Origin: a virus
DNA: 64,000 nucleotides
Strand: one strand, 5' to 3'
IMG/VR virus record: IMGVR_UViG_3300030118_004474
Span: 24,182 to 88,181 of that record
Part shown: positions 1-64,000 of the stretch, one piece after another
How positions within the stretch are numbered: the first letter of the stretch is position 1
How the letters are laid out: every line of letters begins with the position of its first letter
Translations under genes and position numbers: made by a program
The notes under the pieces: model-generated
Told to the model about the DNA's origin: nothing
Databases searched by the model: none
Seen by the model: the letters and a program-made list of their open reading frames with translations, nothing else

Positions 1-279
1 TTTTGCCATCTTTGGTTGAATATTTCTTATAGTTTGTTCAATAGTCTTATTAGTTCCTGACTCCAACTCCTTTTTTAGTTTTTTAGCCGCTTTTTGATAG
101 CGTTTTTGGGCTGGTTCTTTCCACGCATAAAATGTAGAATAAGGACTAGCCATAAATAGTCCGTGGTCTTCATCTAAAAACTCCCAAATAATTGCCTCAA
201 TTAATCGTGTGCGGCACTCGTCCGCAGTTTTGGGTTCCTCATCGCTATCGTAGGTGGTGTCTAAATATGCTGTCGTCAT
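1..279 (-). CDS. Hypothetical protein, truncated by the window edge (MTTAYLDTTYDSDEEPK...)
   Basis: Read manually: ATG at 279 overlaps the upstream stop (ATGA coupling) and the frame stays open to base 1. Confidence 0.6.
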   Translation of the reverse strand, partial: MTTAYLDTTYDSDEEPKTADECRTRLIEAIIWEFLDEDHGLFMASPYSTFYAWKEPAQKRYQKAAKKLKKELESGTNKTIEQTIRNIQPKMAK

Positions 280-530
280 GCAGACTTCTCCTTATACCTC
301 GGATGATTCTTAGGCAAGCGATGTAGGCGGCGTTCACTCATATTTTGCATATACTGAGCAACACTAGCAACACTACTAGCCCAACGCTTTTCCGCCACTT
401 CATCATTTTCGGGAACCATTTGATACTTTAAGTCAACTAAGGCATTGGCGATTAAATCGCTATCTAACAACACTTGAAGAATTTCATACTCACCGTGAGT
501 GACTGTTCTAATCCTCGTCATCACAACCAC
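276..530 (-). CDS. Hypothetical protein
   Basis: ORF in a tightly packed minus-strand operon. Confidence 0.55.
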   Translation of the reverse strand: MVVMTRIRTVTHGEYEILQVLLDSDLIANALVDLKYQMVPENDEVAEKRWASSVASVAQYMQNMSERRLHRLPKNHPRYKEKSA

Positions 531-675
531 AATCCCCGTTTAAATCATCCATAGCCATAATATATCCTGCTAAGGTAAAACATGCCTTTTCAAGTTCAAA
601 ACTAAATGTTTTGTTGAACTTCTTTGCCTCCTCAGTTAGACGAATGAATTCATCGTAAATTTTTTCTAAATTCAT
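508..675 (-). CDS. Small hypothetical protein, 55 aa (MNLEKIYDEF...)
   Basis: Read manually; fills the gap between neighbours, ATGA overlap, GAGGTGA RBS upstream. Confidence 0.5.
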   Translation of the reverse strand: MNLEKIYDEFIRLTEEAKKFNKTFSFELEKACFTLAGYIMAMDDLNGDCGCDDED

Positions 676-896
676 TCTTTCACCTCGTCCTGCATTTTCA
701 AATATCCCAAGCGAACATCAGCGAGACTAATCCTAGTTGTCGGACCATTTCTTTCTCCTGAAGCAACACCAGTATAACGAACTAGTTGTTTGAGTATTTG
801 CTCACATCTAACTTGTAGTTCCTCAACTGCTTCCGCCTTGATTCCTCTTCCAGTTTCTTCTTTTACAATTCTTCTAATTTCTCTTACACTAACCAT
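672..896 (-). CDS. Putative archaeal histone-fold protein
   Basis: 74 aa; IRRIVKE...IKAEAVEEL...RISLADVRLG parallels HMf-type IGRIIK...VSDDA...RKTIKAEDIELA, with three-helix spacing. Confidence 0.55.
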   Translation of the reverse strand: MVSVREIRRIVKEETGRGIKAEAVEELQVRCEQILKQLVRYTGVASGERNGPTTRISLADVRLGYLKMQDEVKE

Positions 897-1309
897 TTTT
901 TAAACTCTCCTTTGTTATAAAAAGTTTGGATGCCTGAACTGGTTAAGTTCCAAGCAACCCATAATTGTCCTGTGCCGTAGGATATTTCCATACAAGCCCA
1001 GTCCTTCTTTACAGTTCCTAAATTCTTTACATCTACCATATTTCCATATATCATTCTATACAACATACTAACATGATTAACGTTATCATGTAAATATTGT
1101 ATTACTAAATGTTCTTGAACATTTACCCATTCCTCTTCTGAGTAATATTCTCCCGTCCCCTTACAGATTTTACATTTATTCCCATCACAAATGGGACAAA
1201 CATACCTTCTATCATAGACGGGAAACCTTACTACCTTTTTTAATTCAGCGGGAATTTGTCTGTCTCTACGATTTTCGTCATCACTTCTCTTCCCTGTTTT
1301 TTCTCCCAT
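884..1309 (-). CDS. Zn-finger protein with DnaJ-like CxxCxG motifs
   Basis: CPICDGNKCKICKGTG; likely start MGEKTG at 1309 after a GAGGTTG RBS. Confidence 0.6.
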   Translation of the reverse strand: MGEKTGKRSDDENRRDRQIPAELKKVVRFPVYDRRYVCPICDGNKCKICKGTGEYYSEEEWVNVQEHLVIQYLHDNVNHVSMLYRMIYGNMVDVKNLGTVKKDWACMEISYGTGQLWVAWNLTSSGIQTFYNKGEFKKWLV

Positions 1310-1782
1310 ATCAACCTCTCCTCTCCACCTAGAACAATTGCTTGGTTTAGAATAGGTCGCCATGTTCTCAACGTTCTCCTATCGGTTCCCGACCAAAAGG
1401 CAACTCCAAACGGGTGGGTATGAATCCAAGACTTTAGGGGAAGTTTCATTCCTGAAACCATAACTCCTCCGTAGTCAACCAGTCCGGGCGAACCGGAATT
1501 CATAAACAGTCTATCATTAGCGTCAACAATAACGCTTACTTCTAAACCACCTAACACTTCTACCGAGGCCTCCCAAATTTTATCTAAGAATAAAGGGCTT
1601 CCTGCGTCAGGCATTCCACTAAAAAGCAGATGCCGCCAAGCATCATGTATAGGTTTCTGCCAAACATCGGCAGGAACATCAGTCCATCGTTCATTCAAAT
1701 TACCTACGGGTTCCTTGATATTATTTCCAAGGAAAAACCCGTGGTAGTCGTTCTCAATTTTTTCTTCCATTTTTTCATTCAT
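1240..1782 (-). CDS. JAB/MPN+ (JAMM) metalloprotease, Ubl-processing or deconjugating
   Basis: Complete JAMM motif: E (GLEVSV) ... WIHTHPFGVAFWSGTD (HxH-x7-S-x2-D). Confidence 0.85.
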   Translation of the reverse strand: MNEKMEEKIENDYHGFFLGNNIKEPVGNLNERWTDVPADVWQKPIHDAWRHLLFSGMPDAGSPLFLDKIWEASVEVLGGLEVSVIVDANDRLFMNSGSPGLVDYGGVMVSGMKLPLKSWIHTHPFGVAFWSGTDRRTLRTWRPILNQAIVLGGEERLIWEKKQGREVMTKIVETDKFPLN

Positions 1783-1970
1783 TCTATCACTTCCATTTCT
1801 AATAGTCTTTTTGTTAAGTATTGACAATGTTCCGGCAAGGCGTGAACCTGTCCACTTACTCCATATCCGGCAACATAAATAGCGGGTTCTCCCTCAATTA
1901 TAGTCTGAAAACATAATCGGCAATAAGTCCGACCTGTTCCCATTTTAACACCAAATGCAACCGCCATCAA
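1779..1970 (-). CDS. Small Zn-finger protein
   Basis: GRTYCRLCFQTI...H...HC pattern. Confidence 0.5.
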   Translation of the reverse strand: MMAVAFGVKMGTGRTYCRLCFQTIIEGEPAIYVAGYGVSGQVHALPEHCQYLTKRLLEMEVIE

Positions 1971-2123
1971 ACAGTCCTCCTGTTCATTCCTCTTCCCCCA
2001 AAATTTTTTCTTCTACTTCCTTTTGTGTTTTCAAATCATTTAGAAGAAACTTGATTTTTCCCTTCCAAGTCTTTCTTTCTTCTTCTGCCATTTCTTCAAT
2101 GTATTTCCCTTTCTTCATTTTTC

Positions 2124-2360
2124 TCACTCCAATGGATGGTCAATGTCTTTATCTCCAAGCACCCAACGAAGAGCCTTAACCACGCCCTCCAATGCTTTGT
2201 AGTTCCTCATGTGGTACATCCGTTTCTTCTTCGGCCCGTCCAACATGGACATGTAGTGTGAGTTCTGTTTGCGCTCGGCCTTATCCAGCATGGTTTCAAT
2301 ATCATGCCAAGTTTTATCATAAGCGAAGTGTTCGCTGTCTTGGTGGTCGCTCATTGTCAT
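2124..2360 (-). CDS. Hypothetical protein
   Basis: GAGGAAG RBS; helical ORF in the operon. Confidence 0.6.
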   Translation of the reverse strand: MTMSDHQDSEHFAYDKTWHDIETMLDKAERKQNSHYMSMLDGPKKKRMYHMRNYKALEGVVKALRWVLGDKDIDHPLE

Positions 2361-2830
2361 TCTTCTTCCTCCTTTAAAATGGATGGGTATTCATCGGTAT
2401 ATATCAACCTATCAGCAATCCATTGTATGATTTGTTTCCTGTTCATGCGCTCCACCCATTTACAATCTCGGCGTGTTCTTCGCAACAAGCAAAACCTTCG
2501 GGGATTTCAATACCGTGAGTCATGCAGGATGGTTCACCACACACATCACAGGTGATATAGTAGGGAGACTCAAGTTCAATTTTACAGGTCTTACACTTCA
2601 TTCTTCTTCCCCCGAATAATCTTTTAATACCCTATGTATAATCTCGGACATAAGCCCTATAAACACAATCATAACCGTTAGTGTAATTACAGGGTTCATT
2701 CTTCTTCACCTAATCCTCTGAATCGTCGCCATAGTGCATATAGATACCTCCCTGCAACTGCTAGCACTAATAAGTCTAAAAGGATTCCTACTGTAATAAA
2801 TATCATCATTTCTGTTTCCATGTCTTCACC

Positions 2831-3382
2831 TCAAATACTCAACTGAATATGTTTCTTGACATCTTCACCAGCAAACCAACGCTGAATCCATTGTGCTCCC
2901 ATACCAGCAATAGCAACGTGGGTAAAGTGAATATCCCCTGCGGAACCATCCCAACTATCACCTTGGCAACTAAACGAACCATCAGGTCCAACATTCAACA
3001 TAGAAAGAATGTTTGGGTCTTCTTCGTAAGAAACCAATAACCCGTTTCTTCCCTGTGCTCTTAGGTCAAGCCAAGACATGCCCGTTTTGTAAAGCATCTG
3101 TCGCACAGCCAAATTATCTGCACAACAAACCACTAGGTCGTAGTTTGAAATTTGATTCTGCGTTAGCACCTTGTAAGGTTGTGGGATAACATAGGGCCAA
3201 CCTGCAAAGCAAGAAACCTTGTGTTTATCCAGCATACTGTCAGTAAAATTTTGATAGGTCAAATTCTTTTGTTCTACGGTGTCCGGGTCAAAGACCGTTA
3301 ACTCATAGATACCAGTTCTAGCCAAACAAGGAATCAAATGTGAACCTATTCCTCCTGCTCCAATTATCAATACTTTTCTCAT
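2831..3382 (-). CDS. ThiF/MoeB/E1-family ubiquitin-like activating enzyme
   Basis: VLIIGAGGIGS Rossmann loop, FDPDTVEQKNLTYQ, K, DLVVCCADNLAVR; candidate catalytic Cys in GSFSCQ. Confidence 0.9.
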   Translation of the reverse strand: MRKVLIIGAGGIGSHLIPCLARTGIYELTVFDPDTVEQKNLTYQNFTDSMLDKHKVSCFAGWPYVIPQPYKVLTQNQISNYDLVVCCADNLAVRQMLYKTGMSWLDLRAQGRNGLLVSYEEDPNILSMLNVGPDGSFSCQGDSWDGSAGDIHFTHVAIAGMGAQWIQRWFAGEDVKKHIQLSI

Positions 3383-4023
3383 ATTATTTCCTCCAATTTT
3401 TTATTATATTTTAGCACGGTTTGTCTGCTAATATAGAAAGCCCGTGCAACTTTCCTTAGCGATAAATTCGTCGTCCTATAAACACAAGCAGACAATATAT
3501 TCATGTTTATGTCAATTTTTTTAGATAACGCCCCTACAAAACTACCTATTGTTTTACATTCTTCTTCATCTAAATTAAGCGGTAGATTTCTTAGTAAGGC
3601 TTCCCATTCAGGCGGCCTATAAATTTCTGTTTCTTTTAGTCTCCCAAGTAGCGTCTTTACTGTTTTAGGGCGGACGCCCATATATGCACAATAATGTTTT
3701 AGTCTAGATACTTGGTTAGTATTACCCATGTATATGTGTAGGGATAAAACCGCTAGTGTATTTGAAGTATATCTGCTACTTCTGTATAGATTGATATAAC
3801 TACTTCGGTATATTCTTTTTACCGCCTCTATGTCTTCTACTCCGTATTCTCTACAAAGTATAACCAAGTCAACCATTTCTCTATCTACGGGTTTCTCACT
3901 TAAGGAAACCGAATATATTCTTGGAACCACGAACGAACCACACTCACGACATTTTATTGCCTGAGAGCCAGTCAATAACATTTTTTGTGGACGGTTTGAA
4001 GTTCTGCAAACTAAGCACTCCAT
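3379..4023 (-). CDS. Transcription factor B (TFB/TFIIB)-like protein
   Basis: N-terminal Zn ribbon (CLVC...CRECG), two cyclin-like helical repeats, C-terminal HTH (SACVY...SLRKVARAFYISRQTVLKYNKKL). The start may be 4068. Confidence 0.65.
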   Translation of the reverse strand: MECLVCRTSNRPQKMLLTGSQAIKCRECGSFVVPRIYSVSLSEKPVDREMVDLVILCREYGVEDIEAVKRIYRSSYINLYRSSRYTSNTLAVLSLHIYMGNTNQVSRLKHYCAYMGVRPKTVKTLLGRLKETEIYRPPEWEALLRNLPLNLDEEECKTIGSFVGALSKKIDINMNILSACVYRTTNLSLRKVARAFYISRQTVLKYNKKLEEII

Positions 4024-5308
4024 CTTTGAAATCCTCCTCAAATCTTTTTTTACCAAAGTATTTATCATAACCTCTTAGGGTAGAAACACTATCAATGTTC
4101 TTTTTATCATTTATTAGAACCATCACCCTAGAGGCTATTTGGTCGCCAACACTAACCCGTGATTCGGTTTGGTCAATACAGATACTACCTAGACTACGAT
4201 ATAGGTTTTTACCGTCCGAATAAATTTGTGATGAAAAGTAATCTTCGGTATTATTGATTTGAATTCTATAAGTCTTAGACAACAACTTTTGCCAACTTTC
4301 AAACGATTCCTTATCCCCATGTTTTGCGAATACCTTTAACGCTGTTAGCATCTTTTCGTCATCTTTAGGAATGATGTGTTCTAAGCATATAGTCTGAACA
4401 TCTTGTCTTCCAGTCACAACATGTTTTCCTTTTTCATGTCTAGTTATCACCATCCAACATGCTCCCGGTCCACGAACATAAAGACCGTGAGAAGCACCGG
4501 GACGACCAGTATTGACTGTTAATTCGTGAACGTTAGGAAACGACTTGTGAAGTTTTTCTACAAGTTCCATGCTTCTTTTCGTCACTAAATTAGTAGACTT
4601 ATTTTGAATCATAAATGCTTCAATTATCTTTTCTTGAGAATCAGTTAAAAATTTACCCGTTGATTGATGATATAGGTTCTGAAAAGGTATTGCCGTGTAT
4701 TTGTTGTGAGAACCCTGACATGCTCTTATGAACATAACTGCTTGTTTAAAGGGCATTTCAAACCATATATCGGTATAGAGTTGAATCGCTACTGAATCTG
4801 GCCCAGTTCTCTCTAAATCCAACAGAGTCTCTACTCGCTCCTTTTTTGATGTAAAAAAGGTATATTTAATTTTATTAACCATCGCAGAAGTAATTTCCGT
4901 AGGGGTTTCCATAAAATTACACACATCGTCATCAATTTCTTCGCTATCTTTATACTTGGGCATCTTGTAAATGATAATTTGTAGTAGTCTTACCAAGTTT
5001 TTTAGAGAAATCTTATCCCCGTTAATAAAATATGAACGGCCCTTTTTTGCTATCCTAACATTTTTTGTTGATTCTAAATCACCCATAACACAAAAAGCAA
5101 GTTCACCGTGTAGGAATCCCTTGATTGTTCTAGTGAAACTTTTGTCGTCTAATGCTGAGGTATCAAAATTATTTCGTCTATATCTATATCTATATCCCCT
5201 ACTAGGGTTTGGGTTAACCCAACCATTTTTATTAGTAAATACTATTGGGTTTCCTACTCTTTGGCCTCTTCTTCCCCTAAAATGTATTGTAGTTTTTATT
5301 GGTGTCAT
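3944..5308 (-). CDS. Hypothetical protein (454 aa) with C-terminal conserved-Cys domain (ICID...GDQIASR...ND)
   Basis: Long ORF in the operon with TFB and E1; motif shared with several late proteins. Confidence 0.75.
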   Translation of the reverse strand: MTPIKTTIHFRGRRGQRVGNPIVFTNKNGWVNPNPSRGYRYRYRRNNFDTSALDDKSFTRTIKGFLHGELAFCVMGDLESTKNVRIAKKGRSYFINGDKISLKNLVRLLQIIIYKMPKYKDSEEIDDDVCNFMETPTEITSAMVNKIKYTFFTSKKERVETLLDLERTGPDSVAIQLYTDIWFEMPFKQAVMFIRACQGSHNKYTAIPFQNLYHQSTGKFLTDSQEKIIEAFMIQNKSTNLVTKRSMELVEKLHKSFPNVHELTVNTGRPGASHGLYVRGPGACWMVITRHEKGKHVVTGRQDVQTICLEHIIPKDDEKMLTALKVFAKHGDKESFESWQKLLSKTYRIQINNTEDYFSSQIYSDGKNLYRSLGSICIDQTESRVSVGDQIASRVMVLINDKKNIDSVSTLRGYDKYFGKKRFEEDFKDGVLSLQNFKPSTKNVIDWLSGNKMS

Positions 5309-5550
5309 TCATCCACCTCCGAGTAGTAGATTTGTTCAGAAAGGTAACCATCGCAAATCTGAGTAAGTTTCTCTTGAATCTGTTTAGCAATAGCAGGTAT
5401 AGTATTCCTGTGTAGGGCCAACCAAATTCTCTCTGTTTCATTCATTATGATTGTAATGCCGGTGCTACCCTTTTTAGTAATCACCATTGGTGGCATATCA
5501 TTATCACGAACTATTTTATATTCAATAGTTTTTTCTGTCATTTCTTTCAC
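5305..5550 (-). CDS. Hypothetical protein
   Basis: Operonic ORF with overlapping stop/start. Confidence 0.6.
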   Translation of the reverse strand: MKEMTEKTIEYKIVRDNDMPPMVITKKGSTGITIIMNETERIWLALHRNTIPAIAKQIQEKLTQICDGYLSEQIYYSEVDE

Positions 5551-5737
5551 CTAGTTTTTTCATATATTCTAGCGGGCTTTCCTTGAGGGTCTGCCTACTC
5601 ACCGTTACGTGAGGAAATTGCTCAAACAAATGCGGCAATACCTCAAATAGTTTATCTTCTATTTCATAATTTTTAGTCCACACAGAGCCATTGGCTTTAA
5701 AGACCGTCACTCTATATAAGATGTTTTCATTTTCCAT
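5522..5737 (-). CDS. Hypothetical protein
   Basis: Operonic ORF, GGAGG RBS. Confidence 0.55.
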   Translation of the reverse strand: MENENILYRVTVFKANGSVWTKNYEIEDKLFEVLPHLFEQFPHVTVSRQTLKESPLEYMKKLGERNDRKNY

Positions 5738-5961
5738 AATATCATTCCTCCTTTTTCTATTTTTTCATATTTTTTTTCTGTTTTAATTAAGCATCGGATT
5801 TGCATGGTGGTAGGAACGTTTGTTCTTTTACCTCCTCTATCCGAGCGATATTGTTCAAATTTTTCTCTGATGTTTTCTGCTGTTCGCTCCTTGCCATCAG
5901 CCATAATTCTGTCAATCACCCAAAAGACCTGCTTTCGGTGTCTTTTTCTTCTAGTGGTCAT
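5707..5961 (-). CDS. Small winged-helix-like DNA-binding protein
   Basis: IDRIMADGKERTAENIRE...VPTTMQIRCLI...W pattern; similar to 54074..54334. Confidence 0.6.
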   Translation of the reverse strand: MTTRRKRHRKQVFWVIDRIMADGKERTAENIREKFEQYRSDRGGKRTNVPTTMQIRCLIKTEKKYEKIEKGGMILWKMKTSYIE

Positions 5962-7835
5962 AGTTCACAAGCCCCACCAGCACAAGCCAATTCTCCTGTT
6001 AAGTCGGTATTGTCCTCACTCTCAAAGACTTGAGACAAATCAATATCCGATAGACATTGCTTCAATTCATTGTAGTGTTCCTCGTCAATTGTTTCAAATG
6101 GAGCCTGTTTGTAGGTTCCTCCATCGTAGGGCAGAACAGATAAACCGTTGTAAGCATGTCGGTTATCCCACATCCATTGGCCCACTTCTTCCCACTCTTC
6201 TTCTTTCAAAGAAACCGTGGCAGAAACATTGTGTGTGTTAATTCCATCATTGTGTCCTTCCTTAACCCAAGTCTTGCTAACCAAGGCAATACGATTTAAC
6301 ATTGACAAAGCAGACTCTCCACGAATAGTTGCTCCTTCGGGTGCGGCTTGAGGCACGGAAAGAATGGCTGTATCGTGTGGTCGGAAATAACAATCCTCAA
6401 CCAATTCAGGCAAGTTATTCAGCAGGTAAGGATAAATTGCTTCGTCCTTTCCAACCCGTAGGCGGCGAATGTAATACTTATCGTGCCACGAATGAATACC
6501 ACTAGAAGTTCCCAGCACTAGGGAAGTAGTCCCAGCAGGTTTCACACAGGTTAACCTAGCCGCCTTATTTATTTTGAAATTACCAGCCCAATAAGCATTA
6601 ACTTTACGCACAATATCTGCGGCCTTTCTCAAGTTAATATCCGACAGAATTTTGTGTCCTTTTTCATCAGTAGGATTGCTTGCTATTCCAGTCATACTAA
6701 CCCCCAGTAAAGCATCCCTTTCGGTATTGCGTTTCCAAACCTCTCTTAGATAGTGAAAATCTGTATAGGTGGCCTGCAAGGTAGCAAGGAAAGTAGCCAA
6801 AGAGACACGCTCAAAAAAGTCTGCCGTATCAACTAGATTACTAGCATTAATCTCTACCAAATTACAGAACTGATACGGACGAAGTGCAATTTCACAGCAT
6901 GGATTTGTCCCCCAGTCTTTGTCGTTGCTAAAGTAAATGCCCGGTTCGCCGCTTCCACTAGCCTTAATACGTTCCCACAACGCATTGAAGAATTGTTGGT
7001 CTGCTCGGCTACGAATCAAAACTGCTGAGTTATTTGCTCGTCCTCTTTCGGGATGAGTTTCCCACCAATTACCCGACTTACAGGAAATCATGTCGTTGTC
7101 ATCTGCACTAAAAAGACTAATCAAAGCCGCACGACGAATTCCACCAGCCAAAACCGCATCAGCAATAATACACATAATATCGTGAACTTGGATAGGTTTT
7201 AGTTGAGTATTTGTTTCGTGTTCTTTGAGGATATTTTCAACCTTTACTAAACATTCTCGTAGGGGAGCAGGACCCGGAGCCTTTCCACCGGAGGTGATTA
7301 GCGGGGTTCCTTTCTTACGAATATCTGAATAGTCAAAAATGGGTGTGCTTTTTGTTACACCAAAATAACTCTTCATCAGAACCTTAACTGCGTCAGCCCA
7401 ACCTTCTATTGAATCGCCAATAAGATACCTGCGAGTTCGGTTAGGGTTTGGGTGCTGAACTTCCGGAAGCATTTCAATATGGTGTCGCTGAACTGAATAT
7501 CCAACACCAGTTCCACCCAACAAAAGAAACATTGATTCACTAAATGCGTCAATGTGCTCAATTGGTAGATAAGCGCAGTTGTAGATTCGGTTAGGACTAG
7601 TTTCAATTGGCTTTCCGGCAAATTGCATTGACCTCATAGATGGTAAGATTTTCTTACTCCTTACCATTTCGTAGACATCTCTAATAGTCTCCTCCCATTT
7701 AGGGAACTTTTTGATGTGCATTTGCATGTTTCGCTCGCACAATTCTTCCCATGTTTCTCTTCTCATTTCGTCTATTTTATACTTAGCATACTTCATATGC
7801 ACAGTAATGTTGCTTAAAATCTCTTTTTCATTCAT
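5958..7835 (-). CDS. nrdJ: Class II (adenosylcobalamin-dependent) ribonucleotide reductase
   Basis: ILPSMR, NCAY, GGIRRAA, GEPG, TNPCCEI (catalytic NPCxE), CVKPAGTTS, C-terminal ACAGGACEL redox pair. Confidence 0.95.
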   Translation of the reverse strand: MNEKEILSNITVHMKYAKYKIDEMRRETWEELCERNMQMHIKKFPKWEETIRDVYEMVRSKKILPSMRSMQFAGKPIETSPNRIYNCAYLPIEHIDAFSESMFLLLGGTGVGYSVQRHHIEMLPEVQHPNPNRTRRYLIGDSIEGWADAVKVLMKSYFGVTKSTPIFDYSDIRKKGTPLITSGGKAPGPAPLRECLVKVENILKEHETNTQLKPIQVHDIMCIIADAVLAGGIRRAALISLFSADDNDMISCKSGNWWETHPERGRANNSAVLIRSRADQQFFNALWERIKASGSGEPGIYFSNDKDWGTNPCCEIALRPYQFCNLVEINASNLVDTADFFERVSLATFLATLQATYTDFHYLREVWKRNTERDALLGVSMTGIASNPTDEKGHKILSDINLRKAADIVRKVNAYWAGNFKINKAARLTCVKPAGTTSLVLGTSSGIHSWHDKYYIRRLRVGKDEAIYPYLLNNLPELVEDCYFRPHDTAILSVPQAAPEGATIRGESALSMLNRIALVSKTWVKEGHNDGINTHNVSATVSLKEEEWEEVGQWMWDNRHAYNGLSVLPYDGGTYKQAPFETIDEEHYNELKQCLSDIDLSQVFESEDNTDLTGELACAGGACEL

Positions 7836-7886
7836 TCATTTTCCCCTCCTTGGGTAGTTGGAAGTAGTAAATAGATTGTTTATAAA

Positions 7887-8192
7887 TCATTCTACTAGCC
7901 TCCAAGTTGTTTCTTTTTTGTTCTTTCCGTCTTCGGTAAAATACCTTTCTTCTATTTTTTCAAAACTTTCGTGGTAGCCCAGAACATTTGCTAACGCTCC
8001 GGATGTAATACCATACCGAGTGTTGGAGTTTAACCAGTCTCTAATCTGAAGAAAAGATGCCTCGTTATCTTCACAACTCTTTAGATATTTTTTAATCCAC
8101 CTTATGTTATTGAAATGTTTATTATTTCCGACCCTTGGGGGTCCTCTGTTTTCAAATTTTATACTTTGATTATGTGTTCCCATATTTATCAC
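7887..8192 (-). CDS. Winged-helix-like DNA-binding protein
   Basis: ASFLQIRDWLN...GITSGALANVL...FEK...WRL. Confidence 0.55.
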   Translation of the reverse strand: MINMGTHNQSIKFENRGPPRVGNNKHFNNIRWIKKYLKSCEDNEASFLQIRDWLNSNTRYGITSGALANVLGYHESFEKIEERYFTEDGKNKKETTWRLVE

Positions 8193-8213
8193 TTCTTTTT
8201 ATTATTGAGTAGG

Positions 8214-8297
8214 TGCTGGGGGCAGGATTTGAACCTGCGAACCTTTGAGGACAGGAGTTTAAGCCCTGCGCTTTTAACCATACTCAGCCACCCCAGC
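8214..8297 (-). tRNA. tRNA-Leu (anticodon TAA)
   Basis: Reverse complement GCTGGGG...CAGGG-CTTAAAC-TCCTG, long variable arm, GGTTCAAATCC T-loop, CCCCAGC-A acceptor. Confidence 0.92.
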
Positions 8298-8303
8298 GTT
8301 TAA

Positions 8304-8375
8304 CGGGCGTAGGAGGAATTGAACCCCCATCTCCGGCTTAGAAGGCCGGAATGCTATCCTTTACACCATACGCCC
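8304..8375 (-). tRNA. tRNA-Arg (anticodon TCT)
   Basis: Reverse complement GGGCGTA...CCGGC-CTTCTAA-GCCGG...GGTTCAATTCC...TACGCCC-G. Confidence 0.93.
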
Positions 8376-8382
8376 TTAGAAT

Positions 8383-8670
8383 TTAATGTCCCTTACAATT
8401 GGGACAACAATCATTGTCATCTACTATTTTTTGTGGCGGTTTGCCTACAAATAGTCTCCAACATCCAAAGTCCATTCGTTGAAAGTTTTTACAACCTCCT
8501 CCGTTTTCGCATTGGTATCTAAAAAATGGAGCATCAGGCTTGCTACATGCACACAATTGGCGTTCGCACGAAGCCCAAGGTTCCATTAATATTAATTCTT
8601 CTTCATTACTAAATCTTCTTTTCATTATTCTTCCTCCAACATATCTATCCATTCGTCTTTTATTTTCCAT
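8383..8670 (-). CDS. Cys-rich hypothetical protein
   Basis: Multiple Cys clusters including CPNCKG. Confidence 0.5.
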   Translation of the reverse strand: MENKRRMDRYVGGRIMKRRFSNEEELILMEPWASCERQLCACSKPDAPFFRYQCENGGGCKNFQRMDFGCWRLFVGKPPQKIVDDNDCCPNCKGH

Positions 8671-8825
8671 TTTACATAACTTACTTTATCTATTTTTATT
8701 CTATCTAAGTGGGCGTCAACCTCTATGTTTCCACACCCACAAATTGTGAAATATTTATACTTGTTTTTTACAAGCACATTTTTTTCGCATATTTTACAAT
8801 GCAATAATACGTCAATTTTAGGCAT
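8625..8825 (-). CDS. Small Zn-ribbon protein
   Basis: CKIC...CGCGNIEVD; probable start MPKID at 8825. Confidence 0.55.
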   Translation of the reverse strand: MPKIDVLLHCKICEKNVLVKNKYKYFTICGCGNIEVDAHLDRIKIDKVSYVKWKIKDEWIDMLEEE

Positions 8826-9171
8826 TTTCCCACTCTTCCCAAGTTTGAGACGAATTATCAATCTCCGCCGTATCTGAAAGCCCTGCTTCATCGTCTTGAT
8901 ATTTTTCGTCGGGTTTCATACTTATCCAACCTCTATCTAGGGCCATTGTTATCAACTTTTCCGGTATTTCTTTACCATTATTGCTGAGAAAATCACACAA
9001 CACTAACCATTCTTCTGCCGATGCAGAGTATATTTCGTCGTGTAAATAAAACCCTTCAATTATACCATCTACTTTGATGGTCTTTTTTATTTTCTTTTGG
9101 TTATAGTAGTCCCTACGGTATTCTAATATTGCTCTGGGTGTTTCAATTAACATCTTTAGTAGCCACAGCAT
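8818..9171 (-). CDS. Hypothetical protein
   Basis: Operonic ORF. Confidence 0.55.
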   Translation of the reverse strand: MLWLLKMLIETPRAILEYRRDYYNQKKIKKTIKVDGIIEGFYLHDEIYSASAEEWLVLCDFLSNNGKEIPEKLITMALDRGWISMKPDEKYQDDEAGLSDTAEIDNSSQTWEEWENA

Positions 9172-9538
9172 TTTTAGAAGCCTCCGCCTTTAATTTATTA
9201 TAGTTCTTTAAATTTTGATTATATTTGAATTCAAAATAATTTACTGTTCCGTTCAAGTGACTTCTAATTGTTGCTAAGTCTCTTTTACCTAGAGTATTAA
9301 ACAGTTGTTTATCTAATTTATGATAACCGCTTTTGTTATGAAGCGACCAAATATAGGTAATAACAGTACCTTTAGGTCTGTTCTTTCTATTTGGTTCCCT
9401 GTAAGTTAGATATATTTCTTCTTCTAACATATATTCCGAAATTTGTTTTTTTGTCCATCTCATAATATCACCTTTTGGGGTTTTTACAGAACCCCTTAAC
9501 TGGCACTTCTTTTTCTTCTTAGTGCGAGAATAGAACAA
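9143..9538 (-). CDS. Hypothetical protein (true start probably MRWTKK near 9463)
   Basis: AGGTGA RBS precedes the internal Met. Confidence 0.55.
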   Translation of the reverse strand: MFYSRTKKKKKCQLRGSVKTPKGDIMRWTKKQISEYMLEEEIYLTYREPNRKNRPKGTVITYIWSLHNKSGYHKLDKQLFNTLGKRDLATIRSHLNGTVNYFEFKYNQNLKNYNKLKAEASKNAVATKDVN

Positions 9539-9553
9539 CGAACTGATTAGTCC

Positions 9554-9760
9554 TCAGTTCTGGCCTCCCACAATCGCTTGTGTCAGGATAACAGTTTCAA
9601 TGCTTTCTAGTGGAATATTAGCCACATCAGCATGAGCAACCATTTCGCCATTGATGTAAGCCCAATGGGTTGGGTGATTGTAAATCTGTTCTACTGCTTC
9701 TTCTGCGGACAAAACCAATTCGGTGTGTCCTGTGTCATTCAAAATCGTTACGTCTACCAT
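9554..9760 (-). CDS. Ubiquitin-like (beta-grasp, ThiS/MoaD/SAMP-type) protein with a GG-QN C-terminus
   Basis: 68 aa; VDVTIL...AYINGEMV...VILTQAIVGG followed by QN-stop; GAGGAGG RBS. Confidence 0.75.
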   Translation of the reverse strand: MVDVTILNDTGHTELVLSAEEAVEQIYNHPTHWAYINGEMVAHADVANIPLESIETVILTQAIVGGQN

Positions 9761-9762
9761 TT

Positions 9763-10041
9763 TTATTCCTCCTCATTTATTTCGTTGTTCTTAATTTGTG
9801 CCAAACATGCCTTTCGGAGTTTGGACTTTCCTCGCTGGATTTGTCCCTCGGTAAAAATACCCAAGGTCAACAAATCGTCTAGCATACGGCTCTTTTCGGA
9901 AACCATATATTCAAGTTCTTCTTTCTGTTCTGGGGTGAGATATTTCCCACCAGTCATTTTATCCATGAACTTTCTGACTTCTAGTTCAGTCATCAGTCCA
10001 CTTCGCATCATGCTATTCATCTGTTCCAACAATTCATTCAT
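9763..10041 (-). CDS. Hypothetical protein
   Basis: Operonic ORF, GGAGGTGA RBS. Confidence 0.6.
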   Translation of the reverse strand: MNELLEQMNSMMRSGLMTELEVRKFMDKMTGGKYLTPEQKEELEYMVSEKSRMLDDLLTLGIFTEGQIQRGKSKLRKACLAQIKNNEINEEE

Positions 10042-10261
10042 GTTTTTTCACCTCCCACACGGCAACGGAATAACTTCCATTTTGTCCTGTGAGTATTACT
10101 GTATTAACCTTTCTAAAATGCTGTGAAGCATGTAGTTTGGTTCCTACTGATTTTATGCTACCTATGTAGTATTTGTCTTTCAAATTGTATTGTATTTCAT
10201 GGGTTGATGACGGTCCCTTTTTTTCAAGAAATCTAGTCACAGCCTTTTCAAATCTATTCAT
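10034..10261 (-). CDS. Small winged-helix-like protein
   Basis: FLEKKGPSSTHEI...SVGTKL...FRKV...VWEV. Confidence 0.55.
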   Translation of the reverse strand: MNRFEKAVTRFLEKKGPSSTHEIQYNLKDKYYIGSIKSVGTKLHASQHFRKVNTVILTGQNGSYSVAVWEVKKHE

Positions 10262-10566
10262 TTTTTCACCTCATTACAAAATTTAGACCTTTCCATGCCT
10301 CGTAGCACGAGTCGTGGTATTTTTGTTTGATTTCTTCTGGGTGCATTAGTGGTCCTCCGCATATTTCACATTTATGTTCCATTAAATCACCTCAAATATC
10401 ACCAAAAATTTCTCCACAAATCGGTTCAATTTTTACGACCCAAATTGAGTCTTCGTTCCAAGTTTCAGGGGCAACTACCTCTCTACTAACAATTACTACC
10501 CTTTGTTTCATTCTCCTGTCTTTTATTTTCACCTTCATTTCTTATCACCTATCTGGGTTTTACCCA

Positions 10567-10773
10567 TCATTCAGTCCTCCAAAAAATAATTTCAATAACA
10601 CTAGTTGTCTCCAATGCTGATGGTTGTATTATTTCAAGAGTGAACCAACTCATTGTTTCGGTTTTGACATATTTACCAGTAGGGTAATCTTTGCCTAATC
10701 TAGTGTATTCCTTCTCATTAACATATACGTTATGTGTTGTTTTCCCATGCTTCATAGATATTCCTCCAACCAT
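10567..10773 (-). CDS. Hypothetical protein
   Basis: Operonic ORF. Confidence 0.45.
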   Translation of the reverse strand: MVGGISMKHGKTTHNVYVNEKEYTRLGKDYPTGKYVKTETMSWFTLEIIQPSALETTSVIEIIFWRTE

Positions 10774-11240
10774 TGAGGGGCGGTCCCTTTTGTGTATTTA
10801 GCAAAACGAGCCTTTTCATTTATGTAATAATTCCGATATGCTTCTATTGGGTCTTTACATTTATACTCGTCAGGCATACATTGAGGTGGAGGGTAAAACT
10901 CCCCACCTTTAACGGGACTTTCTTTCAATAGTTCTAGTAATTCACTAGAAGCATGGACTTTATTATACCTTCGGCTATACTCGTTTAACATAGCAACCAA
11001 AAGGTCGTAGTGCCATAAGTAGTTCCCTTCTGTTTGCATAGTCCAAACAGTTGAAGGATGACCAACATGCACGGGTTTGTAAATATTCTTTAAAACATTC
11101 TTTGACTCTTTAAATGAGGTTTTTGACCACCAAGCAGTAGACAGCATTTGTGCTGATTCCAAGGGCATTTTTACAATGTGCTTATCACACAGTTGTTTTG
11201 CTATTTCTGTTGGGTCTTTTGATAGATAAAATATATTCAT
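10752..11240 (-). CDS. Pyrimidine-dimer DNA glycosylase / T4 endonuclease V-like protein
   Basis: MNIFYL...CDKHIVKMPLESAQMLST...YKPVHVGHPSTVW...NYLW...EY..RYNKVH...PPQCMPDEYK...AYRNYY family pattern. Confidence 0.8.
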   Translation of the reverse strand: MNIFYLSKDPTEIAKQLCDKHIVKMPLESAQMLSTAWWSKTSFKESKNVLKNIYKPVHVGHPSTVWTMQTEGNYLWHYDLLVAMLNEYSRRYNKVHASSELLELLKESPVKGGEFYPPPQCMPDEYKCKDPIEAYRNYYINEKARFAKYTKGTAPQWLEEYL

Positions 11241-11255
11241 TCTTCCACATTCCAT

Positions 11256-11790
11256 TTATTGTTTTTCTATTTTATAGAACATTTCTCACTACATAATGAG
11301 AGAGAATCCATATCTCCTACATTTTGTCAGCGAGAATGCCCGTTTCTCGTCATTTCTCATTTCTCATGAGTCTCATGGGGGTGTGCATCTACACACACCA
11401 CCACCACCACCACCAACTTACAATAATATATGATAATAATGAGAATATAAGAAATATAATAGATAATTGAAATATCCTAAACATTTTGTCATACTTAGTG
11501 TCTCACGAACTTTCTCATGTGAGAACATACGACAATTTGTAGGATTTATATAAAAACAAAAGAATATAACGCTCAAGAAAACATAAAGTGAATTTTAGAT
11601 TTGGTGAAATGTCAAGAATAGGAGATAACTTGGACACCAATGTTTTCAAGAGCATTACTGGTCATGGGTCTGAGTATATAAGGTGGTTCAGACCCCTTAT
11701 AAAGGACCGGAACGGTTATATACCCCTATATAGGTCTATATAGATTACATATATTTTTATACCAACTAAAGATTCTTTCCCTCTTTTCCT
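11256..11790. other. Non-coding strand-switch region, candidate replication origin or divergent promoter region
   Basis: No ORF; many TCTCA/TGAGA motifs, (CAC)n tract near 11396-11414, AT-rich stretch, several TTATA boxes; lies between the divergent gene blocks. Confidence 0.45.
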
Positions 11791-11874
11791 ACCATATGGT
11801 AGCAACGTAATTTGTATTTGCACCCCATATACTAACCCTCCGTCATGTATTGCCTAAAAAGGCAGGAGATAACA

Positions 11875-12489
11875 ATGGCAAAAGAACAAGAAATGATAAC
11901 TGACGAAAAATGGACTGCGTGGACAAACGCAATCATTGAATGGGGAGAGAACTTTGATTCTCACCTTCAAACATTGGTTGATGCCCCCGAAGGTCAATTT
12001 GAAATTGATGATGAAGAAATGGAAGCGAACTGGGCAACCATTCAAAACAAAATCAACCGTGGAAACAAGCGACCGGCCCGAAGGAACGACTTGAAAAAGC
12101 AAATTCAAGAAGAAGGACGAAAAATGCCCAACTGGCCCCATTCTCGTGGAGCCGGTTCATCTTTGACCCCAGAACAACAAGCGGCAAGAGACAAGTTCGC
12201 CGCAATTGCTCGTTTGGCGGCAATTGCTGAATATCAAGTCTTTGTTGAAAACGACGCAACCCACCTTTTGGTTCAGCGAGCATCCAAAGCGAATCAAACA
12301 GAAGGTGAAGAGTTCCCTTCGCAGGAAGCGTTTGTTGAATACCGGGAGAAAGCGGCCAAGGCAACTGCAACCGGCTACCTTTCAGGAAAAACGGCATTTT
12401 GGGGTGCAAAGGATGAAGAAGACAATGTTCTTCCCTTTGACTTCCAACAGAAGATTGTACGACCCATCCCTGTTGATAAGGAGGAGTAA
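11875..12489 (+). CDS. Hypothetical protein (cassette 1)
   Basis: GGAGA RBS before MAKEQ; visibly more GC-rich than flanking genes. Confidence 0.8.
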   Translation: MAKEQEMITDEKWTAWTNAIIEWGENFDSHLQTLVDAPEGQFEIDDEEMEANWATIQNKINRGNKRPARRNDLKKQIQEEGRKMPNWPHSRGAGSSLTPEQQAARDKFAAIARLAAIAEYQVFVENDATHLLVQRASKANQTEGEEFPSQEAFVEYREKAAKATATGYLSGKTAFWGAKDEEDNVLPFDFQQKIVRPIPVDKEE

Positions 12490-12919
12490 GGTTGTTCAAC
12501 CGCTTCTTTGATGATGACGACGATTGATTTCGTTTGAGTCAAACAACCAATGATAGAAAGTGCGAAGAGAACTCACTTTCTTGAGGTAATGACATTCTCA
12601 CCAATGCAGGTTTTGTGTCCTGCCCTTTTCCGGTTTCTCGTGCGGGGTGCTTCGCCGGAAAAAAATCAAAAAACACAACTTTTTTTTGTGGTTGGCCGCA
12701 TACAAATTACGCTCTCCTCCAACCATATGGTCATGCGAAAGCATATTATGACCGCAGGAGGTGAACGGGTGTTTGACGACGACGATGAGTGATGTCTTGT
12801 TTTAACACTTTTCCGTTACCATATGGTTGGGAGCAAGGCGAAAATTTGTGTAGTATAACGCTAACACCTTATATACCCAAGAAATACCAATGTAGTGCTG
12901 AAAAGCAGGAGGAAACAAC

Positions 12920-13282
12920 ATGAAACAAAAAACAGACCCCCACCAGCGACTCCTCGCAAGGGCTAACGCCTTTGTGATGGATGACACAAAAGAAGAAGAA
13001 GAGGTTGCTGATTGCAAAGTTCTCATTGGCCGCTTTACGGAAGCCATTGAGGCTCAAAATGATGCTCGGATTGCCCGATACTCCGAGCGACTTGCCGTTC
13101 ACATCAAAGGAACAAAGGTCAGCATTTCCTTGTCCGAGGATGAAGTGGCCGAAGCCACAAGAACAGCCGAGGCCTTCAAAACCTTCTTTGACACATACCC
13201 AACTCTTTCCGTCCCAAGGGAACACACCCTTGAAAAATTCACGGCGGCTTTCATCTCAGCGATGAAGGAGGCCAAAAAGTGA
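12920..13282 (+). CDS. Hypothetical protein (cassette 2)
   Basis: TTATATA box near 12869, GGAGG RBS. Confidence 0.8.
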   Translation: MKQKTDPHQRLLARANAFVMDDTKEEEEVADCKVLIGRFTEAIEAQNDARIARYSERLAVHIKGTKVSISLSEDEVAEATRTAEAFKTFFDTYPTLSVPREHTLEKFTAAFISAMKEAKK

Positions 13283-13468
13283 TTCGTCGGGATGACGACG
13301 AGTGAGGTTTAGGCCTCGCCCCCCGGACTCTCTCCTAAATCGGGCATGAGGGGAGGGTCCACTTGGGGTTTATTCGCTTCACAAATTTTCGCTCTGCATT
13401 AAAATGCTACCATATGGTAGGGGATAATTTGTAGGCACACCCCATATTCTAAACGTGATTCATGGAGT

Positions 13469-13645
13469 ATGTTTTGGAGCAAGAAGCCGACATTTACCAT
13501 TAAAGTGAAACAAAACCGATACGAAAGATTCATCATTGATGAGTTGCGAATTACTAATATCAGCGAGGAAAATCTTGCTGATACTTTGATGCGAGCAATT
13601 GCAGAGATTGAACAAAAACTTAGCGTATTGAACGGAGAGGATTAA
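13469..13645 (+). CDS. Small hypothetical protein, 58 aa (MFWSKKPTF...)
   Basis: Read manually; first ORF of cassette 3, abuts the next ATG at 13646. Confidence 0.5.
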   Translation: MFWSKKPTFTIKVKQNRYERFIIDELRITNISEENLADTLMRAIAEIEQKLSVLNGED

Positions 13646-13767
13646 ATGAGCAGAGATGAATTGATAGAACTTTTGCAGTTCGTCATTAAAGCGTTAGAGG
13701 CGATGGAAGATGACTGTAAAATTGACCAATACCAACAAACACTTGATACCTTGCGAGGTGAGGATGA

Positions 13768-13998
13768 ATGAAAGCATACCAATGCCCTGACTGTGGAAAA
13801 ACCGACTACATGAAATCCGTGGAAGAAGAGGTTCACTACTACGACATTCACCCCAATGAAGAGGGCGAAAAAACCTACACGGGACATTCTAATATTGTTG
13901 ATGGTCGCATTGATTTTATTTTGTGCCTGAACTGTGGTAGAGATTTTCAAGAATCCCAGTTGAAAGAAATGGTCGTTGATGCGGAGGAAGATGAATGA
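13768..13998 (+). CDS. Zn-ribbon protein
   Basis: CPDCG...CLNCG; GAGGTGA RBS; ATGA coupling. Confidence 0.7.
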   Translation: MKAYQCPDCGKTDYMKSVEEEVHYYDIHPNEEGEKTYTGHSNIVDGRIDFILCLNCGRDFQESQLKEMVVDAEEDE

Positions 13999-14180
13999 TT
14001 CAAAAGTTGTGTTTCGTTTGCAAAATACCCATATCAAATCAACTATCAAATACTCATACCTGTAAAAAATTAACCTGTCAGGCTGAGTATCAATACCAAC
14101 ACTATGAGTGGAGACAGGAACAAATGGATTACCTATACGGTATTTCATATAAACCAGAAGAAGAGGAGGAAGACGAATGA
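13995..14180 (+). CDS. Small Cys-rich protein
   Basis: CFVC...C...C; coupled to its neighbours. Confidence 0.55.
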   Translation: MIQKLCFVCKIPISNQLSNTHTCKKLTCQAEYQYQHYEWRQEQMDYLYGISYKPEEEEEDE

Positions 14181-14395
14181 TTTCCCACGACGCATTTATG
14201 GGCATGACCGATGAACATTGGTCAATGCAAGACCAACTAATATTTCTTGCTGAAAATGAAGATTGGTGCGACCTATTTTTCAGGGTGATTAAAAAAGAAT
14301 GGGAAGCCATTGCCGATACGATGGAAATTTCTTGTCTTCAAGCATTCGCTAAAAGCAGAGGTTTGAAACTGACATTGTTTGAAGACCCGGAGTGA
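14177..14395 (+). CDS. Hypothetical protein
   Basis: Coupled ORF with GAGGA RBS. Confidence 0.6.
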   Translation: MISHDAFMGMTDEHWSMQDQLIFLAENEDWCDLFFRVIKKEWEAIADTMEISCLQAFAKSRGLKLTLFEDPE

Positions 14396-14639
14396 TTTGA
14401 TGAAATATAATCTATACTACGGAATAAGACTTCATTCTTCACATGAAACATTGAGGGATGCAAAAAATGAAAAAAAGCGATTAAACTCACCAAAGGCGGT
14501 TGTGATTTTTTATCATGGTCGTCGTGTGGGATGATTGGGCGGAGGGTGGCAAAAAGCGTGATTGCTTGACAATCTGGCTCTGTGCAAAAGGGCTGGTTAT
14601 TCTCACGTTGTTCAAGGAGCAAAAGAAGATAACTAATAG

Positions 14640-14895
14640 TAAATGGTAGGTAGAAACCATATCTGAGTATTGCACGAAAAGATAGAACTATCTACCCCTA
14701 CATCGTTAGTAATGCGGGGGCGCAATTTGCGTATCGTTAATTACCGTAAGGGTGAGATGCCCCCATTAGTTTCCTTAATGGAATGTGGTTTGTTAGGATT
14801 AAAAAAGGAAAAAGTTTGCTAATCCGGCTAACATGGGGGTTTTCGGTGCCTCCTTTCCTTTCCACATTCTATTATTTGATTATTTTTTTTATTTT
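14640..14895 (+). ncRNA. Candidate structured non-coding RNA ending in a T-tract
   Basis: Nested stems GGTAGGTAG/CTATCTACC, TAATGCGGGGGC/GCCCCCATTA, GAATGTGG/CCACATTC enclosing TGTTAG/CTAACA and GGATTA/TAATCC; no credible ORF. Confidence 0.4.
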
Positions 14896-15129
14896 GGGGT
14901 GCCTACAAATTATACAACCATATGGTAACTTTGGTAGCCAAAAAAAACATAAAAATAAATGAATGTTTTCAGAATTTTCCAAAAATATTTAAATAACATA
15001 ACCCACGAGTCATATTTAGAGCCTCCCAACATGAAATATTCTACCAAACCAATACAAAACTGAAAAAAATAAACAAAAACGCCCCCTAAAATGAAAAAAA
15101 CCGGCCAAAACGCCCCCGGAAGTGAAAAA

Positions 15130-16047
15130 ATGTGGTTCAATGTGCTAAAAAACACAGAAAGGAGAGCCGCCTACCGTCAATTTCGCAATACTTTTTTCCC
15201 AAAGGGCGAGTTTTACTACGATATGTCCACAGTTGAAAAAATTAAAGATACTGAAAAAAGATATAATAAGGGGACGGCCCTTACCGTTATAGTAATAAAG
15301 CCAGCAAATGGTCTTTTTAGGCTTTATTTTAATCCTCTTTATAACAGAATAGTATTGGAAAGCGATGTCGCCAGTATTGCGCCCTATGTTGGATTCATTG
15401 CTGGTATGTTTGAGGAAGAATATCCGGAATCTTACCAATCCATCAGAGAGGAATTGACTTCTGTTTATAATAATCTGGCACACCCCGATGAAATCGCAGG
15501 GAGGGCGGAGCCTGTTCTCCCTATACCGAAAAGGGTCTTCAGAAAAATGAGGATTATTTTTCAAGAAATTTCAGACACCTTGCAAGAAAGAATAACTACA
15601 ACTGTTTCAGCCGATTCTAATAGAGCAGGTGGCTTATATCCGAGGTACGCACCACGTCCCTTTGACCCACGCCGACTAGTTGACACAATACGTATAATGT
15701 TTGATTATAGGCCCCCCATGAAAAAAATAATACAAAAATTTGATATGCCTTCAAACGAAAACGATATTCCCAAGGCTATATTACATTCAGTTTATACCCC
15801 TTTTATTTCAAATGCTAAAAGGGAATATCCGGATTTTGTTTGGGGACATATTGTTAATTTTTATGTTGCTTTCGGAGATTTACTGTCAAAACAAATAAAA
15901 GGCGATACAAGACTAGAAATATTTGATTCAATTATACAATATGACGAAGAGGAAGTAGCGGCATATATATTTCAAATTTGGCAAAGAGAAGACCGTTATA
16001 GAAATTTATTACTAGAAAATTTACCATATGAAGAATATAATGATTAA
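15130..16047 (+). CDS. Hypothetical protein with W-x-x-h-h-K leader (MWFNVLK)
   Basis: Start moved to the Met that begins the shared leader. Confidence 0.75.
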   Translation: MWFNVLKNTERRAAYRQFRNTFFPKGEFYYDMSTVEKIKDTEKRYNKGTALTVIVIKPANGLFRLYFNPLYNRIVLESDVASIAPYVGFIAGMFEEEYPESYQSIREELTSVYNNLAHPDEIAGRAEPVLPIPKRVFRKMRIIFQEISDTLQERITTTVSADSNRAGGLYPRYAPRPFDPRRLVDTIRIMFDYRPPMKKIIQKFDMPSNENDIPKAILHSVYTPFISNAKREYPDFVWGHIVNFYVAFGDLLSKQIKGDTRLEIFDSIIQYDEEEVAAYIFQIWQREDRYRNLLLENLPYEEYND

Positions 16048-16138
16048 ATTTACTGTGGGAATAAAAATAAAAAAGAAAAAAAAATTTCGCAAGTGGCAAA
16101 AAAATTCCGGGGCAATTTTTGAAAAAGGGGGTGCAATT

Positions 16139-17284
16139 ATGGGTTGGGAGAATGTAATAAAAAACGCCCAAGACGAAAGGATTCAAGAGATACAAGACCT
16201 TGTTAGCGAAATAAAAGAAAATGAGTTTTATGATGAAGCGGTGCGAATAAGTGGACCGTACACTTTTAGGAGTCACATTATCACAAATAATATATTAGAT
16301 GATAAGGTTGGGATTAAAGAAGCCCTCTACAATAATATTACTAAAGCAAAGCCCCAACTTGAGGGTATTGATTATGAAGACATACCCGAACCACTTTTAA
16401 ACAGGAGTTTTAGGGAAATTCGGGATATGCTTAGTAGTTTAAATAAGGCGTTAAAAAATTACCCAACACGCTTAAACAAAATGCAAGCGGCGTATGAAAG
16501 ACTTATATCCCACCCCGAATGGGACGAAAAATATCTAGACAATTCGGAAGCCAGCAAACTTAAAGTAGGGAGTTTCCATGAGGGAGTCGCAAAAATATTT
16601 AGGGGCTTGAATCAAGGGGAAATAAATGAAAAAACGCCTGTGAAAGATTTTGTTGATTTTTATGTGGATGGACCAAAGCGGCGAGATATTATTAGAATTG
16701 AAAACGCAATTATAGCGGCAACCCGTGACTTTTCTACAATTTATTCTAGGTTGAGTTTAAGTAGAAGTATGGGTTTCTTTGAAGATATGGGAAAAACTAT
16801 GGGCGTTGAGATTAAGCAAGACCAAAGAGGAAACCCATCCTTTGACCACGGCGGTTTAACTTTTTCATTTGAAGGTAAAACCAGTTTAGTAATAAATGGT
16901 GGTCCAACCCGTGTGTCAGTTTGTGTGGTGTCAAGGAATAAGTCCCTACCCATAGGGGACTATTATGCCCAATTACTTGGAATGGTTGTTGCTAGACCCA
17001 CGGAACTAGATGTAGTGGATTTCGGTATTCAACTCGCTAATATTTTCAAAAAATATGAGAACTATTGGGGTCAATTTACAAGGGCAAAGAGTGGGATTAT
17101 TATTTATACACCGTTTAGTAGGGATAATACGGAAAATGTTACATTTATGGGTTTAATAGATTTTTTATATGTATTGACACAGGGTAACATTTATGAAGCC
17201 GACCCCGAAATTGCAAAAGAATTACTACAAGAAATAGAGGGTGCTTTGATGGATTCTTTCGGTTCTACTAGGGGGTTCTTATGA
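16139..17284 (+). CDS. Hypothetical protein with leader (MGWENVIK) and conserved-Cys domain
   Basis: GGGGTG RBS; VCVVSRNKSLPIGDYYAQL motif. Confidence 0.75.
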   Translation: MGWENVIKNAQDERIQEIQDLVSEIKENEFYDEAVRISGPYTFRSHIITNNILDDKVGIKEALYNNITKAKPQLEGIDYEDIPEPLLNRSFREIRDMLSSLNKALKNYPTRLNKMQAAYERLISHPEWDEKYLDNSEASKLKVGSFHEGVAKIFRGLNQGEINEKTPVKDFVDFYVDGPKRRDIIRIENAIIAATRDFSTIYSRLSLSRSMGFFEDMGKTMGVEIKQDQRGNPSFDHGGLTFSFEGKTSLVINGGPTRVSVCVVSRNKSLPIGDYYAQLLGMVVARPTELDVVDFGIQLANIFKKYENYWGQFTRAKSGIIIYTPFSRDNTENVTFMGLIDFLYVLTQGNIYEADPEIAKELLQEIEGALMDSFGSTRGFL

Positions 17285-18795
17285 TGTGGAAAGATATAAT
17301 TAAAAAGAATGTAGAAACTTATATTAAAAGATTTACGGATGTAATAACGTCAAAATATAGAGAACAGGTGGCTTTGCCCTACGCATCAAAGTCGGTGGAA
17401 GAAGTAGAAATTGAAAAAACTAGGTTTGCAGAACTTATGGAAATTTTAGAAGAGTTTTTAAGAGAATCATACCCAAAGTTAAAAATAAAAAATAGGGAAT
17501 GGAGTTCTATTAGATATAATTTTACTCTTTTACATGATAATCATGCTGGTACTGAATATCGGTCAAGCCAATTTTTTTCAATGCGGGCCGGTAGGTCATT
17601 TGTTACAGGATTACTGGCGACGGGTATTCACCCAGCATCAATTAGTAATCCAGCATTTTGGGAGGAATCAATACGACAATTTCTTGCTTCAATAAGGGCT
17701 TTGGATTTGTTTTGTAGTTCGGTTCCTTATGAATACATAAGAAGTTATGGTGGTGTAGGAAATGAAATGCACTTTGATATTGGCAACGCAACTATTAAAG
17801 TTGATTTAGACGATACATGTAATAATGCCGGAGAAGTTGCAGGATATGAATTTAGTATGTGTATAGCACCTTCAAGGGAATACGTAGAAACCCCACCTGC
17901 TGATAGGTGGTTAACTTATTATATGACTTATAGTAATTTAGAAAACATGGAAATTCGTGATATACAATCAATGGAAACAATGGGCCTACCTAATATTATT
18001 GGTTCGGTAGCCGCCGGTGAAGTAACCATTTCGTGTACTTATTGTGATTATTCTGAGATGTTTTCTATAAATAATTTAGGCTATGAAGAAGACTATTGCG
18101 ATTCTTGCGGAGCCTTACGCCGTTTGCGAGACATAGAAGATATGACCGCAGAAGAAGATGTGGGCGTTAAGGGAAATTTGGACCCCTCCTACATTGAGTG
18201 TCCTTTTGGTCATAATGTAGAATATTATAGTGGTCAGTTTATATGTGAGGAACACGGAGTCAATATTATAAGTGAAAGAGATTCTTCTTTTGAATATGAA
18301 GGTGATATAATAGGTGATTATAGAATTTATGACGGTAGGGTTCTTTCCATGCCTGATTTGTATGGACGAGAGACAGTTGATGTACCGTTGACTAATGAAA
18401 CTCTCAAAAGATATTTTGAACTAGAAGAATTATTAGATGAATTCGGTGAGATAAGAGAAATGGCTCTTGAAGCGTGGGGCTTTGAGCAAATGGAAGAAAG
18501 AGAAGATTTTTATTATTCCGAAGAAGAAGGGCTTTATTTAAACACATATGATGATTCGGTATCTGATGAAGCACCATCATTTACAGATGATAGATTTAAT
18601 AAAATGCGGGGATATATAATTGCCTCCGGTATAGATGTTGAAATTAATGACGAAGTTTCCTTTGAAGAGGCCTTAGAGGAAGCCATAGAAAAGGTTGAAG
18701 AAATAATTGAATTTACAGAAATAGATAGTGGGGAAGAATCCGATGCTGTGAAGAACGCAAAAAACCTCCTATCGGCATTACAATCTATGAGATGA
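17281..18795 (+). CDS. Hypothetical protein with leader (MMWKDIIK), conserved-Cys domain, Zn ribbons and acidic tail
   Basis: MCIAPS...PPADRW; CTYC, CDSC, CPFGH, CEEH. Confidence 0.75.
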   Translation: MMWKDIIKKNVETYIKRFTDVITSKYREQVALPYASKSVEEVEIEKTRFAELMEILEEFLRESYPKLKIKNREWSSIRYNFTLLHDNHAGTEYRSSQFFSMRAGRSFVTGLLATGIHPASISNPAFWEESIRQFLASIRALDLFCSSVPYEYIRSYGGVGNEMHFDIGNATIKVDLDDTCNNAGEVAGYEFSMCIAPSREYVETPPADRWLTYYMTYSNLENMEIRDIQSMETMGLPNIIGSVAAGEVTISCTYCDYSEMFSINNLGYEEDYCDSCGALRRLRDIEDMTAEEDVGVKGNLDPSYIECPFGHNVEYYSGQFICEEHGVNIISERDSSFEYEGDIIGDYRIYDGRVLSMPDLYGRETVDVPLTNETLKRYFELEELLDEFGEIREMALEAWGFEQMEEREDFYYSEEEGLYLNTYDDSVSDEAPSFTDDRFNKMRGYIIASGIDVEINDEVSFEEALEEAIEKVEEIIEFTEIDSGEESDAVKNAKNLLSALQSMR

Positions 18796-18834
18796 ACAAA
18801 AGAATATAAATAGTAATAGTGGGGATGGTGTATC

Positions 18835-19050
18835 ATGAAGTGGATGGAATTTTTAAAGAAGTCCGATACTACAAGAGAGGATTGGAACTCCGCCATTAAG
18901 TCTTTTATTGATGAGGGTAAAAGATTAGGTGTCCCATTAGATATTATTTCCCTACTTAAAGAAGCGGGGGCCATGACTACATCTTCTTCGGATGCCCACG
19001 CTGTAATTAACCCCACTTTTGGAGATGATGAAGATGACGAAGACGAGTGA
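18835..19050 (+). CDS. Small protein with leader (MKWMEFLKK)
   Basis: TATAAA box and GGTG RBS upstream. Confidence 0.65.
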   Translation: MKWMEFLKKSDTTREDWNSAIKSFIDEGKRLGVPLDIISLLKEAGAMTTSSSDAHAVINPTFGDDEDDEDE

Positions 19051-20833
19051 ATTTTCTTGGAGACAGGAGGAAGCCCGTGCCTTAATGAATAAGTTTAGAG
19101 ATTTTTGGTCCCAAAATCCCGGCCAATATGGAATCACCGGAGGAACTGATGCGGGAAGTGGCGAAAGAAACGCAAGAAATCTTTACAATGCTATGGTAAA
19201 TCATGGCTCCGTTAGTAGAAAAACAGAAGGCGTTACTAACTTATTTTTTGGAGCAGGTGCAGTTTGGGAAGACTTAGAGGATTTAGTAGAAGATAACTTA
19301 ATTCTTGAGGATGAGGTAAAAGATTTTGACCGCCTACAAAAAAGATTAGACAGAATAGAAAACAGCGATAGGGACCCTAGAAATATTATTTTTAACACAG
19401 TTATCTCTTACGACAAAGAAAGCGGCGAGGCAGAACGTGGTAAAGTAAGAGGTCATTTTCTTACACAAGCCTACTGGGATTTTCGTCAAGCAAAAGCAAA
19501 AGATACTGGTAATCCTTACAACGTAGATAGACCCGACCCCGAATGGACCAATAAAGATAAGAATAAAGCAAAGCCTCCTCTTTGGAGAATTATTTTCGGT
19601 AGAAAAAATAGTTTAAGAACTCTAATTGATGATATTAAAAAACTCACGGGACCAACCCCGCCTCCGATTGCTCACTTGGATGTAAAAATCAATAGGGGAA
19701 AAATTGGTCAACTTGCTAATATAACAGAAGTCCAAGAGGCTGTCAGAAGTGTATTGCAAATGCCTTCTATTTACCCAGCAGGTAAAAGTCGCGCCCCTAT
19801 CAAATCAAAACTTAATGATGCTATGGCAGAACAAGTTATTTCCACTAATCCTGAAATTATGAGATTGGTTGGTCCCGACGCAACCGTGCTAGTAGAAAAC
19901 GAAGGAAGAATCATCAGAAGAGGTCTAGATGAGTTTCCTGATTATGAAAAAATTAATTCTATCACTTTAAATTTTCCAAGAAATAATATCATTCTAAACA
20001 GATTAATTCGTGAAGTTTTAGGTGATGATATTAAAGAATTTGAACGACCTAACCGAGTAGAGGATGGTCCAATAGGTTTAGTTCTAAAAGCCGACGAAGA
20101 GGAATTAATTCGTGAGGCAAGTTCTATTCTAAAAAACGTTAAATTTAATCTAAGGGATAGCGATAGAGCGGACGATAACTTTCCCAGTAATGACCCTGAT
20201 ATATTCGGATATACTCGTGAGGATGGAGAGGAAAAGATTAGAGTTAACTTAGATAATATTTTAATATCCTCTATTAGAGAAGAAACGTTAGAGGATTTTA
20301 ATATGTTTCTTAGACTCGTAAGAGGACAAGCACAACCCGGAGAGGCAAAACGTTTTGCAGATAATGTGGACGAAAGAGCCTACAATCAACTAATATCAAC
20401 CCTTAAACATGAATCTATTCACTTAGCCCAAATTTACGGAGAGCGAAATGAAGAAACAAAAGTGCGCCAACCTTACATAGACTTAGTACAAGCAGTATTA
20501 ATACAACCCCTAACGGACGATATAGAGGAGGAGGATATTACTCATCTATTAATGGAATACTTTAAAGGGTATGCTTACAATTTTATTTATATGGAATTAC
20601 CCGCTTATTGGGCCGAGGGAGATAAAACTTGGGGCGAGGCAAAAGAACACATCAAGTATGTTTTCACCCTTGAAGAAAAGTTTATGGAAACATTAAACAG
20701 ATTAAATAATCTATACGCTGAAGAATATAATGCTCCTAGATTTACACCGGACTTTTTAGATTCTCTTAAAGCAAGATTTGATATTCTCTTCTCGGAAATA
20801 GTTGACTCTTTGGGGGATAGTAATGCGTCGTAA
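19034..20833 (+). CDS. Large protein with C-terminal zincin-like metallopeptidase motif
   Basis: LKHESIHLAQ (HExxH) and downstream ELPAY; start uncertain (19019-19034). Confidence 0.65.
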   Translation: MTKTSEFSWRQEEARALMNKFRDFWSQNPGQYGITGGTDAGSGERNARNLYNAMVNHGSVSRKTEGVTNLFFGAGAVWEDLEDLVEDNLILEDEVKDFDRLQKRLDRIENSDRDPRNIIFNTVISYDKESGEAERGKVRGHFLTQAYWDFRQAKAKDTGNPYNVDRPDPEWTNKDKNKAKPPLWRIIFGRKNSLRTLIDDIKKLTGPTPPPIAHLDVKINRGKIGQLANITEVQEAVRSVLQMPSIYPAGKSRAPIKSKLNDAMAEQVISTNPEIMRLVGPDATVLVENEGRIIRRGLDEFPDYEKINSITLNFPRNNIILNRLIREVLGDDIKEFERPNRVEDGPIGLVLKADEEELIREASSILKNVKFNLRDSDRADDNFPSNDPDIFGYTREDGEEKIRVNLDNILISSIREETLEDFNMFLRLVRGQAQPGEAKRFADNVDERAYNQLISTLKHESIHLAQIYGERNEETKVRQPYIDLVQAVLIQPLTDDIEEEDITHLLMEYFKGYAYNFIYMELPAYWAEGDKTWGEAKEHIKYVFTLEEKFMETLNRLNNLYAEEYNAPRFTPDFLDSLKARFDILFSEIVDSLGDSNAS

Positions 20834-21488
20834 AGTTTTAAAAACCTGTCCTTTGTGTAGCCACCCTCAAAGAGATGAATTAGAAAAGGATATTTTGGAT
20901 GGAACAATTACCGCAGGGGAACTTGACCGTGAAGAAGATTGGAAAGCCGGGACTACTCGTAGGCATATGCAAGAACACTTGGGGGATTATTTAGATAATT
21001 CAAACGACTCTTGTACCTTTTGTGTGGCTCCGAACAGAAAAGACTTGGAGGCGGCTATCTTTGCAGGTTCAATGAAACCTAGCGAAGTTGCTGAATATTT
21101 GGGTAGCGGTGTTGACACAGTTAATTTACATATGAAAAAACACCTAAAACCACTAGTGCAAAAAGCGGCCTCTTTAGAATTGGCTAAAGTTGAAATTGAT
21201 GAAATTAATATGCTAAGTAGTAATATTCAAATGCTTCAAGGAAAAGTTCAAGAATTTATTTTTGACAATGATGATTTAGACCATCGCACAATTGACTCGT
21301 TGGTTAAATTAAGTAAAGAAATCCGAGAGTCACTAAAATACGCATTAGAGTTCAAAGGACAATTAGTTCACAAGCGGGAGGAAACTGTCGTCGTGCAACA
21401 AATTGAAGTTATCCAAAAGGTTTTAATAGAACGTTATCCACAGGTATGGAATGAGATACGAGATTCAATAGCGGAGAAATTAGCATGA
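20823..21488 (+). CDS. Tandem Zn-finger/HTH protein, candidate terminase small subunit
   Basis: Two repeats of CxxC...R..LE...G...H(M)xxHL followed by a coiled coil; upstream of the terminase large subunit. Confidence 0.5.
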   Translation: MRRKVLKTCPLCSHPQRDELEKDILDGTITAGELDREEDWKAGTTRRHMQEHLGDYLDNSNDSCTFCVAPNRKDLEAAIFAGSMKPSEVAEYLGSGVDTVNLHMKKHLKPLVQKAASLELAKVEIDEINMLSSNIQMLQGKVQEFIFDNDDLDHRTIDSLVKLSKEIRESLKYALEFKGQLVHKREETVVVQQIEVIQKVLIERYPQVWNEIRDSIAEKLA

Positions 21489-21670
21489 AATGGAAAGAAG
21501 AAATTAAAAAACAAGACGCTAAGTTGGCTTTAGAAAGTTTATTGCGTGAAATAAATAGAGATATGCAAGCATTAGAACCGATTCCCGAAAAACAATTTAC
21601 GGCAGACATTATGAGAGTTAAAACTTCAAGTTATAAAGAACAAGTGGAAAGAATTTTACAAATGATGTGA
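21485..21670 (+). CDS. Small protein with leader (MKWKEEIKK)
   Basis: Coupled ORF. Confidence 0.6.
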   Translation: MKWKEEIKKQDAKLALESLLREINRDMQALEPIPEKQFTADIMRVKTSSYKEQVERILQMM

Positions 21671-21684
21671 TAGGTAAGATTAGC

Positions 21685-21900
21685 ATGAGTTGGGAAACAA
21701 TTCTAAAAATTGACTGGCGAGAAATTGTTGACGAGTTAATGCAACCGGACAATGTTCTTTTTGACTCACTATACATGGAACTCGCTCAAAGGTTAGGGTT
21801 TAAGGCTCCCTCTAAGGACGAGGTAATTGATTACCTAGAGGATAACTACTCAAGGCATAAAATTTGGAATAATTTATATAGTATTAGTGAGGATGAATAA
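21685..21900 (+). CDS. Small wHTH-like protein with leader (MSWETILK)
   Basis: Start at the leader Met. Confidence 0.65.
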   Translation: MSWETILKIDWREIVDELMQPDNVLFDSLYMELAQRLGFKAPSKDEVIDYLEDNYSRHKIWNNLYSISEDE

Positions 21901-22007
21901 TTAATGACGAGATGTGTTCTTTTGGACCAATGGTTTGATGCTGAGTCGGAAAAAATTGATGAGAAAGAATCTAAAACAAAGAAATGTTTTGTAACGGGGG
22001 AAAGTAA

Positions 22008-22259
22008 ATGACGTGGGAAGATATTGTTAAGAAAAGAGACATGACCGGAGGCATGAACTCTATCGTTGACTTTATCGCTAGGTTAAAAGAAATTGCCACC
22101 GAAATGGAAGAAATTGCCAAGGAATCATTTTCAGAAGATGCGCCGATAGTTTCATTTAATATACCGGATGCAAAGGACCTATTAGATGACTACAAAAAAT
22201 TCTCAAAAAGCGTAGAAGTATTGTTCCAAAAAATGATAGAGCAGGGGGAGAGAGCATGA
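22008..22259 (+). CDS. Small protein with leader (MTWEDIVKK)
   Basis: GGGG RBS; coupled. Confidence 0.65.
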   Translation: MTWEDIVKKRDMTGGMNSIVDFIARLKEIATEMEEIAKESFSEDAPIVSFNIPDAKDLLDDYKKFSKSVEVLFQKMIEQGERA

Positions 22260-22612
22260 CAAGATGGTGGGACGTTGTTAAACTTCGCATGGGTCATTTA
22301 GAATATCTTATAAGGCAATTTACCTCCTTTCACAATACTTCATTAGCGAGAAATTATATTTCTAAAAAAGACAAGTCTCTAGCAGAACAACTTTTTCAAA
22401 AAATAATCAACATGTTAAATGACCCTAATTTATTTGATAAACTAGATGGTCGGGGAAACCCATTAGCAGACCCCATGAATTCTTATTACTCTTTACTAGT
22501 CGCTTCACCACAAATGCACCATAAGGACTTCGGGCATCTATATGAAGCCATTTTTGACCAATTAGAAGAAATGCGCCGCCTACAATTAGAAGGGGGCGGC
22601 GTAAGTGTTTAA
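22256..22612 (+). CDS. Protein with leader (MTRWWDVVK)
   Basis: Coupled ORF. Confidence 0.65.
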   Translation: MTRWWDVVKLRMGHLEYLIRQFTSFHNTSLARNYISKKDKSLAEQLFQKIINMLNDPNLFDKLDGRGNPLADPMNSYYSLLVASPQMHHKDFGHLYEAIFDQLEEMRRLQLEGGGVSV

Positions 22613-23372
22613 TTGGTTTGATGTTCTAAAAATTAAAACCCCCGAAGGGGAAATGATGGTTGTTAACAGCATTACTGAATACCATAATAAACTTAGAGAA
22701 GAACTTAGACCAATTGTTCTTGAGGAACTACGTTTAACTAGCGAAAGAGATACAGAAAAAACGAAAATTAATATCAAACCATATCGTATAGTAGACGGTG
22801 TTCGTTATAATGCTTCTTGGAGAGATAAAAATAGTGAAAATACCCACTCAATAGATATTAGGTATAGGGGTAGCGGAAATGAAAATGAACCCCATGAAAT
22901 CATATCTATTACTTCGGATAATTTGGGTCCTGCCCTACAAATGGGGACAAACTATGAAGCCACCAATTCTTACGATTTACTTTTAGAAGTTACAGATAAA
23001 ATAGAAGATTTTTATGAACAGAAATTTAGAACAGAAACTCTTGGTGTTCCTTCTGTTGAAGAGGATGAGGATAGAGTTTCAACAGAAGAATTTAATAGAA
23101 AATTAGAGGAGGCTAATCCCGGCTTTAAATTTATTGAAGGAAAACTAAGGGACTTAGGGGATATGGGAAGGCTTGCCAATATGAAGGGAATTACTCTTGA
23201 TGCTTTACTAAGTAGATATAATCTAACACCTAGAGACTTTTTAGATAATATGACCGCTAGAGAAATTCCTCCACAAAATCAACCAACTAGAAGAGAAAAT
23301 TTAAATGTTAGACCTCCGATGAGGAGAGCACCTCCAATTAGAGGAAGAAGAGGAAGAAGAGAAGAACAATAA
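22605..23372 (+). CDS. Protein with leader (MFNWFDVLK) and Arg-rich tail
   Basis: GTG start; RRGRREEQ end. Confidence 0.7.
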   Translation: MFNWFDVLKIKTPEGEMMVVNSITEYHNKLREELRPIVLEELRLTSERDTEKTKINIKPYRIVDGVRYNASWRDKNSENTHSIDIRYRGSGNENEPHEIISITSDNLGPALQMGTNYEATNSYDLLLEVTDKIEDFYEQKFRTETLGVPSVEEDEDRVSTEEFNRKLEEANPGFKFIEGKLRDLGDMGRLANMKGITLDALLSRYNLTPRDFLDNMTAREIPPQNQPTRRENLNVRPPMRRAPPIRGRRGRREEQ

Positions 23373-23419
23373 AAAGTATTATATACGAGATTCCTCTTAG
23401 CACCCAATAAGGTGATTTT

Positions 23420-23596
23420 ATGTCTATTGAAAATAAAATTGAAAGTGTCGCAGAAGAAGCAGAAGATTTGGTGGAACTTGCGGAAGACTTGGGTTTAATT
23501 AGTGAAGAAGATGAAGCAAAATATAAAGCAATTCTAAAGAAGGCTCTACCAGCCCTATTAGTGGTAGTTCCACTATTCGTTGTTCTTCTTCAATGA
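23420..23596 (+). CDS. Small protein with C-terminal transmembrane segment (58 aa)
   Basis: Read manually: MSIENKIESV...KKALPALLVVVPLFVVLLQ; AGGTGA RBS and TTATATA box upstream. Confidence 0.65.
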   Translation: MSIENKIESVAEEAEDLVELAEDLGLISEEDEAKYKAILKKALPALLVVVPLFVVLLQ

Positions 23597-25107
23597 TTAA
23601 CATGTCTGTTAGGAGAGCCATACGCAGGGCGTTAAATAATGCCAATAGGCGTAGAGATTATTCTATTGAATTTAGTGAAATAACACCATCCATAATGGAG
23701 GAACTATCCTCAATTGTTTCGGGAGGTAGGGAAAATTTATTATCTTATGCTGATGATTTTTTAGAAAGACTAAGAGAATCTGATAGAGCCGGAGTAGTTG
23801 ATAACATACTTACACAACTCAAAAAAATATTAGATAATGCCTTAGTGATACAACTTGGTAATTTAGGTGTTGAGGGACCAACAAATAACCCCACTAAAAG
23901 AATGAAGGATATTTACACAATGGGTGAACAACCTATCAATGATTGGTTCTCTACCAATAAACAAGACCTTTACGATAAATTCATTAATGGTGATTTTAGA
24001 CCACTATACAACACATACACATTTTTTAAAAATCAAGGTTTATCACAAGACTACCAAAATATCATATCAGAGGTGCAAACTAACGCTAAAGTTGATGAAA
24101 CCTTACCGCTACTAAACGAAACCGACAGAATGAATATAGCCCCTACAAGTTCTGACCCCGAAATTATAACAATTTTTAAAGAAATTGAGACATCAAGATT
24201 AAAGGAATTAGCAGACATTTTGGGTTTTATTCCTGAATCTAAGACCCCTCTTCCTATTATTGAAATGAATGCTTTTGAAATTAGAAGTGGTATCGTATCG
24301 CAAGAGGACAATTTAAAAAATCTGTTAACTTTGTTTTTTTCCGCCAATAAACAAACAAATTCAACTAGTAATTTTTTCACCCAATTAGAAAATGTTTCGT
24401 TGCTAGCCTTTACTTCTTTCATCAGAAGATTATTCACTAATACTATAAGGGACGGTATCACCTTTTTAAATCTTTACGCTAATTTAGTTTCACGCCGAGG
24501 TGATGTAGATTTCCCAGCATCAGAAAAATTTAGGCTAGGAACCGGAGATTTAATTTCGGAAACAAAAATGTATAGGGACTTATATGACTACTTAAAGCCC
24601 GAACTACCTTATGAAGAATGGGTTAGAGGAAAAGATACGGTAGCCTTTGGCAATCAATTAGAGGCCTTTATGAAAAGAAGAACAGAAAGCCCCCGTATTA
24701 AAAGGGTTAGGAGAAGCGTAGGGAATTTGGAACTTCTGTCATATTATGGAGGCAGTAGTAGAAGAAATACTCCCCTACAAGGAAACTTTGAGGTTGGAAT
24801 TTTACCCGAAGATATTATGTCGTCTCTATTAGGTTTTATTCAGATATTTGATAATGGGTATAACTTCAATGATATACCGCCCTTTAGGAGAATAGAGTCA
24901 GCAAACTACGAAGCGGTAGAACAAACATTAAATCAAAAATTAACCGAAGCAATCAAAATAGTTCGTAGGGGTATATTACAAGAGTTTAATTCAATGTTAG
25001 AAATTATAGTGAGTAGAAGAGAACTTTCCTTCAAGTCAATAAAGGGAGTGTCAGCACTAAGATTTTTAGATAATTTAGATTTATTGGAGGACGAGTTAGA
25101 TGTATGA
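23593..25107 (+). CDS. Hypothetical protein, putative virion-associated
   Basis: 504 aa ORF in the late block. Confidence 0.75.
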   Translation: MINMSVRRAIRRALNNANRRRDYSIEFSEITPSIMEELSSIVSGGRENLLSYADDFLERLRESDRAGVVDNILTQLKKILDNALVIQLGNLGVEGPTNNPTKRMKDIYTMGEQPINDWFSTNKQDLYDKFINGDFRPLYNTYTFFKNQGLSQDYQNIISEVQTNAKVDETLPLLNETDRMNIAPTSSDPEIITIFKEIETSRLKELADILGFIPESKTPLPIIEMNAFEIRSGIVSQEDNLKNLLTLFFSANKQTNSTSNFFTQLENVSLLAFTSFIRRLFTNTIRDGITFLNLYANLVSRRGDVDFPASEKFRLGTGDLISETKMYRDLYDYLKPELPYEEWVRGKDTVAFGNQLEAFMKRRTESPRIKRVRRSVGNLELLSYYGGSSRRNTPLQGNFEVGILPEDIMSSLLGFIQIFDNGYNFNDIPPFRRIESANYEAVEQTLNQKLTEAIKIVRRGILQEFNSMLEIIVSRRELSFKSIKGVSALRFLDNLDLLEDELDV

Positions 25108-27553
25108 AGAATATCCCAGCGAAGAAGAAAGTAGATTAATTAACTATGGTGAAGGAGACACAGAACAACTTGACGGAGATGATTTAAGGATAGAAGTCAA
25201 TAACTTAAATAATAATTTAATAGAAATTGATGAAGAGGGTCCTTTTAACACAGTTGCTTATTATAATTTTGTAGGTAATCTATTACATGGTATAGAATTC
25301 GTAGAACTGCCTAATTTTCCACGAAGGGCCTCTCTTGATAATTTTTATGAAAGAGGACAAATGATTCATAACCTAGCGTATTCTTCCCATGAAATAAATG
25401 AAATGAGAGCAGACTTTACCATCAATAGAGAACTTGCCGAAGAACTTTCATCAGTTAATGAGGCGGTAGCGGCCCTTATACAAAACGTAATGGCTTACAT
25501 CGGGGATGATGAAGACGAGCAAATAACTGAAAGAAGCGAATTTAGAAAATTAGCAGAAGCCATTACGATAAGAGATATTCAATCCCTACGGGGTAAGAAC
25601 GAAATTTACGACTACTGGCAAAACTATTATGATAAATTTCAAGCAATCATGGGGTTAAGCCTACCAGTTGTTTTAACACCTAGTCAGGCTAAAGACTTTG
25701 AAAGTGCTTTTGAGAGAATAAAAATTCCGTGCATTGTATTACAGCATACTGATGCTGAGTTTGAACAAGCGTCGGGAAGATTCGGCCTACTACAAATGGC
25801 TAATGAAATTTTGTTTAATAGGCTGGGAATGGTTCCTAGCAAAGAATATGAGGAAGTTTTTGGTTCTTCTGTTGAATTTACACAAAGGATTCAAAGGGAC
25901 GATTTTGGACAAGAAACCGGAAGGGTCGGTGAAATGGAAGTAAGTGAAAAAGAAAACGCTGATAATATAGAAATGGTAAAAAATTCCTTAGACCCATTGA
26001 CTTATCTTAACTTATTAGAGAAAAAAATTCTTTTCTTACCACAGGATAGCGAAACCACTACCGAGTTAAAAAATAAAATTAATCAATATTTACCCGAAGA
26101 ACTTAGCGGTTTAAATCCTAGAGCCATTGGGTATTTATCCGATGTCGTATCTGAAGCAGTAGATGATTATGTCTCACTAGTTGATAAGAGAGATAGATAT
26201 TACCTACCAATGTTAGATAGCCACACTTCGGAAATGTCTTCGGTTCCAATTACTAAAGGTTTTACTATTGCTTATTATACGGTACAACTAAAAAGCACCT
26301 CTAATGAAACAGAAAATATACGAGATGAACCTATTACAATGGACCCAAACGTTAGAGAAGCGTTATATGGTGAAACTCCTGTTGAAGAAATTGAAAATCC
26401 AACTCATACAATATCTTTAAAGTTGGAACAAAATCCAATCGGTGGGACATATAGTGCGCTTATGGACTATCTAAACGAAGAAATAATAAAAATGTTTTCT
26501 GCCATAAATAGTGTTATGGTGGAGGGCAAAAAGACTAAATTTGTGTCAAATATAGGTGAAAGAACAGGAAAGCCGATGACTGGTAGTGGGCAGTCCGCCG
26601 CTATCGGAGCAAAATATCCTAGTATTGCGGGTTCTTTAGCAACGCTTTCAACAAATAATTTTGCTCCTCTATTAGATTTTATTTATTCTCAATACATCAG
26701 CGATATAGATTATAGGTATTTATTTAATAGAGATTATCCCGAATATTTTAGAAGCGGTGTGTTTGTTTCATTTAAATCGGCCTATGACGCATCAAGAAAA
26801 AAGAAAGGAACCGCTATTTCTCAACAGGTAGCAAAGTTCCCGACTACTGCTATTGATGAAGAAGATTTAAAACAGTTAGAGCGTTTAGTAACGCTTTTAA
26901 GAAGAGGTGCAACTTCTACCATTACAAGTCTTATTGAGGCGGCTGAAAATACCGTACAGATATTTTTAATGTTAAATCTTTCTGTCGGACAGAGTAGGGC
27001 CGATAGAACAAAAATTCAAAGAGAAATTACTAATTCTTTAGGTAGAGTAATTTTTGAGTATGCTTCAAGGAGAAACGAAGAAAGACTTTCAAATAATGTA
27101 TTTGCTGGCAAACAAATACAAGAATATGCTGGTATGGAAGTTAATGCTAAATACCTAAATATTATTGATGAGTTAGAAAGTGCAGACTTTATGGAAACAC
27201 TATCCCCCGATGAAAGAAGTATCGTTGGAAGAGTAAAGCAAAAACTTACAGGTAATTTTTGGAGAGAAATTTTAGGTGATGAAGATTCTGATATTGAGAA
27301 TTCATTACTAAAAGCAGTAGACATAATGAGAGGAAATAATGGTTTATTTGTATATAAGGCATTTATGGACATGACAAACGTTGAAGAAGTTTCAATAGTT
27401 TCTGATTTAATTAGAAAAGAGGATAGGGTAGATTTGTATGCTCAAGACATGGAGACTATTCTAAAATCACCCAATAAGACATTTGCCGAATTGTCTGTTC
27501 AATTAGGAGTCAGTAGAGAAGTTATTTACAAGATTAGGGGGCTATTTCGTTGA
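25100..27553 (+). CDS. Large hypothetical protein, putative virion-associated, with C-terminal HTH-like segment
   Basis: 817 aa; ends FAELSVQLGVSREVIYKIRGLFR. Confidence 0.75.
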   Translation: MYEEYPSEEESRLINYGEGDTEQLDGDDLRIEVNNLNNNLIEIDEEGPFNTVAYYNFVGNLLHGIEFVELPNFPRRASLDNFYERGQMIHNLAYSSHEINEMRADFTINRELAEELSSVNEAVAALIQNVMAYIGDDEDEQITERSEFRKLAEAITIRDIQSLRGKNEIYDYWQNYYDKFQAIMGLSLPVVLTPSQAKDFESAFERIKIPCIVLQHTDAEFEQASGRFGLLQMANEILFNRLGMVPSKEYEEVFGSSVEFTQRIQRDDFGQETGRVGEMEVSEKENADNIEMVKNSLDPLTYLNLLEKKILFLPQDSETTTELKNKINQYLPEELSGLNPRAIGYLSDVVSEAVDDYVSLVDKRDRYYLPMLDSHTSEMSSVPITKGFTIAYYTVQLKSTSNETENIRDEPITMDPNVREALYGETPVEEIENPTHTISLKLEQNPIGGTYSALMDYLNEEIIKMFSAINSVMVEGKKTKFVSNIGERTGKPMTGSGQSAAIGAKYPSIAGSLATLSTNNFAPLLDFIYSQYISDIDYRYLFNRDYPEYFRSGVFVSFKSAYDASRKKKGTAISQQVAKFPTTAIDEEDLKQLERLVTLLRRGATSTITSLIEAAENTVQIFLMLNLSVGQSRADRTKIQREITNSLGRVIFEYASRRNEERLSNNVFAGKQIQEYAGMEVNAKYLNIIDELESADFMETLSPDERSIVGRVKQKLTGNFWREILGDEDSDIENSLLKAVDIMRGNNGLFVYKAFMDMTNVEEVSIVSDLIRKEDRVDLYAQDMETILKSPNKTFAELSVQLGVSREVIYKIRGLFR

Positions 27554-28887
27554 AGAAGGATTTGGGGTATGGAGCACCGGGAACTTATCTTCCTATCATA
27601 ACTGATGAGGAAGGAAAACCAGCCAATACTCCGGATGTATATATTGATGATAAAATCTATTCTGAAAAAGAAATGGTTGCTTTATTTAGAAAAGTTAACC
27701 CATATCGTAAAACTAGAGAAGAGATGGATTTTTTTCCTCCCCTAACGAGACAAAATGCTGATGGTTATTTTATTGCCTTTGACCGTGTAAATACCTTGGG
27801 TGGTTCACCCCTACCTGTTGGACGTGCTGGGTGGAAATATCTTGATGAGCATAAATTATTCCTCACTACGGGAATAAAAACAATTGACATGTATAGGGGT
27901 CTAGGTGTGGCTAAAATGCTGTGGGCAAAAAGGGATAGTGCTATATTTGGTACTAATCCAGCAATCGGTATGGCTAGTAATTTTTCTTCGGGCTGGCTCA
28001 ATTATATTAAATCACAAGGTTGGACCGTTGACCCTCCGGTGGAGTCCTTACCGGCAAGTATTCAAGACGAGGTTATAAATACACTACAAGGGGACAAACC
28101 TCGCCGGTTAATTAGTAAGAATATTGATATGGCTATGAAAAAGGCTTGGGAAATTTTAAAGGTTGATACTCGTCCCGACATTCGTAATGAAGCGCAATAC
28201 AATGCGGCTTCCTTAGATGAAAGAAGGCGTTGGCATAACCGACAAAGAGAGGCATATAATACAAGGTTAAAAGCCCTTAGAACTCAACACACAGTAGATT
28301 TAACCGATACAGAAAACCCAGTTTATCAAGAAATGAAATATTATCAAGATATGAGAAACTTTCACGGTAGGCAACAAAGAAGAATAGCAAGGTGTCTTGG
28401 GTTAGGAAAAACAGAATGTAATGACTATTATTCCCTAGAGTTAGAAGGAGAAAATAGACGAACGCAAAAATATAAAACTACTCCTACGGGTAAATTAGAC
28501 CCTTATGTTGAAATATCATTGGAAGCCTATAATAATCTAACAGATAAGCAAAAAATAAATTATCATATGGGTATGATGAGGCAGGGAATAGATAAAACAT
28601 TTCACAATAGAATGTTTCATAGGATTCAACGCAAGTATAAACCACCAACATTCCCTTCTCCTAAATACGGCGGCGAATCTAGTGAGGGTTTAGAATACAC
28701 AAAGGAAGAATACGATAATATGGATGATAAAAACAAAAGGGAATATCATGGTCGTATGGCATCAAGAGCAAAAAGAGATAATAATGACGAACTACGCCGA
28801 TTTCATGATAGAATGCGTTATAGACTTAGAATGAATATACCCCTCCCTAATTATTATTCACCCGAAGACGAACAGGAGGAAGAATAA
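27550..28887 (+). CDS. GNAT-like N-terminal domain, internal W-leader-like site and His-repeat C-terminal region
   Basis: YRGLGVAKML acetyl-CoA-binding motif; internal MKKAWEILK; three Y...H...FHxR repeats. Confidence 0.65.
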   Translation: MKKDLGYGAPGTYLPIITDEEGKPANTPDVYIDDKIYSEKEMVALFRKVNPYRKTREEMDFFPPLTRQNADGYFIAFDRVNTLGGSPLPVGRAGWKYLDEHKLFLTTGIKTIDMYRGLGVAKMLWAKRDSAIFGTNPAIGMASNFSSGWLNYIKSQGWTVDPPVESLPASIQDEVINTLQGDKPRRLISKNIDMAMKKAWEILKVDTRPDIRNEAQYNAASLDERRRWHNRQREAYNTRLKALRTQHTVDLTDTENPVYQEMKYYQDMRNFHGRQQRRIARCLGLGKTECNDYYSLELEGENRRTQKYKTTPTGKLDPYVEISLEAYNNLTDKQKINYHMGMMRQGIDKTFHNRMFHRIQRKYKPPTFPSPKYGGESSEGLEYTKEEYDNMDDKNKREYHGRMASRAKRDNNDELRRFHDRMRYRLRMNIPLPNYYSPEDEQEEE

Positions 28888-30305
28888 TGGACCTACTCAC
28901 GGAAATGGACATGAAAGCCTCTAAGGGCAATTTTGAATATTTCTTCACTAAGGTTCTAGGTTTTGAGATGGCCCCCTTCCACAGGGAATGGCTTGAGCGT
29001 GTCCAATCTACACAACGTACCGTTACGATTTGTTCACGGGACCACGGCAAATCAGTTTTTTTTCACTCGTGGTGCATCTACCAGTTATGTTTCCAAGAAC
29101 CCCCATACGAAATTATTTACATTTCCTCTAACCAAAAGCAAACAATGGTTCACATGAAAGATATTGATAGAATGTTTTCTACTATTCCCGCCTTGAAGAA
29201 GTTCAAACCTAAACAGGGTTGGGCTGTTGGCCGAATGGAATTGACCAACGGAAACCGTATCGTTGAAAGGTCGGTTGGTTCTCAAATCCGTGGACTCCAC
29301 CCCGACGAAATTATCATTGACGACCCAATGAAGGAGTTCTCTATGACCGCCATTCAGCGAGTCTCGGATTGGTTTTGGGGTGATATGATTCCTACCCTTC
29401 ACCACACCTCCTCTTTGAGAATGATTGGAACGCCTTTCACCTACACGGATATATTCGCTGAGTTGGAGGAAAACACCGAGTATGATGTAAAACGTTATCC
29501 AGCCATTAACCAAGCAGGAGAAGCACTTTGGCCTTCCCGTTGGGATATTGACTCGCTAGACCGTCGCCGTAGGGAAATAGGTTCTGCTAAATTTACAAGA
29601 GAATATCTTTGTATTCCCATTTCTTCCAATACAATGTTATTTGGAAAAGAACATGTGGATAAATCAAAAGATAGAACCTCGTCTTTACAATACTATGGAA
29701 ACAACGAAGCATTCAAATACTACATAGGCTACGACCCATCAATGAGCATCAATGGCGACTACACCGTGATGATTGTTTTAGAGGTTGATGAAGAATTAAA
29801 TAAAAAAGTTGTTCATATGGTTCGTGAAAAAAATATGGACTTTCGTTCACATATCACCCGCATTACTGACCTATGCCAAAGATTCTCACCAGAAATCGTA
29901 ATGATTGAAACAAACACCTTCGCTAAATCTTTCGCTATGGAACTACGAGACATTTCTGACTTCCCCGTTAAGGAGTTCACTATGAGTAGAAAGAAAAAAG
30001 AAGAAATTATTCTTAACCTACAAATGAACTTTGAAAACAATAAAATTCTTTTACCGTATCAAAAAGACGAGGACAAAAAAGTTTCTAATGTAATCGTTCA
30101 AGAATTAGAGGCTTTTGGTATTGGTAATAGTGGAAGAATAGAGGGCCTTGGAGCGCATGATGACACCGTTATTGCTTTGGCCTTAGCGAACTATGCAACC
30201 AAGACCTTTACAGACACATTTATTGAAATTGAGGACGCTGGTATTTTTGCTACTAGTGGTCCAACGCTAAACTTAGGAGGTGGTATTTTTGGAATTAATT
30301 ATTAG
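28887..30305 (+). CDS. terL: Terminase large subunit
   Basis: Walker A CSRDHGKS, Walker B IIIDD, IGTP coupling motif, RNase H-like IGYDPS...DYTV and HDDTVIALALA. Confidence 0.95.
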   Translation: MDLLTEMDMKASKGNFEYFFTKVLGFEMAPFHREWLERVQSTQRTVTICSRDHGKSVFFHSWCIYQLCFQEPPYEIIYISSNQKQTMVHMKDIDRMFSTIPALKKFKPKQGWAVGRMELTNGNRIVERSVGSQIRGLHPDEIIIDDPMKEFSMTAIQRVSDWFWGDMIPTLHHTSSLRMIGTPFTYTDIFAELEENTEYDVKRYPAINQAGEALWPSRWDIDSLDRRRREIGSAKFTREYLCIPISSNTMLFGKEHVDKSKDRTSSLQYYGNNEAFKYYIGYDPSMSINGDYTVMIVLEVDEELNKKVVHMVREKNMDFRSHITRITDLCQRFSPEIVMIETNTFAKSFAMELRDISDFPVKEFTMSRKKKEEIILNLQMNFENNKILLPYQKDEDKKVSNVIVQELEAFGIGNSGRIEGLGAHDDTVIALALANYATKTFTDTFIEIEDAGIFATSGPTLNLGGGIFGINY

Positions 30306-31674
30306 TAAAGATGAAATAAACACAGAAGAATTGAGAAGAAAATTAGAGGAACTTGAAGAGGCTAAAAGAATCAAGGACGAAAAAGAAGAAAGTCTCCGTG
30401 CCGTAGCCAATAAAGACCCAAATGAAGTTATGATGTCATGGCTCCAATATCAATGTCATGACGAAATGCAAGTAATAAAAGATATTTCTAATAACTTAAA
30501 AATCAATTTTACAGACGCCAAGCAATATATTTCTAAAATGCCCGAAGAACTTATGATTGAGGAAAAAACAATACCGGATGTTGTAAAAGAATTGAGATAC
30601 ATGCGTAGGACTCTCAAGGGTAAAACAAGAGAAAAAATGGCCTCCACCATTAATCATTTAATTAAGGCATATTCTGAACACTTAGATAATTCATTAGATT
30701 CTATCTATTGGTTGAGGCCGTTTAAAAAATCTGTTAGGATGCTTACTCCTGATATTAAAATGATGAAAAAATTTCACCACATCAAGGACGGAGAAACTAG
30801 ACAGGTAATTATTGATAATCTAGTTAAAATGTGGGAGGCTAATTTACAAAAATCATCCCTTGAATATGGGGAAGAATATAATACAGCCATAATAAAATTT
30901 AAATCTTCTAAAAAGAATATTAAGAGTATTTTGAAAGAAATCTCTCATCAGTCAATTAGAAAACCAAGACAAGAGGTATTGGAAGATATGTTAGTCAAGA
31001 CAATATGTGATAATCCCGGTATTACTAGCAATACGATTCATTCTCTTTTACCGTCCTCCTACCATCGCTCCACCACTCCCCAAACGATTTCTAAAATGCT
31101 AAAAAGAGTTCAAGCAATAAATGTCGGGGGAGAGTATTATATTCTAAGTGATGCTATCAGAAAAGACTTGTATTCTTACGTTGCAGGGTTTATTGATTCT
31201 GATGGATATATTACTATGGATTCTAAATATGCACCGAGGGTTGGTATGATTGCTACTGGGGACCGAGGAAAGGCTTTTTTCAAGGAGATGGAAAATCAAT
31301 TGAAAATTGGACGCTTACACTTGGACCAAAAGGTAGGGGAAAATAATAGAAGCCAACACAGATTAAATTTTTATAGTCAGGGTGATATATCTAAACTACT
31401 GGATAAGACAATACCTCACCTAAGAATGAAAAAGGAACAGGGCAAACTGATTCAAGAAGCCATCATGATTAAACAAAATTTTTCTAAAGAAGATTGGGCC
31501 AAGCCCCGCTTAGAAGAAATTTTTAAACTTATCAAGTGGGAGAACTGGAAGGATGCCGCTAATAAAGTAGAATTACAAAAGTATAATATACAAGAAGAGG
31601 ATATTATAAAATATAGAGAGAACTCCCGGTGGGCCTACATGAACGCCGTGGACACGATTTCAAAGGAGGAATGA
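30280..31674 (+). CDS. LAGLIDADG homing-endonuclease-domain protein with long helical/wHTH N-terminus
   Basis: YVAGFIDSDGYI motif, and LLDKTIPHLRMKKEQ typical of LAGLIDADG C-terminal helices. Confidence 0.8.
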   Translation: MVFLELIISKDEINTEELRRKLEELEEAKRIKDEKEESLRAVANKDPNEVMMSWLQYQCHDEMQVIKDISNNLKINFTDAKQYISKMPEELMIEEKTIPDVVKELRYMRRTLKGKTREKMASTINHLIKAYSEHLDNSLDSIYWLRPFKKSVRMLTPDIKMMKKFHHIKDGETRQVIIDNLVKMWEANLQKSSLEYGEEYNTAIIKFKSSKKNIKSILKEISHQSIRKPRQEVLEDMLVKTICDNPGITSNTIHSLLPSSYHRSTTPQTISKMLKRVQAINVGGEYYILSDAIRKDLYSYVAGFIDSDGYITMDSKYAPRVGMIATGDRGKAFFKEMENQLKIGRLHLDQKVGENNRSQHRLNFYSQGDISKLLDKTIPHLRMKKEQGKLIQEAIMIKQNFSKEDWAKPRLEEIFKLIKWENWKDAANKVELQKYNIQEEDIIKYRENSRWAYMNAVDTISKEE

Positions 31675-31676
31675 AT

Positions 31677-33305
31677 ATGGGTCTAAGGGATAGTCTAAGA
31701 AACCTCATTAGGAGAAGAACACCAACTCCTGTAAATGATGAAGTATATAACATGGGTATTCAAGAACGAAGACTACCACAACATTATGCTGGCAAATATC
31801 TATATTCTATGGCTCAAAATTCAACCGTGGTCCGGACTTGTCTAGTTCAACTTAAAACTGAAATTTTTCGCAGGGGTTATGAATGGGTAAAGGCCTTTGA
31901 TTTAAAGTGTAGTGATTGTGGATATGAACATCACAAAGAGGTGGACGCTTGTTCTAGTTGTGGTTCTACAAATCTAAGAAGACCCGACCTTCAACAGAAA
32001 CTATACGCTTTTGACTTTTTTGAAGGATATGTAAATTCATCACATCAATTGTTTATTGATGTTCTAAAGGAATTGGAAACTGATATGAATATCATTGATG
32101 ATGCTTACCTAATATTAGTAAAAGACTACTACTTAGATAAAAACGGCGAAATAATAATGTCCAAAATAAACGAGATTTATAGGGGCGACCCAACAACGAT
32201 TTACATAGAGGTTGATGAAGATGGTGATAGAGGTCATTCTCGTTATACATGTATAACACATAGAGATTTTGTTAGTGAAGATAAATATGATAAATGTGCA
32301 GTTTGTGGTTCCTCCCTACATCCGATAGAATTTGTAAATAAATCTAGAGGTGAAGACCAAAATTATATTATGGGAGAAGTTGTTCATTTTAGTAAATATT
32401 CACCTTCAAGATTATATGGACATCCGCCAGTTCTAACACTATTTAATCACATTTTTACCCTAACCGCTATGGAAAGTTATATCAGCACATTATATACCAA
32501 GGCTAGAACCCCAAGAGGTATTCTCGCTGTCCAAACAAACAATATGGAGTCGTTGGTAAAGTATTGGAAGGGAGTAAAGGAGAAGTTAGAAAGGGACCCC
32601 CACTACACACCCATTATGGGAATTGAAACAGAAGGAGGTTCAAGAGGTTCTGTTGAATGGGTTCCATTCACTAACACAATTAAAGAAATGGACTATATCA
32701 ACGTAAAGGATGATTTGAGAACAAGAGTTTCGTCTTTTTATGGTGTTAGTAATATTTTTACCGGAGACACTACTACTGGCGGCGGTCTTAATAACGAAGG
32801 TATGCAAATTTTGGTCACAAATAGAGCAGTTGAAAAGGCACAGAACGTTTATAATAAATACATGTTTCCTTTCTTAATGAAACAATTTGGCATTACCGAT
32901 TGGAAAGTTCAACTTCTAAGAAGTGAAGAGGAAGATGAAATCGCTAATATCCGTAGGCGGGAGATGGAACTACAACTAGCAATACAAATGAAAAATCTTG
33001 GATTTGAAGTTGATATGAATGAGGATGGAGACTTTGTTTTCAAAAAATACCCCGCTAAAGAACTTATTGATGTTGATGTTGAATCCGATGAAAAACCACT
33101 AGAAACAGACCCCTATGCGGGAACAAACATTGACCGTTCGCAATTAGGACAACTACAAGAACAGGCTTTGATGAGTGGCAATACGAAGGCGCAAGTAGCG
33201 GGAGAAACTAGTATGGAAAAAGGCCCACCGAAAAGATTTAGTGGTCTACCAAAGGAGGCAGGAAATAATAACGTGGATAGTAGGACCGAAAGGAGGATTC
33301 CTTGA
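31677..33305 (+). CDS. Portal protein with Zn-ribbon insertions
   Basis: Follows terL; EVVHFSKYSPSRLYGHPP, PRGIL, RVSSFYGV portal-like motifs; CSDC/CSSC and CAVC inserts. Confidence 0.85.
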   Translation: MGLRDSLRNLIRRRTPTPVNDEVYNMGIQERRLPQHYAGKYLYSMAQNSTVVRTCLVQLKTEIFRRGYEWVKAFDLKCSDCGYEHHKEVDACSSCGSTNLRRPDLQQKLYAFDFFEGYVNSSHQLFIDVLKELETDMNIIDDAYLILVKDYYLDKNGEIIMSKINEIYRGDPTTIYIEVDEDGDRGHSRYTCITHRDFVSEDKYDKCAVCGSSLHPIEFVNKSRGEDQNYIMGEVVHFSKYSPSRLYGHPPVLTLFNHIFTLTAMESYISTLYTKARTPRGILAVQTNNMESLVKYWKGVKEKLERDPHYTPIMGIETEGGSRGSVEWVPFTNTIKEMDYINVKDDLRTRVSSFYGVSNIFTGDTTTGGGLNNEGMQILVTNRAVEKAQNVYNKYMFPFLMKQFGITDWKVQLLRSEEEDEIANIRRREMELQLAIQMKNLGFEVDMNEDGDFVFKKYPAKELIDVDVESDEKPLETDPYAGTNIDRSQLGQLQEQALMSGNTKAQVAGETSMEKGPPKRFSGLPKEAGNNNVDSRTERRIP

Positions 33306-36300
33306 TGTTTAAGAAAAGTGCAGGTTTAATGTCTGAAGAGGAGGGACAGGCCCTAATAAATAAGTTTGATATTTATTTATTGCCGTTTGAGACAGATGTT
33401 AAGAATATTATTAGAAGTCAAGAAAGTTATGCGGCTGATTTTCCTTTTTTACGAACAAAACTTAAGATAGGGGGTGGTTCACATTTAGATATTTTAAATT
33501 ATACTATTGACCCAAGAGACTACAATATGTTAATGAGTATAAAGTCACGTGTAAAAACTAGATTATTTGTTAAATTAATGGGGGTCAACGAATTTAATTT
33601 AGAGTTATTTTACCACGAAGAAAAAATAATTTTTCCTATTCCTCTATTAAAAAAACTGGGATATAATACCAAATCTTCGCATGGAAGCGGAAGCATACTA
33701 AGAGAAGTTAATTTGCAATATGCTAACGAAGGACCTTCGGGTGCGGAAAAAGAAATAATATTAGAAAATATAGTTAATCACTTTGATTCTTCATTAGTTG
33801 ACATATTTTCCGATGAAAGATTTGAGGACCAAGTTCCTGTTGAAAAGAGACATTTTTCCTTTGAATTTGAAATAATTCGTGATAAATTTAATGTTCAGAT
33901 TTCATACAACTATCGTGTGGTAACAGATAGTTTGACTAAATTGGTTAATGTTGATATTCCTAACGATTTTTACGAAGGATTGGAAAGGTATTTTACGCCT
34001 AAATCAATGAAATATTTAAGTAAAAAAATTCGCTCATTAATTAATAGAAGGGGAGATAGAAAAAGCGTAGAGGATTATATTAGGTCGGGTAATACCCCTG
34101 CCCGTTTATATTTTACAGATAGTAATTCCCGTGTTACGATTAATGAAGACGTGCCGTATATTAACGATGCAATTTCCGTATATTTATTTCAAATTAAGGA
34201 TATTATATTAGACTATTATAAGGCCAAAGAAACTTTAAGTCCACCTAACCTCCCCGATAATTACTTTAGTAAGGTAAAAGAAAATTTTATACGTTCTCTA
34301 GATGTTTATTTTCAAACTAAAGGTTTTAGCCGCCCACTTACTATCGGTAGGCTAAAAAGTAACGTCATATCTAGGGAAATATCAACTATGTTAAATACTG
34401 TTATTTCTTCTAGTTTGCCGGGATTTTACACAAGTAGCGGAACCCAAAGGGGTTTTGACTTTATGAAAGCAGTACCCGAAGATATAAAATTCATGGAAAA
34501 TATAATTCAAGATACAGAAAATAGTATAAAATTATCTGAACGTTATTTAGAATATACCATTCCTCCCGACGCACAACTAAGTCGTAGTGTTATATACGCA
34601 TTACAAAATATTGGTCAGCCAATCATTAAGTCTAGCGGGACATCTAGAAAATTAGTAATTGAGCGAATACCACGCATATTTCATTTAACAGGCCCCGTTA
34701 CAATGAGTGAAATTCTTTCATATAAAGAACTTGAACAAATAGAAGGAAAAACACCGAGAGAATTAATGGAAGAATTAGTAAAAATAGTTATCCCTCTAGA
34801 CAAAGTTTCAACTTTTTTTGAGGCTTTTGAAAGAGAAATTAAAGAAGTGGTAATGAAAGAAGGAGGAGCAAGTTTAAATGATGTTAACGAACCCCCCCTA
34901 CAAGAATACCAAATTAATTTTTCAATAGATGAAGGATATGATTCTTATATTATAACCATGCGTATTAAGTCGCAAATAATCATTAGATTTCATTTTTCAT
35001 ATGACACCGTTAACAGCGATGCTGGCCCCCCTCGGCCCAGAATTTTTCCTTATGTTTCAAATTTAACACTTGAAAAGGTTAGTGGGAGTTATATAAGATT
35101 AAAAACCCGTTCTAGAGATTTTGAAATTGATATTAATGCTTCTTCTGATTTTTATTTAGAAGCAAGTAAGGCCGTACGAAGAATTTTAATACCTCAAAAC
35201 TTTTTAATACAGCAAGAGATTTTAGGCACAGACCGCAATCCCGCCGAAAGGTCTATTTCTTTCTTAAGAAATATTATTAAAGGTCTTGTGGGAAAGGCTG
35301 GTTCTCAATTTATAGAAGTAAAGCCATTTATTTATGATGCCTTAACTGGTGCAAGAAGGGGTCTTTACTTTGCTATTTCTGAATCTAGTCCCATTCATAT
35401 TTATATTAGTGTAGATGATAGAAAATCCGGAGCCGCCCGTGTATCGGGGGCCTATCCCAAAATAAAGGGTTCTGCATGTGTAGGAACATTTATGGTAGTT
35501 GATTCAAGAACAGACTATCTAGGCGCAGAGAAAATCAATTTAGATTTTAAAGGTAGAACTTATAATTTTTACATGACTAATTCCAGTTGTGTTAACTTAG
35601 ACTTCCAATTAGGCATTGACAGTATTGAAGGGGGAGAAAATTTAGATGCTTTAGGGACAATGATTCTTGCTGGTTCACAAACGGGAACAAGGTTTGGAGA
35701 AAAGATACCCGAAAATATAGCCGCATTTAGTAGACAAGCATATATTCCTTATAATGAACTTAAACCAACTTTTTCCGAGACACTCAGAACTGGTGGTAGT
35801 ACTAAACTGGGTCTTAGTTTTAGTTTTGTGATTAAATTTTCTGATGAATCGTTATACCTTGTAGGTCCGGGCAGATACGATTTGGACTCACCCATCGGAA
35901 CAATGAAGGGAATAAAAAATTATATCATAGAAAATTATATTGAGGATTCAGATAAAAGGCAAAAACAATTTAATAAAGCGGGGCCTAGCAAAATATCAGA
36001 AATAAGTTCTTTTATTGATTTGGATGATTTAGAAAGTATTTATGAGGACCTATCTGCTCAGTCTGAGGAACTCAGCCTAGAAAAATTCAAAGAACATATA
36101 GCCGATATGTTTTTATATAATATTGAAAGAAATATGATGGAAAGTAAAATGTCTGACGCGTTTTCAGTTGTTCCCGAATCATCTATTGTGAGTTATAATG
36201 AGATGAAACAATTTGTTAATATACACAAAGACGCAATCTATGATTTCCATTTAACTAAAACTGTGGGGTCCGATTACAGGACAGGTGATTTTGTACCTAG

Positions 36301-36379
36301 AGAACCAATGAGAGAAGGATTGTTTAGTATGATAGAGAGAAGGAGAAGAAACCAAAGGAGAAGTGAACAAGATGAATGA
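33302..36379 (+). CDS. Large hypothetical protein (1025 aa), putative virion/internal protein
   Basis: Long ORF directly after portal. Confidence 0.75.
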   Translation: MMFKKSAGLMSEEEGQALINKFDIYLLPFETDVKNIIRSQESYAADFPFLRTKLKIGGGSHLDILNYTIDPRDYNMLMSIKSRVKTRLFVKLMGVNEFNLELFYHEEKIIFPIPLLKKLGYNTKSSHGSGSILREVNLQYANEGPSGAEKEIILENIVNHFDSSLVDIFSDERFEDQVPVEKRHFSFEFEIIRDKFNVQISYNYRVVTDSLTKLVNVDIPNDFYEGLERYFTPKSMKYLSKKIRSLINRRGDRKSVEDYIRSGNTPARLYFTDSNSRVTINEDVPYINDAISVYLFQIKDIILDYYKAKETLSPPNLPDNYFSKVKENFIRSLDVYFQTKGFSRPLTIGRLKSNVISREISTMLNTVISSSLPGFYTSSGTQRGFDFMKAVPEDIKFMENIIQDTENSIKLSERYLEYTIPPDAQLSRSVIYALQNIGQPIIKSSGTSRKLVIERIPRIFHLTGPVTMSEILSYKELEQIEGKTPRELMEELVKIVIPLDKVSTFFEAFEREIKEVVMKEGGASLNDVNEPPLQEYQINFSIDEGYDSYIITMRIKSQIIIRFHFSYDTVNSDAGPPRPRIFPYVSNLTLEKVSGSYIRLKTRSRDFEIDINASSDFYLEASKAVRRILIPQNFLIQQEILGTDRNPAERSISFLRNIIKGLVGKAGSQFIEVKPFIYDALTGARRGLYFAISESSPIHIYISVDDRKSGAARVSGAYPKIKGSACVGTFMVVDSRTDYLGAEKINLDFKGRTYNFYMTNSSCVNLDFQLGIDSIEGGENLDALGTMILAGSQTGTRFGEKIPENIAAFSRQAYIPYNELKPTFSETLRTGGSTKLGLSFSFVIKFSDESLYLVGPGRYDLDSPIGTMKGIKNYIIENYIEDSDKRQKQFNKAGPSKISEISSFIDLDDLESIYEDLSAQSEELSLEKFKEHIADMFLYNIERNMMESKMSDAFSVVPESSIVSYNEMKQFVNIHKDAIYDFHLTKTVGSDYRTGDFVPREPMREGLFSMIERRRRNQRRSEQDE

Positions 36380-36548
36380 AAAAATTAAAGAAAAATTAGA
36401 CGCTAAAAAACAACAGATTAAGAAAAAGGCCAAGGACCTATCAATGAACGTCCCTGAAGTTCCCCCCGATAACTGGGAAAAAACACCTAGTATTCCCGGT
36501 TTCATAGAGGGTGGTCCCAAAATGAGTAAAAAGTGGAAACAAGTTTGA
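36363..36548 (+). CDS. Small basic protein
   Basis: Fills the gap between ORFs; GGAG RBS. Confidence 0.55.
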   Translation: MNKMNEKIKEKLDAKKQQIKKKAKDLSMNVPEVPPDNWEKTPSIPGFIEGGPKMSKKWKQV

Positions 36549-36557
36549 GGTGAAACT

Positions 36558-38309
36558 ATGAGTTTTATGAATCCGATATATGGTTTAAAAAGATTTATCT
36601 ATGAAAAAAGACCACAAACTACCGCTAAAGAAATGAATATGATAGTAGCGGAGGCTCAAAAATTTCAAAGAAAGGAATCATATCGTGGAGACATTTTAAC
36701 ACCCGATATAAGAAGATTTATCACAAGACTACCCGAACCAATTAAAACTGTTAGTGTGGACTCATTGGTTGATAGATTACTACCTTATACTCAAGTTCAA
36801 TCAACTAATCAGCGATATAACTACAATACAGATGATGGTCCGAGAACTGATAATACAAGAAGACTTGATACGAGAATAGGAACTTCTACCAAGTATGTTT
36901 CATTCATACCCGATTTTGCTTTACAGGGAACTAATCAAGAAAAACCCGATGCCCACGCTACCTTAAGAGAGTTAGATGGTATTTATACAGACAAGGGAAA
37001 TATTGTCATTGTTTCTATATCAAGATTAGAAGAGGCTCTAAGAGCAGATATATTTAATAAAAAACTACAAGCGTTATATTCTAACGTAATAGAATCTTTA
37101 CCAATTATTATAAATTTAACCAGCACAAGAGATAAGAAAAATTTTCTAAGAAAATTAAATAATTTAAGTTCTGATGCTATGGAAATGAGAGAAAACTTTT
37201 CTTTAGAACCAACAACAGAAGAAGGACAAATGGAAAAGTTTAAGAAAAATTGGAATACTATAAAACAAAGAATAAGAGGTTTAATCCCAATAGGTAGGGT
37301 CCCCAATAGAGAAATTCTTAGTTCAATAGCAAGGTATCTTCGTAATGACTATAAATTATCACTATTGGCGGCTCCTCTTTTTACAGTAGGTAGTGCATTA
37401 GAAGAAGATTTAGAAGAAAGAGTTTCGGAGAGAGCCAGTAGTTTAACTTTCGGTGATTATATTTTTAAGGCTATTTTACAAGCCGAGGGAGTAAAGGCGT
37501 TTCAGAATATTTCATTAGATAGTGATTATTCTCTTGAAGAAAGGGAGGATAGTTTCTTTGACAGAAAACCCGAAATAGCCGATAATAGACAACGGATTGA
37601 GCAACTCGCACTTCCGAAATTTAATGGTAAAAGATTTGTATTTAGGAGTCCAAACGGGGACGATATTATTTACTATTCTAGTGGGGTTATTACTCCTGAA
37701 CAAGTCAAAAGGAGACTACCCGAAAGTTATGAATTGGACCGTGAGGAAATTATTGATAATGTGATGGAGTATCAAGACAAACAAAGAGCAGACGCCAAAA
37801 GAGAAGAAAGACTCAAAAGAAAACTATCCACTTCTGATGTTGGTATTAGTGAATTTTATGATAACTTAGATGCTTATGCCGAACAACTTAGAAGAAGAGA
37901 ATCTAGAGGCGAGTATTTAAGTGATAGGGATAGTGAAGGTAGAGCAGTTTCACCCTCAATACAAAGGTTCATGCCATCAAAGTTTTACTTTCATCCGTTT
38001 GACTCTGATGTTGAACTTGACCCGGAATTGTTCAAAATGAAAATTTCTGAACTTCCGGAGGATGAACGACGCAGAATTAAAACGTTCTTACAGGATGCAG
38101 AGCCGACAGAATATTTTGGTGAGGAATACCTTAAACTAACAAAACTTATAAATACATTGGCTGATGTAGTGGATTCAACGGAAGAGGAAGAGTTAGAGGA
38201 TATGGATGTAGAAAATCTTAAACTCATTAAAAAGTTAGCCCACCTACGCAAAAGATATGAGAATCTTTATCAAGAAATTTACGGAATGGTATATGGGGAG
38301 GAAGAATAA
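36558..38309 (+). CDS. Hypothetical protein, head module
   Basis: GAGGTGA RBS; 583 aa. Confidence 0.75.
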   Translation: MSFMNPIYGLKRFIYEKRPQTTAKEMNMIVAEAQKFQRKESYRGDILTPDIRRFITRLPEPIKTVSVDSLVDRLLPYTQVQSTNQRYNYNTDDGPRTDNTRRLDTRIGTSTKYVSFIPDFALQGTNQEKPDAHATLRELDGIYTDKGNIVIVSISRLEEALRADIFNKKLQALYSNVIESLPIIINLTSTRDKKNFLRKLNNLSSDAMEMRENFSLEPTTEEGQMEKFKKNWNTIKQRIRGLIPIGRVPNREILSSIARYLRNDYKLSLLAAPLFTVGSALEEDLEERVSERASSLTFGDYIFKAILQAEGVKAFQNISLDSDYSLEEREDSFFDRKPEIADNRQRIEQLALPKFNGKRFVFRSPNGDDIIYYSSGVITPEQVKRRLPESYELDREEIIDNVMEYQDKQRADAKREERLKRKLSTSDVGISEFYDNLDAYAEQLRRRESRGEYLSDRDSEGRAVSPSIQRFMPSKFYFHPFDSDVELDPELFKMKISELPEDERRRIKTFLQDAEPTEYFGEEYLKLTKLINTLADVVDSTEEEELEDMDVENLKLIKKLAHLRKRYENLYQEIYGMVYGEEE

Positions 38310-38533
38310 TGGAAGAAGTAGTAGAAATTATTAAGATGTTAATAACAAGAATTGAAAATTTAGAAACACAAGTAAAGGAAGCGAATATGAATTTGATGAA
38401 ATCGGGTATTGTAGTTCACACTCCCCGACCATCAATGACAGTTTCAAACCCCGTCCCATCGGGAGACACAATCGCTAAAATGGATTGGGACGAACTAAAC
38501 GAATTAGTAGGAAAATTGGAGGGTACAATATGA
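38309..38533 (+). CDS. Small coiled-coil protein
   Basis: C-terminal IAKMDWDELNELV resembles the scaffold C-terminus (VNEMSWDEIHDL). Confidence 0.65.
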   Translation: MEEVVEIIKMLITRIENLETQVKEANMNLMKSGIVVHTPRPSMTVSNPVPSGDTIAKMDWDELNELVGKLEGTI

Positions 38534-38961
38534 GCATGATAGAAGAAAAACCAACAGATGATTTGAGAGATAGCCGAATGCTTTTAACAAGGCTTATTGA
38601 ATTAGAAACTCATATCACAAACGCTCTTGGTCTTATGGCTGAAACTGGGGAGGAACGTCCATATAAAAAAGTAAAGCCCCAACTTAAGGATGTTATGGCT
38701 ATGGCCGCAAAAGCAAAGCCCGGAACTATTTCCGAGGTTAAGAAAAGCCGTCAACACAAACTTTTGCCGGAATACATGGTCTATAAAAGCAAAGAAGAGG
38801 AGAGGGGCGAACCCCGTAGGGAAGATTCAGAACTACCGGAAGACTCCCAAGATAAGGATTTAGTAGCGGCCCTTGAAACAGCATTAGAAAAACTACGCAG
38901 GGCTAAACACACTTTGCGAGTTTCCGAAGAATCTGCATTTGTTCCCTCCGATGAAGCATAG
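38530..38961 (+). CDS. Hypothetical protein
   Basis: Probable start MSMIEEK after a GGAGG RBS. Confidence 0.6.
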   Translation: MSMIEEKPTDDLRDSRMLLTRLIELETHITNALGLMAETGEERPYKKVKPQLKDVMAMAAKAKPGTISEVKKSRQHKLLPEYMVYKSKEEERGEPRREDSELPEDSQDKDLVAALETALEKLRRAKHTLRVSEESAFVPSDEA

Positions 38962-38971
38962 GGGGATAAAA

Positions 38972-41056
38972 ATGACAGTTGATTTTTTTTCAATCGCTAA
39001 GAATAAAGTTTCCTTGACTAATAAAATAAGGGCTACATATTTATCTGCCTTGGAGAATCCCAAGGCTTATGATTACGAATGGGAACAACTTGTAGTTGAA
39101 TTAAGAAATCTTTTAAAAGACCCAACATATCAAGAGATGTTTCCTAATTTAGAGACAGAAATTTTATATTCTGATAAAACCCTTGATGTTAAAGAGAAGA
39201 GAGCGAGACAAGTATATGAATCTTGTATGAATAAACCTATGCTTGTAAAAGAAGACGAGGAAATGAAATCTTTTATTGAACCTAATAAACCAATGTATAG
39301 GATTTTTTCAATTGATGATATGAGAGAAATTAAGGGACTTACTGGTGAATATATTATTCAAGAAAAGTATGATGGGTTGCGTGTTCAAGTTCACAAGAAG
39401 GGTGATAAAATAACCATATATTCCTTTAGTGGAAGAGACATTACATCCAAGTTTCCCAAGTGCGTTAAATATTTAAAGGAAAAAGATACCAATAATTTTA
39501 TACTTGATGGCGAAGCAGTTCTTTATAAAGACAACGAACCTTTAGTAAGGGCCGATACATTAGCCCATATAAATAAAAAGGTTGATTCAGAAGAGGATAT
39601 TAAAATACATGTCTTTGATATTATGCACTACAAAGACAGTTCCGTTGCTATGGAAAAATTTGAAGATAGAATAAAAATTCTAATTGGAGAATTTAGTGGC
39701 CTTACAAATGAAGTAGTTCTTTTTCCCACGAAACAAAATACCCGTGAGGCAGACTCATATGATGAAATAGAAGAATATGCTATGGAAATTATGAAAAACC
39801 CAACCTCCGAAGGAGTCGTAATTAAAGACGCTAAATCTTCCTATGTTATAGGTAAAAAGAAAAATCCTAAGTGGATTAAGTGGAAAAAGGTCATTGACTT
39901 AGATGTATTGGTATTGGGTAAAAGAAAAAATAAAAATGGGACCTTTACATATATGGTCGGCGTTGGCCCAGTTGAAGAAGAAACGCCCAAGGCAAGAGAA
40001 TATGAGGGTAATTTTTATGCTGATGTCGGTAAGACTACCAATACAAAAGTAAATGTGGAAGAGGGTAAAATTATCCGTGTTAAGGTAGATGAAGTTATGG
40101 GTAATTCTAAAAAGGGGTTCAGTTTATACAATGCCCAATTTCACGAAATACCCGAAGTTTCTGAATCAGATAAGTTGATTACATTAGAGTTCTTAACAAA
40201 GAACGGAAGAAAAAGTTTAGCCGACTACAAAGTAGAAGCCCTTAAAAAATCATACGTTATTACAGACGGCGTTCATGGTATTGCTAAAATGAATTTAGAA
40301 TTAAATATGGATGGTTTGGTTTTTCACGGTTTTAAGGAAAAAAATCTTATGTCAAAAAATGCCTATCCCAATATGGATGTTTGGAAAAAAGAAATCAAAA
40401 GGGCCTACGGAAAAGATAGTGGTAGGTTCATGGCTTTTGTTCAAAATATTTTAATTGACGAAGGGACTAAATCGTTAGAGGAATTATTTAGGCGAGGTAT
40501 GGACCATGATGCAAATATGATGAATCGTTTATTTGGTGATAAGGAAGGAAAGAAAAAAATGAAACAGCGTCTAATGGAGGCTGGCGATGCCTACGGTATT
40601 AAAGGCAAAGACCGTTTCTTCTACGACGATTTAACTCTTAATAAAATGGAGGAAAATAAAGCCGAGTTTTTAATGTGGCTTGGTAAAGATGAAAAAATAT
40701 ACTTCACTATTAAACATGAAGATTTTGAAAATAACTGGGCTATTGACATTCGTTCCAAGGAAAACATATACGACTTCTTAGGAGAGGCTGGTAAATACCC
40801 TGTTAGTTTGGTATCTTCTATTAATGATGATATGCTAATTGATAAAGGAAGTGCGCTATTGGGAGCACAAAGACATGGTTATCATGAATATATTCTAAGT
40901 GGGGATGATGTGCAATCTAAATTACACATAAGATATTTACCTGTTGGGGATGAAAAAATGTGGTTGGCCTTTACAGGTTATGAGACAAAACCTACTCCTG
41001 AAAGTTCAGATGAAGGTTTAAATGATGCTAGGGCTGATAAATTTATCAAAATGTAA
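38972..41056 (+). CDS. lig: ATP-dependent DNA ligase with N- and C-terminal extensions
   Basis: Motif I QEKYDGLRVQVH, ILDGEAV, VFDIM, EGVVIK, WIKWK, LDVLVLG. Confidence 0.9.
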   Translation: MTVDFFSIAKNKVSLTNKIRATYLSALENPKAYDYEWEQLVVELRNLLKDPTYQEMFPNLETEILYSDKTLDVKEKRARQVYESCMNKPMLVKEDEEMKSFIEPNKPMYRIFSIDDMREIKGLTGEYIIQEKYDGLRVQVHKKGDKITIYSFSGRDITSKFPKCVKYLKEKDTNNFILDGEAVLYKDNEPLVRADTLAHINKKVDSEEDIKIHVFDIMHYKDSSVAMEKFEDRIKILIGEFSGLTNEVVLFPTKQNTREADSYDEIEEYAMEIMKNPTSEGVVIKDAKSSYVIGKKKNPKWIKWKKVIDLDVLVLGKRKNKNGTFTYMVGVGPVEEETPKAREYEGNFYADVGKTTNTKVNVEEGKIIRVKVDEVMGNSKKGFSLYNAQFHEIPEVSESDKLITLEFLTKNGRKSLADYKVEALKKSYVITDGVHGIAKMNLELNMDGLVFHGFKEKNLMSKNAYPNMDVWKKEIKRAYGKDSGRFMAFVQNILIDEGTKSLEELFRRGMDHDANMMNRLFGDKEGKKKMKQRLMEAGDAYGIKGKDRFFYDDLTLNKMEENKAEFLMWLGKDEKIYFTIKHEDFENNWAIDIRSKENIYDFLGEAGKYPVSLVSSINDDMLIDKGSALLGAQRHGYHEYILSGDDVQSKLHIRYLPVGDEKMWLAFTGYETKPTPESSDEGLNDARADKFIKM

Positions 41057-41112
41057 TATTAACTTACAAAATCCAAGTAATATTTATATAGTCTACTAAC
41101 GTACTAATTACC

Positions 41113-42306
41113 ATGCAATTAGCAACACCTATGTTTGGTAATCTTCCTACTGATGGTGGGGAATTTGTCATTCTAAAGGAAAATAAGGATTGTGTTATTG
41201 CTGGCTACGCATCTGTTGATGTAGTGGATAAACAAAATGATAAAATTACTCTTAACGCAATTCGTGAAGCGGCAGATGGATTTATGAAAAACGACCGCTT
41301 CCGAAATGTTATGATTACTCATTCAAATGTTCAAGTGGGTGAGGTCTTAGACAATTATACAGATTCCAAAGGAAAAGTCCTAAAAACAGGCGTAGATGAG
41401 ACAGGTTTTTTTGTAGTGATAAAGTTAAGAAATGATATTGAGAAGGCAAAGGAAGTGGCGAGGGATATTCGTCGTGGAAAACTCCGTTCTTTCTCAATTG
41501 GAGGACAGGCAATTAACAAAGCCAATAAATATGACCCCGATGTTGGGAGTTATAAAGAAATTGACAAGTTAGAATTGCATGAAATCACCATTTGTGAAGA
41601 AGGGATTAATCCCGAAGCCAAATTTAATATAATTAAGGAGGATAAAAAAATGAGCGAAATTGAAAAGGCCTTGGCCGAATTTAATGATGTAATGGCTGAA
41701 CTGAAAAACACCGTGTTGTTGAAGGACGACGACGACGATGAAAAGATGGAAGGAGCCGCTTCCCACGATGACGAAAAAAAGGAATTGCGTGGCGGAAGTA
41801 AAGAAGAAATGATGGAAAGAGCCATGTATGATGAAGACTCATCGGATGAAATGATGATGGAAGAAGCAGAAATGGCTGACTATGACAAAGAATACATGAA
41901 AGAGGAAGAAGACAAAGAAGCCCTTGAATACATGGAGCGAAAGGGTGTTGATACTTTGGACCTTTCTCCCTCTAACATTGAAAAAGCATATGAACATTTC
42001 CGTGCAGAAAAAGAGGAGGAGAGAGCATACGATTTGATTAAAAATGAGTTTGAGGCTCGCTATGCAAAGGAACTTGAATTGGAGAAGGCTGAAATTGCTA
42101 AGTCCAAGTTCAATCCACAAAACGAACTTTCTCAACTTCGTGAAGAACTTTCTTCCTTGAAGAAGAGTTTGGAAAATAATGAAATTGCTAAGGCACAAAC
42201 GGTTGAGGAAACGACCCGTCAACTTAGCGAAGATTTTTCTCGTGTAAATGAAATGTCGTGGGATGAAATTCACGACCTTTTCTCAAAGCACAAGGGGGGT
42301 ATCTAA
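41113..42306 (+). CDS. HK97-type prohead protease fused to an acidic scaffold
   Basis: IAGYASVDVVDKQND, H, LRSFSIGG, LHEITICEEGINPEA; TTTATATA box upstream; acidic coiled-coil C-terminal half. Confidence 0.9.
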   Translation: MQLATPMFGNLPTDGGEFVILKENKDCVIAGYASVDVVDKQNDKITLNAIREAADGFMKNDRFRNVMITHSNVQVGEVLDNYTDSKGKVLKTGVDETGFFVVIKLRNDIEKAKEVARDIRRGKLRSFSIGGQAINKANKYDPDVGSYKEIDKLELHEITICEEGINPEAKFNIIKEDKKMSEIEKALAEFNDVMAELKNTVLLKDDDDDEKMEGAASHDDEKKELRGGSKEEMMERAMYDEDSSDEMMMEEAEMADYDKEYMKEEEDKEALEYMERKGVDTLDLSPSNIEKAYEHFRAEKEEERAYDLIKNEFEARYAKELELEKAEIAKSKFNPQNELSQLREELSSLKKSLENNEIAKAQTVEETTRQLSEDFSRVNEMSWDEIHDLFSKHKGGI

Positions 42307-42307
42307 A

Positions 42308-43534
42308 ATGAGTGGGTATTTTAAGACAATTGGAGACTTGGAGCGAGCAACCTATGGATTTGGTAGCGATAACCTAATGAAAGCAACTGGTATTACTACG
42401 GGCATTCACAATGTTCACAGTCTTGCTACACAAGCAGGAACTCTTGATACGAGCCTTCACAACTTAATTTATGGTCAGAAGGTTTGGTCAATGATTAACC
42501 GTGAAATCAACGCCTTGTCAATTCTTCCTAAGAAACCTTGGAAGTCAAGTGGATGGCGAATTCTGAAAGAGCGAGCCTTGGGCGGTGCAGAAGACACCTT
42601 TACTGTAACTGATTCTGATAGCCTCGGTGGAACTGCTGAAAATGAAGCACTTTCCAACATTACGAACATCAGGCCTCTTTATGAGAACTTGCATGTTTCA
42701 CCAAAGACTATTGCACACACGTTTGAAATTTCTGAAATTGCTCAAATGTTGGCTGGTCTTGACGATGGTTTGGGAGACTTGATTGCTACCTACCGTGAAG
42801 AAGTTGGTGTGTCTCACGCAGAAGCCATGAACAAAATGATTCTGCACGACCTTACAAATACGGCTGGTGTTGGTCTTGCCGCAACCTCTCTTACAGGAGA
42901 AAACAATATGTTGGAATCTCTCTTCCGAATTGTTTCTAACTTTGCTGAAACCGATGCTCTTAGCGGCTACGGAAGCGGTGAAGATAAGAATAAGATTTAC
43001 GGTGTTTCTCGCCATGCTACTGATGCGGCTTACCTTGAGTCCTTTGTTGACTCCAATGGGGGAACCGAGCGAAATCTTACCGTGAATATTCTTAATACGA
43101 CCCTTCGTAATTTGATGGCCCGTGGTGGAGAACCCAAGGTTATTTTGACTGGATATGATACCATTCAAACCCTTGGTGAACTGCTTCAAGCACAAGAGCG
43201 TTTCATGGGAAGAACGGAAATTACGCCAACCCATAACGGAATTAGAGGTGTTGATGGTAGAGAAGTCGGTTTCCGAGTTGCTACCTATCACGACATCCCA
43301 ATTATCCCTGTTAAGGATATGCCAAACGGCGGTGCTGGAATTTCGGATATTCTTATCCTTGATACCGACCACATTTTCCTTTGCACTTTGAAGCCTACGG
43401 AATACTTTGAAGGTGGCATTGGCACGGATGTTTTCGGACACGGAAAGTTGGGCCACCGAGGGCTTTACAGAACTGTTGCAGAAGTGGTTTGTTCCTACTT
43501 CCGGGGACAAGGTAAAATCCTTGACCTTCAATGA
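42308..43534 (+). CDS. Major capsid protein (HK97 fold)
   Basis: Follows the protease; YGQKVWSMINREINALSILPKKPWKSSGWR, PKTIAHTFEISE, ends GKILDLQ, typical of archaeal tailed-virus MCPs. Confidence 0.9.
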   Translation: MSGYFKTIGDLERATYGFGSDNLMKATGITTGIHNVHSLATQAGTLDTSLHNLIYGQKVWSMINREINALSILPKKPWKSSGWRILKERALGGAEDTFTVTDSDSLGGTAENEALSNITNIRPLYENLHVSPKTIAHTFEISEIAQMLAGLDDGLGDLIATYREEVGVSHAEAMNKMILHDLTNTAGVGLAATSLTGENNMLESLFRIVSNFAETDALSGYGSGEDKNKIYGVSRHATDAAYLESFVDSNGGTERNLTVNILNTTLRNLMARGGEPKVILTGYDTIQTLGELLQAQERFMGRTEITPTHNGIRGVDGREVGFRVATYHDIPIIPVKDMPNGGAGISDILILDTDHIFLCTLKPTEYFEGGIGTDVFGHGKLGHRGLYRTVAEVVCSYFRGQGKILDLQ

Positions 43535-43544
43535 GGTGTTTTAA

Positions 43545-43892
43545 ATGACACATACAATAACACTTATTGCAGACCACTTGGGTTTTACCGGCCCAAGAGT
43601 TATGGGACATGAATATGTAGTTGATGTTTGCGTAGATAGCACAAATTTACCATCGGGCGGAGTAGTTGTAACAGCGGCAGAATGTGGGTTGTCAACCGTT
43701 TCTTGTGTGGTGGTTACCGGGGCAGAAAATCCAAACCATTACGTGATTCAACCTGTTATTGTTGCAGAAACAGGGGCCTATGAATCAGCATCATCATTTA
43801 AATTGCATTATGCTGATGATTTGGGTAGTGCATCTACAACAAGTGATACTAATGTAGGTTCTGTAAGAGTTCGTGTTTGGGGCAAACTCTAA
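43545..43892 (+). CDS. Putative capsid decoration / minor head protein
   Basis: Beta-rich 115 aa ORF directly after MCP. Confidence 0.55.
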   Translation: MTHTITLIADHLGFTGPRVMGHEYVVDVCVDSTNLPSGGVVVTAAECGLSTVSCVVVTGAENPNHYVIQPVIVAETGAYESASSFKLHYADDLGSASTTSDTNVGSVRVRVWGKL

Positions 43893-43902
43893 GGTGAAGT
43901 AA

Positions 43903-44229
43903 ATGCGAGTTAAAAATATTACGGGCGGAACTAAGGTAGTTCTTGGAAAACCATATATGGGTAATTACGAATATGAAGTTTCTGAGAACCTTCGTGATAT
44001 TTTCATTAGAAATGGATTTGAAATTTTGGGAGAAGAGGTGGCTGAAACTCCTCCGGAGGAAACCTTGCCTTCGGAAGAAGTTGATGAAGTCGCACCTTCC
44101 CCGGATTTCTCTTCTATGACTAAGAGAGAATTGCAGTCTTACTTGAAAGAAAAGGGTATTGCCTTTGAATTTAAAAATACGAAGGCCCAGTTGCTTTCTC
44201 TTTGCTTAAATGAAAGTGAAGAAGAGTAA
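43903..44229 (+). CDS. Protein with C-terminal HeH/SAP-like (Rho-N-like) domain
   Basis: FSSMTKRELQSYLKEKGI...TKAQLL. Confidence 0.65.
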   Translation: MRVKNITGGTKVVLGKPYMGNYEYEVSENLRDIFIRNGFEILGEEVAETPPEETLPSEEVDEVAPSPDFSSMTKRELQSYLKEKGIAFEFKNTKAQLLSLCLNESEEE

Positions 44230-44274
44230 TCTTTATAATATCGTTCTGCTTGTCTTAAGATAAGAGGGAAAATT

Positions 44275-44748
44275 ATGCCTGTGAACTCAACAAAGATAAC
44301 TGCGAATACTCAACTTTCATCCATTGGTGGAACATTTGACGGATTTATATTCTTCAACGGTGCTTCTGCATCTGTTGTTTATGTATTTGACAACAATAAT
44401 GCTGACGTAGTGCTTCCGTTTGATTACAACAATGGAACTACAATGTCTAATGGTCCAACTGATGCTTTATCTGTTGGTATGTTGGTCTTTGGTTCAGGAA
44501 TTCCTGACGGGGCCACGGTTGCTTCAATTACAGACCCAACCACATTTGAATTAAGTGCTACTACAACAGGTGGTGCTAAAGTATCGCAAGCCCTTACATT
44601 TGTTTCCGTAGATAACCCGATTGGAAAATTTTCAACTGCGGCCAATACAAGCGACGATATTAGGGGATTAGGAATTATTTGTAGGAACGGAATTAAAATC
44701 GTTGCTAACAATTTTACAACACTAGAAGTTTTTGCCCTCACCAACTAG
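44275..44748 (+). CDS. Putative structural beta-rich protein
   Basis: LSVGMLVFGSGIPDGATVASI...FELS motif seen in virion fibre/adhesin repeats. Confidence 0.55.
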   Translation: MPVNSTKITANTQLSSIGGTFDGFIFFNGASASVVYVFDNNNADVVLPFDYNNGTTMSNGPTDALSVGMLVFGSGIPDGATVASITDPTTFELSATTTGGAKVSQALTFVSVDNPIGKFSTAANTSDDIRGLGIICRNGIKIVANNFTTLEVFALTN

Positions 44749-44759
44749 GGGGTTAAAAC

Positions 44760-47126
44760 ATGACTAGAGTTCCAAATATTAGAGGCTACGAGGGTTTTGC
44801 CGAAGGTGTTAATTGGACACCGAAGTTATCATTAGATACAATGGTTGATTTTATCAATGCCCTTCCCAATACACCCATTAGTAGGCAACTTGTGAATTGG
44901 CTTGGTAAAGACCATGATGGTTTTAGCGGGTATTCAGATGACGTTTTTGATGAAATCAATAGGGAGGCTTTTAAACGCCTATTAGAACTGGGTATAGAAT
45001 CTACTAAATTTAAACCAGTGTATGAAAGAATAGTAGGTGATGAAGATACTACCGATACTCAAATGGAATTATTATTTTCAGGTTTAACCCCTTCTACTAG
45101 TTTTACACTAGACGACCTAATAAACGGTCAAGCCGCAGACTACGCTTTAGAATATGAACCTACTGATGAAAATAAAAAACTAATCGGTATTTTTGTTGGT
45201 GAGGCTTTATTTAAAGAGGGTAAATCAGCAGACGAACTTAAAACAGATTTTAAAGAAAAAGTTATATCTACCGCTTCTAAAAGAGGTATTGGTATGGCAG
45301 ATGCCGACGCAGAGGAAGAATTTTCTAAGGCATTTAGTGATTTTAAATTAATTGAGGGTATGCAAGCAGTTTTTCAAGGATTAATGAAAAATATAAAAAG
45401 AGAATTTGTAGGGGCTGAAAATAATAGAGGTTCATATATTGCTATGGGCAAAGAAGGTTCTAAACCCCTATCTGATTTTTTAGTAGAGATGCTACCCCAA
45501 AACGTGGGAAACCAAAGATTAGGTGTGTTAATGATTCCTGAATACAGGGATGCACAATACAAATCAATGGGACAAGAAGAATACTTAGAAACCATACTTG
45601 ATATGTCCACGGCAAAATTAGTAAATTTAGTCAACAGAAGTTTAAAAAGATTGGCGGCAGAAAAATTAAATCCTTTTGGTTTAGATGATTCTATTCTGAA
45701 TTTAATTTTACAAGATATAGATGCAGAAATAAACAATTCAATTATTTCTGATTCTGTCGTCCCAGCAAAAGAAGTATATGAGCCGGGTCAAGTTGGAGTA
45801 TTTAAAAGAGAACTAGACGACGAGGTAGTTGTAGGATGGTTTATTCAAAACCAAGCAAAGGAACTAAATGCCTTTACCAATTGGTTAGCAAGTGGAGCGT
45901 TATCGGCATATACTTATAATAACCAAGACTGGAACCCACTAGAGATTTCTAACATAAGAGGAAGAAAAACCAATTATGATAGAAAAAATACATTTAGGAA
46001 TAAAACTTTATTTGCAGATACTCGTAGAGATAAGGGTTCCCAAAACATTCTTGAAAGAGTAGATGATATATTAATGGACTACGAGGAGTTTGAACCTAAT
46101 AAAATAAGAAACTCGTTTGATAATGATGGGCTTTTAGACGGTGTAATTGATTTCTTTAATAAAGTTGATGACGAGTTAAAATCAAAGGAAAGTATGTATG
46201 AAGTCTCGGATGAAGAAAGACTTTTTGAAGACGTTTCTACAATTAGAGAAGACAGATTTATAGAAACTATTTTAAAAGGAGAAACCGAAGAGTTTTTAGA
46301 ATTAATGAATACTGCTATTTTTAACCTAGAAAAAATACGACCCCCCTTAGAAGAGGCGGAAACTGAAATTTTTGATGATAAGGAAAAAGATGTTTTGAGA
46401 ACAGAAGACGATTCTTTGCGCCTACCAATGGACATTTTTGAAGAGGCACAAGGATTTATCACCGACCTTAAACAACTAAGAAGAGAAGTGAATAGAGTGC
46501 CTACTGAAAATATAGGGCAATATGAAAATACAGTTATAAGAATATTAAATGAGCAGGGAAATACCGAAGCCGCTAATGAAATTAGACAAACGGGCTTAGA
46601 AAACATGACGGCAGATAGATACTCGGAAATTTCCGGTCAACTAGATAGAGGTAAAAGTTCCCTTTCCTTTACAAAAACTCTACTAAAGGAATATTTTGGT
46701 GAGAATTTTGAAGACATACAAGCGTATAGTAAAACTGATGCTGGTAAAATAAAAATAGCAAAATTGTTATTACACCCTATCTTATACGGGGATGTGGCAG
46801 TATCAGATTTCGGAACGACGCAAGAAAAAAATATTGCTACAACTTTAGCATACGCTGGCGCACTTTCAATAACTTTAGAATTTACATCTAACGGTTTAGA
46901 AGGAGAATTTATTTTTAAACCAAATTTTGAAATTAAACCTGAAATGGGAACATTTTCATATGATTTTAGCGTTGGTAGAGGCCTTACAAGAGAAGGAGAA
47001 AGATTTACTACTCCTACGGGAGACAAAGTTCAATCTTTTGATACTATATTTAATAAGAATAAAAACCGCTACATGAACGAAATATTAAAAAAGTTAGTTA
47101 AACTTCAATTAGTTATACGGGGGTAA
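44760..47126 (+). CDS. Large hypothetical protein (788 aa)
   Basis: Long ORF in the head-neck region. Confidence 0.75.
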   Translation: MTRVPNIRGYEGFAEGVNWTPKLSLDTMVDFINALPNTPISRQLVNWLGKDHDGFSGYSDDVFDEINREAFKRLLELGIESTKFKPVYERIVGDEDTTDTQMELLFSGLTPSTSFTLDDLINGQAADYALEYEPTDENKKLIGIFVGEALFKEGKSADELKTDFKEKVISTASKRGIGMADADAEEEFSKAFSDFKLIEGMQAVFQGLMKNIKREFVGAENNRGSYIAMGKEGSKPLSDFLVEMLPQNVGNQRLGVLMIPEYRDAQYKSMGQEEYLETILDMSTAKLVNLVNRSLKRLAAEKLNPFGLDDSILNLILQDIDAEINNSIISDSVVPAKEVYEPGQVGVFKRELDDEVVVGWFIQNQAKELNAFTNWLASGALSAYTYNNQDWNPLEISNIRGRKTNYDRKNTFRNKTLFADTRRDKGSQNILERVDDILMDYEEFEPNKIRNSFDNDGLLDGVIDFFNKVDDELKSKESMYEVSDEERLFEDVSTIREDRFIETILKGETEEFLELMNTAIFNLEKIRPPLEEAETEIFDDKEKDVLRTEDDSLRLPMDIFEEAQGFITDLKQLRREVNRVPTENIGQYENTVIRILNEQGNTEAANEIRQTGLENMTADRYSEISGQLDRGKSSLSFTKTLLKEYFGENFEDIQAYSKTDAGKIKIAKLLLHPILYGDVAVSDFGTTQEKNIATTLAYAGALSITLEFTSNGLEGEFIFKPNFEIKPEMGTFSYDFSVGRGLTREGERFTTPTGDKVQSFDTIFNKNKNRYMNEILKKLVKLQLVIRG

Positions 47127-47130
47127 TTAT

Positions 47131-48225
47131 ATGGTTAAGGTAATTGTTCAATCTGACCCAACACTAAACGTTGTTAATTATCCTGCTGGAAAAGGTGCTT
47201 ATACTAACGCTGTTAAGATAGCGGCACTTTTAGGTATTGCTGATTTTGTTTCTATTGACGCTACGGGTGCTACCTCTCCTACATTAGAAGAAGTTGGGGA
47301 TTTGATTCGTAGGGCAGAAGACTTCATAGATGAATTTACTAATGAGTCTTGGAGAGAAAATCTTGCTGAAAATGAATTTCATGACTTTGATTTCTATGAT
47401 AAGTATGTTTATTTCTATGAAGACTATGCGGGAAAGGTTAGAACTGAACATGAAAATGTTAGAAAAATAATTAGAATTGCATTTTGGGATGGAAGCACAT
47501 ATAGGGATGTAGCGTCGGCTGTTTCTGTTATTGAAATTACCGACCACACAAATATTACAAGTATTACATTAAATGCTGGTTCTCTACATTGGGACTTATT
47601 TGCCTCTACTAATGCTCACGACGATAAGTTCAATAAAGCGTTTGGTAAAAGGACTACTGCACATGAATTAGCATATTTAATTAACGAACAACCCCCTACT
47701 CTTACAGCATCATTTACGGGTGCTTCTGCCAATAAGTCGTTAAAAGATTCTTCGGCAACACATAACATATCAGACTTTTTTTATGCAAATGTAGAAGAAG
47801 ATGAGACTATTACCGTTGTTTCGCTTTTACCCGGAAGCGACGGTTCATCTTGCACCGTTTCTACTTCGGGTAGTGGTATTACCGCATCTTCATTTACTGA
47901 TAAGGAACAATATGATAGAAATGAAACTTGGTGGGATATTAGAGATTCCGGAGATATTTTCTTCCGTAGTGATTATCCCTTACATAGAAAACACTCTGTA
48001 AAACTTACTTACACCTATGGGAATCATAGAGTTCCAGCAATTATTGAAGAGGCGGCTACAAAACTCGTGGCTTGTGAATTGTTGGCTAGTGATGATTCAT
48101 ATGTTCTTGTAGGAGATGACTCCACAGGAATTGATGTTAAGTCTAAGTATGATTCTTATAAACAGGATATTGACAGGATTTTGAGAATGAAGAAGCGAAT
48201 TAATTACTATTTAGATAACGATTGA
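47131..48225 (+). CDS. Head-tail adaptor/connector protein
   Basis: LIRRAEDFIDEFT...VKLTYTYG...VPAIIEEAATKLVA, a gp6/gp15-like pattern. Confidence 0.7.
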   Translation: MVKVIVQSDPTLNVVNYPAGKGAYTNAVKIAALLGIADFVSIDATGATSPTLEEVGDLIRRAEDFIDEFTNESWRENLAENEFHDFDFYDKYVYFYEDYAGKVRTEHENVRKIIRIAFWDGSTYRDVASAVSVIEITDHTNITSITLNAGSLHWDLFASTNAHDDKFNKAFGKRTTAHELAYLINEQPPTLTASFTGASANKSLKDSSATHNISDFFYANVEEDETITVVSLLPGSDGSSCTVSTSGSGITASSFTDKEQYDRNETWWDIRDSGDIFFRSDYPLHRKHSVKLTYTYGNHRVPAIIEEAATKLVACELLASDDSYVLVGDDSTGIDVKSKYDSYKQDIDRILRMKKRINYYLDND

Positions 48226-48234
48226 GGGAATATT

Positions 48235-48471
48235 ATGGACATTTGGTGGGATATTATTCAAAAGAAAAGTAAGGCTCGTCGTAAGAAGGGTTCTAAAAGG
48301 GCTAAGAAAAAGACAAGGCGTAAGGGTAAATCTACCGGAAAGAAAGACGCTTGTTATTATAAGGTTCGCTCCCGATATAAAAAATGGCCTTCTGCATATG
48401 CTTCGGGCGCACTTGTTCGTTGTAGGAAGGTAGGGGCCGCTAATTGGGGCAATAAAACAAAAAAGAAGTGA
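48235..48471 (+). CDS. Very basic small protein with leader (MDIWWDIIQK)
   Basis: K/R-rich; KKDACYYKV...WPSAYASGALVRCRK. Confidence 0.7.
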   Translation: MDIWWDIIQKKSKARRKKGSKRAKKKTRRKGKSTGKKDACYYKVRSRYKKWPSAYASGALVRCRKVGAANWGNKTKKK

Positions 48472-48475
48472 TAGC

Positions 48476-48892
48476 ATGTATAATATAAAATTGGGTTGGG
48501 AAATTATTTTAAAGGAACTTGCTTGCCCAAAGGCTACGCAAGATTTAGAATTAAATACAAAAAATAGAGATGCGGCAGTAAAGGCAGAACATATTCAATA
48601 TGGGCCTCTAAATTTAGAGGACGAAGACTACTGGGAAAGATACGCTAAGCGTTGGAACACTACTGCCGATGTAGCAAAACAGTCTAATTGTAGTAATTGT
48701 ATTGCTTTTGATATTTCACCAAGAATGGATAAGTGTATGCCTTTAACCACAGATGAAGATGGTCGTTTGGGTTATTGTTGGATGCACCATTTCAAATGCC
48801 ATAGTGCTAGAACGTGCTACACTTGGGCTAAAGGTGGACCTATTGATGATGACAAAACTTCAAAAGAAAATCAAATGAGGGGAGAACAATGA
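48476..48892 (+). CDS. Cys-rich protein with leader (LGWEIILK)
   Basis: CPKATQD...CSNCIAF...GYCWMHHFKCHSARTC. Confidence 0.7.
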   Translation: MYNIKLGWEIILKELACPKATQDLELNTKNRDAAVKAEHIQYGPLNLEDEDYWERYAKRWNTTADVAKQSNCSNCIAFDISPRMDKCMPLTTDEDGRLGYCWMHHFKCHSARTCYTWAKGGPIDDDKTSKENQMRGEQ

Positions 48893-49254
48893 CGTGGAAA
48901 AAAATATTAAAAGCCCATTGTACGGGTGATGACGATAAACAAGACATGGATAAGAAATTATACGGTGGACAGAAAAAACTAGACAAAGATGGAGACGGCG
49001 ACTTAGATGCAGAAGACTTCAAAATGCTTCGTGATGAAAAGAAGCAAGATGTTGAAGCAATTATTATTCGCACTTTGAAAGATGAAGGTGGGGCTTCGGG
49101 CTTAGAACCTTTGGAGAAGGAAACCGGATTGTCTAAAAAAGAACTAAAGAAAAAACTTAAGGAAATGAAAAAGGTTGCTAAACATAAAAACGGCGACTAT
49201 ATTTTACTTGAAGGACTACCTAAACCAAGAGGCGCATTTACGGATAAGGATTAG
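48889..49254 (+). CDS. Protein with leader (MTWKKILK), EF-hand-like loop and wHTH-like C-terminus
   Basis: LDKDGDGDLDAEDF. Confidence 0.7.
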   Translation: MTWKKILKAHCTGDDDKQDMDKKLYGGQKKLDKDGDGDLDAEDFKMLRDEKKQDVEAIIIRTLKDEGGASGLEPLEKETGLSKKELKKKLKEMKKVAKHKNGDYILLEGLPKPRGAFTDKD

Positions 49255-49361
49255 ATGGTTAAGAGGCGTAATCGGGTTAGGCGCAAAAAGGGAGAACCAA
49301 GTCAAAAAAGTGAAAAGGTTAGACCAAATAAACCCCATTACAAAAGAAAGGAGAGATAATT

Positions 49362-49760
49362 GTGTGGAAAAATATACTAAAACAGTTTCCTAATAAAGAG
49401 GATAAAAAACAAATAGTCTATGCTACTATTAGATACATGTTAGAGGACTCTTCTTTTCAACCAGTTGAGGGCTTTACTTATCAAAATACGGTTGCTTCTA
49501 TACACGAACTTTACGAGAATGTGGTTGAAAAGAACTTATATCCTAAGTTTCGTATGACTAAAAAACAATACTTAGATATTATCTTGGGGTCAATTACTTC
49601 TATTGGTGGTATGCACTACTTGATAATACCTCAAAAAATGTTGACTCATTCTCCTAGAAGTAATAACCTCACACTAATAAGAGATACAAATAGAGATAAA
49701 TTAACAGACGGCTCATATTTTAAGGATTCGGTGGGTTCGTTTTCATTTGAAGAATATTAG
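49362..49760 (+). CDS. Protein with leader (MWKNILK)
   Basis: GTG start, GGAG RBS. Confidence 0.65.
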   Translation: MWKNILKQFPNKEDKKQIVYATIRYMLEDSSFQPVEGFTYQNTVASIHELYENVVEKNLYPKFRMTKKQYLDIILGSITSIGGMHYLIIPQKMLTHSPRSNNLTLIRDTNRDKLTDGSYFKDSVGSFSFEEY

Positions 49761-49771
49761 GAGAGATAAAC

Positions 49772-50422
49772 ATGTGGGATAAAATATTGAAAATTAAATC
49801 ATTTGCCGACGCACGACGAATGGGGAAGAAATATGCTCTTAAGGATTATTACGAATCTCTATTACTACCTCTACAAGAATATGACCGACTAAACGATAAA
49901 GAAAAAATAGCAATACATGAAAAATTAAGGAGAATACTATATGAATACGGAGAAAACGACCCGTGGGCTAGAAATAGAAGAAGGTTTCATCAGTCTATGC
50001 GAGCGAGGGTTTATGAGGGCCAAAATACAGCGATGGTTCCTAATCAAATAGATGAATATTCTCCAAAAATGGGCAACAGAGGCGTAAAAAGTGTAAATGA
50101 GCAACAAAGGAGAACATTAACAGACTTTAATCATCTCACTAGAACCTACTCACCCCAAGACGCCAAAAAGATAGGCGGTAGCCTTCCTAAAGGAAAAAGA
50201 ATCAAACCCTATGCTGTAAGGAGGGATATATCGGAACAAATGAAACGCCGAGAAAAAAGAAAAACTACAAGCCCAATGATTTTAGATTACTTTAAAATGT
50301 GGAAAAATATGTATAATAGACTTCCTACCCTAACAGAAATTACTAACTCCGAGGGCAGACCCTTAACCGTAGATGAAGAAAGAACGTTTAATGAAGAATA
50401 CGCTAGAAGAACACAGGAATGA
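49772..50422 (+). CDS. Protein with leader (MWDKILK) and His-repeat module
   Basis: YDRLNDKEKIAIH...RRFHQSMR. Confidence 0.7.
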   Translation: MWDKILKIKSFADARRMGKKYALKDYYESLLLPLQEYDRLNDKEKIAIHEKLRRILYEYGENDPWARNRRRFHQSMRARVYEGQNTAMVPNQIDEYSPKMGNRGVKSVNEQQRRTLTDFNHLTRTYSPQDAKKIGGSLPKGKRIKPYAVRRDISEQMKRREKRKTTSPMILDYFKMWKNMYNRLPTLTEITNSEGRPLTVDEERTFNEEYARRTQE

Positions 50423-51216
50423 TAAATATGCCCATTACAGAAAAAAACGGCAAGTGGTATTGGGGAGAACAAGGCCCCTATGATACCAAAGAAGCGGCCC
50501 AACGGGTTGCTACTGCCGCCTATTTGAGTGGGTATAAAAAGAAAACTGGTGTGATGCCCAAAAAGAAACCTTACAGGGGTAAGTTTATTCGTGATGGGAA
50601 AATTGTTCGTAAGAATGAAGACCCCACGGAAAAGTCAAAACAATGGTTAATTGATACCGTGGAAAGAGCATACCCCCAAGTAACAAACCTTAAATTTGGG
50701 GGTAGACCTGTAATTGATGGTGGATTTATCACCTTTGATTGTCATAATTTAAAGTGGCGTGTTGATTTAAATTTAACTACTTGGTTTGCTCCTTTTGGTA
50801 ATTATATAGTTTGTGTAGTAGACGACAATTATAGGGCGGCACTTTATGATAAATTTTTAACAAGGATAGATGTAATAGCAAACCAAACTTTTGGGATAGT
50901 TCCTGTTCTTGAGTTTGCTTGGAAACTCTACCAATTAGATTTAGCGTATCCAAAGTTTTATTTTTATGGAGAATATTATACGCCAATTAAAGGCCCTCAC
51001 AATACTTTTTATGACAGTTATAAATTTTTAAAAGGTGCTACTCAAATTAACTTAACTGAATGGAAAAGAGGCGTAAGGTTTGACGACGAGGAAAGAGAAG
51101 AAAAAACTACCTTAGAAAACGAAGAAGTTTATAACGAAACAAGTAAAATGGCTAAAGAAAAGTTAGAGTTGGTTAGAGAATTATATCATCAAATTTTTGG
51201 AGGGAATCTACGATGA
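50419..51216 (+). CDS. Hypothetical protein with conserved-Cys domain
   Basis: MPITEKNGKWYWG N-terminus; IVCVVDDNYRAALYDKFLTR. Confidence 0.7.
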   Translation: MINMPITEKNGKWYWGEQGPYDTKEAAQRVATAAYLSGYKKKTGVMPKKKPYRGKFIRDGKIVRKNEDPTEKSKQWLIDTVERAYPQVTNLKFGGRPVIDGGFITFDCHNLKWRVDLNLTTWFAPFGNYIVCVVDDNYRAALYDKFLTRIDVIANQTFGIVPVLEFAWKLYQLDLAYPKFYFYGEYYTPIKGPHNTFYDSYKFLKGATQINLTEWKRGVRFDDEEREEKTTLENEEVYNETSKMAKEKLELVRELYHQIFGGNLR

Positions 51217-51521
51217 GTTGGGAAGAAGTCCTCAAAAGAAAGAAGCGCAAAAAGAAAGGGCGCAAGAAAAAGCGCAAGAAGTCGGGAGATAACTTCAAGC
51301 GTGAAAAGGACGAAGGACTCCACGGCTGGTTCTCTCGTAGGGGAGGAAAAGAAGGCAAAGGAAAAAAAACTCAACGGGGCTGGATTGATTGTTCAACCTG
51401 TGGGTCCAAGAATGGACCAAAGCCCTGCGGGAGGAAGGATGCTTCTAAGGGTAGAAAGAGGAGATGTCGTCCCACTTGTGCGGCCTGTAAAACTTACAAA
51501 AGAAGGAGGGGAACGCGATGA
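51213..51521 (+). CDS. Very basic Cys-containing protein with leader (MSWEEVLK)
   Basis: K/R-rich; GLHGWF...WIDC...PCGRK...CRP. Confidence 0.7.
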   Translation: MSWEEVLKRKKRKKKGRKKKRKKSGDNFKREKDEGLHGWFSRRGGKEGKGKKTQRGWIDCSTCGSKNGPKPCGRKDASKGRKRRCRPTCAACKTYKRRRGTR

Positions 51522-51883
51522 GTTGGGAAAATATTCTTAAAAGAAGCGGAAACATAAAAAAAATTAATATGCCCCTTCTTAGAGAAGCCCTCGGAAACGC
51601 TACGGCTACTCTAGCAGAATTTACCTTACCCGAAATTTTACCACTCGCCCAAGAATTATATAGGGAGTATTTAATTAGGGACGGTATTTATGCTAACGAT
51701 AGATTAGGTCGGTCTAATGCCACTAGACACTCTACGGGGGTTTTTGATAATCCGCGTGGTAGAACAAGTTTTTTTGGTAAAGTTATTAATAATCTAGGAG
51801 TTCACAAGCCGACTACACGCATGAAAACTTTACCAACGGGAACGAATGAAACTATTTATGCTAGAAGGGAGGAAACACGATGA
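51518..51883 (+). CDS. Protein with leader (MSWENILK)
   Basis: ATGA-coupled. Confidence 0.7.
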   Translation: MSWENILKRSGNIKKINMPLLREALGNATATLAEFTLPEILPLAQELYREYLIRDGIYANDRLGRSNATRHSTGVFDNPRGRTSFFGKVINNLGVHKPTTRMKTLPTGTNETIYARREETR

Positions 51884-52326
51884 GTTGGAAAGGTATTCTC
51901 AAAAGGGATATGTCCTATTGTGTTTGTAGCGGTCCTAATAAAACAAAGGGCTTTACATGTAAGGCCCATTGTCGTAGCAAACAAATGAAAAAAGCAGACC
52001 CCAAGAAAGGAACGGGAAAAAAACCAAAGGGTTCAAAAAGAAGATTATATACAGATGAAAACCCAAAAGATACCGTTAGGGTAAAATTTAGAACAGCAAA
52101 GGACGTAAGAGACACATTCGCAAGTTCAGCATTTAAATCAAAATCACATAAAAGAAAATCACAAATTATTAATTTAGTAGAGCAAAGGGCTAGAGTAGCG
52201 GCTAAAAGAGCAAAGGACCCCAAGGCCAAGAAGAGACTTAAGGCCGCACACGCAGTAGCCCTATCTAGAAAAAAATCTAGCAAAAGAAAAACTAAAAGAA
52301 TGAAAAAGAAGGGTGGTAGAAAATGA
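51880..52326 (+). CDS. Very basic protein with leader (MSWKGILK)
   Basis: DPKKGTGKKPKGSKRRLYTDENPKDTV. Confidence 0.7.
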   Translation: MSWKGILKRDMSYCVCSGPNKTKGFTCKAHCRSKQMKKADPKKGTGKKPKGSKRRLYTDENPKDTVRVKFRTAKDVRDTFASSAFKSKSHKRKSQIINLVEQRARVAAKRAKDPKAKKRLKAAHAVALSRKKSSKRKTKRMKKKGGRK

Positions 52327-52562
52327 ATTGGAAAAATATACTACACAAGGGGATGTCCAAGAAAACTAGAGAGGTATTTAACAAACAGGTTATAGAAATA
52401 CTATCTAAAGAAAATAACTTACCTGCCGGGATTATCTATGACCGTTTATCTAAAAGATTCAGAAACCAAATAATACCTAGTGCAATTGGTGGTTATATAA
52501 AAAGGATTCCGGGCATTTCTTACACAGGTGGTAGGGGCGGTATTTTTACCTTGGATGATTAG
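52323..52562 (+). CDS. wHTH-like protein with leader (MNWKNILHK)
   Basis: Coupled ORF. Confidence 0.65.
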   Translation: MNWKNILHKGMSKKTREVFNKQVIEILSKENNLPAGIIYDRLSKRFRNQIIPSAIGGYIKRIPGISYTGGRGGIFTLDD

Positions 52563-52598
52563 AAAAACTTAATAAGAAGGAAACAATAAGGTGATAAT

Positions 52599-52820
52599 AT
52601 GAGCAACTGGTGGGGTATAATTAAAGAGCCTAAAAAACCCCGCATTAAGATAGGGGCGGGGCCTCCCCGTGAAGTTTCCCGTGAAATGGAAGAAGATATT
52701 GATGCCGTAGTAGAACAAGAAACCAAGGACTATAAAGAAAGAAATAAACCTAAAAGTAGATTTATAGGCGGTGGATTTATAGAGAGTGGTAAAACTAAAA
52801 AGAAATACAAGGGGAGATAG
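52599..52820 (+). CDS. Small protein with leader (MSNWWGIIK)
   Basis: AGGTGA RBS. Confidence 0.65.
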   Translation: MSNWWGIIKEPKKPRIKIGAGPPREVSREMEEDIDAVVEQETKDYKERNKPKSRFIGGGFIESGKTKKKYKGR

Positions 52821-52823
52821 AGC

Positions 52824-53141
52824 GTGTGGGAAGATGTTCTAAAATCCAAGAAAAAAAAGACTCAAATTAAAAGAGTCAAGGGTGGAGTAATGTACCGTGG
52901 AGAAAGATTTCCCGGCGTGAATAAACCTAAACGCGCCCCTAAAGGTAGTAAAAAGAAATACCGAGTTCTTGCTCATCAGAACGGAAAATACCGGGTAGTT
53001 TCCTTCGGGGCAAGAGGATATAAAGATTTCTTACAACATAAAAGCAGTAAGAGAAGAAAGAATTTTAAATCAAGACATAATTGTAAGCAGAAGAAAAATA
53101 AACTGACTGCTGGTTGGTGGGCTTGTAATTATAATTGGTGA
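52824..53141 (+). CDS. Very basic protein with leader (MWEDVLK)
   Basis: GTG start; VSFGARGY...RRKNFKSRHNC...TAGWWAC. Confidence 0.7.
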   Translation: MWEDVLKSKKKKTQIKRVKGGVMYRGERFPGVNKPKRAPKGSKKKYRVLAHQNGKYRVVSFGARGYKDFLQHKSSKRRKNFKSRHNCKQKKNKLTAGWWACNYNW

Positions 53142-53145
53142 TAAC

Positions 53146-53868
53146 ATGAGTTGGTTTGATGTTTTGAAATACAAAGTTTCCCGTGCTGATTCAAGGGCGA
53201 ACGCCAAAAAATTAAGGACTATTCTTAGACCAATGGTTTTTGAGTTTGCAGAGGAAATTGGTAATAGGGCTAGTGAAATAGATTATAATGAACTAAGACG
53301 ACTAGCGAAAAAAGAATTTTTACAAGACAGAAGACGTGAAATTGTAACTAATCCAAAAGTAGAAGAACTAGGATTAGCCCGTAATTCAGTAGGTAGTTTG
53401 TTGAGTAGGGGTCTTCCTAATATTATGTTAATGATAACATACAAATTAAAAGAGATGGGTTTTGAGCCTTCTTCAAGACGTTCGGGTTATTATTATAGAA
53501 AACGACTAAAAAAACAATACGTAGATTCTATTCAGAAAAAAAGAAAGGGTCGTCCTTCTAATATAAAAACAATAGCAAGAAATGTTAGAGGTGTCGCTAG
53601 GCCGCTAGTTAATGAAGCAGTTGAAGAATTTATCGCTAATAAAAATAAGGTTTCTATGGATGATTTAAGAGATATTGTAGAGGAAATTGCTAAAGATTTA
53701 CATGCCCACCCCGACCTACAATATTTAAATCCCTCTCAAAGAGGAGCATATATAAATGCTGAAAAGGGTTCTTTTTTAAAAACTGCCTCCTACAAAGTTA
53801 CCCAGTCCGGTTTTATTTACAAAGTTTCGGGTGTAGCGGGGCGTTCCGAATATGTTAGGGCGGAGTAA
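53146..53868 (+). CDS. Two-domain basic protein with leader (MSWFDVLK)
   Basis: Apparent internal duplication (LRTILRPMV / VRGVARPLV; ITYKL / ASYKV). Confidence 0.7.
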   Translation: MSWFDVLKYKVSRADSRANAKKLRTILRPMVFEFAEEIGNRASEIDYNELRRLAKKEFLQDRRREIVTNPKVEELGLARNSVGSLLSRGLPNIMLMITYKLKEMGFEPSSRRSGYYYRKRLKKQYVDSIQKKRKGRPSNIKTIARNVRGVARPLVNEAVEEFIANKNKVSMDDLRDIVEEIAKDLHAHPDLQYLNPSQRGAYINAEKGSFLKTASYKVTQSGFIYKVSGVAGRSEYVRAE

Positions 53869-53870
53869 TA

Positions 53871-54077
53871 ATGTTTAGAAAAATCATAGAGAAATTATCC
53901 GAAACTCAAAATGAGATGGAGGAAATTCTTCAAAGGATTATTTCACAAAATAAAGACATGGAAGACCTTTCCGAAGAACTACTGGGAGAAAGATTATCTG
54001 ATGAAATTATGTCGCAGGTTATTGAACAAGAATTTACAAAAGTTATTGAGGAGCGTATTAAGGAGGCATTTGAATGA
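53871..54077 (+). CDS. Small acidic coiled-coil protein
   Basis: Operonic ORF. Confidence 0.6.
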   Translation: MFRKIIEKLSETQNEMEEILQRIISQNKDMEDLSEELLGERLSDEIMSQVIEQEFTKVIEERIKEAFE

Positions 54078-54334
54078 CTAGTGAATGGGTTATAGTGCTA
54101 AAGGGCAAAAAAATGTCTGATAGGTCCAAAGATGTTATAACGATGGTTATGAGAGATGGACAGGAAAGAAGCATTAAGCAAATTATAGAAGACGCTTCTA
54201 TCTATGTAAAAAAACACCCGGTAAAACACACCCTAAAAGATGTTCCTACAAGTAGAGAACTTTCTTCTCACTTTAGAAGTAATCCCGACTATCAAAATAT
54301 GGGAGGAACCCCCACCATGTATAGGAGAGTTTAA
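54074..54334 (+). CDS. wHTH-like protein with leader (MTSEWVIVLK)
   Basis: Similar to 5707..5961. Confidence 0.65.
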   Translation: MTSEWVIVLKGKKMSDRSKDVITMVMRDGQERSIKQIIEDASIYVKKHPVKHTLKDVPTSRELSSHFRSNPDYQNMGGTPTMYRRV

Positions 54335-54337
54335 TAA

Positions 54338-54934
54338 ATGGATGAAACAACATTTTTAGTTTCCCTTTTAGCGGATAATTGGAATGCCGCCATTACTGCT
54401 TTAGGTAGTGAAATACCAGCAGTTCATAGAGTTCGTCCACAGATTATGGATGTGCGTTCAATGGCTTCTACGAGAAATACAACAAATCCGGGTAGGGGTG
54501 GTAATCGTGCTAGAATATCAAGAGCAAAAGACCAAGATACAAATTCAGATGGAGTCGTTGATTCGGCAGATTTAATCGTTTGTATGGAAGAGTCTCAGAC
54601 TATTGAATACCCAACGGTTGATTATTCAACTAGAAATGAAAGTTATTCAATGGGAATAAGAATAAGAACTAAACAAGACGATAGAAGAAAATCTGATGGG
54701 TCAAGGTTAGCACCTTCCGGAGATACGTTCGGAAGAGATAGAATAGAAAACCTTTATAAAATAGTTCGCTATATACTTGAAAATAACCGTAGAGGATGGA
54801 TTCAATCGGGTTCTATAACGGAGAATTTTAAGCACATTGAAATGGGTTCTAGGATTGAGCAGAACGATAAAAAGAGTAGGATTTTTGGATATAAAGTAAG
54901 TGTTATGTTAAAACGATTTTCAGTTAGTTTGTAG
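54338..54934 (+). CDS. Putative tail-completion/terminator protein
   Basis: Position immediately before the tail tube; alpha/beta pattern. Confidence 0.5.
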   Translation: MDETTFLVSLLADNWNAAITALGSEIPAVHRVRPQIMDVRSMASTRNTTNPGRGGNRARISRAKDQDTNSDGVVDSADLIVCMEESQTIEYPTVDYSTRNESYSMGIRIRTKQDDRRKSDGSRLAPSGDTFGRDRIENLYKIVRYILENNRRGWIQSGSITENFKHIEMGSRIEQNDKKSRIFGYKVSVMLKRFSVSL

Positions 54935-54942
54935 GTGAGAAA

Positions 54943-57192
54943 ATGGTTAATTCAGATATTTGGATGGGAAGCGGAGCGACGGTATCAATGATACCCGAAA
55001 AAGACATTTATTTGGGAACATTTGCTAGTATTGCTAGTTCAAGTTCTGCGGGTGCTATTGGTTCAGTTAGTATTACTACGGCTGGAACTCAACACACCTC
55101 GGCTATGACTGTTATCACAAATGCTGAAATTATTGCTGGACAACCTGCAAGTGGAACGGGTGGTGAATTGCTTCTCACTTTAAGCGCACACTCTACTGAT
55201 TTTACCTTCGTTACAAATGATGGCTCAAAGTATGAAAACGGAAGTGGTGCTGATGGAAGCATTCGTGTTTTTGCTGACAATGGCGACGGAACCGCTACTT
55301 CTATTGATGTTGTTTTTGCCGACGATTCGGCTTCTGCCCCTTCCCTTGGTGGAAATGTCACGCTAACCGTTGATATTGCCGAGGATGCAGAAGGAGAAGA
55401 AATCGCAGAAGCGGTTAGAATTGCTTTGAATGATTCAGGGGAAGCCATTACTGCTACCCGAAGTGGAGCCGTTTTGACTGTTTTAAATTCAAATGGGGGA
55501 TTCGTAAGTATTTCTACCGAAACAACAAACGGTGGAGTTTCTCTTTCAAATACTCTTGGTGGTGCTATTACAAACGCAACTGTTATTAGTGGAGGAAGTG
55601 GCTTTGACCTCAGCGCAGGAGGAAATATTACCATTACTACTGGTGGAACTGATGGTGTTATCACCGTGGCTTTAGCCTCTTCTTCTACTAACCAAACGAT
55701 TATTACTCCTAATTCTACATTTACTACGAATTTTAATTTGGTTCCAAATTTATATCGTGGTTGTTTTTTAAGTATTAAACTTGATTCGGATAACTCCCTT
55801 CAAGACAGAGTTTTAATTCAATCTAACACGGCAACCACTCTAACCGTTAATGATTCGTTGCTATCTGCTATTACCGGAACACCCGGTAATTATTACGGCG
55901 TTATTGAAGGCTTTGGTGCGCCTGTTCCTGCATTTAAGAATGGTTCTTCTAACCCCCGATTGCTTTCAGATACTTGGCTTGGTCTTGTAACGGCTATAAC
56001 AATTCCTCAAACCACCGTTACAAAAACTCCTATGAATTTGCTTGCGGGTGGAACTAGAAATCATATTTATCAATATGCTGGTATTGAAAGAACCACGGGC
56101 GGTAATCTTACTATGGATGCTAATGCTTTTTGGCCTCTTTATTACGCATTGGGGAGAATGACTTTAGATGTGGAATCAACTGCCCATACAACAGTAACGG
56201 CTGGCAATTTAAATAATTTTGCATTGACAGGTGCTAGTAATACATCTTTTATCTTTTCGGACGAAAATATTGATTCACAGGATATTTTACATCGTGTTGA
56301 TGGAACGGTTATTTGTCCTCCTCTTCCGGGCAACGCTGACACAGGCACGAATGATAAGTTTAGAACAATTAATAAAAACGATGTGGAAAATGACTTTATT
56401 ACTTACACCTTTACAGAGGAAAATGGACAAACACTACCTACTTTTGCACTAGAATACACCCTTAAAAAGGCAGACAAATCCTCTACCGTGGCTGTTGATT
56501 CAGACAAAGAGGATGTTTATACTAAAATTTATCCGGGTTGTGCCATTAATACTTTAGGCATTACAGCAGATGCAGTCGGTGGTCCAATTACAATGAATCT
56601 TGGTCTAAACCATAAAAACACTTTTATTGCACCAACCAACTACGAAACGGCTAACAACAAAACTGATGTTAGAAACTTTGTCAACTTTAGGGGTCGTGGT
56701 GGTGAAACAAGAAGTATTGCCGAGGATTCAGATGCCGACCTTGACTCTTTGATGCAACCTTTCTTTTTCTCAGATGGTACAATTTCTATCTTTGGGCAGG
56801 ACTTCTTAAAAATTGCTAATTTCACTCTTAATATTAACAATAATTTAACTGACCAACCATATATCGGCAGGTTTGATAAGAGTAGTGTAAATCACATCAC
56901 AGGACAAAGAGAATACTCTATGACCTTTACAGCCCACGTAACGGATTCAAAGGTGTTTGATGAACTACAATCACAGAAAACTACTGCACTATCTACATCT
57001 GCTGATGAGGTTATCACCTTAAGATTTACCAAAAATAATGGTGAAGAATTGACTCTTAAGTTCAAGGATTATGTGGTCAATACTGCTAATTTCCCCTACA
57101 ACGACAGGGGACCAATTCAAGTTGACTTTTCAATTCAACCCCTAACCTTAGTTGAATGCACCCATAAAACATACTGGGCGATTCAGGGATAA
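54943..57192 (+). CDS. Major tail tube protein with N-terminal beta-rich insertion
   Basis: LYYALG, TLPTFALE, YPGC, FTLNINNNL...GQREYSMTF tail-tube-like motifs; upstream of chaperone and TMP. Confidence 0.75.
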   Translation: MVNSDIWMGSGATVSMIPEKDIYLGTFASIASSSSAGAIGSVSITTAGTQHTSAMTVITNAEIIAGQPASGTGGELLLTLSAHSTDFTFVTNDGSKYENGSGADGSIRVFADNGDGTATSIDVVFADDSASAPSLGGNVTLTVDIAEDAEGEEIAEAVRIALNDSGEAITATRSGAVLTVLNSNGGFVSISTETTNGGVSLSNTLGGAITNATVISGGSGFDLSAGGNITITTGGTDGVITVALASSSTNQTIITPNSTFTTNFNLVPNLYRGCFLSIKLDSDNSLQDRVLIQSNTATTLTVNDSLLSAITGTPGNYYGVIEGFGAPVPAFKNGSSNPRLLSDTWLGLVTAITIPQTTVTKTPMNLLAGGTRNHIYQYAGIERTTGGNLTMDANAFWPLYYALGRMTLDVESTAHTTVTAGNLNNFALTGASNTSFIFSDENIDSQDILHRVDGTVICPPLPGNADTGTNDKFRTINKNDVENDFITYTFTEENGQTLPTFALEYTLKKADKSSTVAVDSDKEDVYTKIYPGCAINTLGITADAVGGPITMNLGLNHKNTFIAPTNYETANNKTDVRNFVNFRGRGGETRSIAEDSDADLDSLMQPFFFSDGTISIFGQDFLKIANFTLNINNNLTDQPYIGRFDKSSVNHITGQREYSMTFTAHVTDSKVFDELQSQKTTALSTSADEVITLRFTKNNGEELTLKFKDYVVNTANFPYNDRGPIQVDFSIQPLTLVECTHKTYWAIQG

Positions 57193-57236
57193 GTTTAAGA
57201 CCTTTCTTTGCTTAGATTTTATTAGGAGAGATTAAC

Positions 57237-57596
57237 ATGAAGACAGTTTCAAATAAAAATAGTCTATTTGCCAGTAGTGAACCAACCCTGCATCATGTAA
57301 GGGTTGCTCCCGATTCAGAAGAATATCTGAAGGTCTGGATTAAAGAGCCAACCTTCCTTCAATTAGAGAAGGCTCAAGCCAAACTAATTAATTTGAACTC
57401 TCGCACCAATGACATTTCACTTGAAATGGACACGCTATTTAGGTATCTATGGGAAGCCTTCGTTGAGAAGACTGAACCTGCTCTTTCCACTATTGAAGTC
57501 CTACGGCTCAATCCATATGTTGGGAATCAACTTAAAGAAATCCTACCGGACCCATTTAATTATGAGGGGGATGAGGATTTAAAAGAGAATATTTAA
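57237..57596 (+). CDS. Tail assembly chaperone (gpG-like)
   Basis: Between tail tube and TMP; ends at the slippery heptamer T TTA AAA. Confidence 0.75.
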   Translation: MKTVSNKNSLFASSEPTLHHVRVAPDSEEYLKVWIKEPTFLQLEKAQAKLINLNSRTNDISLEMDTLFRYLWEAFVEKTEPALSTIEVLRLNPYVGNQLKEILPDPFNYEGDEDLKENI

Positions 57597-57796
57597 CTGC
57601 CCTTAGAACAGGAAAATCCGATAATCCAATTATCGGTTCAAGGATAAGTTTATATATCCTGACAAAGGAACTTAATATTAGTCCCGCCGAGGCATACCAA
57701 ATGCCTTTCTCAATGGTGAAGGACTTGCTTATTATTTATTCTATACAGAAGGAAGAGGAAGCAAAACAAATAGAGAAGGTGAAATCTAATGGCTGA
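57578..57796 (+). CDS. -1 frameshift extension of the tail chaperone (gpGT-like)
   Basis: TTTAAAA at 57578-57584; -1 frame open as REYLTALRTG...LTKELNISPAEAYQMPFSMVKDLL...KSNG-stop, overlapping the TMP start. Confidence 0.75.
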   Translation, partial: FKREYLTALRTGKSDNPIIGSRISLYILTKELNISPAEAYQMPFSMVKDLLIIYSIQKEEEAKQIEKVKSNG

Positions 57797-59621
57797 CCTA
57801 GAAAAAGTTCGTAAGAACTTAGAAGAAGCGTCTACTTTAATTTCCGGAATCAACCAAAACTTAGCACAGTCAAATAGATTTGCAGGAACATTTGTTGAAA
57901 CCTTTTCTGGTCTTGCAGGTATGAGAACCACGGCTGGAAGTATTTGGAGCGTTATTGATAGATTTAGCGGACAGAATTTTTATTTCTTACAAAAAAATGT
58001 AAGGGGTTTTATGGTTCTTTTTCGTTTGGCTGAAAATATAGAAAAACAAAGGGTAGAGGCCGCTGGTAATTTAAACGATTATATGAAAAAGCAGGGAGAT
58101 TTCTTGGATGGGTTTCTAAAGTCATATAAAGCAATAGATAAAGTAAATAAAAATAGTGATGAAACATTGGCTAGAACATTGGCTACTCAAGACAAAATTA
58201 ACAAATTAAAAATTAGAGAAATGGGTTTTAGTGGCTTCATTAAAGATGCTCAAGAAACCTCTCTACAAGGAATTAGAGAACAGTTAGGAATGGAAAGAGA
58301 GTTGGTTAATACACAAAAGGCTAGAGAGAACTTAAGTGCAAGAAGCACAAAAATTTTAGGCAGTAATTTTCAAACAGGATTTTTTGGGGACCCTCAAGTA
58401 GAATCAAGAATTGTTCAGTTATTGGGAATTGATGATGAAATTGCTAATTTAAGAGAAACCATGACCAAGACTCCGGGTGAAGAAGACCGGCGGCAGATTC
58501 AGGACGAAATAAATAATCGGTATATTATGAGAAAAGTTCTTGGTGAAGAACTATCAGAAATGGGTGTAAATGTAAGAACGAATAGAAGTAGAGTGACTAG
58601 AAGTATTGAACAAACTCCCACAGATTCATTTTTTAAACAGTTATCCGATAACCCGAAAGGGACAATCAAAAAATTGTTTTTGCCCAGTAAAGAACTTTTA
58701 GATTTGGTAAAAAAAGCAGCCCTTTTTGCCGTAGCCAAGAAAAACATCAATTTAATTTTTAGATTTGCTAAAATGGGGTTAAAGATTTTCGGAAAAGTTT
58801 TATTGGCTGTGGCTATGATAGGTCTATTAGTATTTGCTCTACATCAATCTGGGTTTATTGAAAATGTTAAAAATTTCCTTAATAATGAAAATGTTCAAAA
58901 AATATTAGGGTTTTACTTTGATATGGTCGTTACTTTTTTTACTGGGATTTTTAATGTGTTAAAAGGAGTGTTTGGTATTTTGATGGGGTTCTTTTCCGGC
59001 GACGGTCAAAAGGTATATGACGGTATATCAAAAATCGGAGAAGGTTTAGTGCAGATTTTAATTGGTGGTATTGCTTCCATAGGTATGACAATTGCTACGA
59101 CAGCAACAGGCATTGTTCTATTGGGTGTAAATATGATTGTTTCTGCTGTTGTGGGTTTATACGGACTTCTTAAGGAAGGTGCATCTAAAGCGGCTATGTT
59201 TGTTCCGGGTGCGGGTTTATTGTCGGGTATTGCTTTGGGTGCTAAATTTGGAGCGGCTGGGTCTGTTGGTGGTCCAATGGGCGCACTTATTGGTGGGATT
59301 GCCGGTTTAGCCATAGGAACAACTGCTTATTATTTGGGAACAGGTGTAGCCGAGGGAATAGATGGACTCGCTAATGGTGGAACTGTTGGTAAGGGAGGAT
59401 TATTTGTTGTCGGAGAAAGAGGTCCGGAAATAGTTAATCTTCCTGCTGGTTCAACAGTATTTAGCAACTCCCAGTCAAGAAATATGGGCAACACGATTAA
59501 TGTCTCCGTTAATGGAAGAGTTGGGGCTTCTGATGCAGAATTAGATGATTTGGCAAGAAAGATTGGTGAAAAAATTAATCTTGAAATGAATAGATATAAC
59601 AATGTGGGTTTTAGGGCGTGA
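57789..59621 (+). CDS. Tail tape measure protein
   Basis: Helical, Gly/Ala-rich hydrophobic stretches; C-terminal LANGGTV...VVGERGPEIV typical of TMPs. Confidence 0.85.
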   Translation: MADLEKVRKNLEEASTLISGINQNLAQSNRFAGTFVETFSGLAGMRTTAGSIWSVIDRFSGQNFYFLQKNVRGFMVLFRLAENIEKQRVEAAGNLNDYMKKQGDFLDGFLKSYKAIDKVNKNSDETLARTLATQDKINKLKIREMGFSGFIKDAQETSLQGIREQLGMERELVNTQKARENLSARSTKILGSNFQTGFFGDPQVESRIVQLLGIDDEIANLRETMTKTPGEEDRRQIQDEINNRYIMRKVLGEELSEMGVNVRTNRSRVTRSIEQTPTDSFFKQLSDNPKGTIKKLFLPSKELLDLVKKAALFAVAKKNINLIFRFAKMGLKIFGKVLLAVAMIGLLVFALHQSGFIENVKNFLNNENVQKILGFYFDMVVTFFTGIFNVLKGVFGILMGFFSGDGQKVYDGISKIGEGLVQILIGGIASIGMTIATTATGIVLLGVNMIVSAVVGLYGLLKEGASKAAMFVPGAGLLSGIALGAKFGAAGSVGGPMGALIGGIAGLAIGTTAYYLGTGVAEGIDGLANGGTVGKGGLFVVGERGPEIVNLPAGSTVFSNSQSRNMGNTINVSVNGRVGASDAELDDLARKIGEKINLEMNRYNNVGFRA

Positions 59622-59625
59622 TTAA

Positions 59626-60339
59626 ATGAGTAATTTTTCAACTGCTGGTGTTTTGGGGAACGTTGGAACAAGTGGACATGGGATTGATAGTACTGTATTT
59701 TTAGAGTTTGCTAGCGGTAATAAAGATGGAGATGCGGCCATCACAAATAGAATTATGCTTCGTTGCCAATCAATTTCTATTACCACTAATAAAAATCTCA
59801 ATGCCTTGCCTATACCATTTTCCGGTTTAGCAACTGGTGAGTCTAGAAGTTTCGTAATTGATTTAGGTATTGCTAGAAAGTCTGTTAATTTAAGTAATTG
59901 TATTATTCACGACCAGTTTGTTTCAAAAAGATACGATGACGGAACACCGATTAATAAAGCCATGACAGCCTTTGAAATTGCACAATTAATTCACTCATCA
60001 ATTGATGGTTCGTTTGCTCAACCCGACCAAAACTTAAACAAACTTGTGGTTCTTTACCCGTCAAGAGTAGGAAGGGATTATGAATATCATACTGGTGTAG
60101 ATGAAACCACACCACATGAAGACTTACCACTTATTCCCTTTACTTGGGCATCAAGAACAAAGGACCAAACAAATACATTAAATGCCTCAGATTTTCCTTC
60201 CGCTACTTCAACAAGTAGTCTACACTCTATTGATTCAATTAAAGGGTATATTGATAATTTTACTACTAATTTTGAAGCGGGTGGTATTGTGACTTGTAAT
60301 ATAAATTTCCAAGAAGCATTCAACATTTCCGTGACTTGA
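59626..60339 (+). CDS. Putative distal tail (Dit-like) protein
   Basis: Position after TMP; beta-rich. Confidence 0.5.
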   Translation: MSNFSTAGVLGNVGTSGHGIDSTVFLEFASGNKDGDAAITNRIMLRCQSISITTNKNLNALPIPFSGLATGESRSFVIDLGIARKSVNLSNCIIHDQFVSKRYDDGTPINKAMTAFEIAQLIHSSIDGSFAQPDQNLNKLVVLYPSRVGRDYEYHTGVDETTPHEDLPLIPFTWASRTKDQTNTLNASDFPSATSTSSLHSIDSIKGYIDNFTTNFEAGGIVTCNINFQEAFNISVT

Positions 60340-60348
60340 GGTATAAAT

Positions 60349-61383
60349 ATGAGATTATTTTCAAGAGATAGAAAATCTTTGCAGTTTCCTGCAAATTGCG
60401 ATGGATATTTACAAGTCCCATACTCTTCATCTGCTGAACAACAAGTTGGGTTATTTGGACATTCCGGTAGTTTTACCTTTGAGGCAATCATTACACCGTA
60501 TGACGTAAATGGTAATTCTTTTACCTCATTTAGTGGGACTATTAAATCATTAGGGCAGGGAGCAAAGGGACTTGACTATTTAGCAGATGCAAATAGAAAG
60601 GATGTAGAAATGGTATTATTTTACAACGCTAACATGAAAGTTGTTTTAGAAAATACAACCACCACTACAAAAAATCAACCGGCTGAATACGCTATTAAAT
60701 TTTCCTTAACGATTGGTTCAACTACAACTACTATTTCATCATCTACTGTAATTTCTTCAACAATTCTTGATGAGTCTTCACTTGACCCTACAAATTACAG
60801 ATATGATAATCACACACCTACTTTTAAAAAAATAAACACTACCGTTTCATCTGTGGGTTCTAACTCCATAGTCGTCAGCGATTCTTCTGTATTTTTTGAA
60901 GGACAGACCGTATATACGCATTTAGGAACGATAGCCGGGGTTGTGCCTGTTGGAGGAATTATTTCCGGGGGAGTTAGTTTTGTTGGAACAGGAGGTTTTA
61001 CTAATACCCCTACTGCCTCCGAGGGAGTGTGGAAAAAAATAGATAAAGACCCCCTCTATGTAAATAAAGCCCACCACATAGCAGTTTCTTATAATTCGTC
61101 CGGTGGTAGGATGAATATTTTTTATGACGGAGTATTAGTTGCGGAAGGAGTTCATGGTGTGGGGGGTAAGTTCTCTTTGGCTAGTTCTGATATTAACATA
61201 GGTCAACAATCTGATGCTTCTTCACAATCAGATAAAAGAAAAAGTCAATTTATGGGTGAAATGCACGAAATGGTTTTTTTGAATAAATATAAAGATAGGA
61301 TAGGTACAATAGAAACCCTTAATCCGTTCTTTGGTGATATTTTACTTTACTATGATTTTGAGGAGGCTAATTTAGATGGCTGA
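60349..61383 (+). CDS. Tail protein with LamG/concanavalin-like domain
   Basis: SFTFEAII...HHIAVSYN...IFYDGVL...IGQ...FMGEMHE...LLYYDFEE. Confidence 0.7.
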   Translation: MRLFSRDRKSLQFPANCDGYLQVPYSSSAEQQVGLFGHSGSFTFEAIITPYDVNGNSFTSFSGTIKSLGQGAKGLDYLADANRKDVEMVLFYNANMKVVLENTTTTTKNQPAEYAIKFSLTIGSTTTTISSSTVISSTILDESSLDPTNYRYDNHTPTFKKINTTVSSVGSNSIVVSDSSVFFEGQTVYTHLGTIAGVVPVGGIISGGVSFVGTGGFTNTPTASEGVWKKIDKDPLYVNKAHHIAVSYNSSGGRMNIFYDGVLVAEGVHGVGGKFSLASSDINIGQQSDASSQSDKRKSQFMGEMHEMVFLNKYKDRIGTIETLNPFFGDILLYYDFEEANLDG

Positions 61384-64000
61384 TGAAGTTTATGTTTTGA
61401 ATGAGGGAATATCTGTTTCTATTACATCAGATGGTACGGTTTCTACTCCTTCTACACCTTCTTCGGGAACACACGGTATATCTACTTCTACTAATCCGAC
61501 TGTTGTGACACCAACACCTAGTTTTTTAACAGAAAATAATTTTAGTTTCTACGAAATCTATGACGGGGATGTTAGTAGTTTTGGAGGTACAACAACCGCA
61601 GAATTAACAGCAAATAATGAACAAGAAACATCGGGTTATAGAGTTCAATTAGATACTGGTAGTGCAAGTGGTCTAACAATCAATACTAATTTTCATTATT
61701 ATGTTCTAGTATATTCTGACAGTATATTTAAACACCACTTTGCTAAATTTACAGAACAAACTCAATACGAAGGTAATATTTATAATATTGATTTCACACC
61801 AAGAATAAAAGAAAATATTCCATTAGGAACACAAGTTAAAATTTTTAAGGGTCCTGCTACATCCTCTTCTATTGCGGCCATTGGTTATGGTTTAATTAAT
61901 GACCCCGACCCTTCAAGTGGACCCAATAATACAGACGAGAGACATGATAAATATGTAAATGTAAGTAGGCCAACTTTCTTTTTTCACACAGAAAATGATA
62001 GGTTAGGTGCTAATAGAAAATACTCTTTAATTAAAAGAATTATTGGTTCCAGTTCTGCTACCTCTTTATCCGTATTTAAAACTGCTCCCCTAACATCTGA
62101 CTATATTTTAGATAAAAGTTTTTTTACACTAAATGCAACAATAGTAGATAATAATAAAATTTTAGATAACGCATCTACACCTCAATTAAGAAATACATCT
62201 AGTGGTACTGGGGCAACATATACTTTTGATAGAACAGATTTTAACGACTCTTCAAGAAATATCTACTATTCAGATAGTGGACACACTACTTACATTGGTT
62301 TTATTGATAGCCCACATAATAATCAATCAATCCCGAATTCTATAAATACGAAAACTACAAAAACTGTTACGAATAGAGGTAATGCCTTTGAGAGTAGGTT
62401 TTCGGATATTAATAAATTTATGGATAAAAAGATAAAACAAAACGAAAGAGTAGAAGTAAAAGACACTATTAAACAGCAGGGTATTTCTTACTTTCCCAAT
62501 GCTACTCTTTATGGGGTGTATAATAATCACTCCGATTCAAACAAAATACAAGTTAGTGGTTTAGAGGAGGGACAGGACTTAAATACACTTCTTTTTAATT
62601 CTTCTTCTTCAAAATACGAATTAATACTTATCGGTTCTTACTACTATCTACCCTCGGCTATTTCTAGTCCTTCGGGCGGAGGACAAATTATAACAGTAGC
62701 CAATCGTAGAGCCATTAGTAGTGCTTTATTTGAAGGCTCAACAACCGTTGTATCTATGACTGACGCAACAGCATTTAGAAAAGAATGGTCGCCCGTTGTT
62801 AATAATTTTATAACCACACACCCAATAGATACTGTTATTGAGTCGGGAACGTTAAAGAGAAATAATATTACACTTAGCGAAAATTCAGAGGCAGATGTCA
62901 ACGGATTAGAATATAATATAGGCGGCACGAACTTTGGATTTGTCATAGATGTTAGTAGAGGAGACAATGTAAATGGGTATGTTGAGTTTCAGAACTCTCC
63001 GTCTTCTTCTTATTATGCTACAACAGATTTATTTTCATCACTAAAGGGTAGATTGGCAGTAGATAAAATAATATTTCAAGGCAGAATAGAAAACATAGAA
63101 AAGAAAATTGAAAGAGGAGCGCATATAATAATAGCGTCAGGTAGGGACGATATAGGTAAATTACTATCTACTACGGTAGATAAAAACTACAAATATTTAA
63201 CTGATTATGTGTATTCAACTATTACACCACTTGCGGGAAATATTAGCGGTTCTTTTGTTGATACTAACCTACAATTTGATACTACTAGCACCTCTTCAAC
63301 AGATACAAACAAAAGTTCTGATTATCAATTAAAAGTCACGGGAATATCTAATGTTGATTTAGAATACGGAGATGTTATTTACTTAAAAATAGGAACTAGA
63401 TATGTTCCTGTTGGTGTTGTGGCGGGGCTTAATCCTGCTGGTAGTTTAACAAGCATTGATATGTTATCTGATTTATTTCTTGATTTACATACTGATTATC
63501 ATGGTTCTGGATTAGGTTCTTTTACAGCAGATGTTTATGTTGGTAAGAACTTTTTAATTGCTGGTAAATCTTCCGATATTTCTTTAAAAAATACTTCGGC
63601 CACTTCATTGTATGGTAGTCTAGATAAAGGATATAGGTTGTTAGGTTCCGGAAAATCATTAACTAGTGCTGGTGTAGAATCAACAACTAATTTTTCTACT
63701 CTTAATGGAGATGGCATAGATTTAAACAATCTTCTTATCACCCAAGGTTCCTCTAGTAGTAGGAAAGATTCTCCGATTGGATTTGAAAATGAAAATAATT
63801 TTATGAGTAGTATTTCATCAATGGAATTATTGGCTAATTCTATCAATGAAGAAACAGGTCTTGTTGATGTTGAATTGGGTTTTGTGTCTCCATTAGTTTT
63901 AGGCAGAATAGATGTTAATGATAATGTAGCAGGAGAGACATTTTATGACGATGCTTTGGGACTTTATCTAGTAAATTCTAACGGTTTAACGCGAGGAGGG
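61376..64000 (+). CDS. Large tail-tip/baseplate-hub protein, truncated by the window edge
   Basis: Absent from the ORF track because it has no stop; ATG at 61376 (MADEVYVLNEG...) after GAGGAGG, frame consistent with the end (...GLYLVNSNGLTRGG); FQGRIE...ASGRDDIGKLL hub-like motif. Confidence 0.75.
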   Translation, partial: MADEVYVLNEGISVSITSDGTVSTPSTPSSGTHGISTSTNPTVVTPTPSFLTENNFSFYEIYDGDVSSFGGTTTAELTANNEQETSGYRVQLDTGSASGLTINTNFHYYVLVYSDSIFKHHFAKFTEQTQYEGNIYNIDFTPRIKENIPLGTQVKIFKGPATSSSIAAIGYGLINDPDPSSGPNNTDERHDKYVNVSRPTFFFHTENDRLGANRKYSLIKRIIGSSSATSLSVFKTAPLTSDYILDKSFFTLNATIVDNNKILDNASTPQLRNTSSGTGATYTFDRTDFNDSSRNIYYSDSGHTTYIGFIDSPHNNQSIPNSINTKTTKTVTNRGNAFESRFSDINKFMDKKIKQNERVEVKDTIKQQGISYFPNATLYGVYNNHSDSNKIQVSGLEEGQDLNTLLFNSSSSKYELILIGSYYYLPSAISSPSGGGQIITVANRRAISSALFEGSTTVVSMTDATAFRKEWSPVVNNFITTHPIDTVIESGTLKRNNITLSENSEADVNGLEYNIGGTNFGFVIDVSRGDNVNGYVEFQNSPSSSYYATTDLFSSLKGRLAVDKIIFQGRIENIEKKIERGAHIIIASGRDDIGKLLSTTVDKNYKYLTDYVYSTITPLAGNISGSFVDTNLQFDTTSTSSTDTNKSSDYQLKVTGISNVDLEYGDVIYLKIGTRYVPVGVVAGLNPAGSLTSIDMLSDLFLDLHTDYHGSGLGSFTADVYVGKNFLIAGKSSDISLKNTSATSLYGSLDKGYRLLGSGKSLTSAGVESTTNFSTLNGDGIDLNNLLITQGSSSSRKDSPIGFENENNFMSSISSMELLANSINEETGLVDVELGFVSPLVLGRIDVNDNVAGETFYDDALGLYLVNSNGLTRGG

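What the first reader, a model, noticed from the sequence alone, without database searches (positions are those of the whole stretch)
1240..9760. Virus-encoded ubiquitin-like conjugation set: Ubl with masked GG, E1 and JAB protease
Seen: a 68-aa beta-grasp-like protein ending IVGG-QN (9554-9760), a ThiF/E1 enzyme (2831-3382) and a JAMM protease with an intact HTHP...S..D motif (1240-1782), all on the same early strand. Known: E1 adenylates a free C-terminal GG, and JAMM proteases mature or deconjugate Ubls (archaeal SAMPylation, bacterial Bil and CBASS systems). The QN extension must be removed before activation, which ties the three genes together functionally. No thiamine, molybdopterin or tRNA-thiolation genes are in the window. 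Inference: the virus runs its own protein-tagging pathway, for host takeover, proteasome targeting or counter-defence. No canonical E2 or E3 is visible.
Basis: partly seen in the sequence, partly recalled or inferred. Interest (0 to 1): 0.85.

Follow-up and report, generated by a model that had tools for sequence, protein, structure and literature searches.

The report
Archaeal virus ubiquitin-like activation gene set
A marine archaeal tailed virus carries its own small ubiquitin-like protein, a stripped-down activating enzyme and a trimming protease that clearly work as one unit, though whether they tag proteins or carry sulfur is still open.

Summary
All three ORFs exist at the stated coordinates, in an 88-kb magrovirus-like archaeal tailed-virus genome.

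- **68-aa protein:** it models as a beta-grasp, pLDDT 85. VGG was present in 81 of 81 viral copies, followed by a disposable tail of 0-9 aa.
- **183-aa protein:** a minimal ThiF-type E1 (Pfam 2.2e-17) with an invariant Cys139.

Functional linkage is strong. 72 of 80 Ubl-anchored viral loci carry all three genes in one order; the other 8 are cut by contig ends. Distant relatives include poly-Ubl proteins and Ubl-Ubl-E1 fusions, one with the JAMM gene directly downstream. A modelled E1 dimer places the Ubl tail in the ATP site (score 0.68, best control 0.02).

No E2, rhodanese, PP-loop or ThiS-type gene was found in the genome.

Still open is the fate of the activated Ubl: E2-free protein conjugation (SAMP-like, favoured) or sulfur carriage (QbsE/QbsD-like). 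I rate it a new variant of a known kind, not found in the magrovirus papers searched.

The parts
9554..9760 (-). Pro-Ubl, 68 aa, a new beta-grasp family. Invariant motifs are N-x-T-G-H-T-E and H-P-T-H-W. The C-terminal Q-A-I-V-G-G (GG at 9563-9568) is followed by a disposable QN tail (9557-9562). It has no Lys and no Arg.
   Evidence: ORF. 69 homologues. Invariant columns. Model with pLDDT 85. Fold hits. VGG in 81 of 81 copies with tails of 0-9 aa. Coordinates and composition.
2831..3382 (-). Minimal ThiF-type E1-like adenylating enzyme, 183 aa. It has GAGGIG (3344-3361), D89-N90 (3113-3118) and an invariant Cys139 in FSCQG (2966-2968). Tyr43 sits where MoeB has the Arg of NLxRQ. It has no N-terminal segment before the Rossmann fold, no Cys4 zinc site and no rhodanese or E2 domain.
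   Evidence: Pfam ThiF 2.2e-17. MoeB 1jw9 at 8.8e-7, aligned from MoeB residue 33. 779 homologues. Invariant columns. No NCBIfam equivalog cut-off reached. Modelled complex with the Ubl.
1240..1782 (-). JAMM/MPN+ metalloprotease, 180 aa (the ORF is open to 1827 from a TTG). Glu81 lies at 1540-1542 and HTHPFGVAFWSGTD at 1381-1422. The N-terminal ~55 residues are variable or disordered.
884..1363 (-). Candidate accessory gene; membership unproven. A 130-159-aa protein with an invariant zinc knuckle C-P-I-C-x-G-x-x-C-x-x-C and a C-terminal alpha/beta domain. Here its ORF overlaps the 3' end of the JAMM gene.
   Evidence: Found on the same strand in 61 of 80 Ubl-anchored loci. Several copies abut or overlap the JAMM ORF (coordinates). 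Alignment. No informative Pfam, PDB or Atlas match.

Best explanation
This is a self-contained ubiquitin-like activation module, conserved in magrovirus-like tailed viruses of marine archaea. It lies in the replication-gene block, on the strand opposite the structural genes.

Proposed steps:
1. The 68-aa beta-grasp protein is made as a precursor whose essential Gly-Gly is capped by a short variable tail (QN here).
2. The JAMM metalloprotease cuts after Gly66. In relatives it would also release units from poly-Ubl and Ubl-Ubl-E1 precursors.
3. A dimer of the minimal 183-aa ThiF-type E1 binds the Ubl through the conserved TGHT and HPTHW surface. It threads the AIVGG tail into its ATP site, adenylates Gly66, and probably passes it to the invariant Cys139.
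4. The activated Ubl is then most likely attached without an E2 to lysines of viral or host proteins, as in archaeal SAMPylation. The JAMM enzyme would also be able to reverse the mark.

Shown here: the folds, the motifs, conservation of GG against a variable tail, the gene linkage and fusions, and a model-level E1-Ubl docking geometry. Inferred: cleavage, adenylation, the role of Cys139, and above all the final acceptor.
For: **Identity of the parts**
- ThiF: Pfam 2.2e-17.
- Ubl: beta-grasp model with pLDDT 85, matching ubiquitin-like and ThiS/MoaD-like chains.

**GG is the functional end**
- VGG is present in 81 of 81 viral copies. The tail is 0 aa in 10, 1 aa in 18, 2 aa in 48 and 4-9 aa in 5.
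- Among 133 library representatives, 104 reach the end of the model. Of those, 103 have GG (94) or AG (9). The tail is 0 aa in 23, 1-7 aa in 55, 11-50 aa in 11 and over 50 aa in 14.

**Linkage**
- Of 80 Ubl-anchored viral loci, 72 hold Ubl, ThiF and JAB on one strand in one order. The 6 Ubl-only loci end 765-3,864 nt after the Ubl. In the 2 Ubl+ThiF loci the contig window ends at or just after ThiF.
- Of 80 JAB-anchored loci, all 65 with more than 1,600 nt upstream carry ThiF.
- An MCP-anchored complete 94-kb record, with an MCP only 46% identical, has all three genes. Four fragments (33-51% complete) have none of them.

**Fusions**
- P0260 and P0293 are Ubl(-Ubl)-ThiF fusions (Pfam ThiF 3.6e-17 and 8.6e-17).
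- On metagenome contig L164 such a fusion is followed directly by a JAMM gene of the same family (E 8.5e-24).
- Three proteins carry three Ubl units and ten carry two, each unit ending in GG.

**Docking**
- ESMFold2 complex of two E1 copies plus Ubl residues 1-66: score 0.68 in three runs, best of 3 controls 0.02. The calibration mark was reached by 116 of 157 solved complexes and 2 of 215 mismatched pairs. Runs agree in at least 95% of contacts and the partner's pLDDT is at least 86.
- Ubl residues 60-66 touch E1 residues 8 and 10-13 (P-loop), 87-91 (CADN), 107-115 and 135-139 (including Cys139).

**Against a virus-encoded sulfur pathway**
- No rhodanese, PP-loop, ThiS or other sulfur-transfer family was found in the genome.
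Against: - Nothing here shows a conjugate, a target or an E2/E3.
- The same Ubl + E1 + JAMM layout with a masked GG serves bacterial sulfur carriers (QbsE/QbsD, CxnE/CxnF; PMC5925218). The host could supply the sulfur donor and acceptor.
- The E1 is atypical. It starts at the Rossmann strand, aligned from MoeB residue 33. Tyr43 sits where MoeB has the Arg of NLxRQ.
- The E1 reaches no NCBIfam equivalog cut-off: ThiF 55 against 275, UbaA 38.7 against 450. Catalysis is therefore assumed, not shown.
- The window Ubl has no Pfam hit, and neither do the other 31 aligned members for ThiS.
- Pfam Prok-JAB is below its cut-off.
- Most co-occurrence comes from one virus lineage with conserved synteny. 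Other genes are as constant (the 454-aa ORF in 75 of 80 loci and the 81-aa ORF in 74 of 80), so synteny alone proves little. The fusions carry the argument.
- The complex score may reflect likeness to the solved MoeB-MoaD and ThiF-ThiS complexes (warning).
- The window Ubl has no lysine, so it cannot form lysine-linked chains.
Confidence: 0.55

Rival explanations
1. Sulfur-carrier system. The Ubl is a ThiS/MoaD/TtuB-like carrier. JAMM unmasks GG and the E1 adenylates it. A host persulfide donor then converts it to a thiocarboxylate that feeds a host or unrecognised viral sulfur-insertion enzyme, for example tRNA or nucleotide thiolation or cofactor synthesis during infection.
For: - The architecture matches QbsE (GG-CF)/QbsD and CxnE (GG plus a decapeptide)/CxnF (PMC5925218 passage).
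- The commonest viral tails contain Cys and/or an aromatic residue: CY 13, C 8, SC 6 and Y 6 of 81. This recalls the CF tail of QbsE.
- One two-unit relative, P0251, scores 22.4 bits on Pfam ThiS, against a cut-off of 22.5.
- A source annotates two relatives as 'sulfur carrier protein ThiS'.
- MoaD, TtuB, ThiS and CysO are among the structural matches.
- The best E1 sequence matches are MoeB and ThiF.
- The virus carries two tRNA genes.
Against: - No rhodanese, cysteine desulfurase, PP-loop thiolase, MoaE or ThiG family was found in 112 ORFs or in six-frame scans of the genome.
- Poly-Ubl tandems and Ubl units fused in front of unrelated 150-320-aa domains look more like ubiquitin-type precursors.
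- The closest JAMM fold is the SAMP-specific PfJAMM1, followed by deubiquitinases.
- From my own recall rather than any call, the two tRNAs, Leu-UAA and Arg-UCU, are not of the classes that are 2-thiolated.
Confidence: 0.27
2. Counter-defence or host-mimic reading. The JAMM enzyme mainly strips host Ubl conjugates (Bil-, Bub-, CBASS- or SAMP-type marks) from viral proteins. The viral Ubl and E1 act as decoys or competitors of the host system rather than as a productive pathway.
For: - The E1 matches the E1 part of PADLOC CBASS E1-E2 models (best 4.8e-11).
- From recall rather than any call, bacterial Bil systems tag phage tail proteins.
Against: - The invariant GG, the tail trimming logic, the Ubl-E1 fusions and the docking geometry all point to productive activation of the virus's own Ubl.
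- The JAMM and the Ubl match no PADLOC model.
- The Ubl pattern scan of 185,579 species genomes gave only one 17-residue match. There is thus no host Ubl of this family to mimic, at that sensitivity.
Confidence: 0.08
3. No functional link. Three unrelated genes merely travel together through conserved synteny in one virus family.
For: Other genes of unknown function are as constant in the same block: 454 aa in 75 of 80 loci, 81 aa in 74 of 80, RNR in 57 of 80. In this genome the Ubl lies 6.2 kb from the E1.
Against: - Ubl-Ubl-E1 gene fusions occur, with an adjacent JAMM gene, in a divergent lineage and a different gene context.
- In several loci ThiF and JAB abut or overlap; the smallest gap is -105 nt and the median 430 nt.
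- The modelled E1-Ubl interface scores 0.68 against 0.02 for the best control.
Confidence: 0.03

Closest known systems
Archaeal SAMPylation (SAMP1-3, UbaA E1, HvJAMM1/PfJAMM1)
   Different: The viral E1 is about 90 aa shorter and scores 38.7 bits against the UbaA equivalog cut-off of 450. It lacks the N-terminal segment and has Tyr where MoeB has the NLxRQ Arg. The Ubl hits no Pfam family and is made with a C-terminal cap. The set is encoded by a virus.
JAMM-matured bacterial sulfur carriers (QbsE/QbsD/QbsC of thioquinolobactin; CxnE/CxnF of chuangxinmycin; CysO/Mec+)
   Different: Those clusters sit among biosynthetic enzymes and use a MoeZ-type E1 with a rhodanese domain. Here no rhodanese or biosynthetic gene is present. 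Relatives form poly-Ubl and Ubl-protein fusions.
Caldiarchaeum subterraneum ubiquitin operon (CsUb precursor processed by CsRpn11)
   Same: A JAMM enzyme processes a Ub precursor and also deconjugates (abstract of PMC6043591, seen in the listing). CsRpn11 is the top Foldseek hit of the viral JAMM (6fnn_A, E 3.6e-3).
   Different: That operon has E2 and RING E3 genes and a eukaryote-type ubiquitin. Neither was found here.
Prokaryotic Ubl/E1/JAB gene clusters of Iyer, Burroughs and Aravind 2006 (PMC1779556), including Ubl-ThiF fusions, triple-Ubl proteins and the phage TAPI/TAPK tail-assembly pair
   Same: That paper describes Ub-like domains fused to the N-terminus of ThiF (Campylobacter), three tandem Ub-like domains (mlr6139), and JAB plus a Ubl with a C-terminal Gly in phages (passages read). 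The relatives found here show the same three themes.
   Different: The phage TAPI/TAPK pair lies in the tail module and has no E1. The set here lies in the replication block, has an E1, and belongs to an archaeal virus. The mobile-element clusters in that paper carry an E2-like gene.
Bacterial anti-phage Ubl systems (type II CBASS Cap2/Cap3, Bil, Bub)
   Different: There is no E2 domain or gene. In CBASS the activated C-terminus belongs to the cyclase rather than to a free Ubl (recalled, not from a call). Here the owner is the virus, not the host.
E1-like ThiF genes of Asgard virus Nidhogg (Rambo et al., bioRxiv 10.1101/2021.07.29.454249)
   Same: Archaeal tailed-virus-like genomes encoding ThiF/E1-like proteins, interpreted as ubiquitin-related (passages read).
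   Different: There only E1 homologues are reported, proposed to hijack the host's Ub, E2 and Ubl. Here the virus carries its own Ubl and JAMM as well, and the E1 is a minimal form.

Membership tests
Ubiquitin-like beta-grasp superfamily | beta-grasp fold (b-b-a-b-b-(a)-b) | tested here: met
Ubiquitin-like beta-grasp superfamily | conserved C-terminal Gly-Gly used for activation | tested here: met
   G65 and G66 are invariant in 32 of 32. VGG is present in 81 of 81 viral copies. GG or AG is present in 103 of 104 representatives that reach the model end. Its use for activation is inferred.
ThiS/MoaD family (Pfam PF02597) | score over the Pfam gathering cut-off | tested here: not met
   No ThiS hit for the window protein or any of the 32 aligned members at E up to 1. 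The six-frame scan of the genome gave nothing. One distant two-unit relative scores 22.4 bits against a cut-off of 22.5.
ThiF/E1 superfamily (Pfam PF00899) | Rossmann adenylation domain over the Pfam cut-off, with GxGGxG and the Mg-binding Asp of the xDN motif | tested here: met
   63.5 bits against a cut-off of 28.1. G8, G10, G11, G13, D89 and N90 are invariant in 36 of 36. The role of the Asp is recalled from MoeB/ThiF work.
ThiF/E1 superfamily (Pfam PF00899) | canonical ATP-contacting Arg of NLxRQ and an N-terminal Arg-finger segment | tested here: not met
   Tyr43 (Tyr in over 90% of members, otherwise Phe) sits where MoeB has Arg in the printed alignment. The protein aligns only from MoeB residue 33. 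That these Arg residues contact ATP is recalled, not tested.
ThiF/E1 superfamily (Pfam PF00899) | catalytic or crossover-loop Cys | tested here: inconclusive
   Cys139 in FSCQG is invariant in 36 of 36 and lies at the modelled Ubl-tail interface (residues 135-139). Its equivalence to ThiF Cys184 or UbaA Cys188 is judged by spacing from memory only.
ThiF, MoeB or UbaA orthologue (NCBIfam equivalogs) | score over the curated equivalog cut-off | tested here: not met
   ThiF TIGR02356 55.1 against 275. MoeB TIGR02355 37.7 against 377. UbaA NF047750 38.7 against 450. PRTRC ThiF 37.1 against 145.
JAMM/MPN+ metalloprotease | E..HxHx7SxxD zinc and catalytic motif | tested here: met
   E81, H121, H123, S131 and D134 are invariant in 27 of 27. 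HTHPFGVAFWSGTD lies at 1381-1422.
JAMM/MPN+ metalloprotease | MPN fold | tested here: met
Pfam Prok-JAB (PF14464) | score over the gathering cut-off | tested here: not met
   14.8 bits against a cut-off of 25, E 0.026, covering the motif region only.
E1-E2-(E3) ubiquitination cascades (eukaryote-like, Bil, Bub, type II CBASS) | an E2 (UBC-fold) protein or domain | tested here: inconclusive
   No UQ_con or Prok-E2 Pfam hit in 112 ORFs. The six-frame UQ_con scan was empty. PADLOC E1-E2 models match only the E1 part. Many ORFs have no assignable fold, so a divergent E2 cannot be ruled out.
Sulfur-carrier pathway | linked sulfur donor (rhodanese or desulfurase) and sulfur-insertion enzyme | tested here: not met
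   None in the 88-kb genome by Pfam on 112 ORFs or by six-frame scans for rhodanese and PP-loop. Host-encoded partners cannot be tested.
Protein conjugation (SAMP-like) | isopeptide-linked Ubl-protein adducts | not testable with these tools
   This needs biochemistry or proteomics.

The most novel reading that the evidence does not exclude
Magrovirus-like viruses of marine group II archaea run a complete, E2-free ubiquitin-like conjugation system of their own. It comprises a new Ubl family made as capped, poly-Ubl or fusion precursors, a 183-aa minimal E1 that both adenylates and transfers, and a JAMM enzyme that matures and erases. The system would tag host or viral proteins during infection. 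That would make it the first full Ubl-tagging apparatus found in a virus of prokaryotes, and the smallest E1 known to conjugate.
Probability: 0.4. Interest if true: 0.85.

Novelty: new variant of a known kind. Interest (0 to 1): 0.68.

Why it matters
Ubl/E1/JAMM triads are known in bacteria and archaea. E1-like genes alone have been reported in Asgard viruses. A virus-owned, conserved triad has not turned up in the literature I could search.

This triad was found in at least 108 IMG/VR contigs by the Ubl scan and 324 by the JAMM scan. These viruses infect one of the most abundant archaeal groups in the surface ocean (abstract of PMC5434244).

- **If it conjugates proteins:** these viruses would use ubiquitin-like tagging as an infection tool in a prokaryotic host. 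The 183-aa enzyme would offer a minimal E1 for mechanistic and engineering work.
- **If it carries sulfur:** it would be a new kind of viral auxiliary metabolism.
- **Either way:** the newly defined Ubl family (TGHT...HPTHW...VGG) has poly-Ubl and Ubl-E1 fusion forms. That extends the known range of polyubiquitin-like precursors outside eukaryotes.

Tried and rejected
**Searches that gave nothing useful**
- Megablast of window 1-12000 against GenBank phages: no match.
- PHROGs: none for the Ubl or JAMM; only unnamed families for ThiF.
- PDB sequence search for the Ubl: only chance-level rows.
- Pfam scan of all 32 Ubl members: no ThiS or Ub family.
- PADLOC: nothing for the Ubl or JAMM.

**Conserved neighbours**
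- 454-aa neighbour: no Pfam, PDB-profile or Atlas lead.
- 159-aa zinc-knuckle neighbour: only zinc-ribbon-level PDB rows, and Atlas hits to unnamed viral clusters at 0.87, below the 0.9 lead level.

**Scans for context of distant relatives**
- Single-protein scans with the fusion P0260 and the triple-Ubl P0241 in viral contigs found nothing.
- The 14-member divergent alignment A6 was too variable to scan with.
- The 3-member alignment A7 found no viral relative.
- The Ubl pattern scan of 185,579 species genomes gave one 17-residue match in a cyanobacterial MAG contig. I regard it as noise.

**Other**
- Expression: no RNA holder was listed for window 1240-9760.
- Both structure-prediction jobs went on the Ubl and the JAMM, so the E1 alone, the JAMM-Ubl pair and the neighbours were not folded.
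- An MccB-like reading (adenylation of the C-terminal Asn of GGQN) was considered and dropped. The tail is not conserved, being absent in 10 of 81 copies, and the E1 lacks the N-terminal peptide-clamp region. MccB aligns only over E1 residues 3-56.
- A lambda TAPI/TAPK-like tail-assembly role was dropped. The genes lie in the replication block on the strand opposite the structural genes, and an E1 is present.

Full report
**What the window is.** The window is bases 24182-88181 of a single 88,181-bp virus record. The record's first 98 bases recur at its end. That suggests a complete, circularly assembled genome, although IMG/VR classes it as linear and CheckV puts it at 88% complete.

The plus-strand block from about 11.8 kb onward holds the structural genes: large terminase, portal, prohead protease, major capsid protein, tail tube and tape measure. 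The minus-strand block that contains the finding continues upstream of the window. It carries family B DNA polymerase, an RFC-like clamp loader, ERCC4 and PD-(D/E)XK nucleases, a Cpn60/TCP1 chaperonin and a class II ribonucleotide reductase.

This gene content matches the magroviruses of marine group II archaea. I base that on the abstract and passages of PMC5434244; the assignment is by gene content, not by a tree. There is no close GenBank phage relative.

**The observation.** All three ORFs are real and lie where stated.

The 183-aa protein is a clear ThiF-superfamily member: Pfam 2.2e-17 and MoeB 1jw9 at 8.8e-7.

The 68-aa protein matches no Pfam, PHROG, PADLOC, NCBIfam or PDB sequence. 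With an alignment of 32 relatives it folds confidently (pLDDT 85) into b-b-a-b-b-a-b. Foldseek's best rows are all ubiquitin, NEDD8 or ISG15, at weak E-values from 6e-3. An exhaustive VIA-align pass lists beta-grasp proteins such as PB1, MoaD, Fubi, ISG15, TtuB, ThiS, CysO and BubA. Its Z never exceeds 4.8, so it shows the fold class and not a subfamily.

**GG is the business end and the tail is disposable.** In 32 aligned relatives the last structured residues Q-A-I-V-G-G are invariant. What follows ranges from one residue to 22.

Across 81 viral copies (80 loci plus this genome) every one has VGG. The tail is absent in 10, one residue in 18, two in 48 and 4-9 in 5.

A full HMMER profile search of 1.84 billion representatives found 133 relatives. 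Of the 104 that reach the model's end, 103 end the domain in GG (94) or AG (9). In 23 the protein stops there, 55 have 1-7 more residues, 11 have 11-50, and 14 have more than 50. This is the pattern of a precursor whose C-terminal cap is cut off.

- Three proteins carry three head-to-tail Ubl units and ten carry two, each unit ending in GG.
- Some have Ubl units fused in front of unrelated domains of 150-320 aa.
- Two proteins carry one or two Ubl units directly in front of a ThiF domain of the same minimal type (P0260 and P0293; Pfam ThiF 3.6e-17 and 8.6e-17).

A scan of metagenome contigs with these fusions recovered two loci. On L164 the Ubl-Ubl-E1 gene (4342-5589) is followed on the same strand by a JAMM gene of the viral family (E 8.5e-24, intact HTHPHGHAYWSLTD). 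On L165 the contig ends 143 bp after the fusion.

The L164 context differs from the magrovirus one. It holds a T7-like RNA polymerase and a TFIIB-type zinc ribbon, flanked by a wyosine radical-SAM gene and PhoU/PHO4. The linkage therefore recurs outside the magrovirus synteny.

**Co-occurrence.** The Ubl scan of IMG/VR found 108 contigs, of which 80 loci were kept.

- 72 loci carry Ubl, then ThiF 2.5-8.3 kb downstream, then JAB, all on one strand.
- 6 have the Ubl only and end 765-3,864 nt after it.
- 2 have Ubl plus ThiF, with the sequence ending at or 1.2 kb after ThiF.
- For three of these eight, the missing genes appear in other loci from the same contig: L006/L096, L012/L120 and L021/L130 (contig names).

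The JAMM scan found 324 contigs. Of its 80 loci, 40 have all three genes and 25 have ThiF plus JAB with the Ubl region beyond the available sequence. The remaining 15 have JAB only, and each has at most 1,600 nt upstream.

As a control not anchored on the triad, I sampled by major capsid protein. The one complete record not already seen (94 kb, MCP 46% identical) has all three genes. Four fragments (33-51% complete) have none of them.

The caveat is that several other genes of the block are just as constant. Synteny in one virus lineage is therefore weak evidence on its own. The fusions and the adjacency in L164 carry the argument.

**The E1 is a stripped-down form.** Thirty-six homologues keep GxGGxG, D32, D34, K39-N40, Q44, K55, C87-D89-N90, R94, L-D-L-R-x-Q-x-R (105-112) and F-S-C-Q-G (137-141).

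The protein begins at the first Rossmann strand, aligned from MoeB residue 33, and ends at about residue 183. From what I recall of MoeB and ThiF, it therefore lacks the N-terminal helices that carry the arginine finger, and also the four-cysteine zinc site. Tyr43 sits where MoeB has the Arg of NLxRQ.

Cys139 lies 50 residues after Asp89. By recalled spacing, that is where ThiF Cys184 and MoeB Cys187 sit. The protein reaches none of the NCBIfam equivalog cut-offs for ThiF, MoeB, UbaA, Cap2 or PRTRC ThiF. PADLOC's CBASS E1-E2 models match it only over residues 2-99.

**Modelled complex.** ESMFold2 with two E1 copies and Ubl residues 1-66 scored 0.68 in three runs (0.67-0.69). The best of three controls scored 0.02. 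In the tool's calibration the mark was reached by 116 of 157 solved complexes and 2 of 215 mismatched pairs. The runs agree in at least 95% of contacts and the partner's pLDDT is at least 86.

The Ubl tail (residues 60-66) lies against the P-loop (8, 10-13), the CADN stretch (87-91), 107-115 and 135-139. Gly66 touches residues 12, 87, 107-110 and 155. Ubl residues 9-12 and 31-35, the invariant TGHT and PTHW motifs, are also in the interface, which would explain their conservation.

MoeB-MoaD and ThiF-ThiS complexes are solved, so this pass may reflect likeness rather than independent evidence. It supports the geometry and does not show binding.

**What it most likely does.** The JAMM trims the cap and cuts poly-Ubl and fusion precursors. 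The E1 adenylates the exposed Gly and probably takes it onto Cys139.

For the last step I favour E2-free transfer to protein lysines, as in archaeal SAMPylation, for these reasons:
- The host is archaeal.
- The nearest JAMM fold is the SAMP protease PfJAMM1.
- Relatives are built like polyubiquitin and ubiquitin-fusion precursors.
- The genome has no recognisable sulfur donor or acceptor.

The sulfur-carrier reading stays strong. QbsE (GG-CF) with QbsD and CxnE with CxnF are exactly this layout (PMC5925218). The commonest viral tails (CY, C, SC, Y) recall QbsE's CF. A relative grazes the ThiS cut-off. Host enzymes could complete the pathway. No E2 was found, but more than half of the ORFs have no assignable family, so a divergent E2 cannot be excluded.

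**Novelty.** The kind is known. Iyer et al. 2006 (PMC1779556) described prokaryotic Ubl/E1/JAB clusters, a Ubl-ThiF fusion, a triple-Ubl protein and the phage TAPI/TAPK pair (passages). Rambo et al. reported E1-like genes alone in an Asgard virus and stated that ubiquitin-system genes had not been described before in archaeal viruses.

The main texts of three magrovirus papers (PMC5434244, PMC11706807, PMC10160649) contain no occurrence of ubiquitin, MoeB or adenylyltransferase, nor of ThiF or JAB. Full-text searches for magrovirus plus ubiquitin, and for archaeal virus plus ThiF, gave nothing on this set. Their supplementary gene tables could not be read and may list ThiF annotations.

I therefore rate this a new variant of a known kind. 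It combines a virus-owned, lineage-wide triad, a previously unclassified Ubl family and an unusually small E1.

Noticed in passing
window 884-1363 (-): A protein with an invariant zinc knuckle CPICxGxxCxxC plus a ~75-aa C-terminal domain. Here its ORF overlaps the 3' end of the JAMM gene, and it is present in 61 of 80 Ubl-anchored loci. In several loci it abuts or overlaps JAB; in others it lies 1-3 kb further on. It could be an accessory factor of the Ubl set, but nothing informative matched.
   Followed up: partly
window 3944-5308 (-) and 5305-5550 (-): A 454-aa ORF and an 81-aa ORF whose ends overlap by 4 nt. They are as conserved as the triad (75 and 74 of 80 loci). They have no Pfam, PHROG, PDB-profile or Atlas match. 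The 454-aa family has invariant Cys377, D389-Q390 and N400-D401.
   Followed up: partly
L164 1-8612 and L165 1-4623 (metagenome contigs): The Ubl-Ubl-E1 fusion and JAMM sit next to a T7-like single-subunit RNA polymerase and a TFIIB-type zinc-ribbon protein. On L164 they are flanked by a wyosine-forming radical-SAM gene and a PhoU/PHO4 gene. This may be an unrecognised mobile element or virus in an archaeal genome.
   Followed up: partly
window 8212-8375 (-): Two tRNA genes, Leu(UAA) and Arg(UCU), sit inside the replication block between the Ubl and RNR genes. Both read A-ending codons, in a genome of about 36-40% GC.
   Followed up: no
L002 5188-6759 (-) = genome 20187-21758: A Cpn60/TCP1-type chaperonin (Pfam 1.5e-37) lies directly upstream of an RFC-like AAA+ clamp loader. 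It is a virus-encoded protein-folding machine in the same early block as the Ubl set.
   Followed up: no
genome 1-98 and 88083-88180: The first 98 bases of the record recur at its end. This suggests a complete, circularly assembled genome, although the record is classed as linear and 88% complete.
   Followed up: partly
window 38939-41056 (+): A 705-aa ATP-dependent DNA ligase (Pfam 2.2e-30) sits inside the structural module, between head-related genes and the prohead protease.
   Followed up: no
window 9557-9760 (-): The window's Ubl has no lysine or arginine and 10 acidic residues. It cannot form lysine-linked chains, and trypsin would leave no short remnant.
   Followed up: yes
window 3379-4068 (-): A 229-aa protein with an N-terminal zinc ribbon and a C-terminal HTH. 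It has a weak NCBIfam hit to IS1 transposase (2.7e-5, below cut-off). Its end overlaps the ThiF start by 4 nt, and it is present in only 19 of 80 loci.
   Followed up: no

Follow-up and report, generated by a model that had tools for sequence, protein, structure and literature searches.

A palindrome-bounded hyperplastic cassette array in a group B-type magrovirus genome

What does a 10-bp palindrome do when it is repeated between the small genes of a viral genome: does it mark promoters, points of recombination, or both? The locus that raises this question lies in a window of 64,000 nt, the whole stretch of DNA analysed here, which corresponds to positions 24,182-88,181 of the 88,181-bp record IMGVR_UViG_3300030118_004474. 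In gene content the genome agrees with the group B-type magroviruses, tailed viruses that infect Marine Group II archaea (Poseidoniales), and its host is archaeal rather than bacterial. Magroviruses, known from metagenomes only, rank with the most abundant archaeal viruses in surface seawater. To our knowledge, their promoters, their regulation and the plasticity of their genomes have not been described so far. Three magrovirus papers (among them PMC5434244, in its available sections) make no mention of palindromes, promoters or cassettes in their main texts.

The genome encodes PolB, an ERCC4 nuclease, a chaperonin, ribonucleotide reductase, a ligase within the structural module, tRNA-Leu and tRNA-Arg. 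We assign it to group B because these features match the description in the accessible part of PMC5434244: a genome of ~90 kb with PolB, chaperonin, ribonucleotide reductase, an ATP-dependent ligase in the structural module, tRNA-Leu and tRNA-Arg. Its other enzymes include HNH and PD-(D/E)XK nucleases. The locus sits where the replication module, which runs leftward, and the rightward-running structural module diverge, a syntenic position kept among relatives, and the region is a hyperplastic cassette array (Table 1).

Table 1. Features of the cassette array. All positions are coordinates of the 64,000-nt window.
Feature	Position	Strand	Status
P1, junction palindrome ACCATATGGT, array left border	11791..11800	.	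exact match
Cassette 1 left arm CGTAATTTGTAT, TTTG box upstream of promoter	11806..11817	+	
Cassette 1 TATA-like box CACCCCATATACTAA	11821..11835	+	predicted
ORF1, 204 aa, family F0, all-alpha	11875..12489	+	
Micro-ORF MFNRFFDDDDD, directly 3' of ORF1	12492..12527	+	
T8 run, archaeal-type terminator of cassette 1	12680..12687	+	inferred
Cassette 1 right arm, inverted TTTG box (ATACAAATTACG on + strand)	12700..12711	-	
P2, junction palindrome	12722..12731	.	exact match
Mini unit: hairpin ATGC-GAAA-GCAT, AGGAGG, micro-ORF MFDDDDE (12769-12792)	12732..12817	+	
P3, junction palindrome	12818..12827	.	exact match
Cassette 2 left arm GCGAAAATTTGTG	12838..12850	+	
Cassette 2 TATA-like box ACCTTATATA	12866..12875	+	predicted
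ORF2, 120 aa, family F3	12920..13282	+	
Micro-ORF MIRRDDDE after ORF2, overlapping ORF2 end	13279-13305	+	
Cassette 2 right arm (CACAAATTTTCGC on + strand)	13380..13392	-	
P4, junction palindrome	13409..13418	.	exact match
Cassette 3 left arm ATAATTTGTAGGCAC	13424..13438	+	
Cassette 3 TATA-like box ACCCCATATT	13439..13448	+	predicted
Six small ORFs of cassette 3: F1 (58 aa, MFW..K start), 41 aa, 76-aa zinc-ribbon protein, 61, 72, ~44 aa	13469..14534	+	
Conserved non-coding segment at cassette 3 3' end, with covarying helices	14535..14882	+	
T8 run then T4 run, cassette 3 terminator	14883..14895	+	inferred
Cassette 3 right arm (GTGCCTACAAATTAT on + strand)	14899..14913	-	
P5, junction palindrome, array right border	14917..14926	.	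exact match

A sequence-only reading of the window had described five copies of the palindrome as dividing the region into three cassettes and a mini unit, and had proposed counting the 10-mer genome-wide. All five exact copies of ACCATATGGT are present at those junctions (starting at 11791, 12722, 12818, 13409 and 14917, a span of 3.1 kb), and they are the only ones in the whole 88,181-bp genome, as are the exact copies of the 8-mer CCATATGG at the same sites. With up to one mismatch allowed, ACCATATGGT has 6 matches vs. 1.78 expected, and at least 6 were reached in 0 of 100 shuffles. The sixth match, a one-mismatch site at 22778, lies outside the array. Four further whole records (90.8-96.3 kb) contain 12, 11, 7 and 13 copies, each set in one 3.1-4.4 kb array, and a reversed control pattern gave 0 matches in them; in 5 of 5 whole records, every copy is found in a single array of 3-4.5 kb. 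Like arrays are bounded by ACCATATGGT in 89 non-redundant related contigs. Across 81.8 kb of arrays there are 220 exact vs. 28 one-mismatch copies, most of the latter differing at an outer base only, an invariance that is partly built into the sample because relatives' arrays were collected by exact 10-mer search. The palindrome, its own reverse complement, is the only sequence common to all junctions. At the right border, P5 is followed by AACTTTGGTAGCC and an A-run, which are kept in 4 of the 4 lineage members that reach P5.

Each large unit reads as its own self-sufficient archaeal transcription unit, whose promoter, start site and terminator are predictions made from sequence alone. The 5' end would consist of ACCATATGGT, 6-9 nt, a TTTG box (AATTTGT in the window's lineage), 6-10 nt and a TATA-like ACCYYATAT; translation would start at a leaderless ATG ~25 nt further on, or at a Shine-Dalgarno-preceded ATG at 35-80 nt; and the gene or genes would be followed by a 3' hairpin or T-run, an inward-facing TTTG box and ACCATATGGT again. 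Of 79 promoter ends, 68 have a TTTG box no more than 34 nt from the palindrome, in 57 cases at a distance of 6-9 nt; of 79 terminator ends, 62 have one, with loose spacing (6-30 nt). The combination TTTG-N6-10-CCYYA is found at 57/72 promoter ends and 32/71 terminator ends, compared to 9/372 interior TTTG controls, and an ATG stands 25-29 nt past the TATA-like box in 14 of 47 cassettes. T-runs, 3' hairpins and the TATA-like box are located at the junctions, and the bipartite TTTG/TATA-like motif is essentially confined to the array in the window's genome. The palindrome is most likely bound by a dimeric sequence-specific protein, by which the promoters of this class would be marked and regulated together. 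A single rigid composite protein site would be insufficient for all junctions, because terminator-end spacing is loose and mini units have no TTTG box.

The start of ORF1 is most likely at 11875 rather than 11845, since its database twin is also 204 aa long and AGGAG lies upstream. Family F0, to which it belongs, is present in 20 of the first 40 arrays; together with F1 it is the most widespread of the cassette proteins, and both gave confident structural models (pLDDT 85 and 86) with no fold match. A leaderless start is suggested for the first ORF of cassette 3, as its ATG is ~28 nt downstream of ACCCCATATT. The mini unit between junctions 12722 and 12827, which the earlier reading had set at about 100 bp including its borders, is real and 86 nt long; its family has 83 members across the 89 arrays, placed in 45 different combinations of neighbours. 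RNA evidence consists of two contigs of one RNA library, which are unable to show transcript starts or ends. One begins at 11852, ~24 nt 3' of the cassette 1 TATA-like box, and is a weak hint only; the other spans 14486-14754, at the 3' end of cassette 3.

Each large cassette had also been said to carry its own pair of inverted repeats, and cassettes 1 and 3 to share CACCCCATAT-x-CTAA. The pairs are indeed exact in all three cassettes (12, 13 and 15 bp), with non-self arm combinations in the window sharing 7-9 nt only, and the shared motif is present at 11821 and 13436. By their sequence, the AATTTGT arms are inward-facing copies of the family-wide promoter-upstream TTTG box. Own-arm matches of at least 12 nt occur in 7 of 84 cassettes vs. 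0.87% of 6,896 non-self pairs; family-wide, excluding the window's lineage, own-pair matching beyond the shared box has p = 0.10, and where it is strong it is a property of that lineage only. Orthologous arms mostly change without compensation, those of cassette 2 included, and the spacers between arm and palindrome are unequal on the left and right (5 vs. 10, 10 vs. 16, and 5 vs. 3 nt). In a comparison with TIR transposons and MITEs, inward-facing TTTG-box modules stand at both cassette ends with the palindrome flanking each side and 3-17 nt spacers between; small units have no boxes. From the covariation it had been argued that the two ends of a cassette pair or were copied together. The second half of that claim fits our data: the arms are probably the two TTTG-box modules of one cassette, copied together or homogenised in the window's lineage. 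Pairing does not, given p = 0.10 elsewhere and little compensation, and the arms are probably not an obligatory pairing signal.

Comparison among relatives shows rearrangements to have taken place at the palindromes. Unit gain, loss, reordering and inversion, which the sequence-only reading had suggested looking for, all occur with breakpoints at ACCATATGGT, as do swaps, transpositions and duplications, and homology ends 0-8 nt from palindrome edges. Contigs L103, L144 and L042+L053 show a transposition of unit 2 and an inversion of unit 5, the HSPs ending in this same range; L211 and L233 have two adjoining units in exchanged order, with ends at -1 or 0; and L002 and L214 (~96% identical) differ by two additional units, each palindrome-bounded. 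Inserted units always add one palindrome copy. The F3 cassette lies on the same strand as F0 and downstream of it in the window's lineage, and is inverted and upstream in L103, L144, L042 and L002. The order of cassette 1, mini unit, cassette 2 and cassette 3 is unchanged in 5 more contigs of the window's lineage (~70-75% nucleotide identity), which indicates that shuffling is episodic, not rapid. One relative has no counterpart of 13760-13986, inside cassette 3, so there is variation away from the palindromes as well.

Taken as a whole, ACCATATGGT probably serves an early promoter class as boundary and operator and is at the same time a point of recombination. Because the palindrome is its own reverse complement and the sole sequence common to all junctions, recombination between any two copies could produce deletion, duplication, transposition or inversion, and every unit would remain expressible afterwards. 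Counting against this explanation, 10 bp is very short for ordinary homologous recombination. A dedicated site-specific system, integron- or shufflon-like, in which ACCATATGGT is cleaved and religated by an as yet unrecognised enzyme of the virus or the host, would fit the invariance of all ten positions across very divergent viruses, the array confinement in all five whole records, breakpoints 0-2 nt from the palindrome in clean cases, the occurrence of both inversion and transposition (as a symmetric core would predict), the multi-copy small units in many contexts, the excess of long own-arm matches, and the encoded HNH, PD-(D/E)XK and ERCC4 nucleases and ATP-dependent ligase. In a circular form, one palindrome with an arm on either side would make up an imperfect hairpin-like site, and integration at the palindrome centre would split the arms to opposite ends. 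We nonetheless rate such a system as rather unlikely. Searches for tyrosine recombinases (PF00589, Phage_integrase) gave 0 matches at E<=1 in the virus's own record and four related whole records, with the control positive in 14/14 genomes; serine recombinases (PF00239, Resolvase) had 0 matches in the 5 records, 3 of which are rated 100% complete; the HUH transposase Y1_Tnp had none in the virus's own record; and no transposase turned up when 30 ORFs were scanned against Pfam. The integron- or shufflon-like module proposed earlier is not borne out by these searches. Own-arm matching that is weak outside the window's lineage, uncompensated change in the orthologous arms of cassette 2, unequal spacers and stable order across the lineage also argue against it.

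If the palindromes were solely transcription-factor sites of one promoter class, the rearrangements would be tolerated illegitimate recombination between independent genes. Consistent with this, the TTTG box keeps a tight distance of 6-9 nt at 57 of 68 promoter ends and the promoter class is confined to the array; the intergenic repeats of halovirus HF2 are class-specific promoters that keep their place and orientation among relatives, according to the available text of PMC8707807. However, nearly all array HSPs end 0-8 nt from palindrome edges instead of being scattered across intergenic DNA, breakpoints exactly inside the 10-mer are already seen in several events, non-coding small units with no recognisable promoter are palindrome-bounded too, and each inserted unit brings its additional copy, all of which makes this account improbable. 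Sites of replication origin or partition, as dyad-symmetric protein-binding boxes where gene strand and GC skew switch, are far less credible still. The copies are palindromic, clustered and unique in the genome, and the minimum of the cumulative GC skew falls at ~10-12 kb of the window, where gene orientation diverges; but they are spread over 3-4.5 kb with genes between, stand at a fixed distance from promoter elements and number 5 to 14 among relatives, and GC skew also tracks transcription direction.

Integron arrays likewise consist of single-gene units with inverted repeats that are specific to the cassette but share a core, and they too gain, lose and reorder units. They differ in that here inversion is frequent, a perfect palindrome forms the junction core, no IntI-type recombinase was found in the records searched, and cassettes have predicted promoters of their own in place of a shared Pc. 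An integron with promoterless cassettes and a common promoter is not supported, as each cassette bears its own promoter-like and terminator-like signals; no local attC-like hairpin was found at cassette 3' ends, the matching arms being 580-1,500 nt apart at opposite cassette ends. Shufflons and invertase switches (Rci, Hin/Gin) likewise have segments between short repeats that can be used inverted, comparable to the segment inversion among relatives. Here, in contrast, whole transcription units are involved rather than alternative 3' ends of one gene, transposition, duplication, gain and loss also occur, the recombinase searches were negative, and the window's lineage keeps its order across ~30% nucleotide divergence.

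The array resembles the PeSL cassettes of T4-type phages, on which Comeau et al. 2014 (PMC4122927) reportedly also wrote, yet it is archaeal and palindromic. PeSLs (promoter-early stem-loops) are mobile regulatory cassettes (Arbiol et al., 2010; PMC2839356, as far as its accessible text goes). According to the same portion of text, a hyperplastic region holds small genes, most of them unknown, between short conserved promoter and terminator motifs, insertion, deletion and replacement between related viruses map to the motifs, and every gene is an independent expression module. Correspondingly, the array has a predicted composite promoter and terminator motif and inter-genome differences at the motifs, lies at a syntenic module boundary and carries small genes that are for the most part unknown. 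It differs in its predicted archaeal signals (TATA-like box and T-run vs. sigma-70 promoters and stem-loop terminators), in the promoter-upstream box repeated inverted at the 3' end, and in having non-coding and micro-ORF units as cassettes; unlike in PeSLs, inversions also occur, because the junction core is a strictly invariant 10-bp palindrome. HF2, an archaeal tailed virus related to magroviruses (Russ, Pfeiffer and Dyall-Smith, 2021; PMC8707807, in the sections available), similarly has repeated intergenic motifs that are absent from the rest of its genome, form the BRE/TATA promoter of one temporal gene class and are thought to be bound by virus regulators. Its repeats are 56-58 or 29 bp, not palindromic, and fixed in place and orientation among relatives, whereas the units between repeats are shuffled here, and promoter activity is experimental in HF2 and predicted in the array.

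A bolder suggestion, which we regard as doubtful, is that magroviruses possess palindrome-targeted cassette exchange that uses none of the known recombinase families, with F0, F1 or a nuclease and ligase pair possibly cutting and rejoining ACCATATGGT. If true, it could excise, invert and insert transcription units, micro-ORF units and small RNA-like units, and archaeal viruses would then have a functional equivalent of integrons; if a dedicated enzyme were involved, it would be a new recombination system. The array itself yields a specific predicted promoter architecture and a 10-bp candidate operator that are testable in vitro, and in metagenomic data the palindrome is a practical marker that picks out such viruses together with their accessory early genes. 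The array shows that archaeal viruses, too, are shaped by shuffling at conserved regulatory boundaries, as described for T4-type phages, with the palindromic boundary adding inversion.

The palindrome ACCATATGGT occurs in the window in five exact copies, which divide the region 11791-14926 into three gene cassettes and a mini unit, as the sequence-only reading had it. The window comprises bases 24182-88181 of a single-contig genome of 88,181 bp, and genome-wide both this 10-mer and the 8-mer CCATATGG occur five times apiece, every copy lying inside the array region; CATATG by itself occurs 31 times in the whole genome. With up to one mismatch to ACCATATGGT allowed, there are six matches in the window vs. 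1.78 expected (0 of 100 shuffles reached six), the sixth being a one-mismatch copy at 22778. Four more whole records (90.8, 92.3, 93.8, and 96.3 kb) contain 12, 11, 7, and 13 copies, respectively, in a single array of 3.1-4.4 kb each, and zero copies of a reversed control pattern.

Palindrome copies and own-pair arms (the two inverted AATTTGT-core repeats just inside the ends of one cassette) in the window
Feature	Positions	Description
Palindrome ACCATATGGT	11791, 12722, 12818, 13409, 14917	exact copies in window
Cassette 1 arms, 12 nt	11806-11817 and 12700-12711	exact own pair
Cassette 2 arms, 13 nt	12838-12850 and 13380-13392	exact own pair
Cassette 3 arms, 15 nt	13424-13438 and 14899-14913	exact own pair

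Related arrays were collected by pattern. In IMG/VR, the palindrome with AATTTGT behind it matched at least 120 stretches, among them at least 8 loci (7 contigs) that have 5-12 palindromes apiece; a further scan for two palindromes spaced 78-105 nt apart returned 36 stretches, and metagenome contigs scanned for the palindrome plus the mini-unit start contributed 61 more. The non-redundant sample holds at least 89 arrays and at least 421 units. An unrelated two-copy locus (L057) and a short tandem array (L128) were excluded ahead of clustering, and two-palindrome loci without a micro-ORF (e.g., L122, L123, L134, L136, L139, L140, L143, and L147), which may be chance, add no gene cassettes to the counts. 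Among genome contigs, two palindromes 78-105 nt apart gave 31 chance-level matches in assorted bacteria and no Poseidoniales array. Because the exact 10-mer was the search key, part of the palindrome's invariance follows from the sampling; the independent evidence for it is the small number of near-copies within arrays, together with the whole-record counts. The 81.8 kb of the first 40 arrays contain 220 exact palindromes vs. 28 one-mismatch copies, most of the latter changed at the first or last base only, and the palindrome-adjacent base is A or T in 86%.

Named proteins of the genome include a family B DNA polymerase, an ERCC4 plus HhH nuclease, PD-(D/E)XK and HNH nucleases, a Cpn60/TCP-1 chaperonin, ribonucleotide reductase, a ThiF-like protein, and a pyrimidine-dimer glycosylase. 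An ATP-dependent ligase gene sits within the structural block, tRNA-Leu and tRNA-Arg genes are present, and PHROGs gave no match for most of the large proteins. The text of Philosof et al. (2017; PMC5434244) gives the same gene set for group B magroviruses, which infect Marine Group II Euryarchaeota, and the sequencing runs containing the stretch are labeled marine metagenome. Since the host is archaeal, the signals are to be read as BRE/TATA promoters, T-run terminators, and frequently leaderless mRNAs; a sigma-70 or Bacteroidetes-type promoter was abandoned on the same ground. The array is located where gene orientation turns from minus to plus and cumulative GC skew is minimal, and G+C at 12-14 kb (0.45) is higher than in the flanks (~0.36). 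Its position is kept in relatives, with the glycosylase/ribonucleotide-reductase side on one hand and structural genes on the other. A blastn search of 11000-16000 against INPHARED phages found a single, irrelevant 93-nt match.

By their sequence relationships, the cassette genes are other than random orphans. ORF1, the ORF of cassette 1, is one of the 27 members of family F0, which were found in 20 of the first 40 arrays. The cassette 2 ORF falls in F3, present at 8 loci, and cassette 3 opens with an ORF of family F1. F1 is present at 15 loci and can be aligned with F9, which adds 4 loci. F0 is predicted to be all-alpha (pLDDT 85) and F1 beta-beta-alpha (pLDDT 86.5). No known-fold match for F0 was found in the PDB with Foldseek at E ≤ 0.001 (best in BFVD 3e-3, unnamed), and nothing usable for F1 (best VIA Z 4.0). 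The protein atlas returned unnamed clusters only, and Pfam and PHROGs gave weak zinc-ribbon matches to cassette proteins and nothing more. A peptide-pattern search of IMG/VR found no relatives of ORF1 or of the 318-aa right-flank protein, and a search of metagenome contigs with ORF1 yielded none. The F1-type ORF at 13469 and its relatives open with MFW(K/S)K; their mRNA is probably leaderless, as the ATG lies 27-28 nt past a TATA-like box in several relatives.

If the palindromes are boundaries of exchangeable units, related genomes should differ there in unit content, order, or orientation, as the sequence-only reading expected, and comparison did reveal swapped, transposed, inverted, and extra units. 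In the ~82-86% identical loci L103, L144, and L042+L053, unit 2 is flanked by units 4 and 7 in L103 but by units 8 and 9 in L144, and unit 5 is inverted and relocated in L042. The HSPs here end at a distance of 0-8 nt from the edges of palindromes, with one apparent exception at a one-mismatch palindrome, TCCATATGGT. Between L211 and L233 an adjacent unit pair is swapped, with HSP ends at -1 or 0, and there is one extra mini unit; between L002 and L214 (~96% identical), the latter has two additional units (283 and 98 nt) with palindromes on each side. Protein order is F0, mini unit, F3, F1 on one strand throughout in the window's lineage, and inverted F3, then F0 and F1 in L103, L144, L042, and L002; F1 precedes F0 in L121, L126, and L133. 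The order cassette 1, mini unit, cassette 2, cassette 3 is held in five further own-lineage contigs (~70-75% nucleotide identity; one with an extra 109-nt unit on the left), which argues against rapid switching. Assembled contigs contained no inversion or circular joints, although assemblies cannot show minority forms and, in the non-source runs, covered only some of the parts. One related population (run X6) is without 13760-13986 (227 nt, approximately the zinc-ribbon ORF of 76 aa), a gene-sized deletion within cassette 3, away from the palindromes. A replacement of cassette 2 in L146/L148, suggested by DNA clustering, was rejected: its ends and F3 protein are homologous.

When cassette ends are aligned according to gene direction, they resemble transcription signals. 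A TTTG box (consensus tACTTTGT; AATTTGT in the window's lineage) is present at 68 of 79 promoter ends, beginning 6-9 nt from the palindrome in 57 of the 68, and an inward-facing TTTG box is found at 62 of 79 terminator ends, 6-30 nt from the palindrome. CCYYA lies 6-10 nt past the TTTG box at 57/72 promoter ends and 32/71 terminator ends, vs. 9/372 interior TTTG controls. The TATA-like element of promoter ends is ACCTTATAT or ACCCCATAT; the CACCCCATAT-x-CTAA that had been noticed downstream of the left arms of cassettes 1 and 3 is present in both, CACCCCATAT being the TATA-like box. The ORF opens with an ATG 25-29 nt past this element in 14 of 47 cassettes, the spacing expected of leaderless archaeal mRNA, and most others have a GGAG- or GGTGA-like sequence ahead of a later ATG. 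The terminator-end element leads into an A-rich stretch, which gives a T-run in the sense strand; runs of at least 5 T occur in 31/79 last-80-nt segments vs. 3/79 first-80-nt segments, and CCC-TTCG-GGG-type hairpins are frequent near terminator ends. Because this bipartite TTTG/TATA-like motif is essentially confined to the array within this genome, we interpret the arms as the upstream box of a special promoter class, with an inverted copy behind the terminator. An RNA-library contig begins at 11852, ~24 nt past the cassette 1 TATA-like box, only a hint of a transcript start, as contigs cannot prove starts.

The intergenic region left of the array (11530-11760) contains AATTTGTAGGATTTATATAAAAAC, a TTTG box right before a canonical-looking TATA box with no palindrome; positions 11717-11742 of this region are palindromic and rich in TATA. 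On the other flank, past the final palindrome (14927-14950), AACTTTGGTAGCC and an A-run are found in 4/4 lineage members reaching there, including L146, L148, and L221; this region could be a promoter of the rightward structural genes or a terminator of leftward transcription.

Whether the arms also act in pairs is a separate matter. Non-self arm combinations in the window have merely 7-9 nt in common, and across the sample the longest exact match between own ends is at least 12 nt in 7 of 84 cassettes, vs. 0.87% of 6,896 non-self pairs. Over 16 flanking positions aligned on TTTG, own pairs agree at a mean of 7.22 (37 independent clusters) vs. 6.03 for other pairs from the same genome (n = 168; p = 0.0098), and at 6.69 with the window's lineage removed (n = 32; p = 0.10). 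This test omitted cassettes with a TTTG box <6 nt from the palindrome, including two L126 cassettes having 12-13 nt own matches. The two sides of one palindrome agree at 6.36 (n = 14), no better than random pairs. Orthologues of cassette 2 retain GCGnAAATTTGnGnAG in both arms, with no joint change at variable positions; in those of cassette 1 a single position is concerted (window and L146 G/G, L221 A/A, L148 and L238 A/G). For cassette 3, comparing the window with L146 gives a single such position, and L148 and L221 have none. Thus, of the earlier proposal that cassette ends pair or were copied together, the exact own pairs stand, but the orthologue changes and the lineage-removed test speak against a conserved pairing signal. 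The arms look like two copies of one module, once identical or occasionally homogenized; the inverted one behind the terminator may serve as an antisense promoter or as a roadblock, or may be left over from the origin of cassettes. We rejected a processing stem (RNase III or rRNA-like) in which the arms would pair as RNA, because neither belongs to the predicted transcript: the left one precedes the TATA-like box and the right one follows the T-run.

The mini unit is the commonest unit (83 copies in the 89-array sample, at most 3 per array), a frequency inflated by choosing part of the sample through it. Its neighbors form 45 different combinations, and it is found facing either way relative to F0-type cassettes. 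Of 56 units of 70-125 nt, 31 follow one plan, made up of a short hairpin (stem sequence variable among copies, pairing retained), GGAGG, and the micro-ORF M-[F/Y]-x-D-D-[D/E]-E. Micro-ORFs with acidic-run ends, each after GGAGG, are located in the window at 12492-12527, 12769-12792, and 13279-13305, two directly behind ORF1 and the cassette 2 ORF and the third in the mini unit, and in 31 units elsewhere; the peptide is kept despite codon variation, which suggests translation. Recurrent ORF-less units of ~135-190 nt (in L103, L144, L042/L053, L002, and L012), one type with the hairpin GCAGTATTCA..AATACTGC, are the arrays' most mobile elements and perhaps encode small RNAs.

A conserved non-coding stretch closes cassette 3 on its 3' side (14500-14916; L146:6120-6544, L148:5950-6367, L221:4610-5031) and probably forms a structured RNA. 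One of its helices is long-range; another, of 11 bp (ATGGAATGTGG / CCACATTCTAT), retains its pairing in some sequences despite two-sided changes. It also has near-invariant blocks such as CATCGTTAGTAATG and CTATCGTTAATTACC. RNAalifold predicted 56 pairs from the four sequences, 19 with a double change, and an RNA-library contig spans 14486-14754. An Rfam search of 9000-17000 at E ≤ 1 gave one chance match only (Plasmodium RUF1, 22.7 bits vs. a 70-bit cut-off).

An integron- or shufflon-like module, as the sequence-only reading proposed, would call for a recombinase elsewhere in the genome, but six-frame profile searches in which the controls fired found no Phage_integrase, Resolvase, or Y1 HUH transposase match in the window's own record, and no Phage_integrase or Resolvase in four related ones (completeness rated 88% for the own record and 100% for three of the four). 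Rearrangement ends at the palindromes are what a dedicated but unrecognized site-specific recombination system acting on them would leave; we regard such a system as possible but rather unlikely. Candidate activities encoded by the virus are the HNH, PD-(D/E)XK, and ERCC4 nucleases and the ligase, and a host-encoded recombination enzyme is possible. Shuffling by restriction and religation was rejected because routine cutting at 5-13 genome sites would be lethal.

We found no prior printed description of the array or its palindrome. The main texts of three magrovirus papers contain no "palindrom-", "promoter", or "cassette", although their supplements could hold motif data, and a literature text search for the 10-mer gave primer and cloning contexts only, among the matches listed.

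The reading we adopt is that each junction is a composite terminator-operator-promoter boundary whose invariant palindrome doubles as a recombination point. We infer that a protein binds the palindrome and, likewise, the mechanism by which recombination would occur there. So read, the array works like the PeSL cassettes of T4, as these are outlined in PMC2839356, and differs from them in being archaeal, palindromic, and inversion-permitting; it also works like the promoter-bearing intergenic repeats of halovirus HF2, as outlined in PMC8707807, with its palindromes and tolerance of inversion as traits of its own.
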